A stretch of DNA of 38,895 nucleotides, from sequence record SRR31156797_12445. One strand, 5' to 3'. Positions within the stretch are counted from its first letter, which is position 1; every line of letters starts with the position of its first letter. Shown here piece after piece: positions 1 through 38,895 of the stretch. The notes under the pieces are model-generated. The model had not been told where the DNA came from. It saw only the letters and a program-made list of their open reading frames with translations, and did not search any database. Made by a program: the position numbers and the translations under genes.

Positions 1-36
1 ACGGTCGTGCGAGTTCGATTCTCGCCTTCGGCACCA
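1..36 (+). tRNA. 3' end of a tRNA, most likely tRNA-Leu (truncated by window edge); probable integration site
   Basis: T-arm GCGAG-TTCGATT-CTCGC, acceptor 3' strand CTTCGGC, discriminator A and encoded CCA; the implied 5' GCCGAAG is typical of tRNA-Leu. Anticodon is outside the window. Confidence 0.85.
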
Positions 37-45
37 TTTTTATAG

Positions 46-85
46 AGCCCTGAATCGCAGTAATACTGTGGTTCAGGGCTTTTTT
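46..85 (+). terminator. Intrinsic terminator downstream of the tRNA
   Basis: AGCCCTGAA...TTCAGGGCT inverted repeat followed by a T-run. Confidence 0.8.
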
Positions 86-147
86 GCGTTTAGAGCTAGA
101 ATGAGCTATAGTTATCACAAATGAGCACGAAATGACCTGATTTGCAA

Positions 148-171
148 AAAAGTGCGCCCAAAAGTGCGCTC
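148..171 (+). repeat. Tandem 12-bp direct repeat, candidate integrase arm-type binding site
   Basis: AAAAGTGCGCCC / AAAAGTGCGCTC between tRNA and integrase start. Confidence 0.55.
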
Positions 172-219
172 AGAAATGTTTTTCGACGCGCTATATTTTT
201 CAGAGTGTGAGGCTAAGAT

Positions 220-1269
220 ATGGCAACTGTAAGAACCGTTAAGCGGAAAAAAGGAACTGTTTACCGTGCAGAGGTCCGGATCAAAGGGCACCCCAGGCTA
301 TCCCAGACCTTTGATCGTAAATCTGAGGCGCAACGATGGGCTGAAGATACTGAAGCGGATCTACGCAATGGAGCATATGTTGGCAATGCACCGCCTGCCG
401 ATATGTTGTTTGATGATGCGCTGGAAAAATATTTGGATGATATATCCAGTAAAAAAGCCAAGTCGACCCATCGACGCGAAATATATCAGTCAAAATCGCT
501 TCATTATTTCTTTGGCCAAACCTTAAAAGAGATCACTCCAGCTGCTGCGGCACAATTTTGGGATCAACGTTCATCCCAGGTAAAGGCCGCAATAGTTATA
601 AAAGATCTCAATATGCTCTCACATATTTATACCACAGCAGTCCGTGAATGGGGTGTTGAGGCGTCAAACCCGGTGTCAATAATCCGTAAACCGAAGACTC
701 CTCCAGGGCGACTTCGTTTTTTGTCTGAAGCTGAGATCACTCGCTTGTTAAAAGAAAGCAAACAAGCAAATCGCAAAAACCTTTATCATTTCATCATGCT
801 GCAGCTTCATACCGGAATGCGGCCAAGCGAAGGCGCTGGGTTGACTTGGGCGCAGGTTGACCTCGATGGTAGGATTATTGATCTGCAACAAACCAAAACC
901 GATCCACGCCGGGTTCCCCTGACAGTTTTAGCAATAAATACCTTATCTATGCTCGTGCCTGATACTGGCTGCAAGTGTACAGATTATGTTTTTTTGCCCA
1001 AAGAACCCAAGATGACCCACCGGCTACGGCCAAATCAGTATTTCAGGGAAAGTTTTGAAGCGGCAGTAAAAAGAGGCAATATCGAGGATTTTCATATGCA
1101 TGATTTACGGCATACTGCTGCCAGCTATATGATCATGAATGGTGTAGACTTGCGAACAGTAGCAGACATCCTTGGCCACAAGACAATCTCTATGACGATG
1201 AGATACACACATTTATTGGATGACCACAAACTTAAAGCCGTGGATCGGATAGAAGGATTGGGAGCCTGA
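220..1269 (+). CDS. Tyrosine recombinase / phage-type integrase
   Basis: Catalytic motifs HTGMRPSE (R), HDLRH (HxxR), LGH and RYTH (Y) all intact; adjacent to tRNA. Confidence 0.95.
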   Translation: MATVRTVKRKKGTVYRAEVRIKGHPRLSQTFDRKSEAQRWAEDTEADLRNGAYVGNAPPADMLFDDALEKYLDDISSKKAKSTHRREIYQSKSLHYFFGQTLKEITPAAAAQFWDQRSSQVKAAIVIKDLNMLSHIYTTAVREWGVEASNPVSIIRKPKTPPGRLRFLSEAEITRLLKESKQANRKNLYHFIMLQLHTGMRPSEGAGLTWAQVDLDGRIIDLQQTKTDPRRVPLTVLAINTLSMLVPDTGCKCTDYVFLPKEPKMTHRLRPNQYFRESFEAAVKRGNIEDFHMHDLRHTAASYMIMNGVDLRTVADILGHKTISMTMRYTHLLDDHKLKAVDRIEGLGA

Positions 1270-1300
1270 GTTTAGTCGCCTAGCCTCGTCCTGCTAGAAA

Positions 1301-2419
1301 TCAAAGGCCTGGAAGACATATTTCGTAACTTGTACTTCTGCCGCCAGCAGCAGTTTTTTGTAAAATTTTCTTATCCAGAAGATCAGAAAGGTCGCGACTT
1401 GCAGTAACCTTGCTGCACTTGGTCATTCCGGCATATTTCCTGGTTGTCATGGCCCCTTCAAATGTATCTCCAGCATCGAGTAGCCGGTTAATAACCTTTG
1501 TCTGCCTCCTATTTAAAGGCGTGTCTTGATGCAACTGCCAAAATTTTGTTTTTGTAATAACCCCATCAACTATCCATTGAGCTTCTCGCAAGGCCGCAAT
1601 TGTGGTTTGTAAAAACCACTTGAGCCAGGCCGTAATATTGCAATCTTGTTTGCCAGCTTTTTCCAAGACCGCGTAATATCCTTTTCTGTCCAAGCTGAAG
1701 TGTTTTGAAAATGAGATAACTTGCATAAGTGTTGGATAGTTCATAGACATTATGTAGTCTGTAATGGCTCTTCCCACTCGACCGTTCCCGTCATCAAAGG
1801 GATGGATCATGATGAACCATAAGTGAGCAATTCCTGCTTTGAGTAACGGATTGTGATCATCGTTGGTATTTACCCAGTTGAGGAACACATCCATTTCAGC
1901 TTTAATTTGACTTTGCGGTGGGGCGATGTAATGAATAGTTTCTCTTCCAATTGGTCCAGAAACGATTTGCATTTCTTCAGCGCCTCTGTATTTGGCTACA
2001 CGGATTTTTTTAAGGCCTGAATAGCCTGTGGGAAAAAGCGCTGCATGCCAACCAAACAATCTCTCGGTTGTAAGTGGTTTAGAATCTTGATTCCTTGCAT
2101 CAAACAACATGGCAACCAGCCCATCTGCAAGTTCATCCCAGTCTTCCTGTTCAACGGGTAACCCTATTCGTTTGCGAATTGAACTTCGCACAGAGCTTCG
2201 ACGCAGGATTTCCCCTTCTATGGCTGCTGTTTCAATGGCATCATCAGACAAAACTCGCTCCAGAGCACCCATCCTCTCTTGATCACTTATTGATCGACTG
2301 ATAGCTTCAAGTTCACCAATCAGTTGGGAAGCTGTTGCAATATATGTAAGGAGCGGGTCTGCATTGAACGAAAAGTCGGGCCAGTCCAGATGTTGCCATA
2401 TCCATTGATGTATTTTCAT
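1301..2419 (-). CDS. Fic family protein with N-terminal DUF4172 and C-terminal wHTH
   Basis: Fic motif HPFDDGNGRVGR; N-terminal WIWQHLDWPDF; C-terminal TASRDLSDLL...GGRSTSY. Confidence 0.92.
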   Translation of the reverse strand: MKIHQWIWQHLDWPDFSFNADPLLTYIATASQLIGELEAISRSISDQERMGALERVLSDDAIETAAIEGEILRRSSVRSSIRKRIGLPVEQEDWDELADGLVAMLFDARNQDSKPLTTERLFGWHAALFPTGYSGLKKIRVAKYRGAEEMQIVSGPIGRETIHYIAPPQSQIKAEMDVFLNWVNTNDDHNPLLKAGIAHLWFIMIHPFDDGNGRVGRAITDYIMSMNYPTLMQVISFSKHFSLDRKGYYAVLEKAGKQDCNITAWLKWFLQTTIAALREAQWIVDGVITKTKFWQLHQDTPLNRRQTKVINRLLDAGDTFEGAMTTRKYAGMTKCSKVTASRDLSDLLDKKILQKTAAGGRSTSYEICLPGL

Positions 2420-2645
2420 AAGCTAATCGTATCATAAATGACGCGATTATCAAAGGTAATCATTTCTTTCAACCAATGCGGCATGCAACTCGATGCCTTA
2501 ATATATTTTGAAGCGGAAATGAGGCCAATTCCACACCACACAAAGAGAGTAATTTACGTAATATATCCCGTTTTTTCAAAGGATGTCGATAAGCCTCTAG
2601 AAAAGCAGCACACAAGCTCCTGCTGTACCTCTTAGAGTGTAGTGG

Positions 2646-2918
2646 CTATTTCACTGCATCCGTAAATTTTTTCCCAGCCTTGAATTTGACAACCTTTTTA
2701 GCAGCAATCTGCATTGTTTCGCCTGTTCTGGGGTTTCGGCCTTCGCGAGCGGGTCGTTCATTTGAGGAAAAGGTGCCAAAGCCTATCAGCGTTACTTTAT
2801 CGCCGGCTGCAACAGCGTCGGTAATTGTCGTCAATATGCTGCCTAATACCTGTTCGGCAGCTGCTTTACTCATATCACAGTCTTTTGCTACTTTTTCTAT
2901 CAGTTCGCCTTTGTTCAT
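2646..2918 (-). CDS. hup: HU family DNA-binding protein
   Basis: MNKGELI...GFGTF...REGRNPRTGETMQIAAKKVVKFKAGK, classic HU signature. Confidence 0.95.
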   Translation of the reverse strand: MNKGELIEKVAKDCDMSKAAAEQVLGSILTTITDAVAAGDKVTLIGFGTFSSNERPAREGRNPRTGETMQIAAKKVVKFKAGKKFTDAVK

Positions 2919-3003
2919 AATTTTTCCTGTTGTTTTGATATATTATATGGGAATGGCAGGGGTACCCTGTTTGAGATAACAAAGCTTTTTATGCCTGGCA
3001 AGG

Positions 3004-3357
3004 TTATTTCGATTCTTCTTTCTGGTCGGTTTTCATAAATGCATCGATCTCCCGGGGTGTGTAATAGCGAAAGCGTCTTCTTTTACTCAACCTCGCTGTA
3101 TAGTCGGAAAAAGCCATAACTATCTCTCGCCCCTCGGCCATGAGTTCCTCTCCTTCTTCATGAGAAATACCATCCATTTCACCAAGCCTTGCCTTAAAGT
3201 GAGTATAGGCCATGTCAAATTGGCGTAGAATATCAAACATGGTGGATCCAAGTGGTGAGTTGACCTTTAGCACACGGGCGCCCCGCTCTTTGGCCATGTT
3301 AATTTTCTTTTCCTGAATCTCTTGCCAGGATGGTTTTGAGGGTTGTTTTTCTGTCAT
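3004..3357 (-). CDS. Hypothetical protein, resembles the C-terminal half of DUF1845/AcaB-like ICE regulators
   Basis: Pattern VNSPLG..FDILRQFD......L....GIS.EE.E.L..GR..V..F recalled from DUF1845/TIGR03761 proteins; last gene of the conjugation-type operon. Confidence 0.45.
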   Translation of the reverse strand: MTEKQPSKPSWQEIQEKKINMAKERGARVLKVNSPLGSTMFDILRQFDMAYTHFKARLGEMDGISHEEGEELMAEGREIVMAFSDYTARLSKRRRFRYYTPREIDAFMKTDQKEESK

Positions 3358-4082
3358 AGTTGCCTCTTTTGGTTATGCGGAAATGATTTTTTTGTTCTTT
3401 TTGATTCGGTAACGATGCAAAAGATCCAGGAAATACACCGAGCCGTAGGGGAAAATTGCCGCAATGACCATAAGTATGGCGCCACCGGCAACAAGTGGGG
3501 CTTAATCTCAAAAAAACCATCATATATTCGTTCTGCCTTGGGCTCGAATTGCATGGCTACTTCCCAGATATTTTCCGGTGTGCTGAGTCGATACAGTACC
3601 AAGTAGACAACGTAGAGAATAAAGGCTTTAAGCAATAGAGACATGGCCCGACCCACCAATAGGGAGTTGATCGCTTTTCTGGTGATATTGCCGACGTAAT
3701 AGCGGCTGATGTAGCAACACATGGCTGTATTAATGAGCAATACAATGTAAGGGATACCGCCGAAGGCAATGCGGCTGAAAAGGTCGAGTTGTCTGAAGAC
3801 AAAAGGAAAAAGGTAGAAATGAAACACCGGAAAAAGCAAAACCAGGGTAAATCCTTCGTGAAACCCGCTTTTCAGTCCAATCTTGAAAAAATCGATAGAT
3901 CGCTCCAAGGTAAGAAATTCAGCAGGAATGTTTTGGCCTTTGCTTTCGATGACGTAAAACTGTTGAACCTCTGAAATAGCGTTCAGTAGATTCTTAGGTT
4001 TATAAATACGTCCACTATCGGTGGTGATGATTTGGGCATTGGTATCATTTGGCCCTTTATTTTCCCATTCTCTGCCCTTCAC
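3354..4082 (-). pseudogene. Element-associated multi-pass membrane protein, C-terminus shifted out of frame
   Basis: Several hydrophobic helices; near 3480 another frame gives AILMVIAAIFPYGSVYFLDLLHRYRIKKNKKIISA*, a more plausible final TM helix than the ORF-track tail. Confidence 0.6.
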
Positions 4083-5400
4083 TTGCTTTGCTCCTGGGAG
4101 GTGTTTTCAAGATAGGGGCTGACTTTGACTATATCACGCAACATCTGCGGTTTGGCTTGTTCCATCTCTGCAATAGAGCCAAAAGCCTCAGCATGAAAGG
4201 GGGTATAATAGCCTTTTATGTCTTTGCCTATTTTTCGCGTTACTGTGAAATAGCCACAAAAATAGTTGTCCTTGATAAGCCCTCTGGCAATGACGTCATG
4301 CTCTGCACGGAAATGGGAGACAATGGTAAGCAGTACCCTGCGCATGGATTCATCCCGCTGTGCCATGGTGGTGATTTCCATGCACCCGGCCTTTTCAGCC
4401 ATTTTGCGTGTGACCTCTTCGAGCACCTTGGTTTGAAAATAGACGTGACCATCGGACATGGAAAAGGCCAGAAATCTACGGCCAAACATCTTGTTGATAT
4501 ACGGCTTTAATGCATCCAGGAAGCCTGCAGGATCGAACCAGCTTGAAATGTCCATCTGTTGAAGCGATTCAGGACGTATTTTATTTTTCTCAGGAGGATC
4601 TTGATCGTTATAGATGTCTATCTGGGCCAGCTGATCTGCCTTTTTTAAGGTTTTGGCAAGCAATCCCTGGGGAAGTTTATGATGGAGTTTGATTGCCTGA
4701 AGAATCTCCTTTTTTTCGGTAGTTCCTTAAAACCAGTAATAGAGGCAAGGGGACGACCGGCAGCAAGTGGATGTTCTCCGAGGCTATAGAGGTATCCGCG
4801 TACGGATTCCAGTTTTCCAAGATCGTGGGCCAAAGCGGCGACCATGGTATCTGGAATTACATGCCAGGCCTTACTTTCTGAGAGGAGATGTACCACCATT
4901 TCTGCCACGTTGAGGGAGTGATCAAGCAAGGTTGTTTTCGCTAAAATTTGGTAGGTGTTCTCATCCCAGCCACCCTCCACATCACCATGAATATCAACTA
5001 CTGAAGGACAGTGTCCTTCTTTGTCCACCAATGTCAGAATCTGTCCACAAACTTTTTGCTGCTGTGGGAATTTTTTAAACCAGGCCCATGTGCGAATTTT
5101 CTCCATAAAAGCTGCTGCCCTTGGATCATACAGCTGTAACTCCTCATCGTTCTGAACACTAGGCTCCTCCGCACGCCATAAGGGAGAGAGTTCTGATATA
5201 TGTATTGATCGTCCCCCTTCCTTTGTCCATAGATTGGACAAATCACGCAAATGCACCTGCTGGACAGCCTGTTCTTTTTTTTTACCAAAAACTAGAAGAA
5301 CGATGATGATCATTATCAGCACAAATGCCAAGCAGATGACACCATCGTTCCAACCGATGTCAGCAAACCATATACTGAGACTCTTCATCAGCTCCAGCAT
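4079..5400 (-). pseudogene. HD-domain protein, MobH/TraI_2-type relaxase-like, split by a frameshift
   Basis: TLLDHSLNV and ALAHDLGK motifs in 4645-5400; the frame change at the T7 run 4710-4716 restores EEILQAIKLHH...LLAKTLKKADQLA into ORF 4079-4663; N-terminal TM segment; next to coupling protein. Confidence 0.7.
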
Positions 5401-6759
5401 TACTGTTTGGTGGAGGTGGCTGCCATTGTTGTCCCCGCCAGTTCAGGGAATATGACGTTTAGTTCGCTGTCAAGCACTGTGGCTGTCTTGCCTTTGTAGG
5501 TACCGGTATAGGTGTTCAGGAATATTTCACGGGGAGCCTCAGGATTTCTGTATGCTTGATGCGAACTTCTTCTGTCTCGCGGATCGACAGGCCACCACCG
5601 ACAGAGATAATTGGTGAAAACCGTCGTTCTTCTCCAAGATGTCTTGATACATAGCTTGCGGTGCTTGCATCCGGTACCCGCTTAAAGAGCTTGGTGTTAC
5701 AGTTGTCGAGGATGGTATCGGCGCGATCCTCTCCCACCTCGGAGTAAAGCTGGCTGATTGACTGGCAATATCCATGAATATAAACGCCAGCACCACCAGC
5801 TTTGGCAAAAAGGTCCTCGGTGTCGTTGTAGAGTACCGACTGGGCATCATCTATATGGAGCACGAGGGGAGGGGTGACGCTTTTTCCGCTGGAGTAGACT
5901 CTACCGACAAAGGCTTGGATCATGGAAATGATAACCTTGCCGGCAGTGTAGGCCGTTCTTTTGGTAAGCAGTGAACCTAGCTGCACCACCAGGATGATTC
6001 CTTTTCCCTGTTCAAGTCGCTTGATGAAACGGTTTTCATCAGCCTTGCCGATTACCTGGCCAACGTTGCAGGAGGTTAACTCTGTCAAGCCAACACGGAG
6101 CGAACTGGCCACTTTGGAATAATAATCCGCCGGAGTGGAGAGAATCTTCTGCATATCCATGAAAAGTTGTTCTGCTTCAGGGGTGCTGATGTAATCAAGT
6201 TGTTCCTTTAGTCGTTCCAGGTCCTGGTGGCTGATATGGTTTTTAATATCGTTAAGATTAAACGAGGGGGCTGCACCATTCACCTCGGCGAGCATGATCA
6301 GTGCCTGGACCACCGCTAAACTCACCTCATAGGCCACGCCGAAAAAATATGGTTCCCGGCCTACTGCCACACCAGCAGTGGTATGGGCAACAAGTTCTTC
6401 CGGCATGTAATAGGACGCAAGGGGATCGAGGATGGCACTGTATTGCGGAAAGATGGGGGTGATGAGCATCAGGTCGTGGTGACGGCCGGTAGCAATAGCC
6501 AATTGGGTAATTTTTGAAAACAGATCGATATCCCCTTTGGGATCAATAGCCACCACGGAATAGCCCTTGCTGATATCCTGTTCGATAATGTATTCCATGA
6601 TCCTGGTCTTGCCGACTCTTGTGGTACCAAAACACCAAAAATGGCCTTTACGGAAAGTACCCGGAAACCCCAACTCTCTGATTTTTCGGGCCGATCAAGA
6701 TGGACGCCGGTTCCTATATGTGTCCATAGGGGATCTTGCTTATTGTTTTTACCTATCAT
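5401..6759 (-). pseudogene. Type IV coupling protein-like ATPase (TraD/VirD4 family), two frameshifts
   Basis: Walker A GTTRVGKT, IDPKGD, Walker B LHIDDAQ, QSISQL, ILDNCNTK; N-terminus MIGKNN...PEK joins via a shift at ~6682-6686; C-terminus continues in another frame (REIFLNTYTGTYKGKT...KQ*) to TAA 5401-5403, abutting the next ATG. Confidence 0.85.
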
Positions 6760-7388
6760 TTTGATCCGTTGCCAAACCTGACCTCCAGCTTTTCCTCCAG
6801 CTCACCTGTTACCGCCAGGATGGCGGCTTTAGGTATTCTTTTGGAAGCGAGAACAAAACTTTTCCGGCCAACGTATCGCTTGATGCAGCGTATGGAGATT
6901 GTATCAGCAGGATGGCCAAGCTGCTCTTTAAGCAAGGCCTCAACCAATGTTTTGGAGACTCGGTCAACCACAACGTTTAGTCTGGGGGTGCCTTTAAGCA
7001 GCATTGGCTCGACTCGCCGGAGGTGAAAGGCCCGCTTCGCGCCAACAGAGAAACACGGAGAAGTCCTTTCGAGCACACCAATACGGTTCAGTGGGCATGT
7101 CGCAAGGGTCGTCTCACCGGGGATGACTTGTGTTTGAACGTATAGATTGTGCTCCGCATCGCGGCCTGTGACCTCACCCCAACGCAGTTCTTTTTCGTAA
7201 TACTTATAACGCGTGGTTTGTTTGAGTAGAGCGACTTTGGATATACTTTTTTCAAGCTGTCTTTTCAGGGTGTTGAGGCCTCTCATTCTCGTGAAATCAA
7301 TCTCGCCCTGCATAACCACGGCCCTGGTTTTATGGTAAGCCACGGCTTCAAGTTGTAGGTCATCATTGAAAAACACCATCACCGGCAT
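6756..7388 (-). pseudogene. NusA-like protein (partial NTD, S1, degenerate KH1), 5'-truncated
   Basis: Colinear similarity to NusA: EIDFTRMRGLNTLKRQLEKSI (linker helix), YEKELRWGEV (S1 start), VVVDRVSKTLVEALLKEQL, ISIRCIKRYVGRKSFVLAS, AILAVTGELEEKLEV. Confidence 0.6.
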
Positions 7389-8383
7389 ACTGTCGGCAAG
7401 TTCATTCGTAATAAGGTGCAAAGTCCCAAGCTGGAGGTGTTGGAAAAGCTATGCGAATGGTTGATTGAAAAAGGCGTGCCGGCAGAAACCTTGCCGGTGC
7501 GCTTTTTGGTGTCAGGCCCTCCGCTTTGTGGCGGGCAATAGGTGAGTCTGGCAAAGTCCATATCTATCTTGGTGAATACCATATTAAAGGGGAAACGATA
7601 ACGACACCGCAGCCTTCTCCGCCGGTATCGATTTCCAGGCATGATTCGGTTGTATCTTCTAAGATCATTCATTTTCTTTTTTCAGAGGCAGAGCTCAGCG
7701 ATCTCAGGCCATCTGTGAAGACGCTGTATGTTCCTTTCTATTTTACCCCGGGAGTGTTTGACACCGACGATGTGGTTTTTAAGGAAGATGCATCGCGTGC
7801 AAAGCAGATTTTTGAAACCATGAGGAAAGATCGGCAGCGTGATTGCTCGTCCATAATTGTCGGCAGTCAAAGGGTAAATTACCTGGTCGAGTATATAGTC
7901 GCTGATCTTTTTTGTTGTGACCCTTTTGTCCAGAATAGCAAAATGATTCATGTGCCATTTTATCTTTGCTACAGAAAGTTTGACCGTCTTATGCCGAGCT
8001 GTTTTGGTGGCGTGGAAAATCCACCAGGAAAAGATGATGAGGTTCTGCCTGGGACCTATTATTTGGATGAAAATTTTACCTGGCAATTTCTTGAGTGGAA
8101 GAGAAAGGAAACTGACGCAGGAATAGTGGTGATAACCAGAGAAGCAGATAATGTTGAGATGGCGGCGTTTGGTTTCTCAGGCCGGTCAACAAATGCAATA
8201 GGTAATGCTTTGCTCAAACAATCTCAAAACTTCTGGCCAGAGAGCAAAGGCGACGGCAGCAATACTGTCGTTATCGGTGATAAGGAAATTGGTGTCTCCA
8301 TCTGCAGCGTCACATTCAGCGAAGAAAAGAAAAAGGCAACTGCAGAGCCTTTGAAGATTATGAACAAGATAAGGTGGAAGTAA
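7380..8383 (+). pseudogene. XRE-type HTH protein with large C-terminal domain, 5'-truncated and frameshifted
   Basis: From 7380 reads HRHTVGKFIRNKVQSPKLEVLEKLCEWLIEKGVPAETLP; a one-base shift at ~7495 gives GALFGVRPSALWRAIG into ORF 7526-8383; no start codon for the HTH part. Confidence 0.6.
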
Positions 8384-8649
8384 TCCCTCTGTCTCGTCAA
8401 GTTCTTGAAAAATTCCTCGCCAGAAAAAATACCAGAACAGTTAAAAGCAGGCCGAAGGGGTAAACGTCAAAGCTTCCATTTCAGTGAGGGTGGGGAGGAG
8501 GCGTTGCTCTCTGCTTTTTGTTCGCCTCTCCATGTGTCAGGAAAACGTTTGTTTTTCTAATATACCAAAAACAGAGTATTATTTTGCTTATACATGTAAG
8601 TAAACCCGTCAGAAAAACAAAGTAAGTTTCACCCCTGTAAAGTTAAGGC

Positions 8650-8690
8650 CACCCTGAACAATTGCTTTTTTTTGAATTGTTCAAGGTGCC
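8650..8690. terminator. Stem-loop between convergent genes
   Basis: CACCCTGAACAATT...AATTGTTCAAGGTG inverted repeat. Confidence 0.5.
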
Positions 8691-8710
8691 CTTAAACTAT
8701 TGTGAATCTT

Positions 8711-9127
8711 TCATGAATATCTTTTCCATATGAGCGTTGTTTCGTAAACGTTGCCTGAACTTGTGGTTTCAGGAGCGGTCGTAAGTTCAATTACGTCTTC
8801 ATTGATAAAATGAAGGTTTCGAACAAGGGTAGCGCCAATCCTTCTTGGCGAAGAGCAAAATTCAACGAAATGATGTATCTCGTTTTTTATTATTTCCCAG
8901 CGGCCTGCATAAGATAAAAAAAGATCAGTTTGTTTCGTTGCATTTTCGCCTTTTTCTTTCCAGCAGGGATTCATTAAAAAAGCTGATACGCGACCATCAT
9001 GAGTATACTGGATTTGTCCTGATGGTGGATCTCCATATGTCTTTGAAGCAACTCCGTTTCGTAATTGAATTGAAGAAACCAGTGTCCATGCCCCCTGTAG
9101 CTTATCTGCAGTCATGCCTTGCCTCAT
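8711..9127 (-). CDS. Lipocalin-like domain protein (Lipocalin_5 type)
   Basis: LQGAWTLVS, YGDPPSGQIQYTHDGRVSA, SYAGRW, LIWKR motifs. Confidence 0.85.
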   Translation of the reverse strand: MRQGMTADKLQGAWTLVSSIQLRNGVASKTYGDPPSGQIQYTHDGRVSAFLMNPCWKEKGENATKQTDLFLSYAGRWEIIKNEIHHFVEFCSSPRRIGATLVRNLHFINEDVIELTTAPETTSSGNVYETTLIWKRYS

Positions 9128-9396
9128 ATGATTTAGAACGTTAATTGATTATGTTAGCTCCTGAAAAAATATTTAAAATAACAGATAAGTAAAATGAATA
9201 ACAGAAAAGAGACGCGGGATTGTGAGGGTGTTAAACTTATAATTATCTCTTTTGATAAATTATGACAGGGTAGCAATTCTAAAATAATGGAATTGTGCGT
9301 GCTTTTTAAGGTCTGGGGGCTATTCTTTGTCCAGCCATCTCGTCTTGTAGGGGGAGTGGTTTGCGCCTATCAGTACAATCTAGTTCACTTAACTGT

Positions 9397-9430
9397 AGGG
9401 GCGGCTTCTCGCTTGAGTAACCGCCCCTTT
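9397..9430 (-). terminator. Stem-loop just after the aldehyde dehydrogenase stop
   Basis: AGGGGCGG...CCGCCCCT inverted repeat. Confidence 0.6.
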
Positions 9431-9437
9431 GATATGG

Positions 9438-10970
9438 TTAAATATCGAATTTGATTCCCTGTGCCAGTGGTAGAGTCTTGCCGTAGTTGATAGTGTTTGT
9501 TTGACGTCGCATGTAGGCCTTCCAAGCATCAGAGCCAGACTCACGGTCGCCGCCGGTTTCTTTTTCACCACCGAATGCACCGCCGATCTCAGCGCCGGAA
9601 GTACCTATGTTGACGTTGGCAAGCCCACAGTCAGAGCCTGCTGCAGAAAGGAACTCTTCAGCTTCTAATAGATTTTCTGTAAAAATGGCTGAGGAGAGTC
9701 CTTGAACGACGTCGTTTTGTAGTGCTAGCGCATTGCTAACCTCGCCTTTATATTTGATAAGGTATAGAATAGGGGCAAAGGTTTCCTCTTGGACTATCTG
9801 GTAGGAATTTTCCACTTCAGCAAGAGCTGGAACTACGTAACAGTTTGATTCGTAACCTTCACCTTCCAAGACTGAACCACCGTAAATTATCTTGCCGCCT
9901 TCCTCTTGAACTTTTTCGAGTGCGTTAAGGAAATCTTCTACTGCTCCTGTGTCGATCAAGGGGCCGACATGATTATTTTCATCAAGGGGATTTCCAATGT
10001 TCAAATTACCATAAGCCTTGACGAGAGTACTTTTAACCTTGTCGTAGATTGATTCATGGATAATCAGTCGTCTGGTTGAAGTGCAACGTTGTCCCGCTGT
10101 TCCAACAGCCCCGAACACGATGGCTGGTAAAGCCATTTTCATGTTGGCGTTTGTGGTGAGGATGATGGCGTTATTGCCTCCGAGCTCAAGAATTGATTTG
10201 CCGAATCGCTTGGCTATCACTTCAGCGCCGTGGCGACCGACTCGAGTGGAACCTGTGATTGATATAAGAGGCAGCTTTTTATCAGTGAGCATGCGTTCAC
10301 CAACAACGGAACCTCGACCGATAATCAAGCTAAATAATCCTTCGGGGAGGTCGTTTGCTTTTATGACGTCGGCAAGAATGTTTTGTACTGCGATAGCGCA
10401 GAGGGGAACTTTTGTTGAAGGTTTCCACAGGTTGGTATCTCCGCAGACGGTTGCAATCATAGCATTCCAGGACCATACAGCAACCGGGAAATTGAAAGCA
10501 GAAATTGTTCCAACTACACCTAAGGGGTGATACTGGTCGTACATGCGATGTTGTTCACGTTCAGAAGCCATGGTGTTGCCATAGAGCTGTCGAGATTGTC
10601 CTACCGCAAAATCGCAAATATCTATCATCTCCTGAACTTCGCCTTTACCTTCCTGTAAAGATTTTCCCATCTCGTAAGAGACAAGTTCTCCAAGAGCATC
10701 TTTATATTTTCTCAATTGGAGGCCAATTTGACGTACTATTTCACCCCGCTTGGGGGCTGGAACAAGGCGCCACTTTTTAAAAGCCTCATAGCTTTTAGAG
10801 ACAAGTTTTTCGTAATCAGTTTCCGATGCTAAATAAACACTAGCGATTTTTTTGCCATCCACTGGCGAAGTAACCTCAACTTCTCCCTGGTCGCAGGTCT
10901 CGTTCCATTCTAAACCGGTTGATGCGCCAAAATTTTTTTCCTTAATATTAAGCTGTTGTAAAAAATTCAT
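9438..10970 (-). CDS. amaB: ALDH family 7 aldehyde dehydrogenase, piperideine-6-carboxylate / aminoadipate-semialdehyde dehydrogenase-like (AmaB/Pcd)
   Basis: EGKGEVQEMIDICDFAVGQSRQLYG, SAFNFPVAVWSWNA, LELGGNNA, GTAGQRCT, SDCGLANVNIGTSGAEIGGAFGGEK, LPLAQGIKF, all ALDH7 hallmarks. Confidence 0.88.
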   Translation of the reverse strand: MNFLQQLNIKEKNFGASTGLEWNETCDQGEVEVTSPVDGKKIASVYLASETDYEKLVSKSYEAFKKWRLVPAPKRGEIVRQIGLQLRKYKDALGELVSYEMGKSLQEGKGEVQEMIDICDFAVGQSRQLYGNTMASEREQHRMYDQYHPLGVVGTISAFNFPVAVWSWNAMIATVCGDTNLWKPSTKVPLCAIAVQNILADVIKANDLPEGLFSLIIGRGSVVGERMLTDKKLPLISITGSTRVGRHGAEVIAKRFGKSILELGGNNAIILTTNANMKMALPAIVFGAVGTAGQRCTSTRRLIIHESIYDKVKSTLVKAYGNLNIGNPLDENNHVGPLIDTGAVEDFLNALEKVQEEGGKIIYGGSVLEGEGYESNCYVVPALAEVENSYQIVQEETFAPILYLIKYKGEVSNALALQNDVVQGLSSAIFTENLLEAEEFLSAAGSDCGLANVNIGTSGAEIGGAFGGEKETGGDRESGSDAWKAYMRRQTNTINYGKTLPLAQGIKFDI

Positions 10971-11114
10971 AGGTCCCTCAAAGGTTTCTTAATTTTATTA
11001 TCTATGGGCTGTTGCATAGGGTGACTTAAGTGTCGCACGTTTCAAGCGTGCTTGGTGCTGTACCAAGTTAGGTAACTTGCCCGTAAAGGTAAAATATTCT
11101 TTTTTTGTATAAGG

Positions 11115-11131
11115 TATAGGTAAGGGTTATA
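11115..11131. promoter_or_regulatory. Candidate LysR box in the divergent amaB/lysR intergenic region
   Basis: TATAGGTAAGGGTTATA contains ATA-N9-TAT (T-N11-A) dyad. Confidence 0.55.
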
Positions 11132-11269
11132 GCTTGATCGCCTGATGCAATATTGTTGTATTTGGTTTTGCTATTGCTTGTTTTGAAAAATCTTTTATTT
11201 TTAGTGTGTTGTATGCATTAATGTGAAATGCATACGACATGAAAAGCTATAATGAAGAGGAATGCAAAA

Positions 11270-12109
11270 ATGGAAATCAGGAACCTGCGATATTTTATTT
11301 CTGTCTATCATGAGTTGAGTTTCAGCAAGGCGGCTCAGCAGTGTTTTGTCTCGCAGCCGTCTATATCAAATGCCATTGCCCAGTTGGAGGATAAGCTAGA
11401 CCAGCAACTCTTTATTCGCCATGCCAGAGGGGTCAGCCCGACTCAGGCAGGGAAGGATATCTACCCGTCCGCTGTGAAAATTTTGAATGAAATTAGTAGG
11501 ATGCAGGGGATTTTTTGTGAAAGACCTCTGTCGTTGCCGTTGAGGATAGCTCTCATGCCTTTTCTTTCAGGCGAGCATGTAAGCCTCATTGTTAATGAAC
11601 TAATAACTTCTCTGCCTGATTTGGATTTGACGATTGTTGATTGGAATGAAGAAGCTGATGCCAGGATAATCTCAAAAAGCATGGCCCTGCAGAATGAAGT
11701 TTTTCGCAAGCTTTGGGTGGATGATTATGTACTTGCTATGCCCATCAATCACTATCTATGCAATCATAAAACAATAATGCTGCAAGACCTAAATGGGCTG
11801 CCCTTTGTAAGCCGTAAATTCTGCGATGCTAGAGATAATTGGAACTTTGCTTTGGAAAAGTATGGAGTCATGTTCGAGTCAAAGGCGACAGTTAACACCG
11901 AAGAGTATGCGTTAGATTTAGTCGCTGCCGGACTTGGGGTCTCAATTGTCCCTAGTCACTCAGCAGGGAGAAGGACGGATATTATCATGCGTACGATAAC
12001 GAACATAAAGCTCGAGCGAATTGTTGGGTTTGCCTATCGATCAGATCATCCTTTACCGGGGCAGCTGATGACAGCTATTGAAAAAGTAAGGGAGACTATC
12101 AACCTGTGA
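11270..12109 (+). CDS. LysR family transcriptional regulator
   Basis: MEIRNLRYF...SFSKAAQQCFVSQPSISNAIAQLE...LFIRHARGVSPT; start placed at ATG 11270 after GAGG; divergent from amaB. Confidence 0.95.
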   Translation: MEIRNLRYFISVYHELSFSKAAQQCFVSQPSISNAIAQLEDKLDQQLFIRHARGVSPTQAGKDIYPSAVKILNEISRMQGIFCERPLSLPLRIALMPFLSGEHVSLIVNELITSLPDLDLTIVDWNEEADARIISKSMALQNEVFRKLWVDDYVLAMPINHYLCNHKTIMLQDLNGLPFVSRKFCDARDNWNFALEKYGVMFESKATVNTEEYALDLVAAGLGVSIVPSHSAGRRTDIIMRTITNIKLERIVGFAYRSDHPLPGQLMTAIEKVRETINL

Positions 12110-12591
12110 GGAAATTTTCAACTAGGGTTTATTAGTCTTATTAGGATGCGTAAAGACCTTTGTTAGTCCTAATACTTTCAATGGTTACTTTTTGTTCATT
12201 AGCAGCAAGGTACCGATTATTCATCTTTATTGGTACCTTCTTGCTAGATTCCCCTTTCCCTCAATATAGAACGTACTTTTATCAGTTGCACAGTAGAAAT
12301 GTTGAAGCGTGTTAGGTCGTTTCACTCGTAACCTTCTCAAATGTTTAGTATTGTTCTTGCTTCGTTTGTCCTCTTCCGTCTCCTTCAAACATATATTGGT
12401 ACCCTCCGTGGCCCATTGCAGCTTTAAAAAGTAATATTTAAAAGAAGCAATGAATGTAAAAAGCGTTTTTCGCAAAAATGTAAATATTACAGATGATTAC
12501 GTGTTGTTGTTTTTTTGCGAGTATAGGCGAAGTGAGGGAGGGCTTCTGCTGAACCACCTTTGATAGACTTAGACAATACCTCACACCCTCT

Positions 12592-12618
12592 TATTAGGAT
12601 ATATAGTGCCAAATAGGA
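12592..12618 (+). promoter_or_regulatory. Candidate upstream activator sequence for a sigma54 enhancer-binding protein
   Basis: TAGG/TAGT/TAGG at 12595, 12604, 12614; same spacing and same distance to the -24 box as at 33342-33367. Confidence 0.6.
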
Positions 12619-12720
12619 GCTTCGCAATATTCGGCTTGGTTTCTGTGTTTTTACGATATTTCAAGCAATTTGAAGGGTTTCTGTAATCTGCTTTTTCTAT
12701 CCCCAGAGGTAAATAGATAA

Positions 12721-12736
12721 TGGCACGTTATCTGCT
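12721..12736 (+). promoter_or_regulatory. Sigma54 (-24/-12) promoter
   Basis: TGGCACGTTATCTGCT matches TGGCACG-N4-TTGCW with correct GG/GC spacing, ~90 bp upstream of the CoA-transferase. Confidence 0.8.
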
Positions 12737-12827
12737 AAAGTCTTGTAGGATTTTTCGTATTCTACCTGGTTGATAGGTCAGAATTGTACATGCCATTAAG
12801 CATTTTCGAGAGGAGTGGGACGTAACA

Positions 12828-13493
12828 ATGGAAGAAACCAATTCAAAAATTGTGGACCCAAAGACAGCTATAGGACGATTAGCTTCAGGCAATCGCATTA
12901 TGGTTGGTGGTTTCGGGAATTCAGGGGTCCCAGACACCCTGATAGATGCATTAGCAGAAAGCAATCTCAACGACTTGACTGTCATTTCAAATGACCTTGG
13001 TTCGCCCGGAGTAGGGCTGGGGAAATTGCTGACCCATGGCCAGATTTCGAATCTGATTGGCAATTATTACAACTGGAACCCCGAGGTTGCTGAAGCTAAC
13101 AATGCCGGAACAATTAAAGCGACTCTTATTCCCCAGGGTTCTTTTGCTGAAGCTATTCGAGCGGCAGGAGTAGGGATACCAGCCTTTTATACACCTACCA
13201 GTGCAGGTACAGATTTAAGTGAAGGAAAAGAAACCAAGGAGTTCAACGGCAGGCCCCATGTCCTGGAGCATGCAATTCAAGCTGACGTTGCTCTTGTTAG
13301 AGCCCACAAAGCAGACACTCTTGGAAATCTTACCTATTTTAAGACTTCGAGGAATTTCAATCCGTTGATGGCAATGGCGGCTAAATTAACCATTGTCGAG
13401 GTAGATGAAATCGTTCCGGCTGGTGACTTGGATCCTGAATGTGTGGTAACCCCGCATTTATTTGTCAATATGATAGTTGAGAAGAGGGTATGA
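12828..13493 (+). CDS. Family I CoA-transferase subunit A (AtoD/ScoA-like)
   Basis: IMVGGFG..GVP..LI, PQGSFAEAIRAAGVGIPAFYTPT, RNFNPLMAMAA. Confidence 0.93.
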   Translation: MEETNSKIVDPKTAIGRLASGNRIMVGGFGNSGVPDTLIDALAESNLNDLTVISNDLGSPGVGLGKLLTHGQISNLIGNYYNWNPEVAEANNAGTIKATLIPQGSFAEAIRAAGVGIPAFYTPTSAGTDLSEGKETKEFNGRPHVLEHAIQADVALVRAHKADTLGNLTYFKTSRNFNPLMAMAAKLTIVEVDEIVPAGDLDPECVVTPHLFVNMIVEKRV

Positions 13494-14185
13494 GTAAAAA
13501 TATAAGCCAATCATTCTCTAAGGAGAAAATTCGTACGAGGATCGCCAAGCGGATAGCGCAGGAATTTATGTCCCAGTCCAAGTCGCTCATCATTAATCTT
13601 GGCGTCGGTATCCCAACTCTTGTAGCGGATTTTATTGAGAGTCGTCAAATTTTTATCCAGGCAGAAAACGGTATGCTTGGGGTGGGGCCAAAAGCTGAAG
13701 GTGATGCCCTTGATCGTCGGTTAATCAATGCAGGTCGTGATCCTGTGACCGAACTACCCGGTTGTGCTTTTTTCGACAGTGCTACATCCTTCGGCATGAT
13801 CCGAGGTGGTCATGTGGATGCAACTGTTATCGGTGCCTTTGAGGTAGATGAGCAGGGGAGTATCGCTAACTGGATAATACCCAACGGGCGACAGCTTGGT
13901 GTCGGGGGGGCTATGGATCTGGTTTCCGGGGCACGGCAGGTTGTAGTTGCCATGCGTCACCTTGACAGCAAAGGGCGATCAAAATTGGTGCCAAAATGTA
14001 CCCTCCCCGTTACCGGCGTAAGTGAGGTTGACCTGGTGGTTACAGAGCTTGGTGTTTTTCGTTTTAAAGATAACCAAATGATTCTCGAAGAAATTGCGCC
14101 GGAATTAGATTTGCAGAGACTGCAAGATATAACTGAGGCTAACTTTACAGTGAGTTCACAGCTCTCAACAATGAACATTGATTGA
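13490..14185 (+). CDS. Family I CoA-transferase subunit B (AtoA/ScoB-like)
   Basis: INLGVGIPTLVA, catalytic QAENG, FGMIRGGHVD, GVGGAMDLV; overlaps subunit A stop (ATGA). Confidence 0.93.
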   Translation: MSKNISQSFSKEKIRTRIAKRIAQEFMSQSKSLIINLGVGIPTLVADFIESRQIFIQAENGMLGVGPKAEGDALDRRLINAGRDPVTELPGCAFFDSATSFGMIRGGHVDATVIGAFEVDEQGSIANWIIPNGRQLGVGGAMDLVSGARQVVVAMRHLDSKGRSKLVPKCTLPVTGVSEVDLVVTELGVFRFKDNQMILEEIAPELDLQRLQDITEANFTVSSQLSTMNID

Positions 14186-14377
14186 GACGAGTTGAACTGA
14201 AGAAGTGATATGCAACTGCAGCAGCTGAGAGCTTGTTTCCGAGTTGTTGAGGATGTTGCAACCGTCTTTGATGTAAGCCACCTGTACTCAGAAGTGAGAG
14301 TCTATAGATAATATGTGCTCTCGTCATTTATAATCGTCATTGGAATTGATCATGGCGAACAAAAGGGAGATGGAAGT

Positions 14378-15871
14378 ATGGTAGATCAAGATAAAAAGGG
14401 TATAAAGCCTACCTTTATCGGAGCATTAACGCCAATTGTATTAACCCTGGGTTTGATGATTCTGCAGCTCTTCGTTTATGATGATTTCACACCACATATT
14501 CCACTTGCATTAGGTATTTGTATTACAGCCGTTATGGGATGGAAATGGGGCTACAAGTGGCGTCGCATGGAGTCAGGGCTGTGTAAGGTTGTGGCTGTTG
14601 CCCTTCCATCACTCGGTATTTTGTTGATTATAGGTATGATAATCGGTGTCTGGATCTTGTCGGGTACCGTGCCAGCCCTCATCTATTGGGGCCTTAAAAT
14701 ATTGAACCCAAGTATATTTTTAGTTGCTGCTTGTCTGGTATGCTCTGTCATTTCCATTGCAACCGGTACATCCTGGGGTACAGTTGGAACCGTTGGCCTT
14801 GCCTTGGTTGGTATTGGCGAAGGTCTCGGTATTCCAATGGGGCTCACCGGTGGCGCTGTTGTTTCAGGTGCGTTTTTCGGTGATAAAATGTCTCCATTGT
14901 CAGATACTACCAACCTGGCACCAGCCACTTGTGGTACTGACTTGTGGAGCCATATTAAAGGAATGGTTCCAACAACCCTGCCTTCCATGATTATTGCGCT
15001 AATACTGTATGGAATAATTGGGATGAAATATGCCAGTGGCGAAATGCAGGGAGAAACTGTAGCTTTAATTACCGAAAATCTAGATAAAGCCTTTAATCTT
15101 TCTTGGCTGGTTTTTTTACCTCCTTGTGTTGTTGTAATTCTTGCGATTAAAAGAATGCCGGCTCTGCCATCACTCTTTGCTGGAGTTGTTGTTGGTGGTA
15201 TCGTTGCCATGATCAGCCAAGGCGTTTCTGTACATGATGTGTTCGGCGCCATGCAAAATGGCTTTAAAAGTGATACCGGTGTTGTTGCTGTTGACAAATT
15301 GCTGAGTAAGGGTGGTTTGATGTCAATGACGTGGACACTCACACTCATGATGATCGCTCTTGGTTTTGGTGGTATTTTAGAAAGAACGCGTTGCCTTGAG
15401 GTGATTTTAGACAAAATCGCAACGGTTGCAAAAAGTAGATTTGGTATTATTGCTGCAAGTACAACTTCCGCCATCGGAACGAATGTTATTACCGGTGAAA
15501 TTTATCTTTCTATTGCTCTGCCGGGCAGGATGTTTGCTCCTGCGTATCGTGGACATGGATTATCAATAACTAACCTTTCCCGTTCTGTTGAAGATGGTGG
15601 AACACTGGTTTCACCACTCATTCCATGGAATGTGGGCGGTGCCTTTGTTGCAGGCACACTTGGTATTGAAACACTTGTCTATGCACCTTTTGCCTTTGCC
15701 TGCTGGTTGGCACCATTGTTTGATCTTTTGTGGGCTGCAACAGGCTATTTTGTTCCAATGGCATCTGAAGAGGAAAAACAACGGTGGAAAGATCTTGAAG
15801 AAGATATTCGCCTGCCCGAGGACCACTGTTTTGTCGGCGGAGTGGATATGACCGAGGTCAAAACTATGTAA
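14378..15871 (+). CDS. nhaC: NhaC family transporter (Na+/H+ antiporter family, often amino-acid or organic-acid transport)
   Basis: GTSWGTVGTVG, SGAFFGDKMSPLSDTTNLA, LSRSVEDGGT..SPLIPW; start placed at ATG 14378. Confidence 0.9.
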   Translation: MVDQDKKGIKPTFIGALTPIVLTLGLMILQLFVYDDFTPHIPLALGICITAVMGWKWGYKWRRMESGLCKVVAVALPSLGILLIIGMIIGVWILSGTVPALIYWGLKILNPSIFLVAACLVCSVISIATGTSWGTVGTVGLALVGIGEGLGIPMGLTGGAVVSGAFFGDKMSPLSDTTNLAPATCGTDLWSHIKGMVPTTLPSMIIALILYGIIGMKYASGEMQGETVALITENLDKAFNLSWLVFLPPCVVVILAIKRMPALPSLFAGVVVGGIVAMISQGVSVHDVFGAMQNGFKSDTGVVAVDKLLSKGGLMSMTWTLTLMMIALGFGGILERTRCLEVILDKIATVAKSRFGIIAASTTSAIGTNVITGEIYLSIALPGRMFAPAYRGHGLSITNLSRSVEDGGTLVSPLIPWNVGGAFVAGTLGIETLVYAPFAFACWLAPLFDLLWAATGYFVPMASEEEKQRWKDLEEDIRLPEDHCFVGGVDMTEVKTM

Positions 15872-16024
15872 TGTCGGTCAGGTGAATCAGCCTGCACCTC
15901 CACATATGGTACTCAAGCTGTGAGTTGAGAACAAGAGGTGGATCATTGATTAAAATATAGTGATCAATGTTGCGGGTGCGTCATGATTTTGATCTTCCGA
16001 CGACGAATTCTACAGTGTATCAGC

Positions 16025-16065
16025 AAAGCACCCTCTTCTTCCTTATGGGAGAAGAGGGTGCTTTT
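16025..16065. terminator. Strong, likely bidirectional intrinsic terminator
   Basis: AAAGCACCCTCTTCT...AGAAGAGGGTGCTTT, near-perfect 15+ bp stem. Confidence 0.85.
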
Positions 16066-16454
16066 ATTTCTAGTCCTCTATGTTGCTTGGTGGTGCAGCT
16101 AGAATATCGTCTGTAATTTGGCTGAGGATGGCGGTTTGGGTTACCATGCATGCTTGGGGAAATTTTTCCCCCGCCCTACCATTTTGCTTCGGTTGCAGCA
16201 ATGCAGCCCTAACTTGTGGTTTGAGAGGTGACTATTTTCAGACTAAATGATGGCTGGTAGATAGAAACCGGTAGTTATCCAGGAAGTGACACGTTCTTTC
16301 TTCATGGAGGTAATGATTGTTTTATAAGAGGAGTTCTTTACTCATTAATAATTCTGAGAAATGATGTCTGGATATCCAAGCTGAAGTTCTATGTAAAAGC
16401 CAAGGATTTTTCTGGTAAATCACTTGGAGGCATCCAATAGAAAAAATAGACTAA

Positions 16455-16799
16455 GATCAGCTAGATTGTTTTATGCGCGGTTTTAAAAGGCGTAACCCAC
16501 ATCAACCTCAATTTTACCAGGCTGTTCACGTTTCTCAAGGCTGGTATACATCTACTGCCCCAGCAAGGCTGCCAATGCAGGGGGGGGGTATCTCTGGGCT
16601 TGAGATGACCCAGAAAGGCATGCGTTTTTCATGGTCACGAGAAGAACTTGAGCAGAGACTGCACACAATCATGGGGGATATCCACCAAAAATGTGTGACC
16701 TACGGTATGGAAAACAAGAGGGTGAACTATTGTAAGGGCGCAAATATAACCGGTTTTATCCGAGTTGCCGATACGCTTGTTGCCTGCGGGAACATATAG
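16455..16799 (+). pseudogene. gdhA: NADP-glutamate dehydrogenase remnant with large internal deletion
   Basis: N-terminal KRRNPHQPQFYQAV joined directly to C-terminal PSKAANAGG (other frame), SGLEMTQ...SWSREE, NYCKGANITGFIRVAD. Confidence 0.85.
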
Positions 16800-16923
16800 G
16801 GAATGTTTATTCCCCTGTACTCAAGGGCAGGGAAAATACGTTGAAAATCCTGTCGTTTTGTACGGGATATATTGGGTTGTGGGTGAGGTGATGGTGGCCA
16901 TCATATATTTTTGACTTAAATGG

Positions 16924-17364
16924 TCATGTTTGGCTTGGCCCAATCGGTGATAAGGATGAAGTTTCAGTTGTGTGCCTTTCCTGTATGGCTGAAGAACTTG
17001 CCTGCTGTTTCAGGTTTTCCTGCACTTGGCTCATCATCAATAGCCTAAGAGTATATTGTATAAAATCAGGTGGTTCGCAGGTATACAATATATAGTGCCC
17101 ATTAATGATCAAATGGGGCATTGAGCCTAGGCCAAAGGCTGTAACCTTTGGTTTTTCAATTTTTACAGTTGCCACTTGGTCTAGAGGGATACATGACGGG
17201 CTTGAGTGGCTTGTGTATATAGCTCTGGTGGTTATTAAACAACCGGAACTTCCGTTGTGCAGGGGAGAACTATCGTAGAAGAGAAGAGGTGTTTCGTTAT
17301 CAAGCATTTCATGGGCGAATCTTGTGCGAGCCTTTTCAATGTCTTGTGGTTTGAAATCACCCAT
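16924..17364 (-). CDS. Hypothetical protein, possibly the 3' remnant of a longer gene
   Basis: 146-aa ORF; the same frame continues upstream past an in-frame TAA (17398-17400) to the activase stop. Confidence 0.45.
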   Translation of the reverse strand: MGDFKPQDIEKARTRFAHEMLDNETPLLFYDSSPLHNGSSGCLITTRAIYTSHSSPSCIPLDQVATVKIEKPKVTAFGLGSMPHLIINGHYILYTCEPPDFIQYTLRLLMMSQVQENLKQQASSSAIQERHTTETSSLSPIGPSQT

Positions 17365-17451
17365 GACCCTTTTGCCCCGGAGTAGCCCCTTAAAAAATTA
17401 GGGTAGACGAGTGGCACTCTGTGCGGCATCATAGGTAATGGTTTCCAGAGG

Positions 17452-18372
17452 CTAATGAACCTCTTTGTTAATTAGATGTATTTTATAATTTTTTAATATT
17501 GTTAAAGCGTTCGCCATTTCCTCGGGTGTGGGTGAGGTAGTGTCTTTCATCATATATTTTCGTCCCAGTCGCTCATATTTGGCCTCACCTAGACGGTGGT
17601 AAGGAAGAAGCTCCAAGTGTGCTCCTGGTCTTTGTGACTGCAGAAATTGGCCTACTGCTTCAAGGTTTTGTCGCCCATCGTTAATGCCTGGTATTAACGG
17701 AACCCGAACCAGCAATTCTTGATCCATCTGCAGTAGGTTCGCAATATTCTTAAGAATCAACGAGTTGGACGCACCAGTGTATTCTTTATGCTGCTGGTCA
17801 TCCATAATTTTCAGGTCGCAAATGACAGTATCCACATAAGGAATAATTCGTTGAACTGTTTTTTCCGGAATATGGAGGCAGGTTTCAATGGTTGTATGAA
17901 CGTAGCTATCTTTACATATTTTGAGAAATGCGAGTGCAAAATCAGGCTGAGCAAGAGGTTCGCCGCCAGAAATAGTCACACCACCACCGGAACGATCCCA
18001 GAATGGCCGGTCCGTTGATACTTCAGCATACAGGTCTCTTGCTGAAATCGTTCGCCCTGTGAGTTCCAAGGCTCCACTTGGGCATGTTTCTACACAATTC
18101 CCACAAAGATCGCATAGCCTTCGGTCAATTGTATGTATGCCATCTGTCAGTTTGATTGCCTTCTGAGGACAGGCTTCAACGCACCTGCCGCATAGAATAC
18201 ATTCTTTTTTCAGATAGGTGAGCTCCTGGGAATTTTTCTGTGATTCAGGGTTTGCACACCACCTGCAGAGAATTGGACACCCTTTGAAAAATACTGTGGT
18301 ACGAATCCCTTCGCCATCATGGATGGCGTAGCGGTTAATATCAAATATATTTCCAAGGGTGTCCGGATTCAT
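17452..18372 (-). CDS. Glycyl-radical enzyme activating protein (radical SAM, with 2x[4Fe-4S] insertion)
   Basis: HDGEGIRTTVFFKGCPILCRWCANPES, CILCGRCVEACP, CDLCGNCVETCP, GGVTISGGEPL, LLPYHRLG; start overlaps GRE stop. Confidence 0.95.
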   Translation of the reverse strand: MNPDTLGNIFDINRYAIHDGEGIRTTVFFKGCPILCRWCANPESQKNSQELTYLKKECILCGRCVEACPQKAIKLTDGIHTIDRRLCDLCGNCVETCPSGALELTGRTISARDLYAEVSTDRPFWDRSGGGVTISGGEPLAQPDFALAFLKICKDSYVHTTIETCLHIPEKTVQRIIPYVDTVICDLKIMDDQQHKEYTGASNSLILKNIANLLQMDQELLVRVPLIPGINDGRQNLEAVGQFLQSQRPGAHLELLPYHRLGEAKYERLGRKYMMKDTTSPTPEEMANALTILKNYKIHLINKEVH

Positions 18373-20720
18373 TAGCAGACCTCGTGTGCAGTTCTTGAGA
18401 TTACTTCATCCTGAACATTTTTACTCAACATGGTAAAATAATCACTGTACCCGGCTACTCGAATCAGCAGTGAACGATAATCATCCGGCTTTTCCTGCGC
18501 AGCATGTAAGGTCTCTTTGGAGACAACATTAAACTGCATATGATGGCCACCTATGTCGAAGTAGGATCGGAGCATGGAGCTAAATTTCTTGAGATTCTCT
18601 TCTCCTTCCAAGGTTTTCGGGGTGAATTTTAAATTGAGCAGCGTACCCACTGTGGATACGTGGTCCAGTTTACCTATGGATTTAGCTACGGCAGTGGGGC
18701 CGGAAATGTCCTGCCCCTGTACCGGGGAGATCCCTTCAGCAATAGGCTCACCTGCAAAACGCCCATCTGCGGTTGCTGCTGTTGCTTCTCCAAAGGGCAG
18801 GTGGGAGGTTGTCGGAATAGGATTTGCCCCATAGGGGGTACCACGCTCGTTAGTGTATTTTTTGAGTAAACTTACCAGCATATTGACAAGTCTTGTGGCT
18901 TGATTGTCAACACTCTCCTGGTCGTTGCCAAGCTTGGGAGCTTTTTTCCAGAGCAGGCCACGCATGAGCTCGTGTCCCTCAAAATTGTCCTTCATACCCT
19001 GCACTATCTGGTTCATGGAGAAGGTCTTCTTATCGTATACAAAATGTTGAATTGCTGCAAAAGAGTCTGCAACAGTTCCTGTCCCTACTGCCGAAAGCAT
19101 TGGTTGAGAGTATCTCGATCCACCTTGATGGTAGTCCAGCCCAGTGGAAATACAGTCATCCATGACCAGCGAGGTGCAGAGTACTGGGTTCATTTCGGAA
19201 AAGACTTGTCTGGATTTGAGGTCATAACCATTTTTAAGGTCAACCATATGGCGAATCTGAATCTCGAAGCTTTTCCAGATATCTTCAAGTGTCTCAAATT
19301 GATCTGCAGATCCTGTCTGGGGACCCAACTGTTTTCCGTTGAGCATGTTAACCCCGTTGTTCAGGGCTAGTTCCAGGCATTTTGCCAAGTTTATATAGCC
19401 GGAGGATGCCATCTGGTCATTTCCCTGGCCTGATATTTCGCAGCATCCATTAATACCGCCACCCCTTGCGTCTTTGAGGCTCTTTCCTTTTTCTGCCAGA
19501 GAAAGGACGATCCCGTCAGCATTAAACATGGCTGGCATGCCAGTTCCTTTTCGTGCCAGTTCGCATGCTTTCAGTAAAAACTCCTGTGGTGTTTTTTGTA
19601 CTGATAAGGCAGGACAGTTGAGGTTGTGGGAGGAGGAGGTTTGATTGCGCTTCGATGCACATATATGAGACGTCGTTAACACCGCTGCTACCATCTGATT
19701 TGAGGCCGCCAACGTTGAGGTTTTGGAAATCAGCGTAAGTGTTACTAGCCCTGGCCGTACCTGCCTCCTTTACTACGGTCATCTCTGCAAATTTGACCCA
19801 CAGGCAGTTGAGTAGTTCTTGCGCTTGCTCTCTGTCGGTTGTCTTGTCGGCGATACTTTTTTCGAAAAATGGAAAAATGTACTGATCAAAACGTCCTGGC
19901 GAAAGAGCGTAGGCATTACTTTCAAGGTTGAGCATGAGATGCACAAACCAGAAAGATTGGAGTGCTTCATAGTAGTTTTCCGGTGGGTGTTCTGGTACCT
20001 GCCTGCAGTTTTCGGCAATCTGAAGAAGCTCGTTTTTGCGAACAGTATCAGTGCATTCTTTCGCAAGTCTCTCTGCTTCATCTGCGTGACGGTGAGCAAA
20101 GACGATGACAGCATCGATTACAATTAACAGCGATTCATAGAAGCATTTTTTCTGTTCATTTTCTTTTGGGGTAACCTCTAGTGCGGCTTCTACCCGCTCT
20201 CGTAAACCTTTAAAGCTCTCTTTTAAGACTGTCTCGTAATTTGCATTAAAATGTCCGATACTTCTGTTGAGGTAATAGTGAAAAAGGGCGCCTTCATCTG
20301 CCGCTTCCATGGCCTCTTTTTCGACATTTGGCAAAATATGATCGTAGAATGTACGACCTTTCCAGTAGGGTATTACTTCCTCTTTGACGAGTTTTTTATT
20401 TTCTTCTGAAATGTCAAAAGCTGTCTTGAAGCGTTGTGCCAGGGAGTCGACTTTTTTTTCAATCCATTCAACATTGAATTCGGGGTATAGAGGAGATCCC
20501 AGTGCAGTCGGCGTCTTGCAACCAACAATCAGTTCGTCATCTTTGATGAGTACTGTTGAATGGTGGAAAATTTTTTCCATAGCCCGCGCTTTCTTCTTTT
20601 CAGGCCTTTCATTTTCGTTTTCACGATAGGCCTCTGTTACCAGGAGGCTCTTTCTGCATACACTTCAGGAGTTGAATTGAAAATCTGTTGCTTTAGTCGT
20701 TCAAGGCGCGTTGTTAACAT
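18372..20720 (-). pseudogene. Glycyl radical enzyme, HypD-like dehydratase clade, two single-base frameshifts
   Basis: ATG at 20720 with GAGG RBS (MLTTRLERLKQQIF); shifts at ~20646 and in the T6 run 19592-19597; SPGRFDQ, SNTYADF, GCCE Cys loop, PTTSH, RVAGYS glycyl motif. Confidence 0.9.
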
Positions 20721-20931
20721 TTTTCCTCACTTTTAAATGTTCAGGCTGGAGTGGGCGAGATGTAACTATTCTTCCAGCCCATCTTGAACTCTTCTTCTCG
20801 ATCAAAGTCGGCTTTGTTTTGCTGAGCCTTTTATACGGGACTCGTTATTGTGTGCACCATTGCACATCCTTTTCTTTCAAACACAATAAGCGCACCCGAT
20901 TGATATGTGAAATGAATTGTTTTGATTTTAG

Positions 20932-20950
20932 CGATCACATCCTGTGATCG
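20932..20950. promoter_or_regulatory. Perfect dyad upstream of the GRE, candidate regulator site
   Basis: CGATCACA-TCC-TGTGATCG. Confidence 0.5.
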
Positions 20951-21131
20951 TTGCAAGGCTGTGATTGTAAGGGTTGAGAATCATTATTGTTCACAAGAGG
21001 GAGCGGGAAAAGGAAAGGGAATGACAAAAAAATATGGAAATGTAGGTTGAATGGTTTACCAATATTTAATGCAAGGCGTATGGATTGAGTCGTGCTGACG
21101 TTTATGAAACGGCCTTGATAATAGTTAAGCT

Positions 21132-21146
21132 TACTGGTATACCTGT
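21132..21146. promoter_or_regulatory. Candidate GntR/FadR-type operator (copy 1)
   Basis: TACTGGTATACCTGT, 14/15 match to the palindrome at 30862; adjacent minus-strand TTGACA at 21149-21154. Confidence 0.7.
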
Positions 21147-21239
21147 GTTGTCAAGTAGAAGTTTTACTGATTCTGTTCAATTGTTTTTTGAACAAATACA
21201 AAAAAAATGTGTGTCGGTTGTGAGAAGGCAATATTCTAT

Positions 21240-21881
21240 ATGAAAATTGATATTTATAAAACAATTAAAGCGCGGATTTTATCCCTAGAGTATGAACCTG
21301 GGTGTATTTTAAGTGAAAAAAATTTGGCAAAAGAATTTGGTGTGAGCCGTACGCCTTTGCGAAATGTTCTTAACCAACTGCAGTCAGACCAGTTAATCCG
21401 TGTCATACCGCGCACCGGGGTACTAGTTGCAGAGATCCAATTTCAACAAATTATGAATACTTTTCAGGTGCGACTCGGGATTGAAGAAATGGTTGGTTCC
21501 CTCGCATCTGAAAATGCTACAGACGAGCATTGCAGCATGCTGGAGGAGTTACATACTCAATGCCGCTCATTGTTCGAGGTCAGGGATAAAACGCTTTTGA
21601 TGGCCATTGATAGGGAAATGAGAAAAATCCTTAATGACAGTACCAACAACCCGGTATTAAAGGATATCTCCGAATCTCTTTATGACCACACCGTCAGGTT
21701 GTGGTGTGTAGTCTTAGATAAGGGCGGGTGGGCGGAGGAGGTGCAGTCAGTTCTGGACGACATAGAAAAGACTGTTGGTGTTCTTAAAGGAGGGGAAAAT
21801 CAGCTCGGAAAGCTAAGACGTGAAATGCTTCTCCAGCATATTGAACGGATAAGGGATAAATTTTTAGGAACTGTACAGTAA
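21240..21881 (+). CDS. GntR family regulator (FCD-type)
   Basis: IYKTIKARILSLEYEPGCILSEKNLAKEFGVSRTPLR...PRTGVLV; divergent from the GRE. Confidence 0.93.
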   Translation: MKIDIYKTIKARILSLEYEPGCILSEKNLAKEFGVSRTPLRNVLNQLQSDQLIRVIPRTGVLVAEIQFQQIMNTFQVRLGIEEMVGSLASENATDEHCSMLEELHTQCRSLFEVRDKTLLMAIDREMRKILNDSTNNPVLKDISESLYDHTVRLWCVVLDKGGWAEEVQSVLDDIEKTVGVLKGGENQLGKLRREMLLQHIERIRDKFLGTVQ

Positions 21882-22498
21882 AGTAACTGGCCTTGCTCAT
21901 TAATGACTTGCCATTAATGAGTATTCCCCCTTCTTAAAGTAGTCCTGGGTAATATTGACCGCACGTTAGCTTTCCTACGCTCAATATCTTGGTTTTGATT
22001 TTCATGAATACCACCGAGTATTGGTGCGTACAATCAAGAGAGCTTGTCTTAAGTTTTCTTATCGTATTTCCATCCATATTATTTACACTTCGTACCACGA
22101 AATTTCATAGCTCCCCGTTCGGGGAGAATGGCTGCAGTGAGAACGTAGGGCTTAGGGCACGAAAATACCTTTTTCTGGAGGGGATCACACCTTGTTCCAT
22201 TATCTTTTGTTCGTCCATATTGTCATCGCTTGATGGTGGGCTCACTTAACCATCGTATGAAGTGGATAAATCCATAAAGAACTCAGTAGTTATCAAAGCT
22301 TATTCGTAACCCTATGCTTTGGCTATCAGTCTAAGTAGACCACGATGCAGCTGCAGCAGTCTGGGCTGTCTTGACTAATTTCTATTGCATGCCTGAACTG
22401 CCAACTAATAAATTGCTCATAATTCAAAACACACTCTAACAGTAGGGAACGTTGTGTCTGTCGGAGGTGAGCTACGGTAAATTTCCTGCGAGCAGGAA

Positions 22499-25400
22499 AT
22501 GAACAGATGCCCCAACCCCTCACGGAAACCTATCATGGAAAGATCCCCAGAAATATCGTCAAATAAGAGACAGTGGATTGAGATTACAGGCGCTAGCCAG
22601 AACAATCTTAAAAATATCTCTTTGAAAATTCCCAAAAAAAGTTTGACAGTTATTACCGGTATATCGGGGTCCGGAAAATCCTCTCTGGCTTTTGAGGTGA
22701 TGCATGGAGAGGGCAGGAGGAATTATTTCGGAAATCTCTCAGCTCATGCGAGAAAATATCTGGGTAAACTTGAAAAGCCCCGAGTGGAAAAAATTAGGGG
22801 ACTAAATCCAACCATTGCAATTTCTCAGGATCCACCGAGGGATAATCCACGCTCCACGGTGGGTACCATAACCGGTGTGTATGATAGTTTACGTCTCTTG
22901 TTTGCACGGGTGGGTAGGGGGGGCGGAGAAAATGTTGTTTTGACCCGGAGTATGTTTTCCTTTAACTCGCCTGAAGGGGCCTGCTCACAGTGTCGGGGAT
23001 TGGGAGTCGTTGACAGCGTAGATCCGGATTTGCTTATTGCAGATGAGAGTAAAACCATTCGGGAGGGGGCTTTTAAAATTACTAACCCCAAAGGGTATAT
23101 CATTTACTCTCAGGTGACCATAGATGCACTTGATCAAGTACTTCAAGCTCATGGGGCTAACGTTGATACACCTTGGCGGAAGTTGAGTCCCGCCCAGCAA
23201 GATGTCGTTCTCAATGGCAGCGATATCATTAAGATTCCCTATGGCAAGCATACCTTGGAGTCCCGGATGAAATGGTCGGGAATTACTGCCAAGCCTAGGG
23301 AAGAAGGGGTTTATAAGGGGATATTGCCGGTAATGAACGGAATTTTGAAACAGGATAGGAATCGAAATATACTCCGCTATGCCAAAACCATTCATTGTCC
23401 TGATTGCAGAGGAACTCGGTTGAAATCCGGTGTTCAAGCTGTCCATGTGCATGGTTACACAATTATAGATCTCTGCAACATGAGCCTGATGGAGCTTTCT
23501 GGCACCCTTGCGGAATTTACATTTCAAGGAATAGAGCAAGCCGTAGCGAGTGTGATAGTGGGGCAGGTCCAAAAACGCTTGGCAATGCTCTCCTCTTTGG
23601 GGCTCTCCTATCTCACATTGTCTAGACTTGCTGGGGGGCTTTCCGGAGGAGAGATGCAGCGCATTCGTCTGGCCAGGCAGGTTTTGTCGGGTTTGCGAAA
23701 CATTACCTATGTGCTTGATGAGCCAACTGCAGGGGTGCATCCTGAGAACTGCCTCCAGGTTACTAAGCTGTTGCGCAAGCTGGTGAGTTTAGACAATACA
23801 GTTGTTGCTGTGGCTCATGATGCCATCACCATGGGTAAAGCTCACTGGATAATTGAGATCGGGCCAGGAGCAGGTGAGGGCGGCGGTGAGGTGTTGTTTG
23901 CCGGGACCATGAAGGAGTTTTTTTCCTCCAGCCACCCAAGTCCTACAAGGGATTACCTGGAAGGGAAAGGAGGCTTGTCCCTTGAAGAATCTGGAGAAAC
24001 TGAACCACATAAGCCTATAAGTGTAGCAGGAGCAGCAATTAACAATCTGCAATCCATAAATGTACGTTTTTGCCGAAACAGGTTCAATGTGGTGACAGGG
24101 GTGTCTGGTGCAGGGAAGTCTAGTTTGGTGAATCAGACTCTGATTCCGCTACTGGCCGGAAATTACCAGCAACAACTCCATGCCAAAGGGACCCCTTCAC
24201 TAACAGGGGCAGCCTTCAAAAAAACAATAGTGGTAGATCGCAGGCCTATAGGGAAGACGGCTCGCAGCAATCCGGCAACATACACCGGCCTCTATGATCT
24301 CATTAGAGCTTTATACGCCGAACTTCCAGAGTCAAAAGAAAGGGGGTTTAACCGGGGAACTTTCTCTTTTAATGTCAAGGGCGGTTCCTGTAATACATGT
24401 CAAGGAGCTGGAACTATTGTAACAGGTATGCACTTTTTGGGAAATGTGTCACGGCCATGTGATAACTGCGGAGGGAAACGTTTTGCGCCGCCGGTGCTCG
24501 GGGTTACTTGGAAAGGGAAAAGCATTGCTGATGTCTTGGATCTTACGGTGGATGAGGCCTCTCAACTCTTCATGGGGAAAAAGAAAATTGACTATCACCT
24601 TTCTATGCTGGTTAATCTGGGCCTCGGATACCTTAAACTAGGGCAGCCGTCTGGTACGCTTTCTGGGGGGGAAGCTCAGAGGATTAGGCTGGCTCGTGAA
24701 CTGATTAAAGGAACGGCCCAAAACGTGCTTTGTATCCTGGAGGAACCTACAGTAGGGCTCCACTCCCACGATATCAAAAAACTCTTTCTACTTTTTGACC
24801 AACTTCTTGACAACGGTAATACCTTAATTCTGATTGAACACAACCAGGAGGTGATTCGCAGCGCTCACCATATTGTCGAGCTGGGCCCTGGAAGCGGGGC
24901 TGCTGGTGGAGAAGTTGTCTACCAAGGTGATCTCTCCGGGTTGTTAGGCTGCGCTCAATCTAAAACCAGTCGTATGCTGTTAGAAAAGAGGGTGCCTTCA
25001 TTAGGAGCGGAAATTAACCCAACTGGCCTGGTCGAAACCGCTCTTTACGGGGTAACCACCCACAACCTGAAATCGATAGATGTGATAATTCCAGACCAGG
25101 CATTGACGGTAATTGTGGGTAAATCAGGCAGTGGAAAAACGAGCTTGGCTTTCGATACCCTTTGCGCTGAGGCACAAAGTCGGTACATGGAAAGTTTCCC
25201 CGCCAAGGTAGTAACCTCTCGGTATTCTCAGGCAAGTTATCAGCAGGTTAAAGGGCTTTGCCCTGTGGTGGCCCTGGGGCAGTATGATCGGGTTCGGGAC
25301 CCAAGGTCTACTTTGGGGACAGTTAGCGGGATGTTGGATTTATTCCGGTTGATGTTTTCCAGATACGGCACCTGTGGAGAGGGGGCAAAACTCCCTAGCG

Positions 25401-27457
25401 CTGGTCATTTTTCATTCAATAATATTATCGGTGCTTGCAGTCACTGCAGCGGCCTGGGCACTACACTGACCGGATCTTTTGAGAGCCTTTTTGAAAGGAA
25501 GGATCTGCCAATGTCGCTCGAAGCATGTGGCAACAGGAAAGCCTTCAAACTCTATATGGATCCTGATGGCCGACACTTGGCCACCCTTCGAGTGGTTGGA
25601 AGGCAGCTGGGATTTGATTATGGGGTTCCGATCAAAGAGCTGTCTGCTGAGGCTTGTCAAGTAGCTCTTTTTGGAACCGGAGAGGTTGAATATGAGGTTA
25701 GCTGGAAATATAAGCGGGGTACTCGTAAAGGGAGACACGTTTTTAAAGGGCCTTGGCAAGGACTGGTGCCCCTTGTTCGGGATGAGTATCAGAGAAAGCA
25801 TGCTAGAGGCAAGGGAGAGGATCTCAGGGCCTTGCTTATTGAAAAGAAATGTTCGGTATGTGGGGGAGGTCGGCTAAAACCTGAGATACTTGCGGTGAAA
25901 TTTGGTGATATGAATCTTGCCCAATGGTTGTCGATGGATGTTCGGGAATCCTTGCGTCTTCTTGGGCAGGTTAAGTCTGGAGTCTATACCTCAGGGATCC
26001 CCAGAGCTTTTGATCTAGATCAGAATCAGCTTTTGGAGAGCCTCATCAGTAAGCTTTCCGTGATAGCTAAATTGGGGCTGGAATATCTTGCTCTAGACCG
26101 TAGCTGTACTAGTCTCTCAGGTGGGGAGATGCAACGAGTGCTGCTTGCCAACCTTGAAGGGGGAGGTCTCACCGGTGTTACCTACATATTAGACGAACCC
26201 AGCATCGGGCTCCATGGAGCAGATATTCAGGGACTCATCAGTTCTATCCATGAGCTCACGACCTTAGGCAATACAGTGGTTTGCGTAGAGCATAACCTGG
26301 AGATTATCAGGGCCGCTGATCATCTTATCGAGTTAGGACCAAGTGGGGGGGAGGCAGGGGGGAGAGTGATTGGCCAGGGACAGGTTGCTGATATTGCCGA
26401 TAGTCCAGATAGCCTTATTGGGAAATGGTTAAATAAACCGCTGCAGCTCCGTCAACCTTCTCCTATGGTGCCCAGTGACTCCGTGGGCGATGTGTCTTTT
26501 TTTGAGGCTGCCTGCCATAATCTCAAAAACATTTCCTTTCGTTTACAGAGAAACCGGCTCAACCTCATTACCGGTGTATCTGGTAGCGGCAAAACAACGT
26601 TGTTGCGGGAGGTGATTTATCCCAGTTTCGTGTCAGGTAGACCTGTAAATTGTAAATGGATTAAGGGGCTTTCAGAAAGAGTAAATGCCGTGTGGGTTGG
26701 TAGGGAGGGGCGCATAGGTAACGTTGCCAGTGCCTCTGTTACTTTTCTAGGACTGTTTGATTATATAAGGAAGGTCTTTGCCAATCTTCCTGTCTCCAAA
26801 TCCCGGTGTTTTAGCCCGTCACATTTTTCGTTTAATAACAGGTTGGGGCAATGTCCGGTTTGCAAGGGGGCCGGGGAGGAAAGAGTGAAACTGGACTTTT
26901 TAAGCGATGTCAGCAGTCCCTGTGAGAGCTGTGGTGGAAGCCGTTATAGGGACGAAATTCTGTCGGCCACTTACCAGGGTTTTTCCATCGATCAGGTGCT
27001 CAAGCTTACTTTTTCCGCTGCTGTTTCCCTGTTCGACGACTTTCCGAAGATCAGAGAGAAGTTAGACCTAGTCATTCGTCTGGGGCTCGGATATTTAACA
27101 TTAGGACAGGGGACTCATACGCTTTCCGGTGGTGAGGCTCAACGATTGATGTTGATTAGAGACATACTAGCTGGGGGCGGTGAAAATACTGTATACCTTT
27201 TTGACGAGCCCGGTAAGGGGTTGCACATGGAGGATTTGAAAAATCTGTACACTCTTTTCGAAATGCTGTTTGAGCGAGGCAGTACACTGGTTGTGATAGA
27301 TCATAACCCTCACCTTATTGCCAGGGCTGACTGGGTAATTGATCTGGGGCCTGGAGCAGGAGAGAAGGGGGGAGAACTTGTATATCAAGGGGGAGTGGCA
27401 GGATTGTTGGAGAGGAGCAGTTCAGTCACCGGTGCCTATATGAATGGATGGGCGTGA
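22499..27457 (+). CDS. uvrA: Double-length UvrA-like ABC ATPase (two fused UvrA units)
   Basis: Four Walker A motifs (GISGSGKS, GVSGAGKS, GKSGSGKT, GVSGSGKT), four LSGGE signatures, multiple CxxC zinc motifs, FSFN motifs; true start may be 22535. Confidence 0.92.
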   Translation: MNRCPNPSRKPIMERSPEISSNKRQWIEITGASQNNLKNISLKIPKKSLTVITGISGSGKSSLAFEVMHGEGRRNYFGNLSAHARKYLGKLEKPRVEKIRGLNPTIAISQDPPRDNPRSTVGTITGVYDSLRLLFARVGRGGGENVVLTRSMFSFNSPEGACSQCRGLGVVDSVDPDLLIADESKTIREGAFKITNPKGYIIYSQVTIDALDQVLQAHGANVDTPWRKLSPAQQDVVLNGSDIIKIPYGKHTLESRMKWSGITAKPREEGVYKGILPVMNGILKQDRNRNILRYAKTIHCPDCRGTRLKSGVQAVHVHGYTIIDLCNMSLMELSGTLAEFTFQGIEQAVASVIVGQVQKRLAMLSSLGLSYLTLSRLAGGLSGGEMQRIRLARQVLSGLRNITYVLDEPTAGVHPENCLQVTKLLRKLVSLDNTVVAVAHDAITMGKAHWIIEIGPGAGEGGGEVLFAGTMKEFFSSSHPSPTRDYLEGKGGLSLEESGETEPHKPISVAGAAINNLQSINVRFCRNRFNVVTGVSGAGKSSLVNQTLIPLLAGNYQQQLHAKGTPSLTGAAFKKTIVVDRRPIGKTARSNPATYTGLYDLIRALYAELPESKERGFNRGTFSFNVKGGSCNTCQGAGTIVTGMHFLGNVSRPCDNCGGKRFAPPVLGVTWKGKSIADVLDLTVDEASQLFMGKKKIDYHLSMLVNLGLGYLKLGQPSGTLSGGEAQRIRLARELIKGTAQNVLCILEEPTVGLHSHDIKKLFLLFDQLLDNGNTLILIEHNQEVIRSAHHIVELGPGSGAAGGEVVYQGDLSGLLGCAQSKTSRMLLEKRVPSLGAEINPTGLVETALYGVTTHNLKSIDVIIPDQALTVIVGKSGSGKTSLAFDTLCAEAQSRYMESFPAKVVTSRYSQASYQQVKGLCPVVALGQYDRVRDPRSTLGTVSGMLDLFRLMFSRYGTCGEGAKLPSAGHFSFNNIIGACSHCSGLGTTLTGSFESLFERKDLPMSLEACGNRKAFKLYMDPDGRHLATLRVVGRQLGFDYGVPIKELSAEACQVALFGTGEVEYEVSWKYKRGTRKGRHVFKGPWQGLVPLVRDEYQRKHARGKGEDLRALLIEKKCSVCGGGRLKPEILAVKFGDMNLAQWLSMDVRESLRLLGQVKSGVYTSGIPRAFDLDQNQLLESLISKLSVIAKLGLEYLALDRSCTSLSGGEMQRVLLANLEGGGLTGVTYILDEPSIGLHGADIQGLISSIHELTTLGNTVVCVEHNLEIIRAADHLIELGPSGGEAGGRVIGQGQVADIADSPDSLIGKWLNKPLQLRQPSPMVPSDSVGDVSFFEAACHNLKNISFRLQRNRLNLITGVSGSGKTTLLREVIYPSFVSGRPVNCKWIKGLSERVNAVWVGREGRIGNVASASVTFLGLFDYIRKVFANLPVSKSRCFSPSHFSFNNRLGQCPVCKGAGEERVKLDFLSDVSSPCESCGGSRYRDEILSATYQGFSIDQVLKLTFSAAVSLFDDFPKIREKLDLVIRLGLGYLTLGQGTHTLSGGEAQRLMLIRDILAGGGENTVYLFDEPGKGLHMEDLKNLYTLFEMLFERGSTLVVIDHNPHLIARADWVIDLGPGAGEKGGELVYQGGVAGLLERSSSVTGAYMNGWA

Positions 27458-27474
27458 TAGAAAAACGAATGCTT

Positions 27475-27925
27475 TTACTGAGAGTCTATATCGATCACGC
27501 CTTCAAAATATTTGATAGCGTGTCCGAAAACGAGCACCCGGTCACCTTCAACTTTACAACTAACCTCTCTTCCACGGGGAGAAATCTGTTTTGCATAAAA
27601 TTATTTTGCGGCCATCTTGGGTGACCAATAAGGTGCAAGCTGTGCAAATGCTGAACCTGTAACAACATCTTCAGGAATACCAAATTTTGGGATAAAGAAC
27701 CATGCAGCGAGGTCGTATCTGTTCTATTTTACAGTAATAATAACACCAGGCAGGTTTGTGTCTTTTAGTGATTCAAAATCTGGCCAGCGGTTTTATTGTG
27801 GTTTTCATTGTCAAGCACAAGAAGGTAGTCTTTAGCTTGCCAGCATTCGCTGGGTGCAATGCTAAATGCTGTGCCAACAGTATCTGGTAACTCGCAAGCA
27901 ACAGGAGTGAGTGCAGGTGGCGAAA
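27475..27925 (-). pseudogene. PhzF-family isomerase/epimerase remnant (C-terminal half)
   Basis: Manual translation: PVACELP...KDYLLVLDNE / PDFESLK...GVIITVK*NRYD...FFIPKFGIPEDVVTGSAFAQLAPYW...K*FYAKQISPRG...GDRVLVFGHAIKYFEG; stops and a frameshift; not in the ORF track. Confidence 0.8.
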
Positions 27926-28028
27926 TGACCAGGTATTACTGATCTTTCATAGATTGGGGGAAAGCGGTCTCAACCCAGAAGCACTTTGCTTGCGTATTTC
28001 TGGGTTGAGACAATTTGTAAAAAAAAAC

Positions 28029-29378
28029 TTAATAAAATGTACCTTTGATTCCCATAGCCAAAACGGTGACTATGATGATCGGACAGATAACTCCGATGAC
28101 AGGTTTCCAGCCATTGTTTATCTTGAACAAGGTTGCTCCTTTGTTTGTCTCTTCGATCGCCCGATCAAAACCAAACTTCCAGCAGAAGTATATGACTGTC
28201 ATCAGGCAGCCTGCTGGTATTATTATATACATGGTCACGAAGTCCAACATTGTGTACAAATCTTTTCCTAATAGTCTTACTTCACTCAAAAGTGGAGTAT
28301 GTACAAAAATAGGGATAAGGCCAATCATAAAAATGGCACCTGTCGTCAACCATACCATTGTCTTTCGTTGAATATTAAAAGCATCAGCCAAGGTTGCTGC
28401 AATACCTTCAATCAGGCCAAGACATGTTGTGTAGGCCGCTACTAACAATGTGAGGAAAAATAAGCTTCCAAAGAACCATCCGCCAGTCATATTTGCAAAA
28501 AGCACTGGCATCGTTTGAAATACAAGCGAACTTCCTGAAGTCGGATCGACGCCAAAACTAAAAACGGCAGGGAAAATGATGAAGCCGGCAAGAATTGCAA
28601 CAACGATGTTTGACATTATCATTACGACACTTGATTTAGTCAAACTGCTATTGTCTGGAGGATAACTGCCAAAGACAAACACTGAGGCCATTCCAAGACC
28701 ACCTAAAAATAGCGTTTGTGATAAACAATCAAGAAGCAGTGTTGGGGTGACTTTTGTAAAGTCAGGGGTGAGGAACCAGATAATCGCTTCCTTTGCCGCC
28801 GGCAAGGTTAATGATTTTATAGCACAAGCTATCATGCATATAAAAAGAATGGGGAGGGCAATTTTAGCAAATTTTTCAATCCCGCCCTGTACTCCTCTGG
28901 AAATAACAATGGCAGCGCCCCCTAATAATAAGGCGTTGTAAAAGATGAGTAAGGGTGCATTTGATGCTACGCTCTGGTAAATGGCTGGCAATTCAGATCC
29001 AGTGGCATTGTTTAGGCTACCAATAAGAGTCAAGACAATGTAATGGGCTACATTCCCCGTGATCATCACATAGTAGCTCATTAATAATGTTGCGGCTAGG
29101 GCACCTAGCCAACCAATAATCACTCATTTGCTGCCTTTCCTCTCCAAAGAGCGCATTCCGATTATCGGAGTTGTTTTCATTGTTCTTCCGAGCACCAGCT
29201 CGCTTAGAATCAAAGGTACCCCAATAAACAGACACATCAGAATCTTTACCAGCAAAAAGGCACCGCCTCCATTTGTCCCGATAAGATATGGAAATCTCCA
29301 AATAGCCCCCAGGCCTACAGAGTAGCCTATGGCGGTCATTAGAAACCCAAACACACTTCCAAACTGACTATTGTTCAT
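28029..29378 (-). pseudogene. Sodium-dependent transporter (NSS/SNF family) with one in-frame TGA
   Basis: GYSVGLGAIWRFPY...NGGGAFLL, GVQGGIEK, GFIIFPAVFSFG; ORFs 29124-29378 and 28029-29123 share a frame, separated by TGA (KGSK*VIIGWLG) at a position usually Trp. Confidence 0.88.
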
Positions 29379-29442
29379 GTTTGCTGTTTCGTGCTCATAA
29401 CAGTTAAACCTTCAACGTGTTTTTTATTGTGACTAAACTGTA

Positions 29443-29476
29443 AAGGCAGACCTCCCTGCTTATGGGCGTCTGCCTT
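29443..29476 (-). other. Intercistronic stem-loop between oxidase and transporter
   Basis: AAGGCAGAC...GTCTGCCTT inverted repeat. Confidence 0.55.
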
Positions 29477-29503
29477 GGTTAATTTTGAGTGCTATGGTTG
29501 AGA

Positions 29504-30784
29504 CTAACAGCGGCGCTGCAGTGTATGATAGGCTCTGCCTCCAGCTTCAAAATAAAGGCCACGAGCGTGTCTGGTTGGAATGTTTTTTTGTTTTGTTAAT
29601 GGCAGGGGAATTGCTGCTGATGATTCTGTTTGTGCGTATTCTGCGAGGAGTTTGCCAAAAACTGTACCTGGACCAATCCCTCTACCGTTGAAGCTGGTCA
29701 CTGTAAACATATCATCGTCGAGAATATGAAAACCTGGAACGTTGTCGTTTGTCATCCTGATAACTCCGTCCCAATAATATTCCAACTCTATGTTTCCTAT
29801 CTGTGGGAACATCTTTTTTATAGAACGCAGGACCCACTTTTTATGGAGATTGTACGCTCCATTTTTTACTTGGCCAACACTTCCTACGATTAATCGCCCT
29901 GCTTCGTCAATAACATAAGATGAAAGCACCAAGGCCGTGTCCCATGCAGGTTGTTTTCCTGGAAGGATAGTTTCGCGAACTGCCTTCGGCAGTGGGGGGG
30001 TGGAGAACTGAAAATAATTAAATGGGATCATAGATTTCTTTTGATCTTTGAAACCGTACTCGGGATATCCTTGGGTGGCCAGGATCACCTTTTTGGCTTG
30101 AAGAGAACCTTTAGGTGTCTTTAAATGCCAGCTGCCGTTTTTTCTTTCGTATGAAGTTACAGGAGAGTTGATTTTGAGTTTAGCACCCGCCTTGGTTGCG
30201 GCTTCCGCAAGCCCATAAGCATATGACAAGGGTTGAAGTCGTCCTGCTCGTTTGTCCCACAGTGCCCCATGGTATGCTTTGCTGCCGATCATTGGGGCGG
30301 CTTCATCTTGGCTCAAAAGCGTGACAGGTGCATTGCGGGCTTGCCATTGCTTTTCTCGCATTTGAAGTGCTTTAAACCCGGCCGCTGAGTGTGCGCAGTG
30401 GAGTGTTCCTTCGCGGACAGCTTCACATTCAATGTTGTGTTTGTTGATTAGCTCAAAAACAAGATCCGGAGATTTTCCAAGTACATTAATGAGTTCTTCC
30501 CCATGTTGTGGGCCAATTGTTTTTACGACATCATCTGGAAATAGCCAGAGCCCTGCATTTATAAGCCCCACATTGCGTCCAGCGCCGCCAAAACCGATAT
30601 TTTTGGCTTCGAGTAAAGTAGCGTCAATCCCTGCCTCTGCAAGGTGGAGGGCTGCCGATAATCCAGTATAGCCTCCTCCGATTACAGCGATATCCGTGGT
30701 GTGTTCCCCCTCAATAGAAGATAGATCCGGGTGCGAAGGTGCGGTTACTGTCCAGAGGCCGTGGGTTTCAATCGAATTGTTCAT
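29504..30784 (-). CDS. amaA: FAD-dependent oxidoreductase (DAO family), L-pipecolate oxidase/dehydrogenase AmaA-like
   Basis: GGGYTGLS FAD motif; GRNVGLINAGLW..PDDV, GTLHCAH, DKRAG..QPLSY, AWDT..VLSS, FNGRGIGPGTVFG closely follow Pseudomonas AmaA as recalled. Confidence 0.75.
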   Translation of the reverse strand: MNNSIETHGLWTVTAPSHPDLSSIEGEHTTDIAVIGGGYTGLSAALHLAEAGIDATLLEAKNIGFGGAGRNVGLINAGLWLFPDDVVKTIGPQHGEELINVLGKSPDLVFELINKHNIECEAVREGTLHCAHSAAGFKALQMREKQWQARNAPVTLLSQDEAAPMIGSKAYHGALWDKRAGRLQPLSYAYGLAEAATKAGAKLKINSPVTSYERKNGSWHLKTPKGSLQAKKVILATQGYPEYGFKDQKKSMIPFNYFQFSTPPLPKAVRETILPGKQPAWDTALVLSSYVIDEAGRLIVGSVGQVKNGAYNLHKKWVLRSIKKMFPQIGNIELEYYWDGVIRMTNDNVPGFHILDDDMFTVTSFNGRGIGPGTVFGKLLAEYAQTESSAAIPLPLTKQKNIPTRHARGLYFEAGGRAYHTLQRRC

Positions 30785-30861
30785 GGATTATCTCCCTTGA
30801 AAAATGTTATTTCTATTACACGAGGCTACCTGCTATAAAGGTATAACGCTCTGTCGCATTC

Positions 30862-30877
30862 TACTGGTATACCAGTA
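30862..30877. promoter_or_regulatory. Perfect 16-bp palindrome, candidate GntR/FadR-type operator (copy 2)
   Basis: TACTGGTATACCAGTA, just downstream of a minus-strand TTGACT-N17-TATACG (30917-30889). Confidence 0.75.
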
Positions 30878-31227
30878 AATATACCTACCGTATACTAGCG
30901 GTATTTCTGCTAGTCAAGCGTTTTGTTTTTGATTTGGAGTTATTTGAGGCCTATTCCAGGTAACCGGGAAAGAGCTGTTTATTTAATACATTACAATTCG
31001 AAAGAGTTAGGAGTTGTAAGAAGGTGATGAAGAATCCTGAAATAAATATTTCACATGAAGAGATTGAAACAGGGTTCTAGCCGTACTGAAGTCAGTAAAT
31101 CATAGTGGGTGAGATGGCCTAAGTTTGGAGGTATCGCAAAACAATAACAGTGAGAATTTTAGGTTGTATTTAATGGGTTTATTGGGATAGTATGAATCCT
31201 ATTCGACCCTAATGAAGAGGCTGTTTG

Positions 31228-33327
31228 ATGATGAGTAAAAAAAGATTATTGATTTTGTCACTGGATCAGCAGGTAAATGATTTTCTTTGTACGACTATTG
31301 AGCGCATCATTGGCAGTGAAGTTGAAGTTTTTGGTTTTTTGCAAAAAGATAATTTGCCTCCTCTAGTTGAACCAGATTGTGTTCTAACCTCTGGGAAGCA
31401 TATACTTGAGCAGGCCAGGGTGCGGTTTCCAAGGTGCAAAACCATAGCACCTGCCCGAATTATTTCTGGGTTGAACCTTGAGCAAATTATGATGCTGCCA
31501 AAAGGCCTCAAGGTATTGGTTGTCAATAATCCAAGGGCTGCAACTGAAGAGACCATTCAATCCTTACAAGATCTTGGTATTAATCATCTTAATTATGTCC
31601 CCTTTTGGGTTGGAGAGGACTGTGAAGCTGATCTTGTACCTCTCTTAACCGCAATATCTCCGGGAATGGGGCACCTGTGTCCCGAAGAGGTGGATCAAAT
31701 AATCGATATCGGCCCCAGGCTCATAAGTATTCATTCTTTTTCCGAGCTGTTGATAGCCCTTGGTCTCGACTCTAGTTATTTAGATGTATATGCCAAATAC
31801 CATGATTATTTTCTCCTGGAGTCAAGCCGAAGACTTTCTAAGGCTCTTACCCATGCAGAGTTGTTGCGGACCAGGAGTGAGGTAATACTCAATGAATTTG
31901 ATGAGGGCATTGTCTCGGTTGATAAAGATGGTTGTGTAGACCTGGCAAATAAGGCTGCAGAAAATTTATTGACCATGGCGAAAGATAAGGAACTTCTTAA
32001 CCAGCCGTTTATGTCTGTGATGGATTCTTTTAAAAAAGTTGCTGATTTAATTGAACCAAGTGGTGAAAATGAAAAATCTGCAGGCATTTATAATTATCGT
32101 GGTACACAGTTGGTTGTGAGCAAAATCCCTGTAATAAGGGGCCGTAACCGTGGTGACATTTATACCTATCGGAAAATTGCCAGTATTCAGAGTCTCGAAA
32201 AAGATGTTCGAGTTAAATTGGCAGCCAAAGGGTATGCTCCTAAATACCACTTTCGTGAAATATGGGGAGTTAGTGAGAGGCTCAAGAAACTATTAGACAA
32301 AGCCAAAAGTTTCGCTCGTACAGAAAGAAGTATCTTGATTTTTGGCGAAAGTGGGACGGGTAAAGAGCTTCTTGCCCATGCAATGCACAGGAGATCCATG
32401 CGGCAAAAAGGCCCCTTTGTTGCTGTGAATTTTGCAGGTATTTCTGAAAGCTTGATCGAAAGTGAGCTTTTCGGCTATGAAGAAGGTGCATTCACTGGGG
32501 CGGTTAAGGGGGGTAAACTGGGATTGTTTGAACAGGCCCATGGCGGTACGATTTTCCTCGACGAGATTGGAGATGCCTCGATGGACGTTCAGTCAAGGCT
32601 CCTGCGTGTTCTTCAGGAACGCGAAGTAAGAAGGGTTGGGGGAGCCAAAAATACCCCTGTTAATGTTCGAGTAATTGCGGCAACAAATGTGGACTTACAC
32701 GACACGATGGGGAAAGGTAATTTTAGAGAGGATCTTTACTATCGTCTGAGCACCCTGCCCCTTACAATCCCCACATTACGAGATCGTCCCGAAGACATAC
32801 TTCATATTTTTTACAAGTATCAGCGTAGTCATTACAAGATTAAGAAGAAGTTACAGAAAGAGGCTATGGATTGCATGTTGAGTTATTCCTGGCCAGGTAA
32901 TGTGCGGGAGTTGATTAATACCACGGAGTATACTTTGATTACTTCTAAGGGTAGTCTGGAAATCAGCTATGAACATTTGCCTGAGATTTTGCAGCGTTAT
33001 GTGACTAAAGATGACCAAGATGCCTCAGGGCAGCAAAAAGATTTTCAGGAAATCACCTACAATTTACGATCGAACAATTTTACTCCTGAGATTGTTTCAG
33101 CAACACTTGAAATTCTCGCTGAACACCCTCGAAAGGGTATTGGTCGGAACAATCTGTTGCGCGAGTTAGCCAAGCGTCACTTGGGAACTACTGAAGGGCG
33201 GATAAAACGTCTGCTTTTGATATTTAAGGATTATAGTCTGGTAGAAGTGGGACATACTAGACAGGGGACAAGAATCAGTTCGATTGGCCAGCGTTATTTA
33301 AATTCTGCTGTTGTTTACTCCTTATAA
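31228..33327 (+). CDS. Sigma54-dependent enhancer-binding protein (PAS-like + AAA+ + C-terminal winged helix)
   Basis: GESGTGKELLA, ESELFGYEEGAFTGA, FLDEIG, FREDLYYRL, WPGNVREL; C-terminal wHTH instead of Fis-type HTH. Confidence 0.95.
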   Translation: MMSKKRLLILSLDQQVNDFLCTTIERIIGSEVEVFGFLQKDNLPPLVEPDCVLTSGKHILEQARVRFPRCKTIAPARIISGLNLEQIMMLPKGLKVLVVNNPRAATEETIQSLQDLGINHLNYVPFWVGEDCEADLVPLLTAISPGMGHLCPEEVDQIIDIGPRLISIHSFSELLIALGLDSSYLDVYAKYHDYFLLESSRRLSKALTHAELLRTRSEVILNEFDEGIVSVDKDGCVDLANKAAENLLTMAKDKELLNQPFMSVMDSFKKVADLIEPSGENEKSAGIYNYRGTQLVVSKIPVIRGRNRGDIYTYRKIASIQSLEKDVRVKLAAKGYAPKYHFREIWGVSERLKKLLDKAKSFARTERSILIFGESGTGKELLAHAMHRRSMRQKGPFVAVNFAGISESLIESELFGYEEGAFTGAVKGGKLGLFEQAHGGTIFLDEIGDASMDVQSRLLRVLQEREVRRVGGAKNTPVNVRVIAATNVDLHDTMGKGNFREDLYYRLSTLPLTIPTLRDRPEDILHIFYKYQRSHYKIKKKLQKEAMDCMLSYSWPGNVRELINTTEYTLITSKGSLEISYEHLPEILQRYVTKDDQDASGQQKDFQEITYNLRSNNFTPEIVSATLEILAEHPRKGIGRNNLLRELAKRHLGTTEGRIKRLLLIFKDYSLVEVGHTRQGTRISSIGQRYLNSAVVYSL

Positions 33328-33341
33328 TAATCGGCCTTCGG

Positions 33342-33367
33342 TATTAGGACGAATAGGACAGCTTAGG
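33342..33367 (+). promoter_or_regulatory. Candidate upstream activator sequence for the adjacent EBP
   Basis: TAGG at 33345, 33354, 33364, just after the EBP stop. Confidence 0.6.
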
Positions 33368-33470
33368 GTATCATTTTCTTCGGAGAATGCTTTTTACCCT
33401 TACAGTGGTATTTTTTGTTTATATAGTTGTTTTCAATTGATAGCTACTTTTTCCGAAATATGAGTAATAG

Positions 33471-33486
33471 TGGCACAGTTAATGCT
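33471..33486 (+). promoter_or_regulatory. Sigma54 (-24/-12) promoter of the aor operon
   Basis: TGGCACAGTTAATGCT with correct GG/GC spacing, between EBP and aor. Confidence 0.82.
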
Positions 33487-33593
33487 TTTCCTTTTTTAAA
33501 ATAAAAACAGTGCATCGCCCTTTGGTGTTAGTGCCAAAGCGATACAGGTTATGAAATTTTATTAATATCCAGCATATTCGTATAGGAGGTAAC

Positions 33594-35423
33594 ATGTTTG
33601 GATGGAGAGGAAAAATACTGAGAGTCAATCTCACAACTGGGTCACTGCAGGAAGAGGCTTTGGATCCTCAAGTTGCTAAAGACTATATAGGCGGCAGGGG
33701 TTTGGGGGTGTGGCTTTTAAATAAAGAATTGGATCCACAATGCGATCCTCTCTCCCCCGAGAACATCTTGGTCATGGCCACTGGGCCATTGACTGGTACG
33801 GGGGCTCCAACAGGTGCACGGTATATGGTGATGACAAAGTCACCGCTTACCGGCGGTATCACCTGCTCTAACTCAGGTGGAAAATTTCCCACTGAGCTCA
33901 AGCGCGCCGGGTTTGATATGTTGATTTTTGAAGGGTGTGCAAAAGGGCCTTCATATTTATGGATTGATAGGGGAAAGGCCGAGTTGCGTAGTGCCGCTCA
34001 TCTCTCAGGTCTTAGTGCTCACAAAACCACAGAGCGACTGGTGGCAGAAACAGATGAAAAGGCAAAGATAGCTTGCGTTGGACCTGCTGGAGAGAAAAAG
34101 GTGCTCTTTGCGTCCATTATGAATGATAAAGACCGCGCTGCGGGAAGATCAGGTGTTGGTGCTGTAATGGGATCAAAAAACCTTAAGGCGGTGGTGGTTC
34201 GAGGAGAAGAAAAAATTTCCTTGGCTGACCCGGACCATTTTAAGGCTTTTAACCGTGAGATTCTCAGTAATTTTAAAGAGGAAGCAAAAAAAACGCCAAT
34301 TGGACTCAGGATCAACGGGACTGCCGGTGTTGTCACGGCTACTCAAAATTTTGGGGTGCTTCCAACCAAGAATTGGCAGCAAGGAACTTTTGATGGTTGG
34401 AAGGCTATCGACGGTACCACTCTTACCAAAGACTATTTGGTTGCTAATTCCGCTTGCTTTGCCTGCCCCATTGGTTGTGGACGAAAAACGCGAGTAGCTG
34501 AAGGTCCGTTTTCTGGAGAAGGAGAGGGGCCGGAATATGAGACTATTTACGCCATGGGCTCAAATTGTATGATAGATAATCTCGCTGCCGTGTTGAAAGC
34601 TAACTACATCTGCAACGAAATGGGCATGGATACTATCACCATGGGAGCCACCATTGCCTGTGCGATGGAACTCGTAGATCGCGGTTATGTCACCGAAGAG
34701 GAGGTCGGTCGTCCACTCAAATGGGGTGATGCGGAGGCACTTGTAGAATTAACCCGTATGACCGGTAATTGTGAAGGCTTTGGTGCTAGACTGGCCGAAG
34801 GGAGCTATAGGCTGGCAGAAAGTTGTGGGCACCCAGAGCTTGCCATGGTTTCAAAAAAGCAGGAGTTCCCTGGTTATGAACCTCGTGGAGCCCAAGCCAT
34901 GGGGCTGGCATATGCCACAAGCCCAATTGGCGGCTCTCATATGCGCGGTGACCCTGCCTACTTTGAGCTTTTTGGTATCCCTAAGCCTGTGGATCGTCTT
35001 GAATGGAAGGGTAAAGCCAAGCCAACACAAGCTTTCCAGGATCATTCAGCTATAATTGATTCTGCAGGGTTGTGCATCTTTTTCACTGTCCGTAATTTGG
35101 TTGAAAAAGATCTTGATGTCGCTCCCACAGGCATCATGGAGTACATGAATGCTGCCACTGGGGCGGACTATACCCTTGAGGAATTGTCCGATGCCGGTCA
35201 GCGTATTATAAACGCTGAGAGGGTGTTTTTGTTAAATGCAGGGTTTACCAGGAAAGACGATTCGCTGCCTAAGAGGATGACGGAAGAGCCTATGCCTGAA
35301 GGACCGTCAAAAGGGCATGTTTGTCATCTTGAAGAGATGCTCGACGAGTATTACGAGGTCCGCGAGTGGAATCAGGATGGTGTCCCTAAGCCCGAAAAAC
35401 TGAAAAAGCTTGGTCTTGCTTGA
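33594..35423 (+). CDS. aor: Aldehyde:ferredoxin oxidoreductase (tungstopterin family)
   Basis: GKILRVNLT, YIGGRGLG, KSPLTG, RAAGRSGVGAVMGSKNLKA, CFACPIGC, GPEYET, GMDTI, DSAGLC; AGGAGG RBS. Confidence 0.95.
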   Translation: MFGWRGKILRVNLTTGSLQEEALDPQVAKDYIGGRGLGVWLLNKELDPQCDPLSPENILVMATGPLTGTGAPTGARYMVMTKSPLTGGITCSNSGGKFPTELKRAGFDMLIFEGCAKGPSYLWIDRGKAELRSAAHLSGLSAHKTTERLVAETDEKAKIACVGPAGEKKVLFASIMNDKDRAAGRSGVGAVMGSKNLKAVVVRGEEKISLADPDHFKAFNREILSNFKEEAKKTPIGLRINGTAGVVTATQNFGVLPTKNWQQGTFDGWKAIDGTTLTKDYLVANSACFACPIGCGRKTRVAEGPFSGEGEGPEYETIYAMGSNCMIDNLAAVLKANYICNEMGMDTITMGATIACAMELVDRGYVTEEEVGRPLKWGDAEALVELTRMTGNCEGFGARLAEGSYRLAESCGHPELAMVSKKQEFPGYEPRGAQAMGLAYATSPIGGSHMRGDPAYFELFGIPKPVDRLEWKGKAKPTQAFQDHSAIIDSAGLCIFFTVRNLVEKDLDVAPTGIMEYMNAATGADYTLEELSDAGQRIINAERVFLLNAGFTRKDDSLPKRMTEEPMPEGPSKGHVCHLEEMLDEYYEVREWNQDGVPKPEKLKKLGLA

Positions 35424-35435
35424 GATTGCTCATAA

Positions 35436-35669
35436 ATGTTGGTGGAAGTGAGGCTATATAGTGAGCTAAAGCGGTTCGCTCCCGAGGGAAAGGATGAATT
35501 TATTCTTGACCTTCCCTCGGGCGCGACTACTCAAGACCTGCTGGACACGTTGCATATATCAGATGGGGTACCGCGCACTATACTGAAAGATGGTATGTTT
35601 TGTGAAGAGAGCACACCACTAAAAGATGGGTGTACTATGGTCTTGTATACACCCTTGTGCGGTGGATGA
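35436..35669 (+). CDS. MoaD/ThiS family sulfur-carrier protein
   Basis: 77 aa with beta-grasp-like pattern ending in GG, directly after aor. Confidence 0.85.
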   Translation: MLVEVRLYSELKRFAPEGKDEFILDLPSGATTQDLLDTLHISDGVPRTILKDGMFCEESTPLKDGCTMVLYTPLCGG

Positions 35670-35717
35670 ATAAAGTGAAAACCTGACAGTGGTGTGGGGC
35701 GGCCATAGAGGGTAACT

Positions 35718-37019
35718 ATGTACAACGACAATGCAGACACGCTACAGGTCAATTACCAGGGTAAATGCTGGAGCCTCCCTGTAGTTGAAGGTACCGAAGG
35801 CGAAAGGGCGATTGATATTGCCCGGTTACGTTCGGAAACAGGTTTGATTACTCTGGACCCTGGGTATGTAAATACAGGGAGTTGTACCAGTGCGATTACC
35901 TTTATGGATGGTAAGCGGGGAGTTCTGCGATATCGGGGGATACCGGTGGAACAGTTGGCGGCCCATGCGACTTTCAAAGAAACTGCTTTTCTGCTTATAC
36001 ATGGCCACTTGCCATCGCAGGAGGAGCTTGCTCGTTTTTCAGATCTGTTGAGTGAGTACTCACCTGTGCACGAGAAGATGAAAATCTTTTTCCAGAACTA
36101 TCCATCACACGCCCATCCAATGGGAATACTTTCCTCTATGGTTAATACTATGAGGAGCTTTTACCCTGAGCTGGAGGATGAACGGGAAGAGATTAATCTC
36201 ACTGTGGCCCGTTTAATATCAAAGATTCGGACCCTTGCTGCGATGTCATACAAGATCTCCAATGGGAGCAGGGTTGTGTATCCTCGGCCGGATCTTTCTT
36301 ATTGCGCCAATTTCCTTAACATGATGTTTGACTCGGTACCTCGGCCATATGAAATAAGTGAACCTGTAGTGAATGCACTTCGTGTATGTTGGATTTGTCA
36401 TGCAGATCATGAGCAGAATTGCTCAACCTCGGCGGTAAGGTTGGTCGGTAGCGCTAGGGTAAATCTCTATTCCGCAGTATCAGCAGGAATTGCAGCACTT
36501 TGGGGGCCGTTGCATGGCGGAGCGAATCAAGCGGTTGTAGAAATGCTTGAAGATATTGAAAAAAGTGGCAGGGGATATCTGCATTTTATCGAAAGGGCTA
36601 AAGATCCTGACGACCCTTTTCGATTGATGGGCTTTGGGCATCGGGTTTATAAAACCTATGATCCACGGGCAAAAATATTGAAACAGGTGTGCTATGATTT
36701 GTTTGAAGCTTTAAACATTTCTGATCCACGATTGGATATTGCCAGGGAACTGGAAGCAGTAGCCCTTTCCGATGACTATTTTAAAGGAAAAAATCTTTAC
36801 CCAAATTTGGATTTTTATACAGGGATCATTTTTAGTGCCATGGGGATTCCTAAACAGATGTTTCCGGTTATGTTTGCTATCGGTCGGCTCCCTGGCTGGA
36901 TTGCGCAATGGATGGAGAGTATAAAAGATCCGCATTGGAAACTGAATCGCCCTCGTCAGATATACACAGGGCCGGAAAAGATGGATTTTATTCCCATTGA
37001 TCAAAGGAAGGGGATGTAG
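35718..37019 (+). CDS. gltA: Citrate synthase (Si-specific, type II-like)
   Basis: DPGYVNTGSC, HADHEQNCST, GPLHGGAN, MGFGHRVYK, YPNLDFY, RPRQIY. Confidence 0.95.
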   Translation: MYNDNADTLQVNYQGKCWSLPVVEGTEGERAIDIARLRSETGLITLDPGYVNTGSCTSAITFMDGKRGVLRYRGIPVEQLAAHATFKETAFLLIHGHLPSQEELARFSDLLSEYSPVHEKMKIFFQNYPSHAHPMGILSSMVNTMRSFYPELEDEREEINLTVARLISKIRTLAAMSYKISNGSRVVYPRPDLSYCANFLNMMFDSVPRPYEISEPVVNALRVCWICHADHEQNCSTSAVRLVGSARVNLYSAVSAGIAALWGPLHGGANQAVVEMLEDIEKSGRGYLHFIERAKDPDDPFRLMGFGHRVYKTYDPRAKILKQVCYDLFEALNISDPRLDIARELEAVALSDDYFKGKNLYPNLDFYTGIIFSAMGIPKQMFPVMFAIGRLPGWIAQWMESIKDPHWKLNRPRQIYTGPEKMDFIPIDQRKGM

Positions 37020-37319
37020 CAATGGCAAGTATACTCGTAGTGAGTCTAAGTGCGTAGCATCTTGCTGGTGTATTGGCTGCCTCTTACGCTGTTGATTTCA
37101 GCATTGTTGTTAAGCATGCTCATGTTTCGATTATGCGAATAATTTCTCAATAATAGTTGCATCGGTTATTATCTCCCGTGCTGCGGCTTTCGACTTGTAT
37201 CTCTTGTGATTGTAGTAACTTTCTTTTGGGTATAGTTGATGCTGTGACCCGGCAACAGGGGGCGGCGTCGAGTTTTGAGATCACCTTGTGGGCAGTGCCG
37301 TTAATGCTCTTGTTCTCAC

Positions 37320-37352
37320 GGCTCCTCTGGTCTTAATAAGGGGGGCTTTTTT
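37320..37352 (+). terminator. Intrinsic terminator
   Basis: GCTCCTCT...AGGGGGGC stem (with G-U pairs) followed by T6. Confidence 0.6.
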
Positions 37353-37691
37353 CGTAGACGGTTGTTGCATTCTCCTCCTTAAATTACATGTGTTTCCTGC
37401 GAATTTTGGGCAATTGGTCTTGCCTACTTCCTTGGCTGTGGTCGCCAATGTTCTAATAGTGGTTGCGCAGGTAATCGTTCCCCTCCCGATTTACTAGCCC
37501 TGGCGGGTGCTGCAGGAAAAGATGAGAGAACAGGGTTGAAATTAGTAAATTCTTGTGAGGCAGAGTATTGCTTGAGGTGCTGAGCAAAAGTGGCCAACCG
37601 TTTGGTTCTGTAGTATCTTTAATGGCTGAGAAGGGTTGGTTTAGCTTCATTGTAGGCAGTGACCTTCAACTATTACTTGGAACATTTATTT

Positions 37692-38483
37692 ATGAGTATC
37701 CCTAGAGACACCCTGAAAAATGACAGGAGATTTGTGGCCGCACTTGCTCGTGGTCTTGATGTATTGAGTTGCTTTCACCCAGAGGAAGGTGAGCTTGGGA
37801 ATCGAGAACTGGCCGATAGGACTGGTCTGCCGAAAACGACCATCTCTAGATTAACCTTTACGTTGACCCAATTAGGGTATCTTACCCAGTCTCAGGAGAG
37901 TGAAAAATTTACCCATGGCCCAGCCCTTATTAATCTTGGATATGCTCAATTATCCAGGATGGAAGCCAGGCGTCTTGCACGACCAATGATGCAGGCGTTA
38001 GCTGAGTACTCTCAGGGATCAGTGAACTTTGCAGTGCCAAATGGCCTGTTTTTGGTCTATATCGATACCTATAGGACTTCTTCCACCATAAACCTGCAAT
38101 TGGAAGTTGGGTCTCAGATTCCACTTGCTAGAACCGCGATGGGGCGAGCCTACCTCAGTTCGATTTCTGAGGAACGGAGGGGGGAACTTTTTGCGCGTAT
38201 TCAAGAGGCAGAGGGAGACCGTTGGGATGAAGTGAAGAAAGGGCTGAAAACTGCTATGGGGGAATTAAATCAACGAGGGTTTTGTCTCTCGTTGGGCGAT
38301 TGGCGGAAAGAAACACAATCGGTGGCCGTGCCCCTGTCGGTTGGTGAGTCCGATGCAGGTATTACTGTATTCAGTTGTGGGGGGCCATCGTTTCTTTTCA
38401 CTAAGGAGAAACTGGAAACTGACTTGGGGCCTCGTTTACTTAATCTTGTGAGTAATGTCGAGACAGCTATGAAGGCATTGTAG
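37692..38483 (+). CDS. IclR family transcriptional regulator
   Basis: FVAALARGLDVL, ELADRTGLPKTTISRLTFTL..LGYL, TAMGRAYL, SVAVP. Confidence 0.93.
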   Translation: MSIPRDTLKNDRRFVAALARGLDVLSCFHPEEGELGNRELADRTGLPKTTISRLTFTLTQLGYLTQSQESEKFTHGPALINLGYAQLSRMEARRLARPMMQALAEYSQGSVNFAVPNGLFLVYIDTYRTSSTINLQLEVGSQIPLARTAMGRAYLSSISEERRGELFARIQEAEGDRWDEVKKGLKTAMGELNQRGFCLSLGDWRKETQSVAVPLSVGESDAGITVFSCGGPSFLFTKEKLETDLGPRLLNLVSNVETAMKAL

Positions 38484-38546
38484 TAAGTGCAATGTTTTTT
38501 GGAGTGAATGGTTGCTATGGAAGTTGTTTGGGTGAAGATGCATTGC

Positions 38547-38577
38547 AAGCGACCCCACCACAGGGATGGGGTCGCTT
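38547..38577. terminator. Stem-loop between convergent genes
   Basis: AAGCGACCCCA...TGGGGTCGCTT perfect 11-bp stem. Confidence 0.65.
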
Positions 38578-38590
38578 AGAAAGGAATACG

Positions 38591-38811
38591 TTAACAATTA
38601 TTATACATTTTGATTATTTGTCCGGTTCCTTTGCCCATGGCACTTTTAACATACCCATTGACTACTTTTTTCATTGGAATGGGGTTATCCCCAGGGAAGT
38701 AGGCTTCATATTTATATACTGCATCTTCTACGAGTCCTGCGGAGACAACATTGATTCTTTGATTGTTTTCCAGTTCCATTGATACGGCTTTAACAAAACT
38801 GTGAATCCTGC
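38591..38811 (-). pseudogene. C-terminal fragment of a short-chain dehydrogenase
   Basis: IHSFVKAVSMEL...RINVVSAGLVED...YFPG..PIPMKKVVNGYVKS..G..TGQII; the upstream part to the window edge does not look like an intact SDR. Confidence 0.6.
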
Positions 38812-38895
38812 ATATTCCAGGTGAAACAAAAGATAAGAAAGGGCACCTGTCGGCCAAGATGAGAGTCAGTGCTGTCTCATAGTTTAGCCCCAGAA

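Follow-up and report, generated by a model that had tools for sequence, protein, structure and literature searches.

Specialised NusG paralogues are a well-studied route by which acquired operons escape termination and silencing. In the RfaH type, exemplified by UpxY and LoaP, a long acquired operon carries at or close to its head a private copy of a general elongation factor (PMC7593976, PMC7819879, PMC11685472). The genes for MobI of SXT/IncC, TraM of F, and TrwA of R388 lie beside a coupling-protein gene and oriT. All three are relaxosome/coupling-protein accessory factors, and the relaxosome accessory proteins known to us are binders of double-stranded DNA with other folds. MobI is described as a dimer that is held together by two long helices and binds the relaxase (PMC13635750). 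For NusA of E. coli, Guo et al. (2018, PMC5842316) describe a pocket made by helices α1, α2, and α4 of the N-terminal domain (NTD), into which the flap-tip helix inserts, and a “head” (α3, β3, β4) that binds the α-CTD.

The DNA considered here is a window of 38,895 nucleotides (record SRR31156797_12445; the window is the whole stretch that was analysed). Its minus-strand ORF at 6756..7388 is almost certainly a 5′-truncated, promoterless relic of a NusA paralogue of about 246 residues, which we call mini-NusA and which is carried by F-type conjugative elements. The family appears to be undescribed. That is, no description of an element-encoded NusA paralogue was found in the literature searched, in agreement with a sequence-only reading of this DNA that knew of no characterised one, and no NusA-built equivalent of the specialised NusG paralogues was found there. 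Mini-NusA is without a Pfam or NCBIfam model, and annotation pipelines now label its members “hypothetical”. The RfaH-type proteins offer a possible analogy, although mini-NusA is of a different family and has no NGN domain (no match to Pfam NusG, PF02357). Like MobI, TraM, and TrwA, it is encoded beside a coupling-ATPase gene and a putative oriT or operator, but its fold is unrelated to theirs.

The likeness to NusA is far beyond chance yet visible only with a deep profile. As single sequences, the window ORF and an intact homologue gave no match in Pfam, NCBIfam, or PADLOC, and a PDB search with a profile of 12 close homologues returned no NusA, the best match (E 0.41) being a dynein light chain. 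With a profile of 76 diverse homologues, 15 of the 19 PDB matches at E ≤ 10 are NusA, the best being 4mtn (3.7e-9) and 1k0r (2e-8), whose alignments span profile positions 5 to 218–220. An hhalign comparison of the family with 22 Desulfobacterota NusA proteins gave a probability of 98.1% and an E of 1e-13 over 233 columns, and the family profile detects the host NusA gene (ORFs of 416–573 residues) in 44 of 401 Desulfobacterota genomes at E ≤ 1e-8. An AF2 model was made of P0002, an intact homologue 94% identical to the window ORF (pLDDT 96.6). All of the best 20 Foldseek matches listed for this model are NusA chains (best E 2.3e-14), and VIA-align gave Z scores of 16.7 and 16.1 against NusA, with model residues 1–246 aligned to residues 5–280 of E. 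coli NusA. The AF2 model of P0161, a member 25% identical to the window ORF, likewise has NusA as its top Foldseek matches (pLDDT 95.6). Identity between mini-NusA and NusA is only 11–21%. Profile search, hhalign, Foldseek, and VIA-align thus agree on the order of NTD, linker helix, S1, and KH1 that the sequence-only reading had aligned by eye, and the structure search it proposed, made with the model of the intact homologue, places NusA at the top. The evidence supports mini-NusA as a real NusA paralogue whose domains are an NTD, S1, and a KH1 without GXXG.

Bacterial NusA (Pfam NusA_N, S1, KH_NusA_1st, and KH_2; structures 4mtn, 1k0r/2asb, 1hh2, and 6flq) has the same order of NTD body, S1, and KH1. 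In contrast to NusA with its 416–573 residues, mini-NusA has about 246 and ends just after KH1. In the AF2 model, the NTD body consists of helices α1 and α2, a long linker helix, and a three-stranded sheet. Profile positions 5–47 align to NusA 8–50, model residues 1–98 superpose on NusA NTDs, and Pfam NusA_N matches 11 of the 76 members. The model retains α1, α2, and α4, the three helices that make up the flap-tip pocket of E. coli NusA, whereas the head subdomain is missing from both the model and the hhalign alignment. The hhalign and PDB profile alignments run through S1, which Pfam recognises in 3 of the 76 members, and the S1-KH part of M. tuberculosis NusA superposes on the model with a VIA-align Z of 15.2 and an rmsd of 2.1 Å over 140 residues. 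The KH1 fold is present with its GXXG deleted: 12 gap columns in the hhalign alignment lie over the NusA stretch dPVGACVGmkG, and in the model a single helix takes the place of the helix-GXXG-helix of NusA. There is no KH2, nor are there acidic repeats. Both losses in the KH region, the GxxG and the second KH, had been noticed from the letters and are borne out. Mini-NusA is basic, with a median pI of 9.5, whereas host NusA is acidic (5.05, or 5.17 for the first 280 residues). Mean pairwise identity rises from 21% in the NTD to 28% in S1 and 35% in KH1, helices α1 and α2 being the best-conserved portion of the NTD. One subfamily has Arg/Lys-rich C-terminal helices.

The window ORF starts at ATG 7388 or TTG 7421, has its stop at 6756–6758, and covers family residues ~37–246, i.e., the NTD strands, linker helix, S1, and KH1 without GXXG. 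The 94% identity to P0002 extends over residues 39–246, and identity to the L003 homologue, an intact Desulfopila ICE copy at L003:9893–10633, is 63% over residues 37–246. Since the similarity to P0002 begins at residue 39, both N-terminal helices of the NTD are missing from the window copy; nothing resembling family residues 1–38 was found anywhere in the whole window. A rearrangement joint lies at 7379..7383, with element DNA on its left and unrelated DNA on its right. In the related runs X2 and X5, contigs track the window as far as 7383 or from 7379 onward, beyond which they diverge into unlike sequence, and the contig of X1, an independent assembly possibly of the same sample, is an exact match. 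Because of this joint the gene is beheaded: the promoter and the first ~36 codons, which encode α1–α2, are gone. The wording “NTD strands” in the sequence-only reading was therefore apt. At the other end, the letters TCAT at 6756–6759 read ATGA on the minus strand, so this stop and the ATG at which the next ORF starts share letters, as had been claimed.

That next gene (5412..6759, minus strand) encodes a TraD/VirD4-like coupling ATPase without a TM domain (Pfam TraG-D_C, TrwB_AAD_bind, and T4SS-DNA_transf; NCBIfam SXT_TraD at 9e-46, under cut-off). The coupling-protein assignment of the sequence-only reading holds, but the gene is a pseudogene in three frames, broken near 6670–6683 and 5530–5538 when aligned with intact homologues of 454–462 residues. 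The neighbour that had been called relaxase-like (4088..5400, minus strand) is actually a TM-anchored HD-domain protein, with a weak Pfam HD match and no recognised relaxase domain. It has 480 residues in intact elements and is a single fused ORF in L003; in the window a frameshift near 4640–4717 splits it into ORFs of 251 and 194 residues, and the two frames were recovered. A conserved protein of ~240 residues (3376..4076, minus strand), found by tblastn in two frames, is frameshifted near 3480–3498; it has no family match and its hydrophobic stretches were judged by eye. The last gene of the module, for a conserved 117-residue protein (3004..3357, minus strand), is intact and 91% identical to its L003 homologue over residues 1–114. 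At the element end is a tyrosine recombinase (220..1269, plus strand; NCBIfam XerC/XerD-type matches), the element's integrase, which is 82% identical to the integrase at the same position in L004; an integrase was found in 12 of 24 long loci.

The three genes after the window mini-NusA bear four frame-breaking deletions. Relative to the window, X2 has 10 extra bases at 3480, 1 at 4709, 4 at 5538, and 1 at 6683, which fall exactly on the four frame breaks. Assembly error was rejected as their source as far as the contigs allow: the X1 assembly is identical, and the other long ORFs of the window are intact. No T4SS gene was seen among the window ORFs, and the element, which ends at 7379–7383, is a stump of ~7 kb beside its integrase. 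An Rfam scan of the window and three loci gave no match. The loss of the first ~36 codons, together with the deletions downstream, makes the window copy very probably inactive, to judge from its letters. The earlier reading, which had placed the gene in a mobile element, had missed the decay of this element and the truncation of the NusA-like copy.

The family comprises at least 104 clusters at 50% identity. Its carriers are F-type conjugative elements of Thermodesulfobacteriota, namely ICEs in Desulfobulbales and plasmids in Geobacterales/Desulfuromonadales, and one Atlas cluster perhaps hints at Campylobacterota. The hosts of these elements are sulfate- and metal-reducing bacteria. Unlike NusA, a single housekeeping gene, mini-NusA is multi-copy and element-borne: four genomes have one to three full-length copies each, every one inside a mobile element (plus one partial copy in G002), and three of the four have a separate long NusA ORF elsewhere. 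By tblastn against plasmids, P0002 found no match and the distant member P0169 found three records. A single-protein metagenome scan gave two loci, a word-index search that used the distant alignment A4 gave back just two members of A4 itself, and a protein-cluster look-up with 10 distant representatives gave entries without names or taxa.

In related loci, a TraD-like ATPase without a TM domain lies directly behind mini-NusA in 69 of 75 cases, and its start overlaps the mini-NusA stop in 66 of these 69 pairs. The synteny with the coupling protein, another check proposed earlier, is therefore conserved. The adjacency also holds at 26–30% identity (G337, G385, the P0161 locus, and two plasmids); in G033 another gene intervenes, and two distant members have no TraD-like neighbour and adjoin replication, partition, sigma-like, or ParB-like genes. 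A five-gene module is found in 24 of 24 long loci, and every gene of the operon overlaps its neighbour. Mini-NusA lies at or near the head of this transfer-related operon, after a conserved promoter-like box, and a candidate operator or oriT repeat occurs upstream in 22 of 115 loci. On plasmids pPRO1 and pSD the order is SLT, mini-NusA, T4CP, HD, TraF, TraH; mini-NusA is not the first gene there because the lytic transglycosylase gene precedes it.

The wider setting is that of F-type transfer. A TraC/VirB4-like gene is present in as many copies as the module in four of four genomes (2, 3, 1, and 2) and, where both share one contig, lies 33–53 kb upstream on the same strand. G003 has F-type TraE/K/B/C/U/TrbC/F/H genes. 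The Desulfobulbales relatives have an integrase, a coupling ATPase, and a full mating-pair-formation set in one element, i.e., these elements are F-type ICEs. In them, mini-NusA is divergent from ssb, radC, DUF932, and methylase genes, which are typical of plasmid and ICE leading regions. On pPRO1 and pSD, which PLSDB classes as non-mobilizable, MOB-suite found no relaxase though MPF_F is present, which indicates that the DNA-processing proteins of these elements are unconventional. The traI(MOBH)-traD-traJ clusters of SXT/R391 ICEs and IncA/C plasmids are comparable: SXT_TraD and conj_TOL_TraD are the best-scoring models for the TraD-like ATPase (both under cut-offs), an HD-domain protein and a small membrane protein follow the ATPase, and the T4SS is F-type. 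The mini-NusA elements differ in that their ATPase has no TM domain and their HD protein matches no relaxase model, and we know of no mini-NusA counterpart in SXT/R391 ICEs or IncA/C plasmids. The neighbourhood of mini-NusA may be described as F-type and MOBH-like. A defence-system reading of the module was rejected, as PADLOC gave only a generic ATPase (mad8) and a weak Cas3-HD likeness and the module travels with F-type T4SS genes.

What does intact mini-NusA do? Our tentative proposal, to which we give a probability of roughly 0.4, is that the element uses it as an RNA-polymerase factor of its own, a competitor of NusA. It would dock on the flap-tip helix of the host polymerase via its α1/α2/α4 pocket, competing there with host NusA, and its strongly basic S1-KH1 surface would face the emerging RNA. 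With no α-CTD-binding head, KH2, or acidic repeats, and with a basic S1-KH1, it would give no support to pausing and termination assisted by NusA, and the polymerase would read through the element's long transfer operons. Mini-NusA would then be a NusA-derived counterpart of the RfaH-type NusG paralogues in other conjugative elements, in line with the antitermination or NusA-mimic role that the sequence-only reading had suggested. The pocket, as it is retained in the predicted structure, speaks indirectly for docking. The apparent concentration of NTD conservation in α1/α2 and the place near the operon head after a promoter-like box also count in favour, as do the distant members that have replication, partition, sigma-like, or ParB-like genes beside them in place of a TraD-like one. 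The same holds for NusG: no second one was found in the four host genomes, each with one PF02357 match and none of these near the element.

Several observations count against a polymerase factor. The NTD, which would make the contact, is the least conserved domain; the basic pI would be no less expected of a nucleic-acid binder that acts alone; and mini-NusA is not first on pPRO1 and pSD. Equivalents of the helix α4 residues R104 and K111, needed for pausing, are only approximate in the hhalign alignment. Moreover, the most persistent trait across subfamilies and element types is adjacency to the ATPase gene, which points to a role with the ATPase. A more specific and still more tentative form of the polymerase proposal is a decoy, in which a minimal NusA occupies the flap-tip, displaces NusA, and disables NusA-/Rho-assisted termination and silencing on the transfer operons. 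Such a decoy might also tether the transcribing polymerase to the coupling ATPase translated right behind it.

Nearly as likely, though still doubtful, is that intact mini-NusA binds nucleic acid in partnership with the TraD-like ATPase and the HD enzyme, as an accessory of the coupling complex or relaxosome. The basic S1-KH1 might hold a single strand or an oriT hairpin, the NTD pocket, turned into a module that binds a helix, might dock on the ATPase or HD protein, and mini-NusA could possibly fill the role that MobI, TraM, or TrwA has elsewhere. The adjacency and start/stop overlaps with the TraD-like gene, kept even at 26–30% identity, agree with such a partnership, as do the basic protein with S1 and KH1 better conserved than the NTD, the upstream repeat, and the plasmids with MPF_F and no MOB-suite relaxase. 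MOBH systems require an accessory protein, MobI, encoded beside oriT; however, the same source, in the part available, reports a helical dimer and does not mention NusA (PMC13635750). Against a partnership count the deletion of GXXG, the loop by which a KH domain canonically grips nucleic acids, and the SSB that the elements themselves encode. The partnership would also leave aside the two members without a TraD-like neighbour and the intervening gene in G033, and since all genes of the operon overlap, the overlap with the ATPase gene is not particular to that pair.

It is unlikely that mini-NusA, independent of both RNA polymerase and the coupling ATPase, acts as a general RNA-binding or host-takeover factor, affecting RNA stability or translation, for example after entering a new cell. 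A basic S1-KH protein, with Arg/Lys-rich C-terminal helices in one subfamily, would suit such a role, and so would divergence from the leading-region genes in Desulfobulbales ICEs and the existence of members without a TraD-like neighbour. Left unexplained, however, are the complete NTD body in every subfamily and the near-constant place before the coupling ATPase. Finally, a chance or convergent likeness to NusA, or a fragment of host nusA, is refuted as far as sequence and predicted structure allow and has a negligible probability: despite the silent single-sequence and shallow-profile searches and the low identity, three independent lines concur over all three domains in order, the distant P0161 gives the same outcome, the family has its 104 clusters, and host NusA is a separate ORF of 416–573 residues elsewhere in the genomes.

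If the decoy is true, mini-NusA would be the first NusA-derived counterpart of the RfaH-type NusG paralogues, and polymerase binding of any form would open up a new class of mimics of elongation factors. Binding to the coupling ATPase would make it a relaxosome component of a new type, in which a transcription-factor fold has been put to use in DNA transfer. Mini-NusA goes together with the genes for DNA transfer, and in the F-type elements concerned the relaxase, too, is unrecognised. The probably inactive window copy has value only as a dated relic that illustrates the decay of such elements. The relic also retains a Fic-domain gene (1301..2419, minus strand; NCBIfam Fic models at E 1e-15, under cut-off), rare among related loci, which lies between the module and the integrase and which we take to be cargo.

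The likeness of the mini-NusA family to NusA is real. The window product scanned alone gave no match in Pfam, NCBIfam or PADLOC models, and a profile of 12 close homologues retrieved no NusA from the PDB, its best match being a dynein light chain (E 0.41). When members were scanned singly against Pfam, NusA_N was matched by 11 of 76, S1 by three and KH_2 by one, all weakly. A profile of 76 diverse members (alignment A2) gave 19 PDB matches at E ≤ 10, 15 of which were NusA, led by Planctomyces NusA (4mtn, 3.7e-9) and M. tuberculosis NusA (1k0r, 2e-8), with E. coli (about 2e-5) and T. maritima (5.5e-5) among the others. These alignments extend from profile position 5 to 218–220, that is, over the NTD, S1 and the start of KH1. 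By hhalign, A2 matches 22 host NusA proteins with 98.1% probability (E 1e-13, 233 aligned columns, 16% identity). A profile of the 40 most distant members finds host NusA genes, ORFs of 416–573 aa matched at profile positions ~57–223, in 44 of 401 Desulfobacterota genomes (E ≤ 1e-8).

Structure prediction agrees with the profiles. The AlphaFold2 model of P0002, the intact 246-aa homologue that is the best match to the window ORF (94% identity), was built with A2 and has a pLDDT of 96.6 and a pTM of 0.87. All Foldseek rows listed within the first 20 ranks are NusA chains (best E 2.3e-14, TM-score at most 0.71 on the query). VIA-align gives Z 16.7 against the B. subtilis NusA model, Z 16.1 against 4mtn over 224 residues, and Z 15.2 against the M. 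tuberculosis NusA S1-KH segment (rmsd 2.1 Å, 140 residues); it places model residues 1–246 over E. coli NusA 5–280. The model of P0161, a distant member only 25% identical to the window ORF, has a pLDDT of 95.6 and again places NusA at the top of the Foldseek list (best E 3.0e-13). The sequence-only reading had aligned the ORF by eye with the NTD, S1 and KH1 of NusA, and profile and structure searches of the kind it proposed bear this out.

In the P0002 model, the NTD comprises helices 2–12 and 16–35, three strands within 38–65, and a long helix, 74–98. S1 has five strands (104–178), and KH1 has helices within 182–199, two strands, one helix (223–233), and a last strand (236–241). The NTD is without the “head” that is inserted in that of NusA, and the protein ends at KH1 with nothing behind it. 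The hhalign alignment places 12 gap columns over NusA “dPVGACVGmkG” in KH1; therefore, the GXXG loop and one helix are missing. The absence of the GxxG region and of a second KH had been described from sequence, and that description of the architecture is correct on every point. Mini-NusA is basic, with a median pI of 9.5 (NTD 7.4, S1 8.9, KH1 9.9), in contrast to a median of 5.05 in the host NusA set. Mean pairwise identity is 21% in the NTD, where helices α1 and α2 are best conserved, 28% in S1 and 35% in KH1. Two cysteines, C134 in S1 and C204 in the first KH1 strand (P0002 numbering), are nearly invariant, being present in at least 90% of the family (A2 and a second alignment, A8). The P0161 subfamily has an extra Arg/Lys-rich C-terminal helix (model residues 251–276; C-terminal columns of alignment A4), reminiscent of arginine-rich RNA-binding peptides.

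A word-index search (710 candidates) returned 379 homologues at E ≤ 1e-3; among the 120 matches listed, lengths are 206–258 aa, all are annotated “hypothetical”, and nearly all named ones are from Desulfobulbales. An exhaustive search of 50%-identity representatives gave 104 clusters at E ≤ 1e-3, of which 40 pass E ≤ 1e-10 and six pass E ≤ 1e-30, with full-length members of 236–323 aa at 23–48% identity. In species-representative genomes, 75 loci were found, nearly all in Desulfobulbales and often several per genome; with the distant-member profile, short family members were recovered from just 8 of the 401 Desulfobacterota genomes. A language-model atlas holds three near clusters of 246–250 aa without Pfam families, two mostly from Thermodesulfobacteriota and one mostly from Campylobacterota; short NusA_N-bearing clusters rank below these and are leads only. 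A full-text literature search, which might have missed annotations in supplementary files, brought up no NusA paralogue encoded by a mobile element. The family, homologous to known NusA, is itself unnamed.

In these relatives, tblastn with the proteins encoded beside the window ORF shows a conserved gene order: mini-NusA, a TraD-like ATPase (72–94% identical to that of the window), a TM-anchored HD protein, a ~240-aa protein with no family match and a 117-aa protein, often followed by a tyrosine integrase on the opposite strand. Each of the 24 loci of at least 18 kb contains all five module families, and 12 of them also contain the integrase family. The TraD-like gene lies directly behind mini-NusA in 69 of 75 loci; of the other six, four end too soon to show a neighbour and two hold only partial mini-NusA copies. 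Synteny with a coupling-type ATPase, which the sequence-only reading had proposed to check, is conserved. With spacing measured from the start codon nearest to the stop, the two genes overlap by 4 nt in 51 of the 69 loci, by 1 nt in 12, and by 7–11 nt in three, and are 5–8 nt apart in three. The intact ATPases, of 446–500 aa, carry Walker A around residue 45. Their alignment to SXT_TraD begins only at profile position ~166 and, read by eye, their sequences have no N-terminal membrane segment.

On its upstream side, the module adjoins a variable, divergently oriented arm that encodes SSB, a DUF6094 methylase, an SNF2 helicase, RadC, DUF932 and two unnamed products, one of them Cas4-like. Between this arm and the operon, 22 of 115 loci carry once or twice a 20-nt motif that contains a palindrome (GTYCRCNNNTGYGATTAAAC), always on the operon strand, with copies ~170 bp apart (in L043, 9370–9389 and 9546–9565); it may be an operator or an oriT element. 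In 11 aligned loci, an A-rich conserved box and, behind it, TATAG(G/A)A lie ~30–70 nt upstream of the mini-NusA start (alignment A9, columns ~910–930) and look like the promoter or leader of the operon.

The Desulfobulbales elements are F-type ICEs. The number of TraC/VirB4-like genes equals that of full mini-NusA/TraD-like modules in each of four host genomes (2, 3, 1 and 2), and, where one contig holds both, the T4SS ATPase gene lies 33–53 kb upstream on the same strand. In one genome, G003, the upstream region encodes TraE, TraK, TraB, TraC (E 6.5e-149), TraU, TrbC, a TraF-like protein and TraH. The association reaches further: in G337, G385 and the metagenomic P0161 locus, at 26–28% identity to the Desulfopila ICE homologue (L003), the ATPase and HD protein still follow. 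In G033, the gene of the ~240-aa protein sits between mini-NusA and the ATPase gene; in G082 and G180, mini-NusA has no TraD-like neighbour and lies among genes for a Rep3-type initiator, ssb, radC, an integrase, and sigma-like or ParB/KorB-like proteins. A tblastn search with P0169, another distant member, matched 3 of 72,556 plasmid records. In pPRO1 (Pelobacter propionicus, L116) and pSD (Geobacter anodireducens, L117), the annotated order is HTH protein, lytic transglycosylase, mini-NusA (annotated “hypothetical”), coupling protein (TraM-recognition/TraG), and HD protein (“hypothetical” in pSD), followed in pPRO1 by TraF and TraH; the corresponding pSD genes bear the labels thioredoxin and hypothetical. 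Both plasmids carry an F-type T4SS and are classed by PLSDB as MPF_F, yet as “non-mobilizable”, that is, with no known relaxase, and the HD protein encoded behind their coupling ATPase may be an unrecognised relaxase or nickase.

What the intact protein does can be proposed only tentatively. We give a probability of about 0.4 to its being an RNA-polymerase factor. In E. coli, according to Guo et al. (2018, PMC5842316), the flap-tip helix enters a hydrophobic pocket of NusA-NTD helices α1, α2 and α4, and the NTD head binds an α-CTD. Mini-NusA retains exactly these pocket helices and no longer has the head, KH2 or the acidic repeats; a protein of this form could occupy NusA’s site on polymerase without supporting the contacts by which NusA enhances pausing and termination. 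The F-type operons of these elements are long and come with no NusG paralogue, the NusG family giving a single match per genome, far from the element, in each of the four host genomes above. Retention of the ancestral NusA-polymerase contact is also the most parsimonious history. A partnership with the coupling ATPase is somewhat less probable: the adjacency persists down to 26–30% identity in ICEs and plasmids alike, the protein is basic with S1-KH1 as its conserved half, and DNA processing in these elements clearly relies on unconventional proteins. That it has a general RNA-binding role is improbable. Of the earlier interpretation, a dedicated antitermination factor or NusA mimic, the NusA homology and the mobile-element context stand; the polymerase role keeps the probability just given.

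The window copy itself is very probably dead. Its open frame runs on the minus strand from TTG 7421, or from ATG 7388, the start taken in the sequence-only reading, to TGA 6756–6758 and, since window 6756–6759 is TCAT, the stop overlaps the ATG of the next ORF as ATGA, just as had been noted from sequence. Similarity to P0002 begins at residue 39 (window 7382), and residues 1–38 have no trace anywhere within the window. Behind it, the TraD-like gene is in three frames (residues 1–32, 27–412 and 410–451), the HD gene in two (1–255 and 230–478) and the gene of the ~240-aa protein in two (2–200 and 198–238); the 117-aa gene is intact. Public contigs were compared over window 3300–7600. No difference separates the window from an independent assembly of run X1, which may be the source sample. 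A relative in run X2, about 5% divergent, is longer by 10, 1, 4 and 1 bases at 3480, 4709, 5538 and 6683, respectively, coinciding exactly with the window’s four frame breaks.

Contigs from X2 and from a further run, X5, match the window on one side only, either as far as 7383 or starting from 7379, and run into different sequence on the other; the X2 continuation past this point, read by eye on the minus strand, encodes the family’s missing N-terminal residues. These breaks and the missing residues 1–38 therefore mark a rearrangement joint at 7379–7383. The rearrangement cost the gene its promoter region and its first ~36 codons, and the rest of the ICE went with them; the promoter-like box and upstream repeat of relatives are absent from the window. 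What remains is a ~7-kb stump with the integrase (220–1269), a Fic-domain gene and the decayed module. The Fic-domain gene (protein adenylyltransferase-like; 1301–2419, minus strand), between integrase and module, is probably cargo, because it is rare in related elements. Locus L024 holds a partial mini-NusA (3561–4061, the N-terminal ~148 profile positions) joined to the left arm, then ~6 kb of other genes and a complete copy (9854–10627) with its module; thus, breaks in or beside mini-NusA recur, the window being another case.

Directly beyond the joint is a 285-aa ORF (7526–8383, plus strand) with no Pfam or NCBIfam match; a short way upstream, at 7493, X2 and X5 each carry one additional base. 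Just outside the joint, the 36 nt at 7430–7465 match, with four mismatches, an 8-kb X1 contig whose depth is about 37-fold higher (965 vs. 26), as if that sample also contained a high-copy replicon or a repeat.

Follow-up and report, generated by a model that had tools for sequence, protein, structure and literature searches.

A frameshifted, probably decayed glycyl radical enzyme gene assigned to a sister clade of HypD, beside an intact activase gene

The analyzed window, i.e., the whole stretch of 38,895 nucleotides from sequence record SRR31156797_12445, carries a gene of a PFL-like glycyl radical enzyme (GRE). Instead of one unbroken frame of about 780-800 codons, the gene consists of three pieces (approximately 20646-20720, 19598-20646, and 18372-19597), separated by two 1-nt frameshifts (Table 1). 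The Pfam domain PF02901 (PFL-like) matches both large pieces and PF01228 (Gly_radical) matches the last one, and the C-terminal glycine-radical domain contains the RVxG motif (here RVAGY), as expected of the GRE superfamily. The read-through protein is 71-76% identical to intact 782-amino acid orthologues. Its best relative overall has 76% identity, a search among proteins of near length for a closer intact orthologue gave none above 73%, and a plasmid megablast of the GRE locus gave no match. An earlier note, made from the letters alone, had described a broken gene resembling trans-4-hydroxy-L-proline dehydratase (HypD), with two frameshifts at this position and on this strand; this observation is confirmed, and the same sequence was found in an independent Logan contig.

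Table 1. Coordinates of the features distinguished within the window.
Feature	Coordinates	Strand	Details
P6C dehydrogenase-type ALDH7 (AmaB-like), intact	9438..10970	-	NF050084; Pfam Aldedh
LysR gene, divergent from ALDH7	11252-12109		Pfam LysR
Second activase, C-terminal remnant	16833..16994	-	54 codons; tblastn with the L001 activase
GRE-activating radical SAM enzyme, intact	17452..18372	-	306 aa; Pfam Radical_SAM + Fer4
Probable GRE pseudogene, HypD-sister clade X	18372..20720	-	~782 codons, three reading-frame pieces
Frameshift 2	19592..19597	-	One A too many in an A6 run; between LSCLISTK and TPQEFLL
Frameshift 1	20646..20647	-	One base lost at the Ala25/Leu26 codon boundary; then a stop (AERASW-stop)
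GntR/FCD regulator, divergent from GRE	21207..21881	+	Pfam GntR + FCD
AmaA-like FAD oxidoreductase (DAO family)	29504..30784	-	Pfam DAO; NF050086
Sigma-54 activator	31225-33327	opposite to DAO	Next gene upstream of DAO; Pfam Sigma54_activat
Aldehyde:ferredoxin oxidoreductase (AOR)	33594..35423	+	Pfam AFOR_N + AFOR_C
Small, presumably MoaD/ThiS-like protein after AOR	35436..35666	+	37% identical to the 103-aa ORF downstream of the AOR in L031/L033
SDR-like protein fragment, cut by the window end	38591..38893	-	Homologues of 202 aa adjoin GRE in the closest orthologue loci

The activase encoded beside the GRE scores 356.8 with the TIGR02494 model (cut-off 174.35) and 345.6 with the HypD-activase model, i.e., under the cut-off of the latter (425), and it is 63% identical to the activase of the related locus L001. 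The remnant of a second activase showed 39% identity to residues 244-296 of the same L001 protein (tblastn, E 3e-7), and the ORF at 16924-17364 had no Pfam match even at E 0.01. An intact activase would be unexpected if the GRE system had been dead for long.

Several other genes of the window have counterparts in loci of GRE relatives. The GntR regulator is 39% identical to that of the GRE operon in L031/L033, and GntR-FCD genes adjoin the GRE also in L036, L061, L068, L074, L111, L113, L114, and L117. The AOR shares 75.8% identity over 608 aa with the AOR located downstream of the GRE, its activase, and a 172-aa protein (c17) in L031/L033, and it is followed by a small protein, presumably MoaD/ThiS-like in view of the C-terminal GG of its L031/L033 homologue. 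The SDR-like fragment is 68.8% identical over 96 aa to L001:1146-1754 and matches L002 and L069 too, with Pfam adh_short_C2 found on the L001 and L002 proteins.

The earlier note had also listed a P6C-dehydrogenase-like ALDH7, a pipecolate-oxidase-like enzyme, and no P5C reductase gene. The first passes the L-piperidine-6-carboxylate dehydrogenase model NF050084 (798.9 versus a cut-off of 730), and no P5C reductase domain occurs among the scanned window ORFs of at least 100 aa. The second is AmaA-like, but it stays under the cut-off of the L-pipecolate oxidase AmaA model NF050086 (438.9 versus 600).

The window copy of the GRE gene is probably decayed and dead, a loss of function that we infer from several features of the locus. 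A Logan contig of 28,282 bases (k-mer depth 25.3) is identical to the window over positions 17400-20800 (no differences, no gaps). At the contig level, it represents an independent assembly and not an independent sample, since run X1, from which it derives, may be the source sample of the window. Run X2 gave no contig over the stretch and counts neither way. As both frameshifts are present in a read-derived contig, the GRE could not be made as one polypeptide in the host genome. Moreover, of the 181 positions with a conservation of at least 98% in the clade of its relatives, hereafter clade X, seven are altered in the protein (median 1), which is the second highest count among 144 sequences. 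The changes include the Cys loop, where GCVE is replaced by GCCE, a form found in the window copy only (1 of 147 clade X sequences). Other genes nearby are decayed as well: those of the second activase and of a glutamate dehydrogenase are reduced to remnants, and a transporter gene has an in-frame TGA.

It is very unlikely that the gene is functional, with the breaks being assembly errors or being passed by programmed frameshifting. The short homopolymer context at both breaks would suit such a reading, as would the unbroken activase and the freedom of the three GRE pieces from internal stop codons, but the same frameshifts occur in the independent read-derived contig (k-mer depth 25), and the surplus of conserved-site changes, the Cys loop among them, as well as the decay in the surroundings argue against it. 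Programmed frameshifting was considered and set aside on the sequence of the two sites: a -1 shift would be needed at site 1, where no X_XXY_YYZ slippery heptamer was seen when the sequence was read by eye, and a +1 shift at site 2, where the A_AAA_AAC heptamer favours -1, i.e., the wrong frame.

In the phylogenetic tree (FastTree, 203 sequences, with 147 representing clade X and 24 the HypD clade) the window GRE falls outside the HypD clade and within clade X (support 0.998). Clade X is sister to a "GCVA" clade (0.975), and both together are sister to true HypD (0.991). No solved or reviewed GRE was found inside clade X; clustering with HypD or another characterized GRE class, which the earlier note had named as evidence against its proposal, was not observed. 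With the NCBIfam HypD equivalog NF043068 (cut-off 1100 bits) the two large window pieces gave 472.6 and 271.1 bits, and all ten intact relatives tested gave 760.5-820.9 bits, under the cut-off in every case. Furthermore, a true HypD and a clade X paralogue occur together in two genomes (1261 and 807 bits in G001; 1265 and 801 bits in G002). A search of the ESM Atlas with the intact orthologue P0004 returned generic PFL-like clusters and nothing more specific.

All motifs quoted in the earlier note were found in the window GRE, i.e., NRSIGHF, ASNTYADF, NGCCE (with a Tyr 16 residues past the first Cys), PTTSH, and RVAGY, together with NAYALSPGRFDQ, and the HypD motif strings given there agree with the alignment to 6vxc. 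In this alignment HypD residues Arg156, His160, Ser334, Asp339, Phe340, Tyr450, and Thr645 are kept, and Cys434 and Glu436 of the CXE motif are aligned and conserved. The Cys loop, GCCE in the window and GCVE in 145 of 147 clade X sequences, conforms to the GRE 1,2-eliminase motif as defined in PMC13450708. The HypD Asp preceding PGRxDQ was said to be replaced; it is indeed absent, but a gap opposite Asp278 in the 6vxc alignment indicates that it was deleted and not substituted. Asp278 is present in all 24 sequences of the true HypD clade and in none of the 147 of clade X. In HypD this residue is catalytic and strictly conserved, and the D278N variant is inactive (PMC7077986).

These results bear out the view of the earlier note that the protein is HypD-like yet not HypD: the carboxylate triad, His160, Asp339/Phe340, and CXE are retained, Asp278 is missing, and the sequence lies outside the HypD clade. 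It is extremely improbable that the enzyme is simply a trans-4-hydroxy-L-proline dehydratase, the name that some of its relatives have received from automatic annotation; HypD is the top solved-structure match and a few relatives are so named by JGI, but the scores under the equivalog cut-off, the loss of an aspartate essential in HypD, the separate clade, and the co-occurring true HypD of G001 and G002 contradict it. As judged from the tree and the residue pattern, the window GRE is a member of an uncharacterized sister group (clade X) of trans-4-hydroxy-L-proline dehydratase, and a substrate other than trans-4-hydroxy-L-proline is predicted for this group.

Among 40 loci inspected within 7 kb of the GRE, the neighbours included SDR (11/40), Pro_racemase (7/40), LarA-like (5/40), MttB (4/40), corrinoid (4/40), and OCD/mu-crystallin (4/40) proteins. 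An AOR gene follows the GRE in L031, L033, and G451, with the GRE-activase-c17-AOR arrangement of L031/L033 repeated in G451, and L031/L033 carry a P5C-reductase-like gene and three copies of MttB beside the GRE as well. The conserved c17 protein had no match in the ESM Atlas and none in Pfam even at E 0.01. Such neighbours point to imino-acid and aldehyde metabolism. The neighbourhoods are mixed, however, and for their LarA-like 2-hydroxyacid racemases and molybdenum hydroxylases a connection with an imino acid is not obvious. Second GRE paralogues present in the same operons (L027, L068) are closest to glycerol dehydratase and, as uncharacterized proteins themselves, offered no further clue.

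The pipecolate/P6C neighbourhood in which the earlier note had placed the GRE turned out to be loose in the window and rare among the relatives. The P6C dehydrogenase gene lies 7.4 kb to one side of the GRE and the AmaA-like oxidase gene 8.8 kb to the other (18.5 kb between the two genes), each adjoins a regulator gene of its own, and unrelated genes and remnants intervene. The survey of orthologue loci for amaA and amaB, suggested in the same note, gave no conserved linkage, as a P6C-dehydrogenase-type ALDH and an AmaA-like DAO were each found in 1 of 58 related loci (2/58 loci together). In L067 a partial ALDH, with 286 bits across 172 positions of the model and 60% identity to the window ALDH, lies 2.5 kb from the clade X GRE, and in L074 a DAO 78% identical to that of the window is two genes away from the GRE; these two exceptions exceed our chance expectation. 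Neither gene occurs in any of the six loci of the window's subclade (L001, L002, L025, L026, L069, and the window's own operon). A P6C dehydrogenase was detected in three of seven genomes with a clade X GRE, on the GRE contig in none of the seven, and the search for AmaA-like proteins was negative in five clade X genomes, a weak result given that no positive control fired. AmaA-like and AmaB-like enzymes would constitute a self-sufficient module leading from pipecolate through P6C to 2-aminoadipate without any GRE, and the two nearby genes most likely serve such a separate pipecolate/lysine module.

The earlier note had proposed that HypD-type dehydration of 5-hydroxypipecolate would yield P6C, the substrate of the ALDH7, whose product would be 2-aminoadipate. 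Its statement that no GRE with this activity has been described agrees with our literature search, which found none, and this novelty is compatible with the proposal. The window does contain an above-cut-off P6C dehydrogenase and an AmaA-like DAO, the L067 and L074 genes lie close to clade X GREs, OCD/mu-crystallin, DAO, and aminotransferase neighbours fit lysine/pipecolate metabolism too, and molybdenum hydroxylase genes adjoin the GRE in L002, L027, and L028. Moreover, the clade X pocket is lined by smaller residues than that of HypD (Tyr for Trp277, no Asp278, and Ser/Ile/Gly for Pro/Phe/Asn) and, altered in this way, could accommodate a larger ring. Nevertheless, a hydroxypipecolate role appears to be an unlikely possibility, considering the distant and complete module, with a regulator gene adjoining each of its two genes, the linkage in 1/58 loci for each gene and in none of the window's subclade, and the P6C dehydrogenase found in 3/7 genomes and never on the GRE contig. 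In addition, the presence of proline-racemase-like and P5C-reductase-like genes in the neighbourhoods speaks for five-membered rings, the active-site signature of the L067 GRE is that of relatives with proline-type neighbours, and the window GRE itself is broken.

With modest confidence, we lean towards a decayed GRE 1,2-eliminase gene of the HypD-sister clade X, located beside an intact activase gene, with a predicted Hyp-like substrate and with the pipecolate module of the window standing apart. By analogy with HypD, in intact members of the clade the activase would install a glycyl radical on the RVAGY loop, from which the radical would be handed on to the GCVE-loop Cys; the resulting thiyl radical would abstract a hydrogen from the carbon adjoining the C-OH group, and water would leave. 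The substrate would be a hydroxylated imino or amino acid that resembles Hyp and bears a carboxylate. The product would be a cyclic imine that equilibrates with an amino aldehyde, which neighbouring enzymes could oxidize (aldehyde:ferredoxin oxidoreductase or ALDH) or reduce (SDR or P5C-reductase-like).

A rival reading, in which clade X dehydrates an N-methylated or other 4-hydroxyproline isomer not taken by HypD, HpyG, or HpzG (supplied, e.g., from hydroxyproline betaines via MttB-type demethylases), is tentative and rather doubtful. It would account for the MttB-family methyltransferases (4/40 loci, with three copies in L031/L033) and corrinoid proteins (4/40), found in the same clusters as proline-racemase-like and P5C-reductase-like genes, and the HpyG strand in the region of HypD position 278 is equal in length to that of clade X. 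However, clade X is nearer to HypD (665 bits) than to HpyG (527) or HpzG (474), MttB neighbours are absent from the window's own subclade, and the Asp278 argument is a single comparison. Hydroxyectoine, 5-hydroxylysine, and GABOB were also considered as substrates and set aside as chemistry-only ideas with no result in their favour; a literature search on hydroxyectoine found nothing relevant.

The window copy itself tells little of the host physiology beyond the probable loss of this function. The clade is of wider importance, as every new GRE substrate has revealed an unknown anaerobic pathway. Clade X is large and well separated, and it keeps the carboxylate-binding and leaving-group residues of HypD while the essential acid/base Asp278 is gone. 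At present, automatic pipelines name its members generically or as HypD, which creates a risk of HypD over-annotation in sediment and marine metagenomes. With its residue pattern and its coexistence with true HypD, clade X is a concrete object for substrate searches, and other hydroxyproline isomers, N-methylated forms, and hydroxypipecolates are among the candidates. Should 5-hydroxypipecolate be the substrate, anaerobes would have an oxygen-independent entry to the 2-aminoadipate route, and clade X would provide the first known case of a GRE with a piperidine-ring substrate.

With respect to known systems, Pseudomonas putida has amaA and amaB side by side. In the window, the ALDH passes the P6C dehydrogenase model (NF050084) and AmaA (NF050086) is the closest NCBIfam model to the DAO, but the DAO is sub-cut-off and the two genes are separated, each with a regulator gene of its own beside it. 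The B12-independent glycerol/propanediol dehydratases (PDB 1R9D, 5I2A) and the glycyl radical protein 9RCO share with clade X the strand length before PGRFDQ, with no extra Asp, and propanediol dehydratase is the best match of the N-terminal half of the window protein. Unlike clade X, they have Gly-His-Ser in place of [S/A/G]-Tyr-Ala and are devoid of the Ser/Asp/Phe and PTT motifs with which HypD binds an amino-acid carboxylate.

HpyG and HpzG are, like the predicted clade X enzymes, GRE C-O eliminases, acting on proline derivatives (reviewed in PMC13450708), and the MttB and corrinoid genes of some clade X loci would fit N-methylated substrates. As L079 had no solved-structure match at 1e-150, HpyG was mapped by a short-region search; it has no residue at HypD position 278, as in clade X, but Asp339 is not kept in it.

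The greatest likeness is to HypD (PDB 6VXC/6VXE; NF043068), which heads the solved-structure matches (the intact orthologue P0004 scores 665.5 bits). Clade X has in common with HypD the domains of the GRE fold, the glycine loop RVAGY, the Cys loop with CXE, Arg156, His160, Asp339/Phe340, and the carboxylate triad of Ser334, Tyr450, and Thr645, and each has its own dedicated activase, both from one subfamily. The differences are that clade X is only 38-39% identical to the true HypD of related genomes, Asp278 is deleted, Trp277 and Phe152 are both replaced by Tyr, PTTCH becomes PTT[T/A/S]H, the window has no P5C reductase, and in two genomes the clade X paralogue accompanies a true HypD.

Among solved structures, the best match of P0004, an intact orthologue of the window's glycyl radical enzyme (GRE), was HypD (trans-4-hydroxy-L-proline dehydratase; 6vxc) with 665.5 bits, followed by 9rco (619 bits), glycerol dehydratase (601 bits), propanediol dehydratase (579 bits), HpyG (8id1; 527 bits) and HpzG (8iof; 474 bits). 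Against the NCBI HypD equivalog, whose cut-off is 1100 bits, the window gene reached 472.6 and 271.1 bits with its two large pieces, and the intact relatives 760.5-820.9 bits (10 out of 10 tested, all below the cut-off); these ten passed the generic PFL2/glycerol dehydratase subfamily model only. The best 120 database relatives, 50-76% identical over the C-terminal piece, were aligned (MAFFT) with the window read-through (X at both breaks) and the full-length GREs from the fetched loci, leaving out partial GREs below 650 residues and exact duplicates. In the resulting tree of 203 sequences (FastTree, LG+gamma, rooted on the distant GRE of locus L080), 147 sequences formed one clade, hereafter clade X (support 0.998), within which the window GRE branched first in a subclade of 11 members (support 1.0). 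The sister of clade X was a 26-sequence clade with a GCVA Cys loop (support 0.975), and true HypD (24 sequences) was placed outside both (support 0.991). Identity to the window read-through was 71-76% within the subclade, 51-65% for the other compared members of clade X, 45-47% for the GCVA clade and 38-39% for true HypD. Since true HypD (1261 and 1265 bits, above the cut-off) is also encoded in both genomes that carry the closest orthologues, G001 (a Desulfosarcina MAG) and G002, clade X is a diverged paralogue rather than HypD that has drifted. Clade X was seldom met in the genome samples searched: matches of more than 50% identity occurred in 2 of 401 genomes of a class-level sample around G001, in which HypD-like matches of about 40% were found in many, and clade X matches in 5 of 401 genomes of an order-level sample around G295.

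Residues of HypD were mapped onto P0004 by alignment with 6vxc, allowing for the 20-residue tag offset of the chain, and the HypD motifs given in the earlier note agreed with this alignment. Arg156, His160, Ser334, Asp339, Phe340, Cys434, Glu436, Tyr450 and Thr645 are kept in P0004, Phe152 and Trp277 are each replaced by Tyr, and Asp278 falls in a gap. According to the available text of PMC7077986, which describes the roles of these residues, the HypD variants D278N, H160Q, E436Q, D339N, F340A and S334A are all inactive. Asp278 was present in 24 of 24 sequences of the HypD clade, in none of the 147 of clade X and in none of the 26 of the GCVA clade (203-sequence alignment). The signature common to the best 120 database relatives is Y-R-H, N-[S/A/G]-Y-A-[I/L]-[S/G] without Asp, S-D-F, GCVE, Y and PTT[T/A/N]H. 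The view that the enzyme is HypD-like but not HypD was borne out by the equivalog scores below the cut-off, the gap at Asp278 and the position of the window GRE outside the true HypD clade.

The frame pieces and Pfam matches confirmed the position and strand of the GRE gene and its activase, and all GRE motifs listed previously were found in the window sequence. Both breaks were placed by alignment with intact 782-aa relatives (see the table). The coded sequencing run X1 contains every sampled word of the GRE gene, and its Logan contig (28,282 bases, k-mer depth 25.3) equals the window over 17400-20800 with no differing letters and no gaps, a contig-level rather than raw-read agreement; as X1 may be the window's source sample, independence applies to the assembly but not to the sample. 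Of 181 positions with a conservation of at least 98%, the window GRE deviates from the consensus at 7 (median 1; the second highest among 144 near-full-length clade members); in the Cys loop Val has become Cys, and directly before the PTT motif Met has become Pro. The resulting GCCE loop occurs in only one of the 147 clade X sequences. Further signs of decay are the two gene remnants and the in-frame TGA of the symporter (see the table). Programmed frameshifting, by which the broken frame would still be read through, seems unlikely, because no slippery heptamer was seen at the first site, where a -1 shift would be needed, and the second site would need +1 on a motif that favours -1. Most likely, the window GRE is a genuine pseudogene, a non-functional copy adjoining a still-intact activase.

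Features of the window and of related loci (prefix L), with coordinates
Feature	Position	Strand	Remarks
Mobile-element genes	220-8383		adjoin ALDH gene; tyrosine integrase, Fic/DOC protein, type IV coupling protein of only 385 aa; several ORFs without family match
ALDH, P6C dehydrogenase type	9438-10970		P6C dehydrogenase equivalog 798.9, passes cut-off of 730
Glu/Leu/Phe/Val (glutamate) dehydrogenase, C-terminal remnant	16473-16799	+	just downstream of intact activase
Second GRE activase remnant	16833-16994	-	54 codons; just downstream of intact activase
GRE activase, intact	17452-18372	-	Pfam and family-model scoring
PFL-like GRE, three frame pieces	18372-20720	-	Pfam PFL-like on both large pieces, Gly_radical on last
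Frameshift 2	19592-19597	-	A6 run with one surplus A, between LSCLISTK and TPQEFLL
Frameshift 1	near 20646-20647	-	one base absent at Ala25/Leu26 codon boundary; stop soon after (AERASW*)
UvrA-like protein	22499-27457	+	1652 aa; several ABC ATPase modules and UvrA DNA-binding domains; between GntR gene and transporter
Sodium:neurotransmitter-family symporter	about 28029-29378	-	in-frame TGA at 29124-29126
FAD oxidoreductase (DAO), AmaA-like	29504-30784		438.9, below cut-off of 600
Aldehyde:ferredoxin oxidoreductase (AOR) homologue	33594-35423		75.8% identical to AOR of L031/L033 operon
202-aa SDR-like gene fragment	window end		68.8% identical
GRE of GCVA sister clade	L003:10001-12340		
c17 protein	L031:13560-14081		
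c17 protein	L111:7881-8399		
c17 protein	L113:13141-13656		
c17 protein	L116:12208-12798		
Second GRE in clade X operon	L027:11710-14154		
Second GRE in clade X operon	L068:11259-13616		
Molybdenum hydroxylase subunits	L002:1502-5134		

Homologues of the GRE partner genes are present in the window, scattered, and this fits a rearranged, decaying catabolic region. The small protein directly after the AOR has an L031 homologue ending in a C-terminal GG, and we take it to be MoaD-like. The remnants downstream of the activase may mark a second GRE-activase pair lost from this site. The symporter TGA is probably a nonsense mutation, as the frame runs on at both sides. Ordinary UvrA is much shorter than the UvrA-like protein encoded here.

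The earlier note placed the GRE in a pipecolate/piperideine-6-carboxylate (P6C) neighbourhood and proposed that it dehydrates 5-hydroxypipecolate to P6C, the substrate of the ALDH. In the window, the ALDH lies to one side of the GRE at a distance of 7.4 kb and the DAO to the other at 8.8 kb; the former is separated from the GRE by a LysR regulator, CoA-transferase A/B, an NhaC antiporter and gene remnants, the latter by a GntR regulator, the UvrA-like protein and the broken symporter. Each of the three window units has its own regulator gene (LysR, GntR and sigma-54 activator), and AmaA-like (L-pipecolate oxidase) and AmaB-like (P6C dehydrogenase) enzymes already constitute a complete module from pipecolate through P6C to 2-aminoadipate.

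The survey did not uphold such a neighbourhood for the orthologues. With the window ALDH and DAO as tblastn queries, two cases were found among 58 clade X loci (50 metagenomic, 2 genome contigs and 6 whole genomes; several near-duplicate, many short). On L067, a 3972-base contig whose organism is of the same kind as that of L055, there is a fragment of a P6C-dehydrogenase-type ALDH that shares 60% identity with the window ALDH (286 bits across 172 model positions); a different DAO and the GRE come after it. L074 (2646-base contig) carries a DAO 78% identical to that of the window, followed by a GntR gene and the GRE start. P6C dehydrogenase was encoded in three of the seven whole genomes with a clade X GRE (G001, G451 and G518), always off the GRE contig, and was not found in G002, G295, G473 and G495; the AmaA-like search, run without a positive control, gave no match in five of five genomes. 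The linkage is not conserved across clade X, and the subclade to which the window GRE belongs lacks it. Roughly estimated, without a computed test, two matches in 58 loci exceed the chance expectation for single-copy genes, so the genes may be linked in some lineages.

Within 7 kb of the GRE, 40 loci were surveyed (ORFs grouped by BLAST similarity; annotation from Pfam and NCBIfam). An activase was found in 24 loci, a classical SDR, mostly immediately upstream, in 11, a proline-racemase family protein nearest proline racemase (520.8 vs 556) in seven, LarA-like proteins and class I/II aminotransferases in five each, and MttB-family methyltransferases, corrinoid proteins, DAOs unlike the window's and OCD/mu-crystallin proteins in four each. 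The unit repeated in whole-genome loci comprises a divergent GntR-FCD gene, the GRE, the activase, sometimes an SDR, and the 172-aa c17; in G451 it continues with AOR, 2-oxoacid:ferredoxin oxidoreductase and an aminotransferase. A P5C-reductase-like gene is also present in L031 and L033, and a 202-aa SDR-like gene adjoins the GRE in the closest subclade (L001, L002, L026 and L069). Overall, these neighbours fit a substrate that is a hydroxylated imino or amino acid, whose dehydration would yield a cyclic imine or an amino aldehyde for subsequent oxidation or reduction. Proline-type rings and N-methylated derivatives are somewhat favoured by the neighbours, which do not decide ring size.

The conserved c17 protein (about 172 aa), a partner of the clade X GREs, follows the GRE-activase pair in six loci. 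It consists of two similar halves, with a Trp-His-rich motif in each, and matched nothing in Pfam or the Atlas. In L027, L028, L029, L030, L036 and L068 (the last with two activases), the clade X operon also encodes a second GRE, of another type and 33-38% identical to P0004; those of L027 and L068, the two compared with solved structures, are nearest glycerol dehydratase. Subunits of xanthine-dehydrogenase-family molybdenum hydroxylases flank the GRE in three loci (L002, and downstream of the GREs in L027 and L028), which might hint at N-heterocycle catabolism.

In the sister clade (loci L003-L022 and L083-L089; Acidobacteriota and Desulfobacterales MAGs), GCVA, once GCVT, replaces the CXE motif, and these 26 GREs therefore lack the conserved eliminase Glu, which the review PMC13450708, in its available text, calls conserved across all GRE eliminases; the Ser/Asp-or-Glu/Phe, Tyr and PTT[S/A]H residues are kept.

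A full-text search gave no literature pairing "glycyl radical enzyme" with "hydroxypipecol", and in PMC12899673, which matched glycyl radical enzyme and "pipecol", HypD appears in the reference list only. Pipecolate, piperideine and hydroxylysine are not mentioned in the available text of PMC13450708 (2026). 5-Hydroxypipecolate is one among several candidate substrates and a rather improbable one, and the interest attaches to clade X rather than to the window locus. What stands of the earlier assignment is that the enzyme is HypD-like and has no assigned specificity. The same available text of PMC13450708 counts GD, PD, HpfG, HypD, HpyG, HpzG, CutC, IslA/IseG and HpsG as GRE eliminases, with HplG, YbiW and PflD grouped as isomerases.
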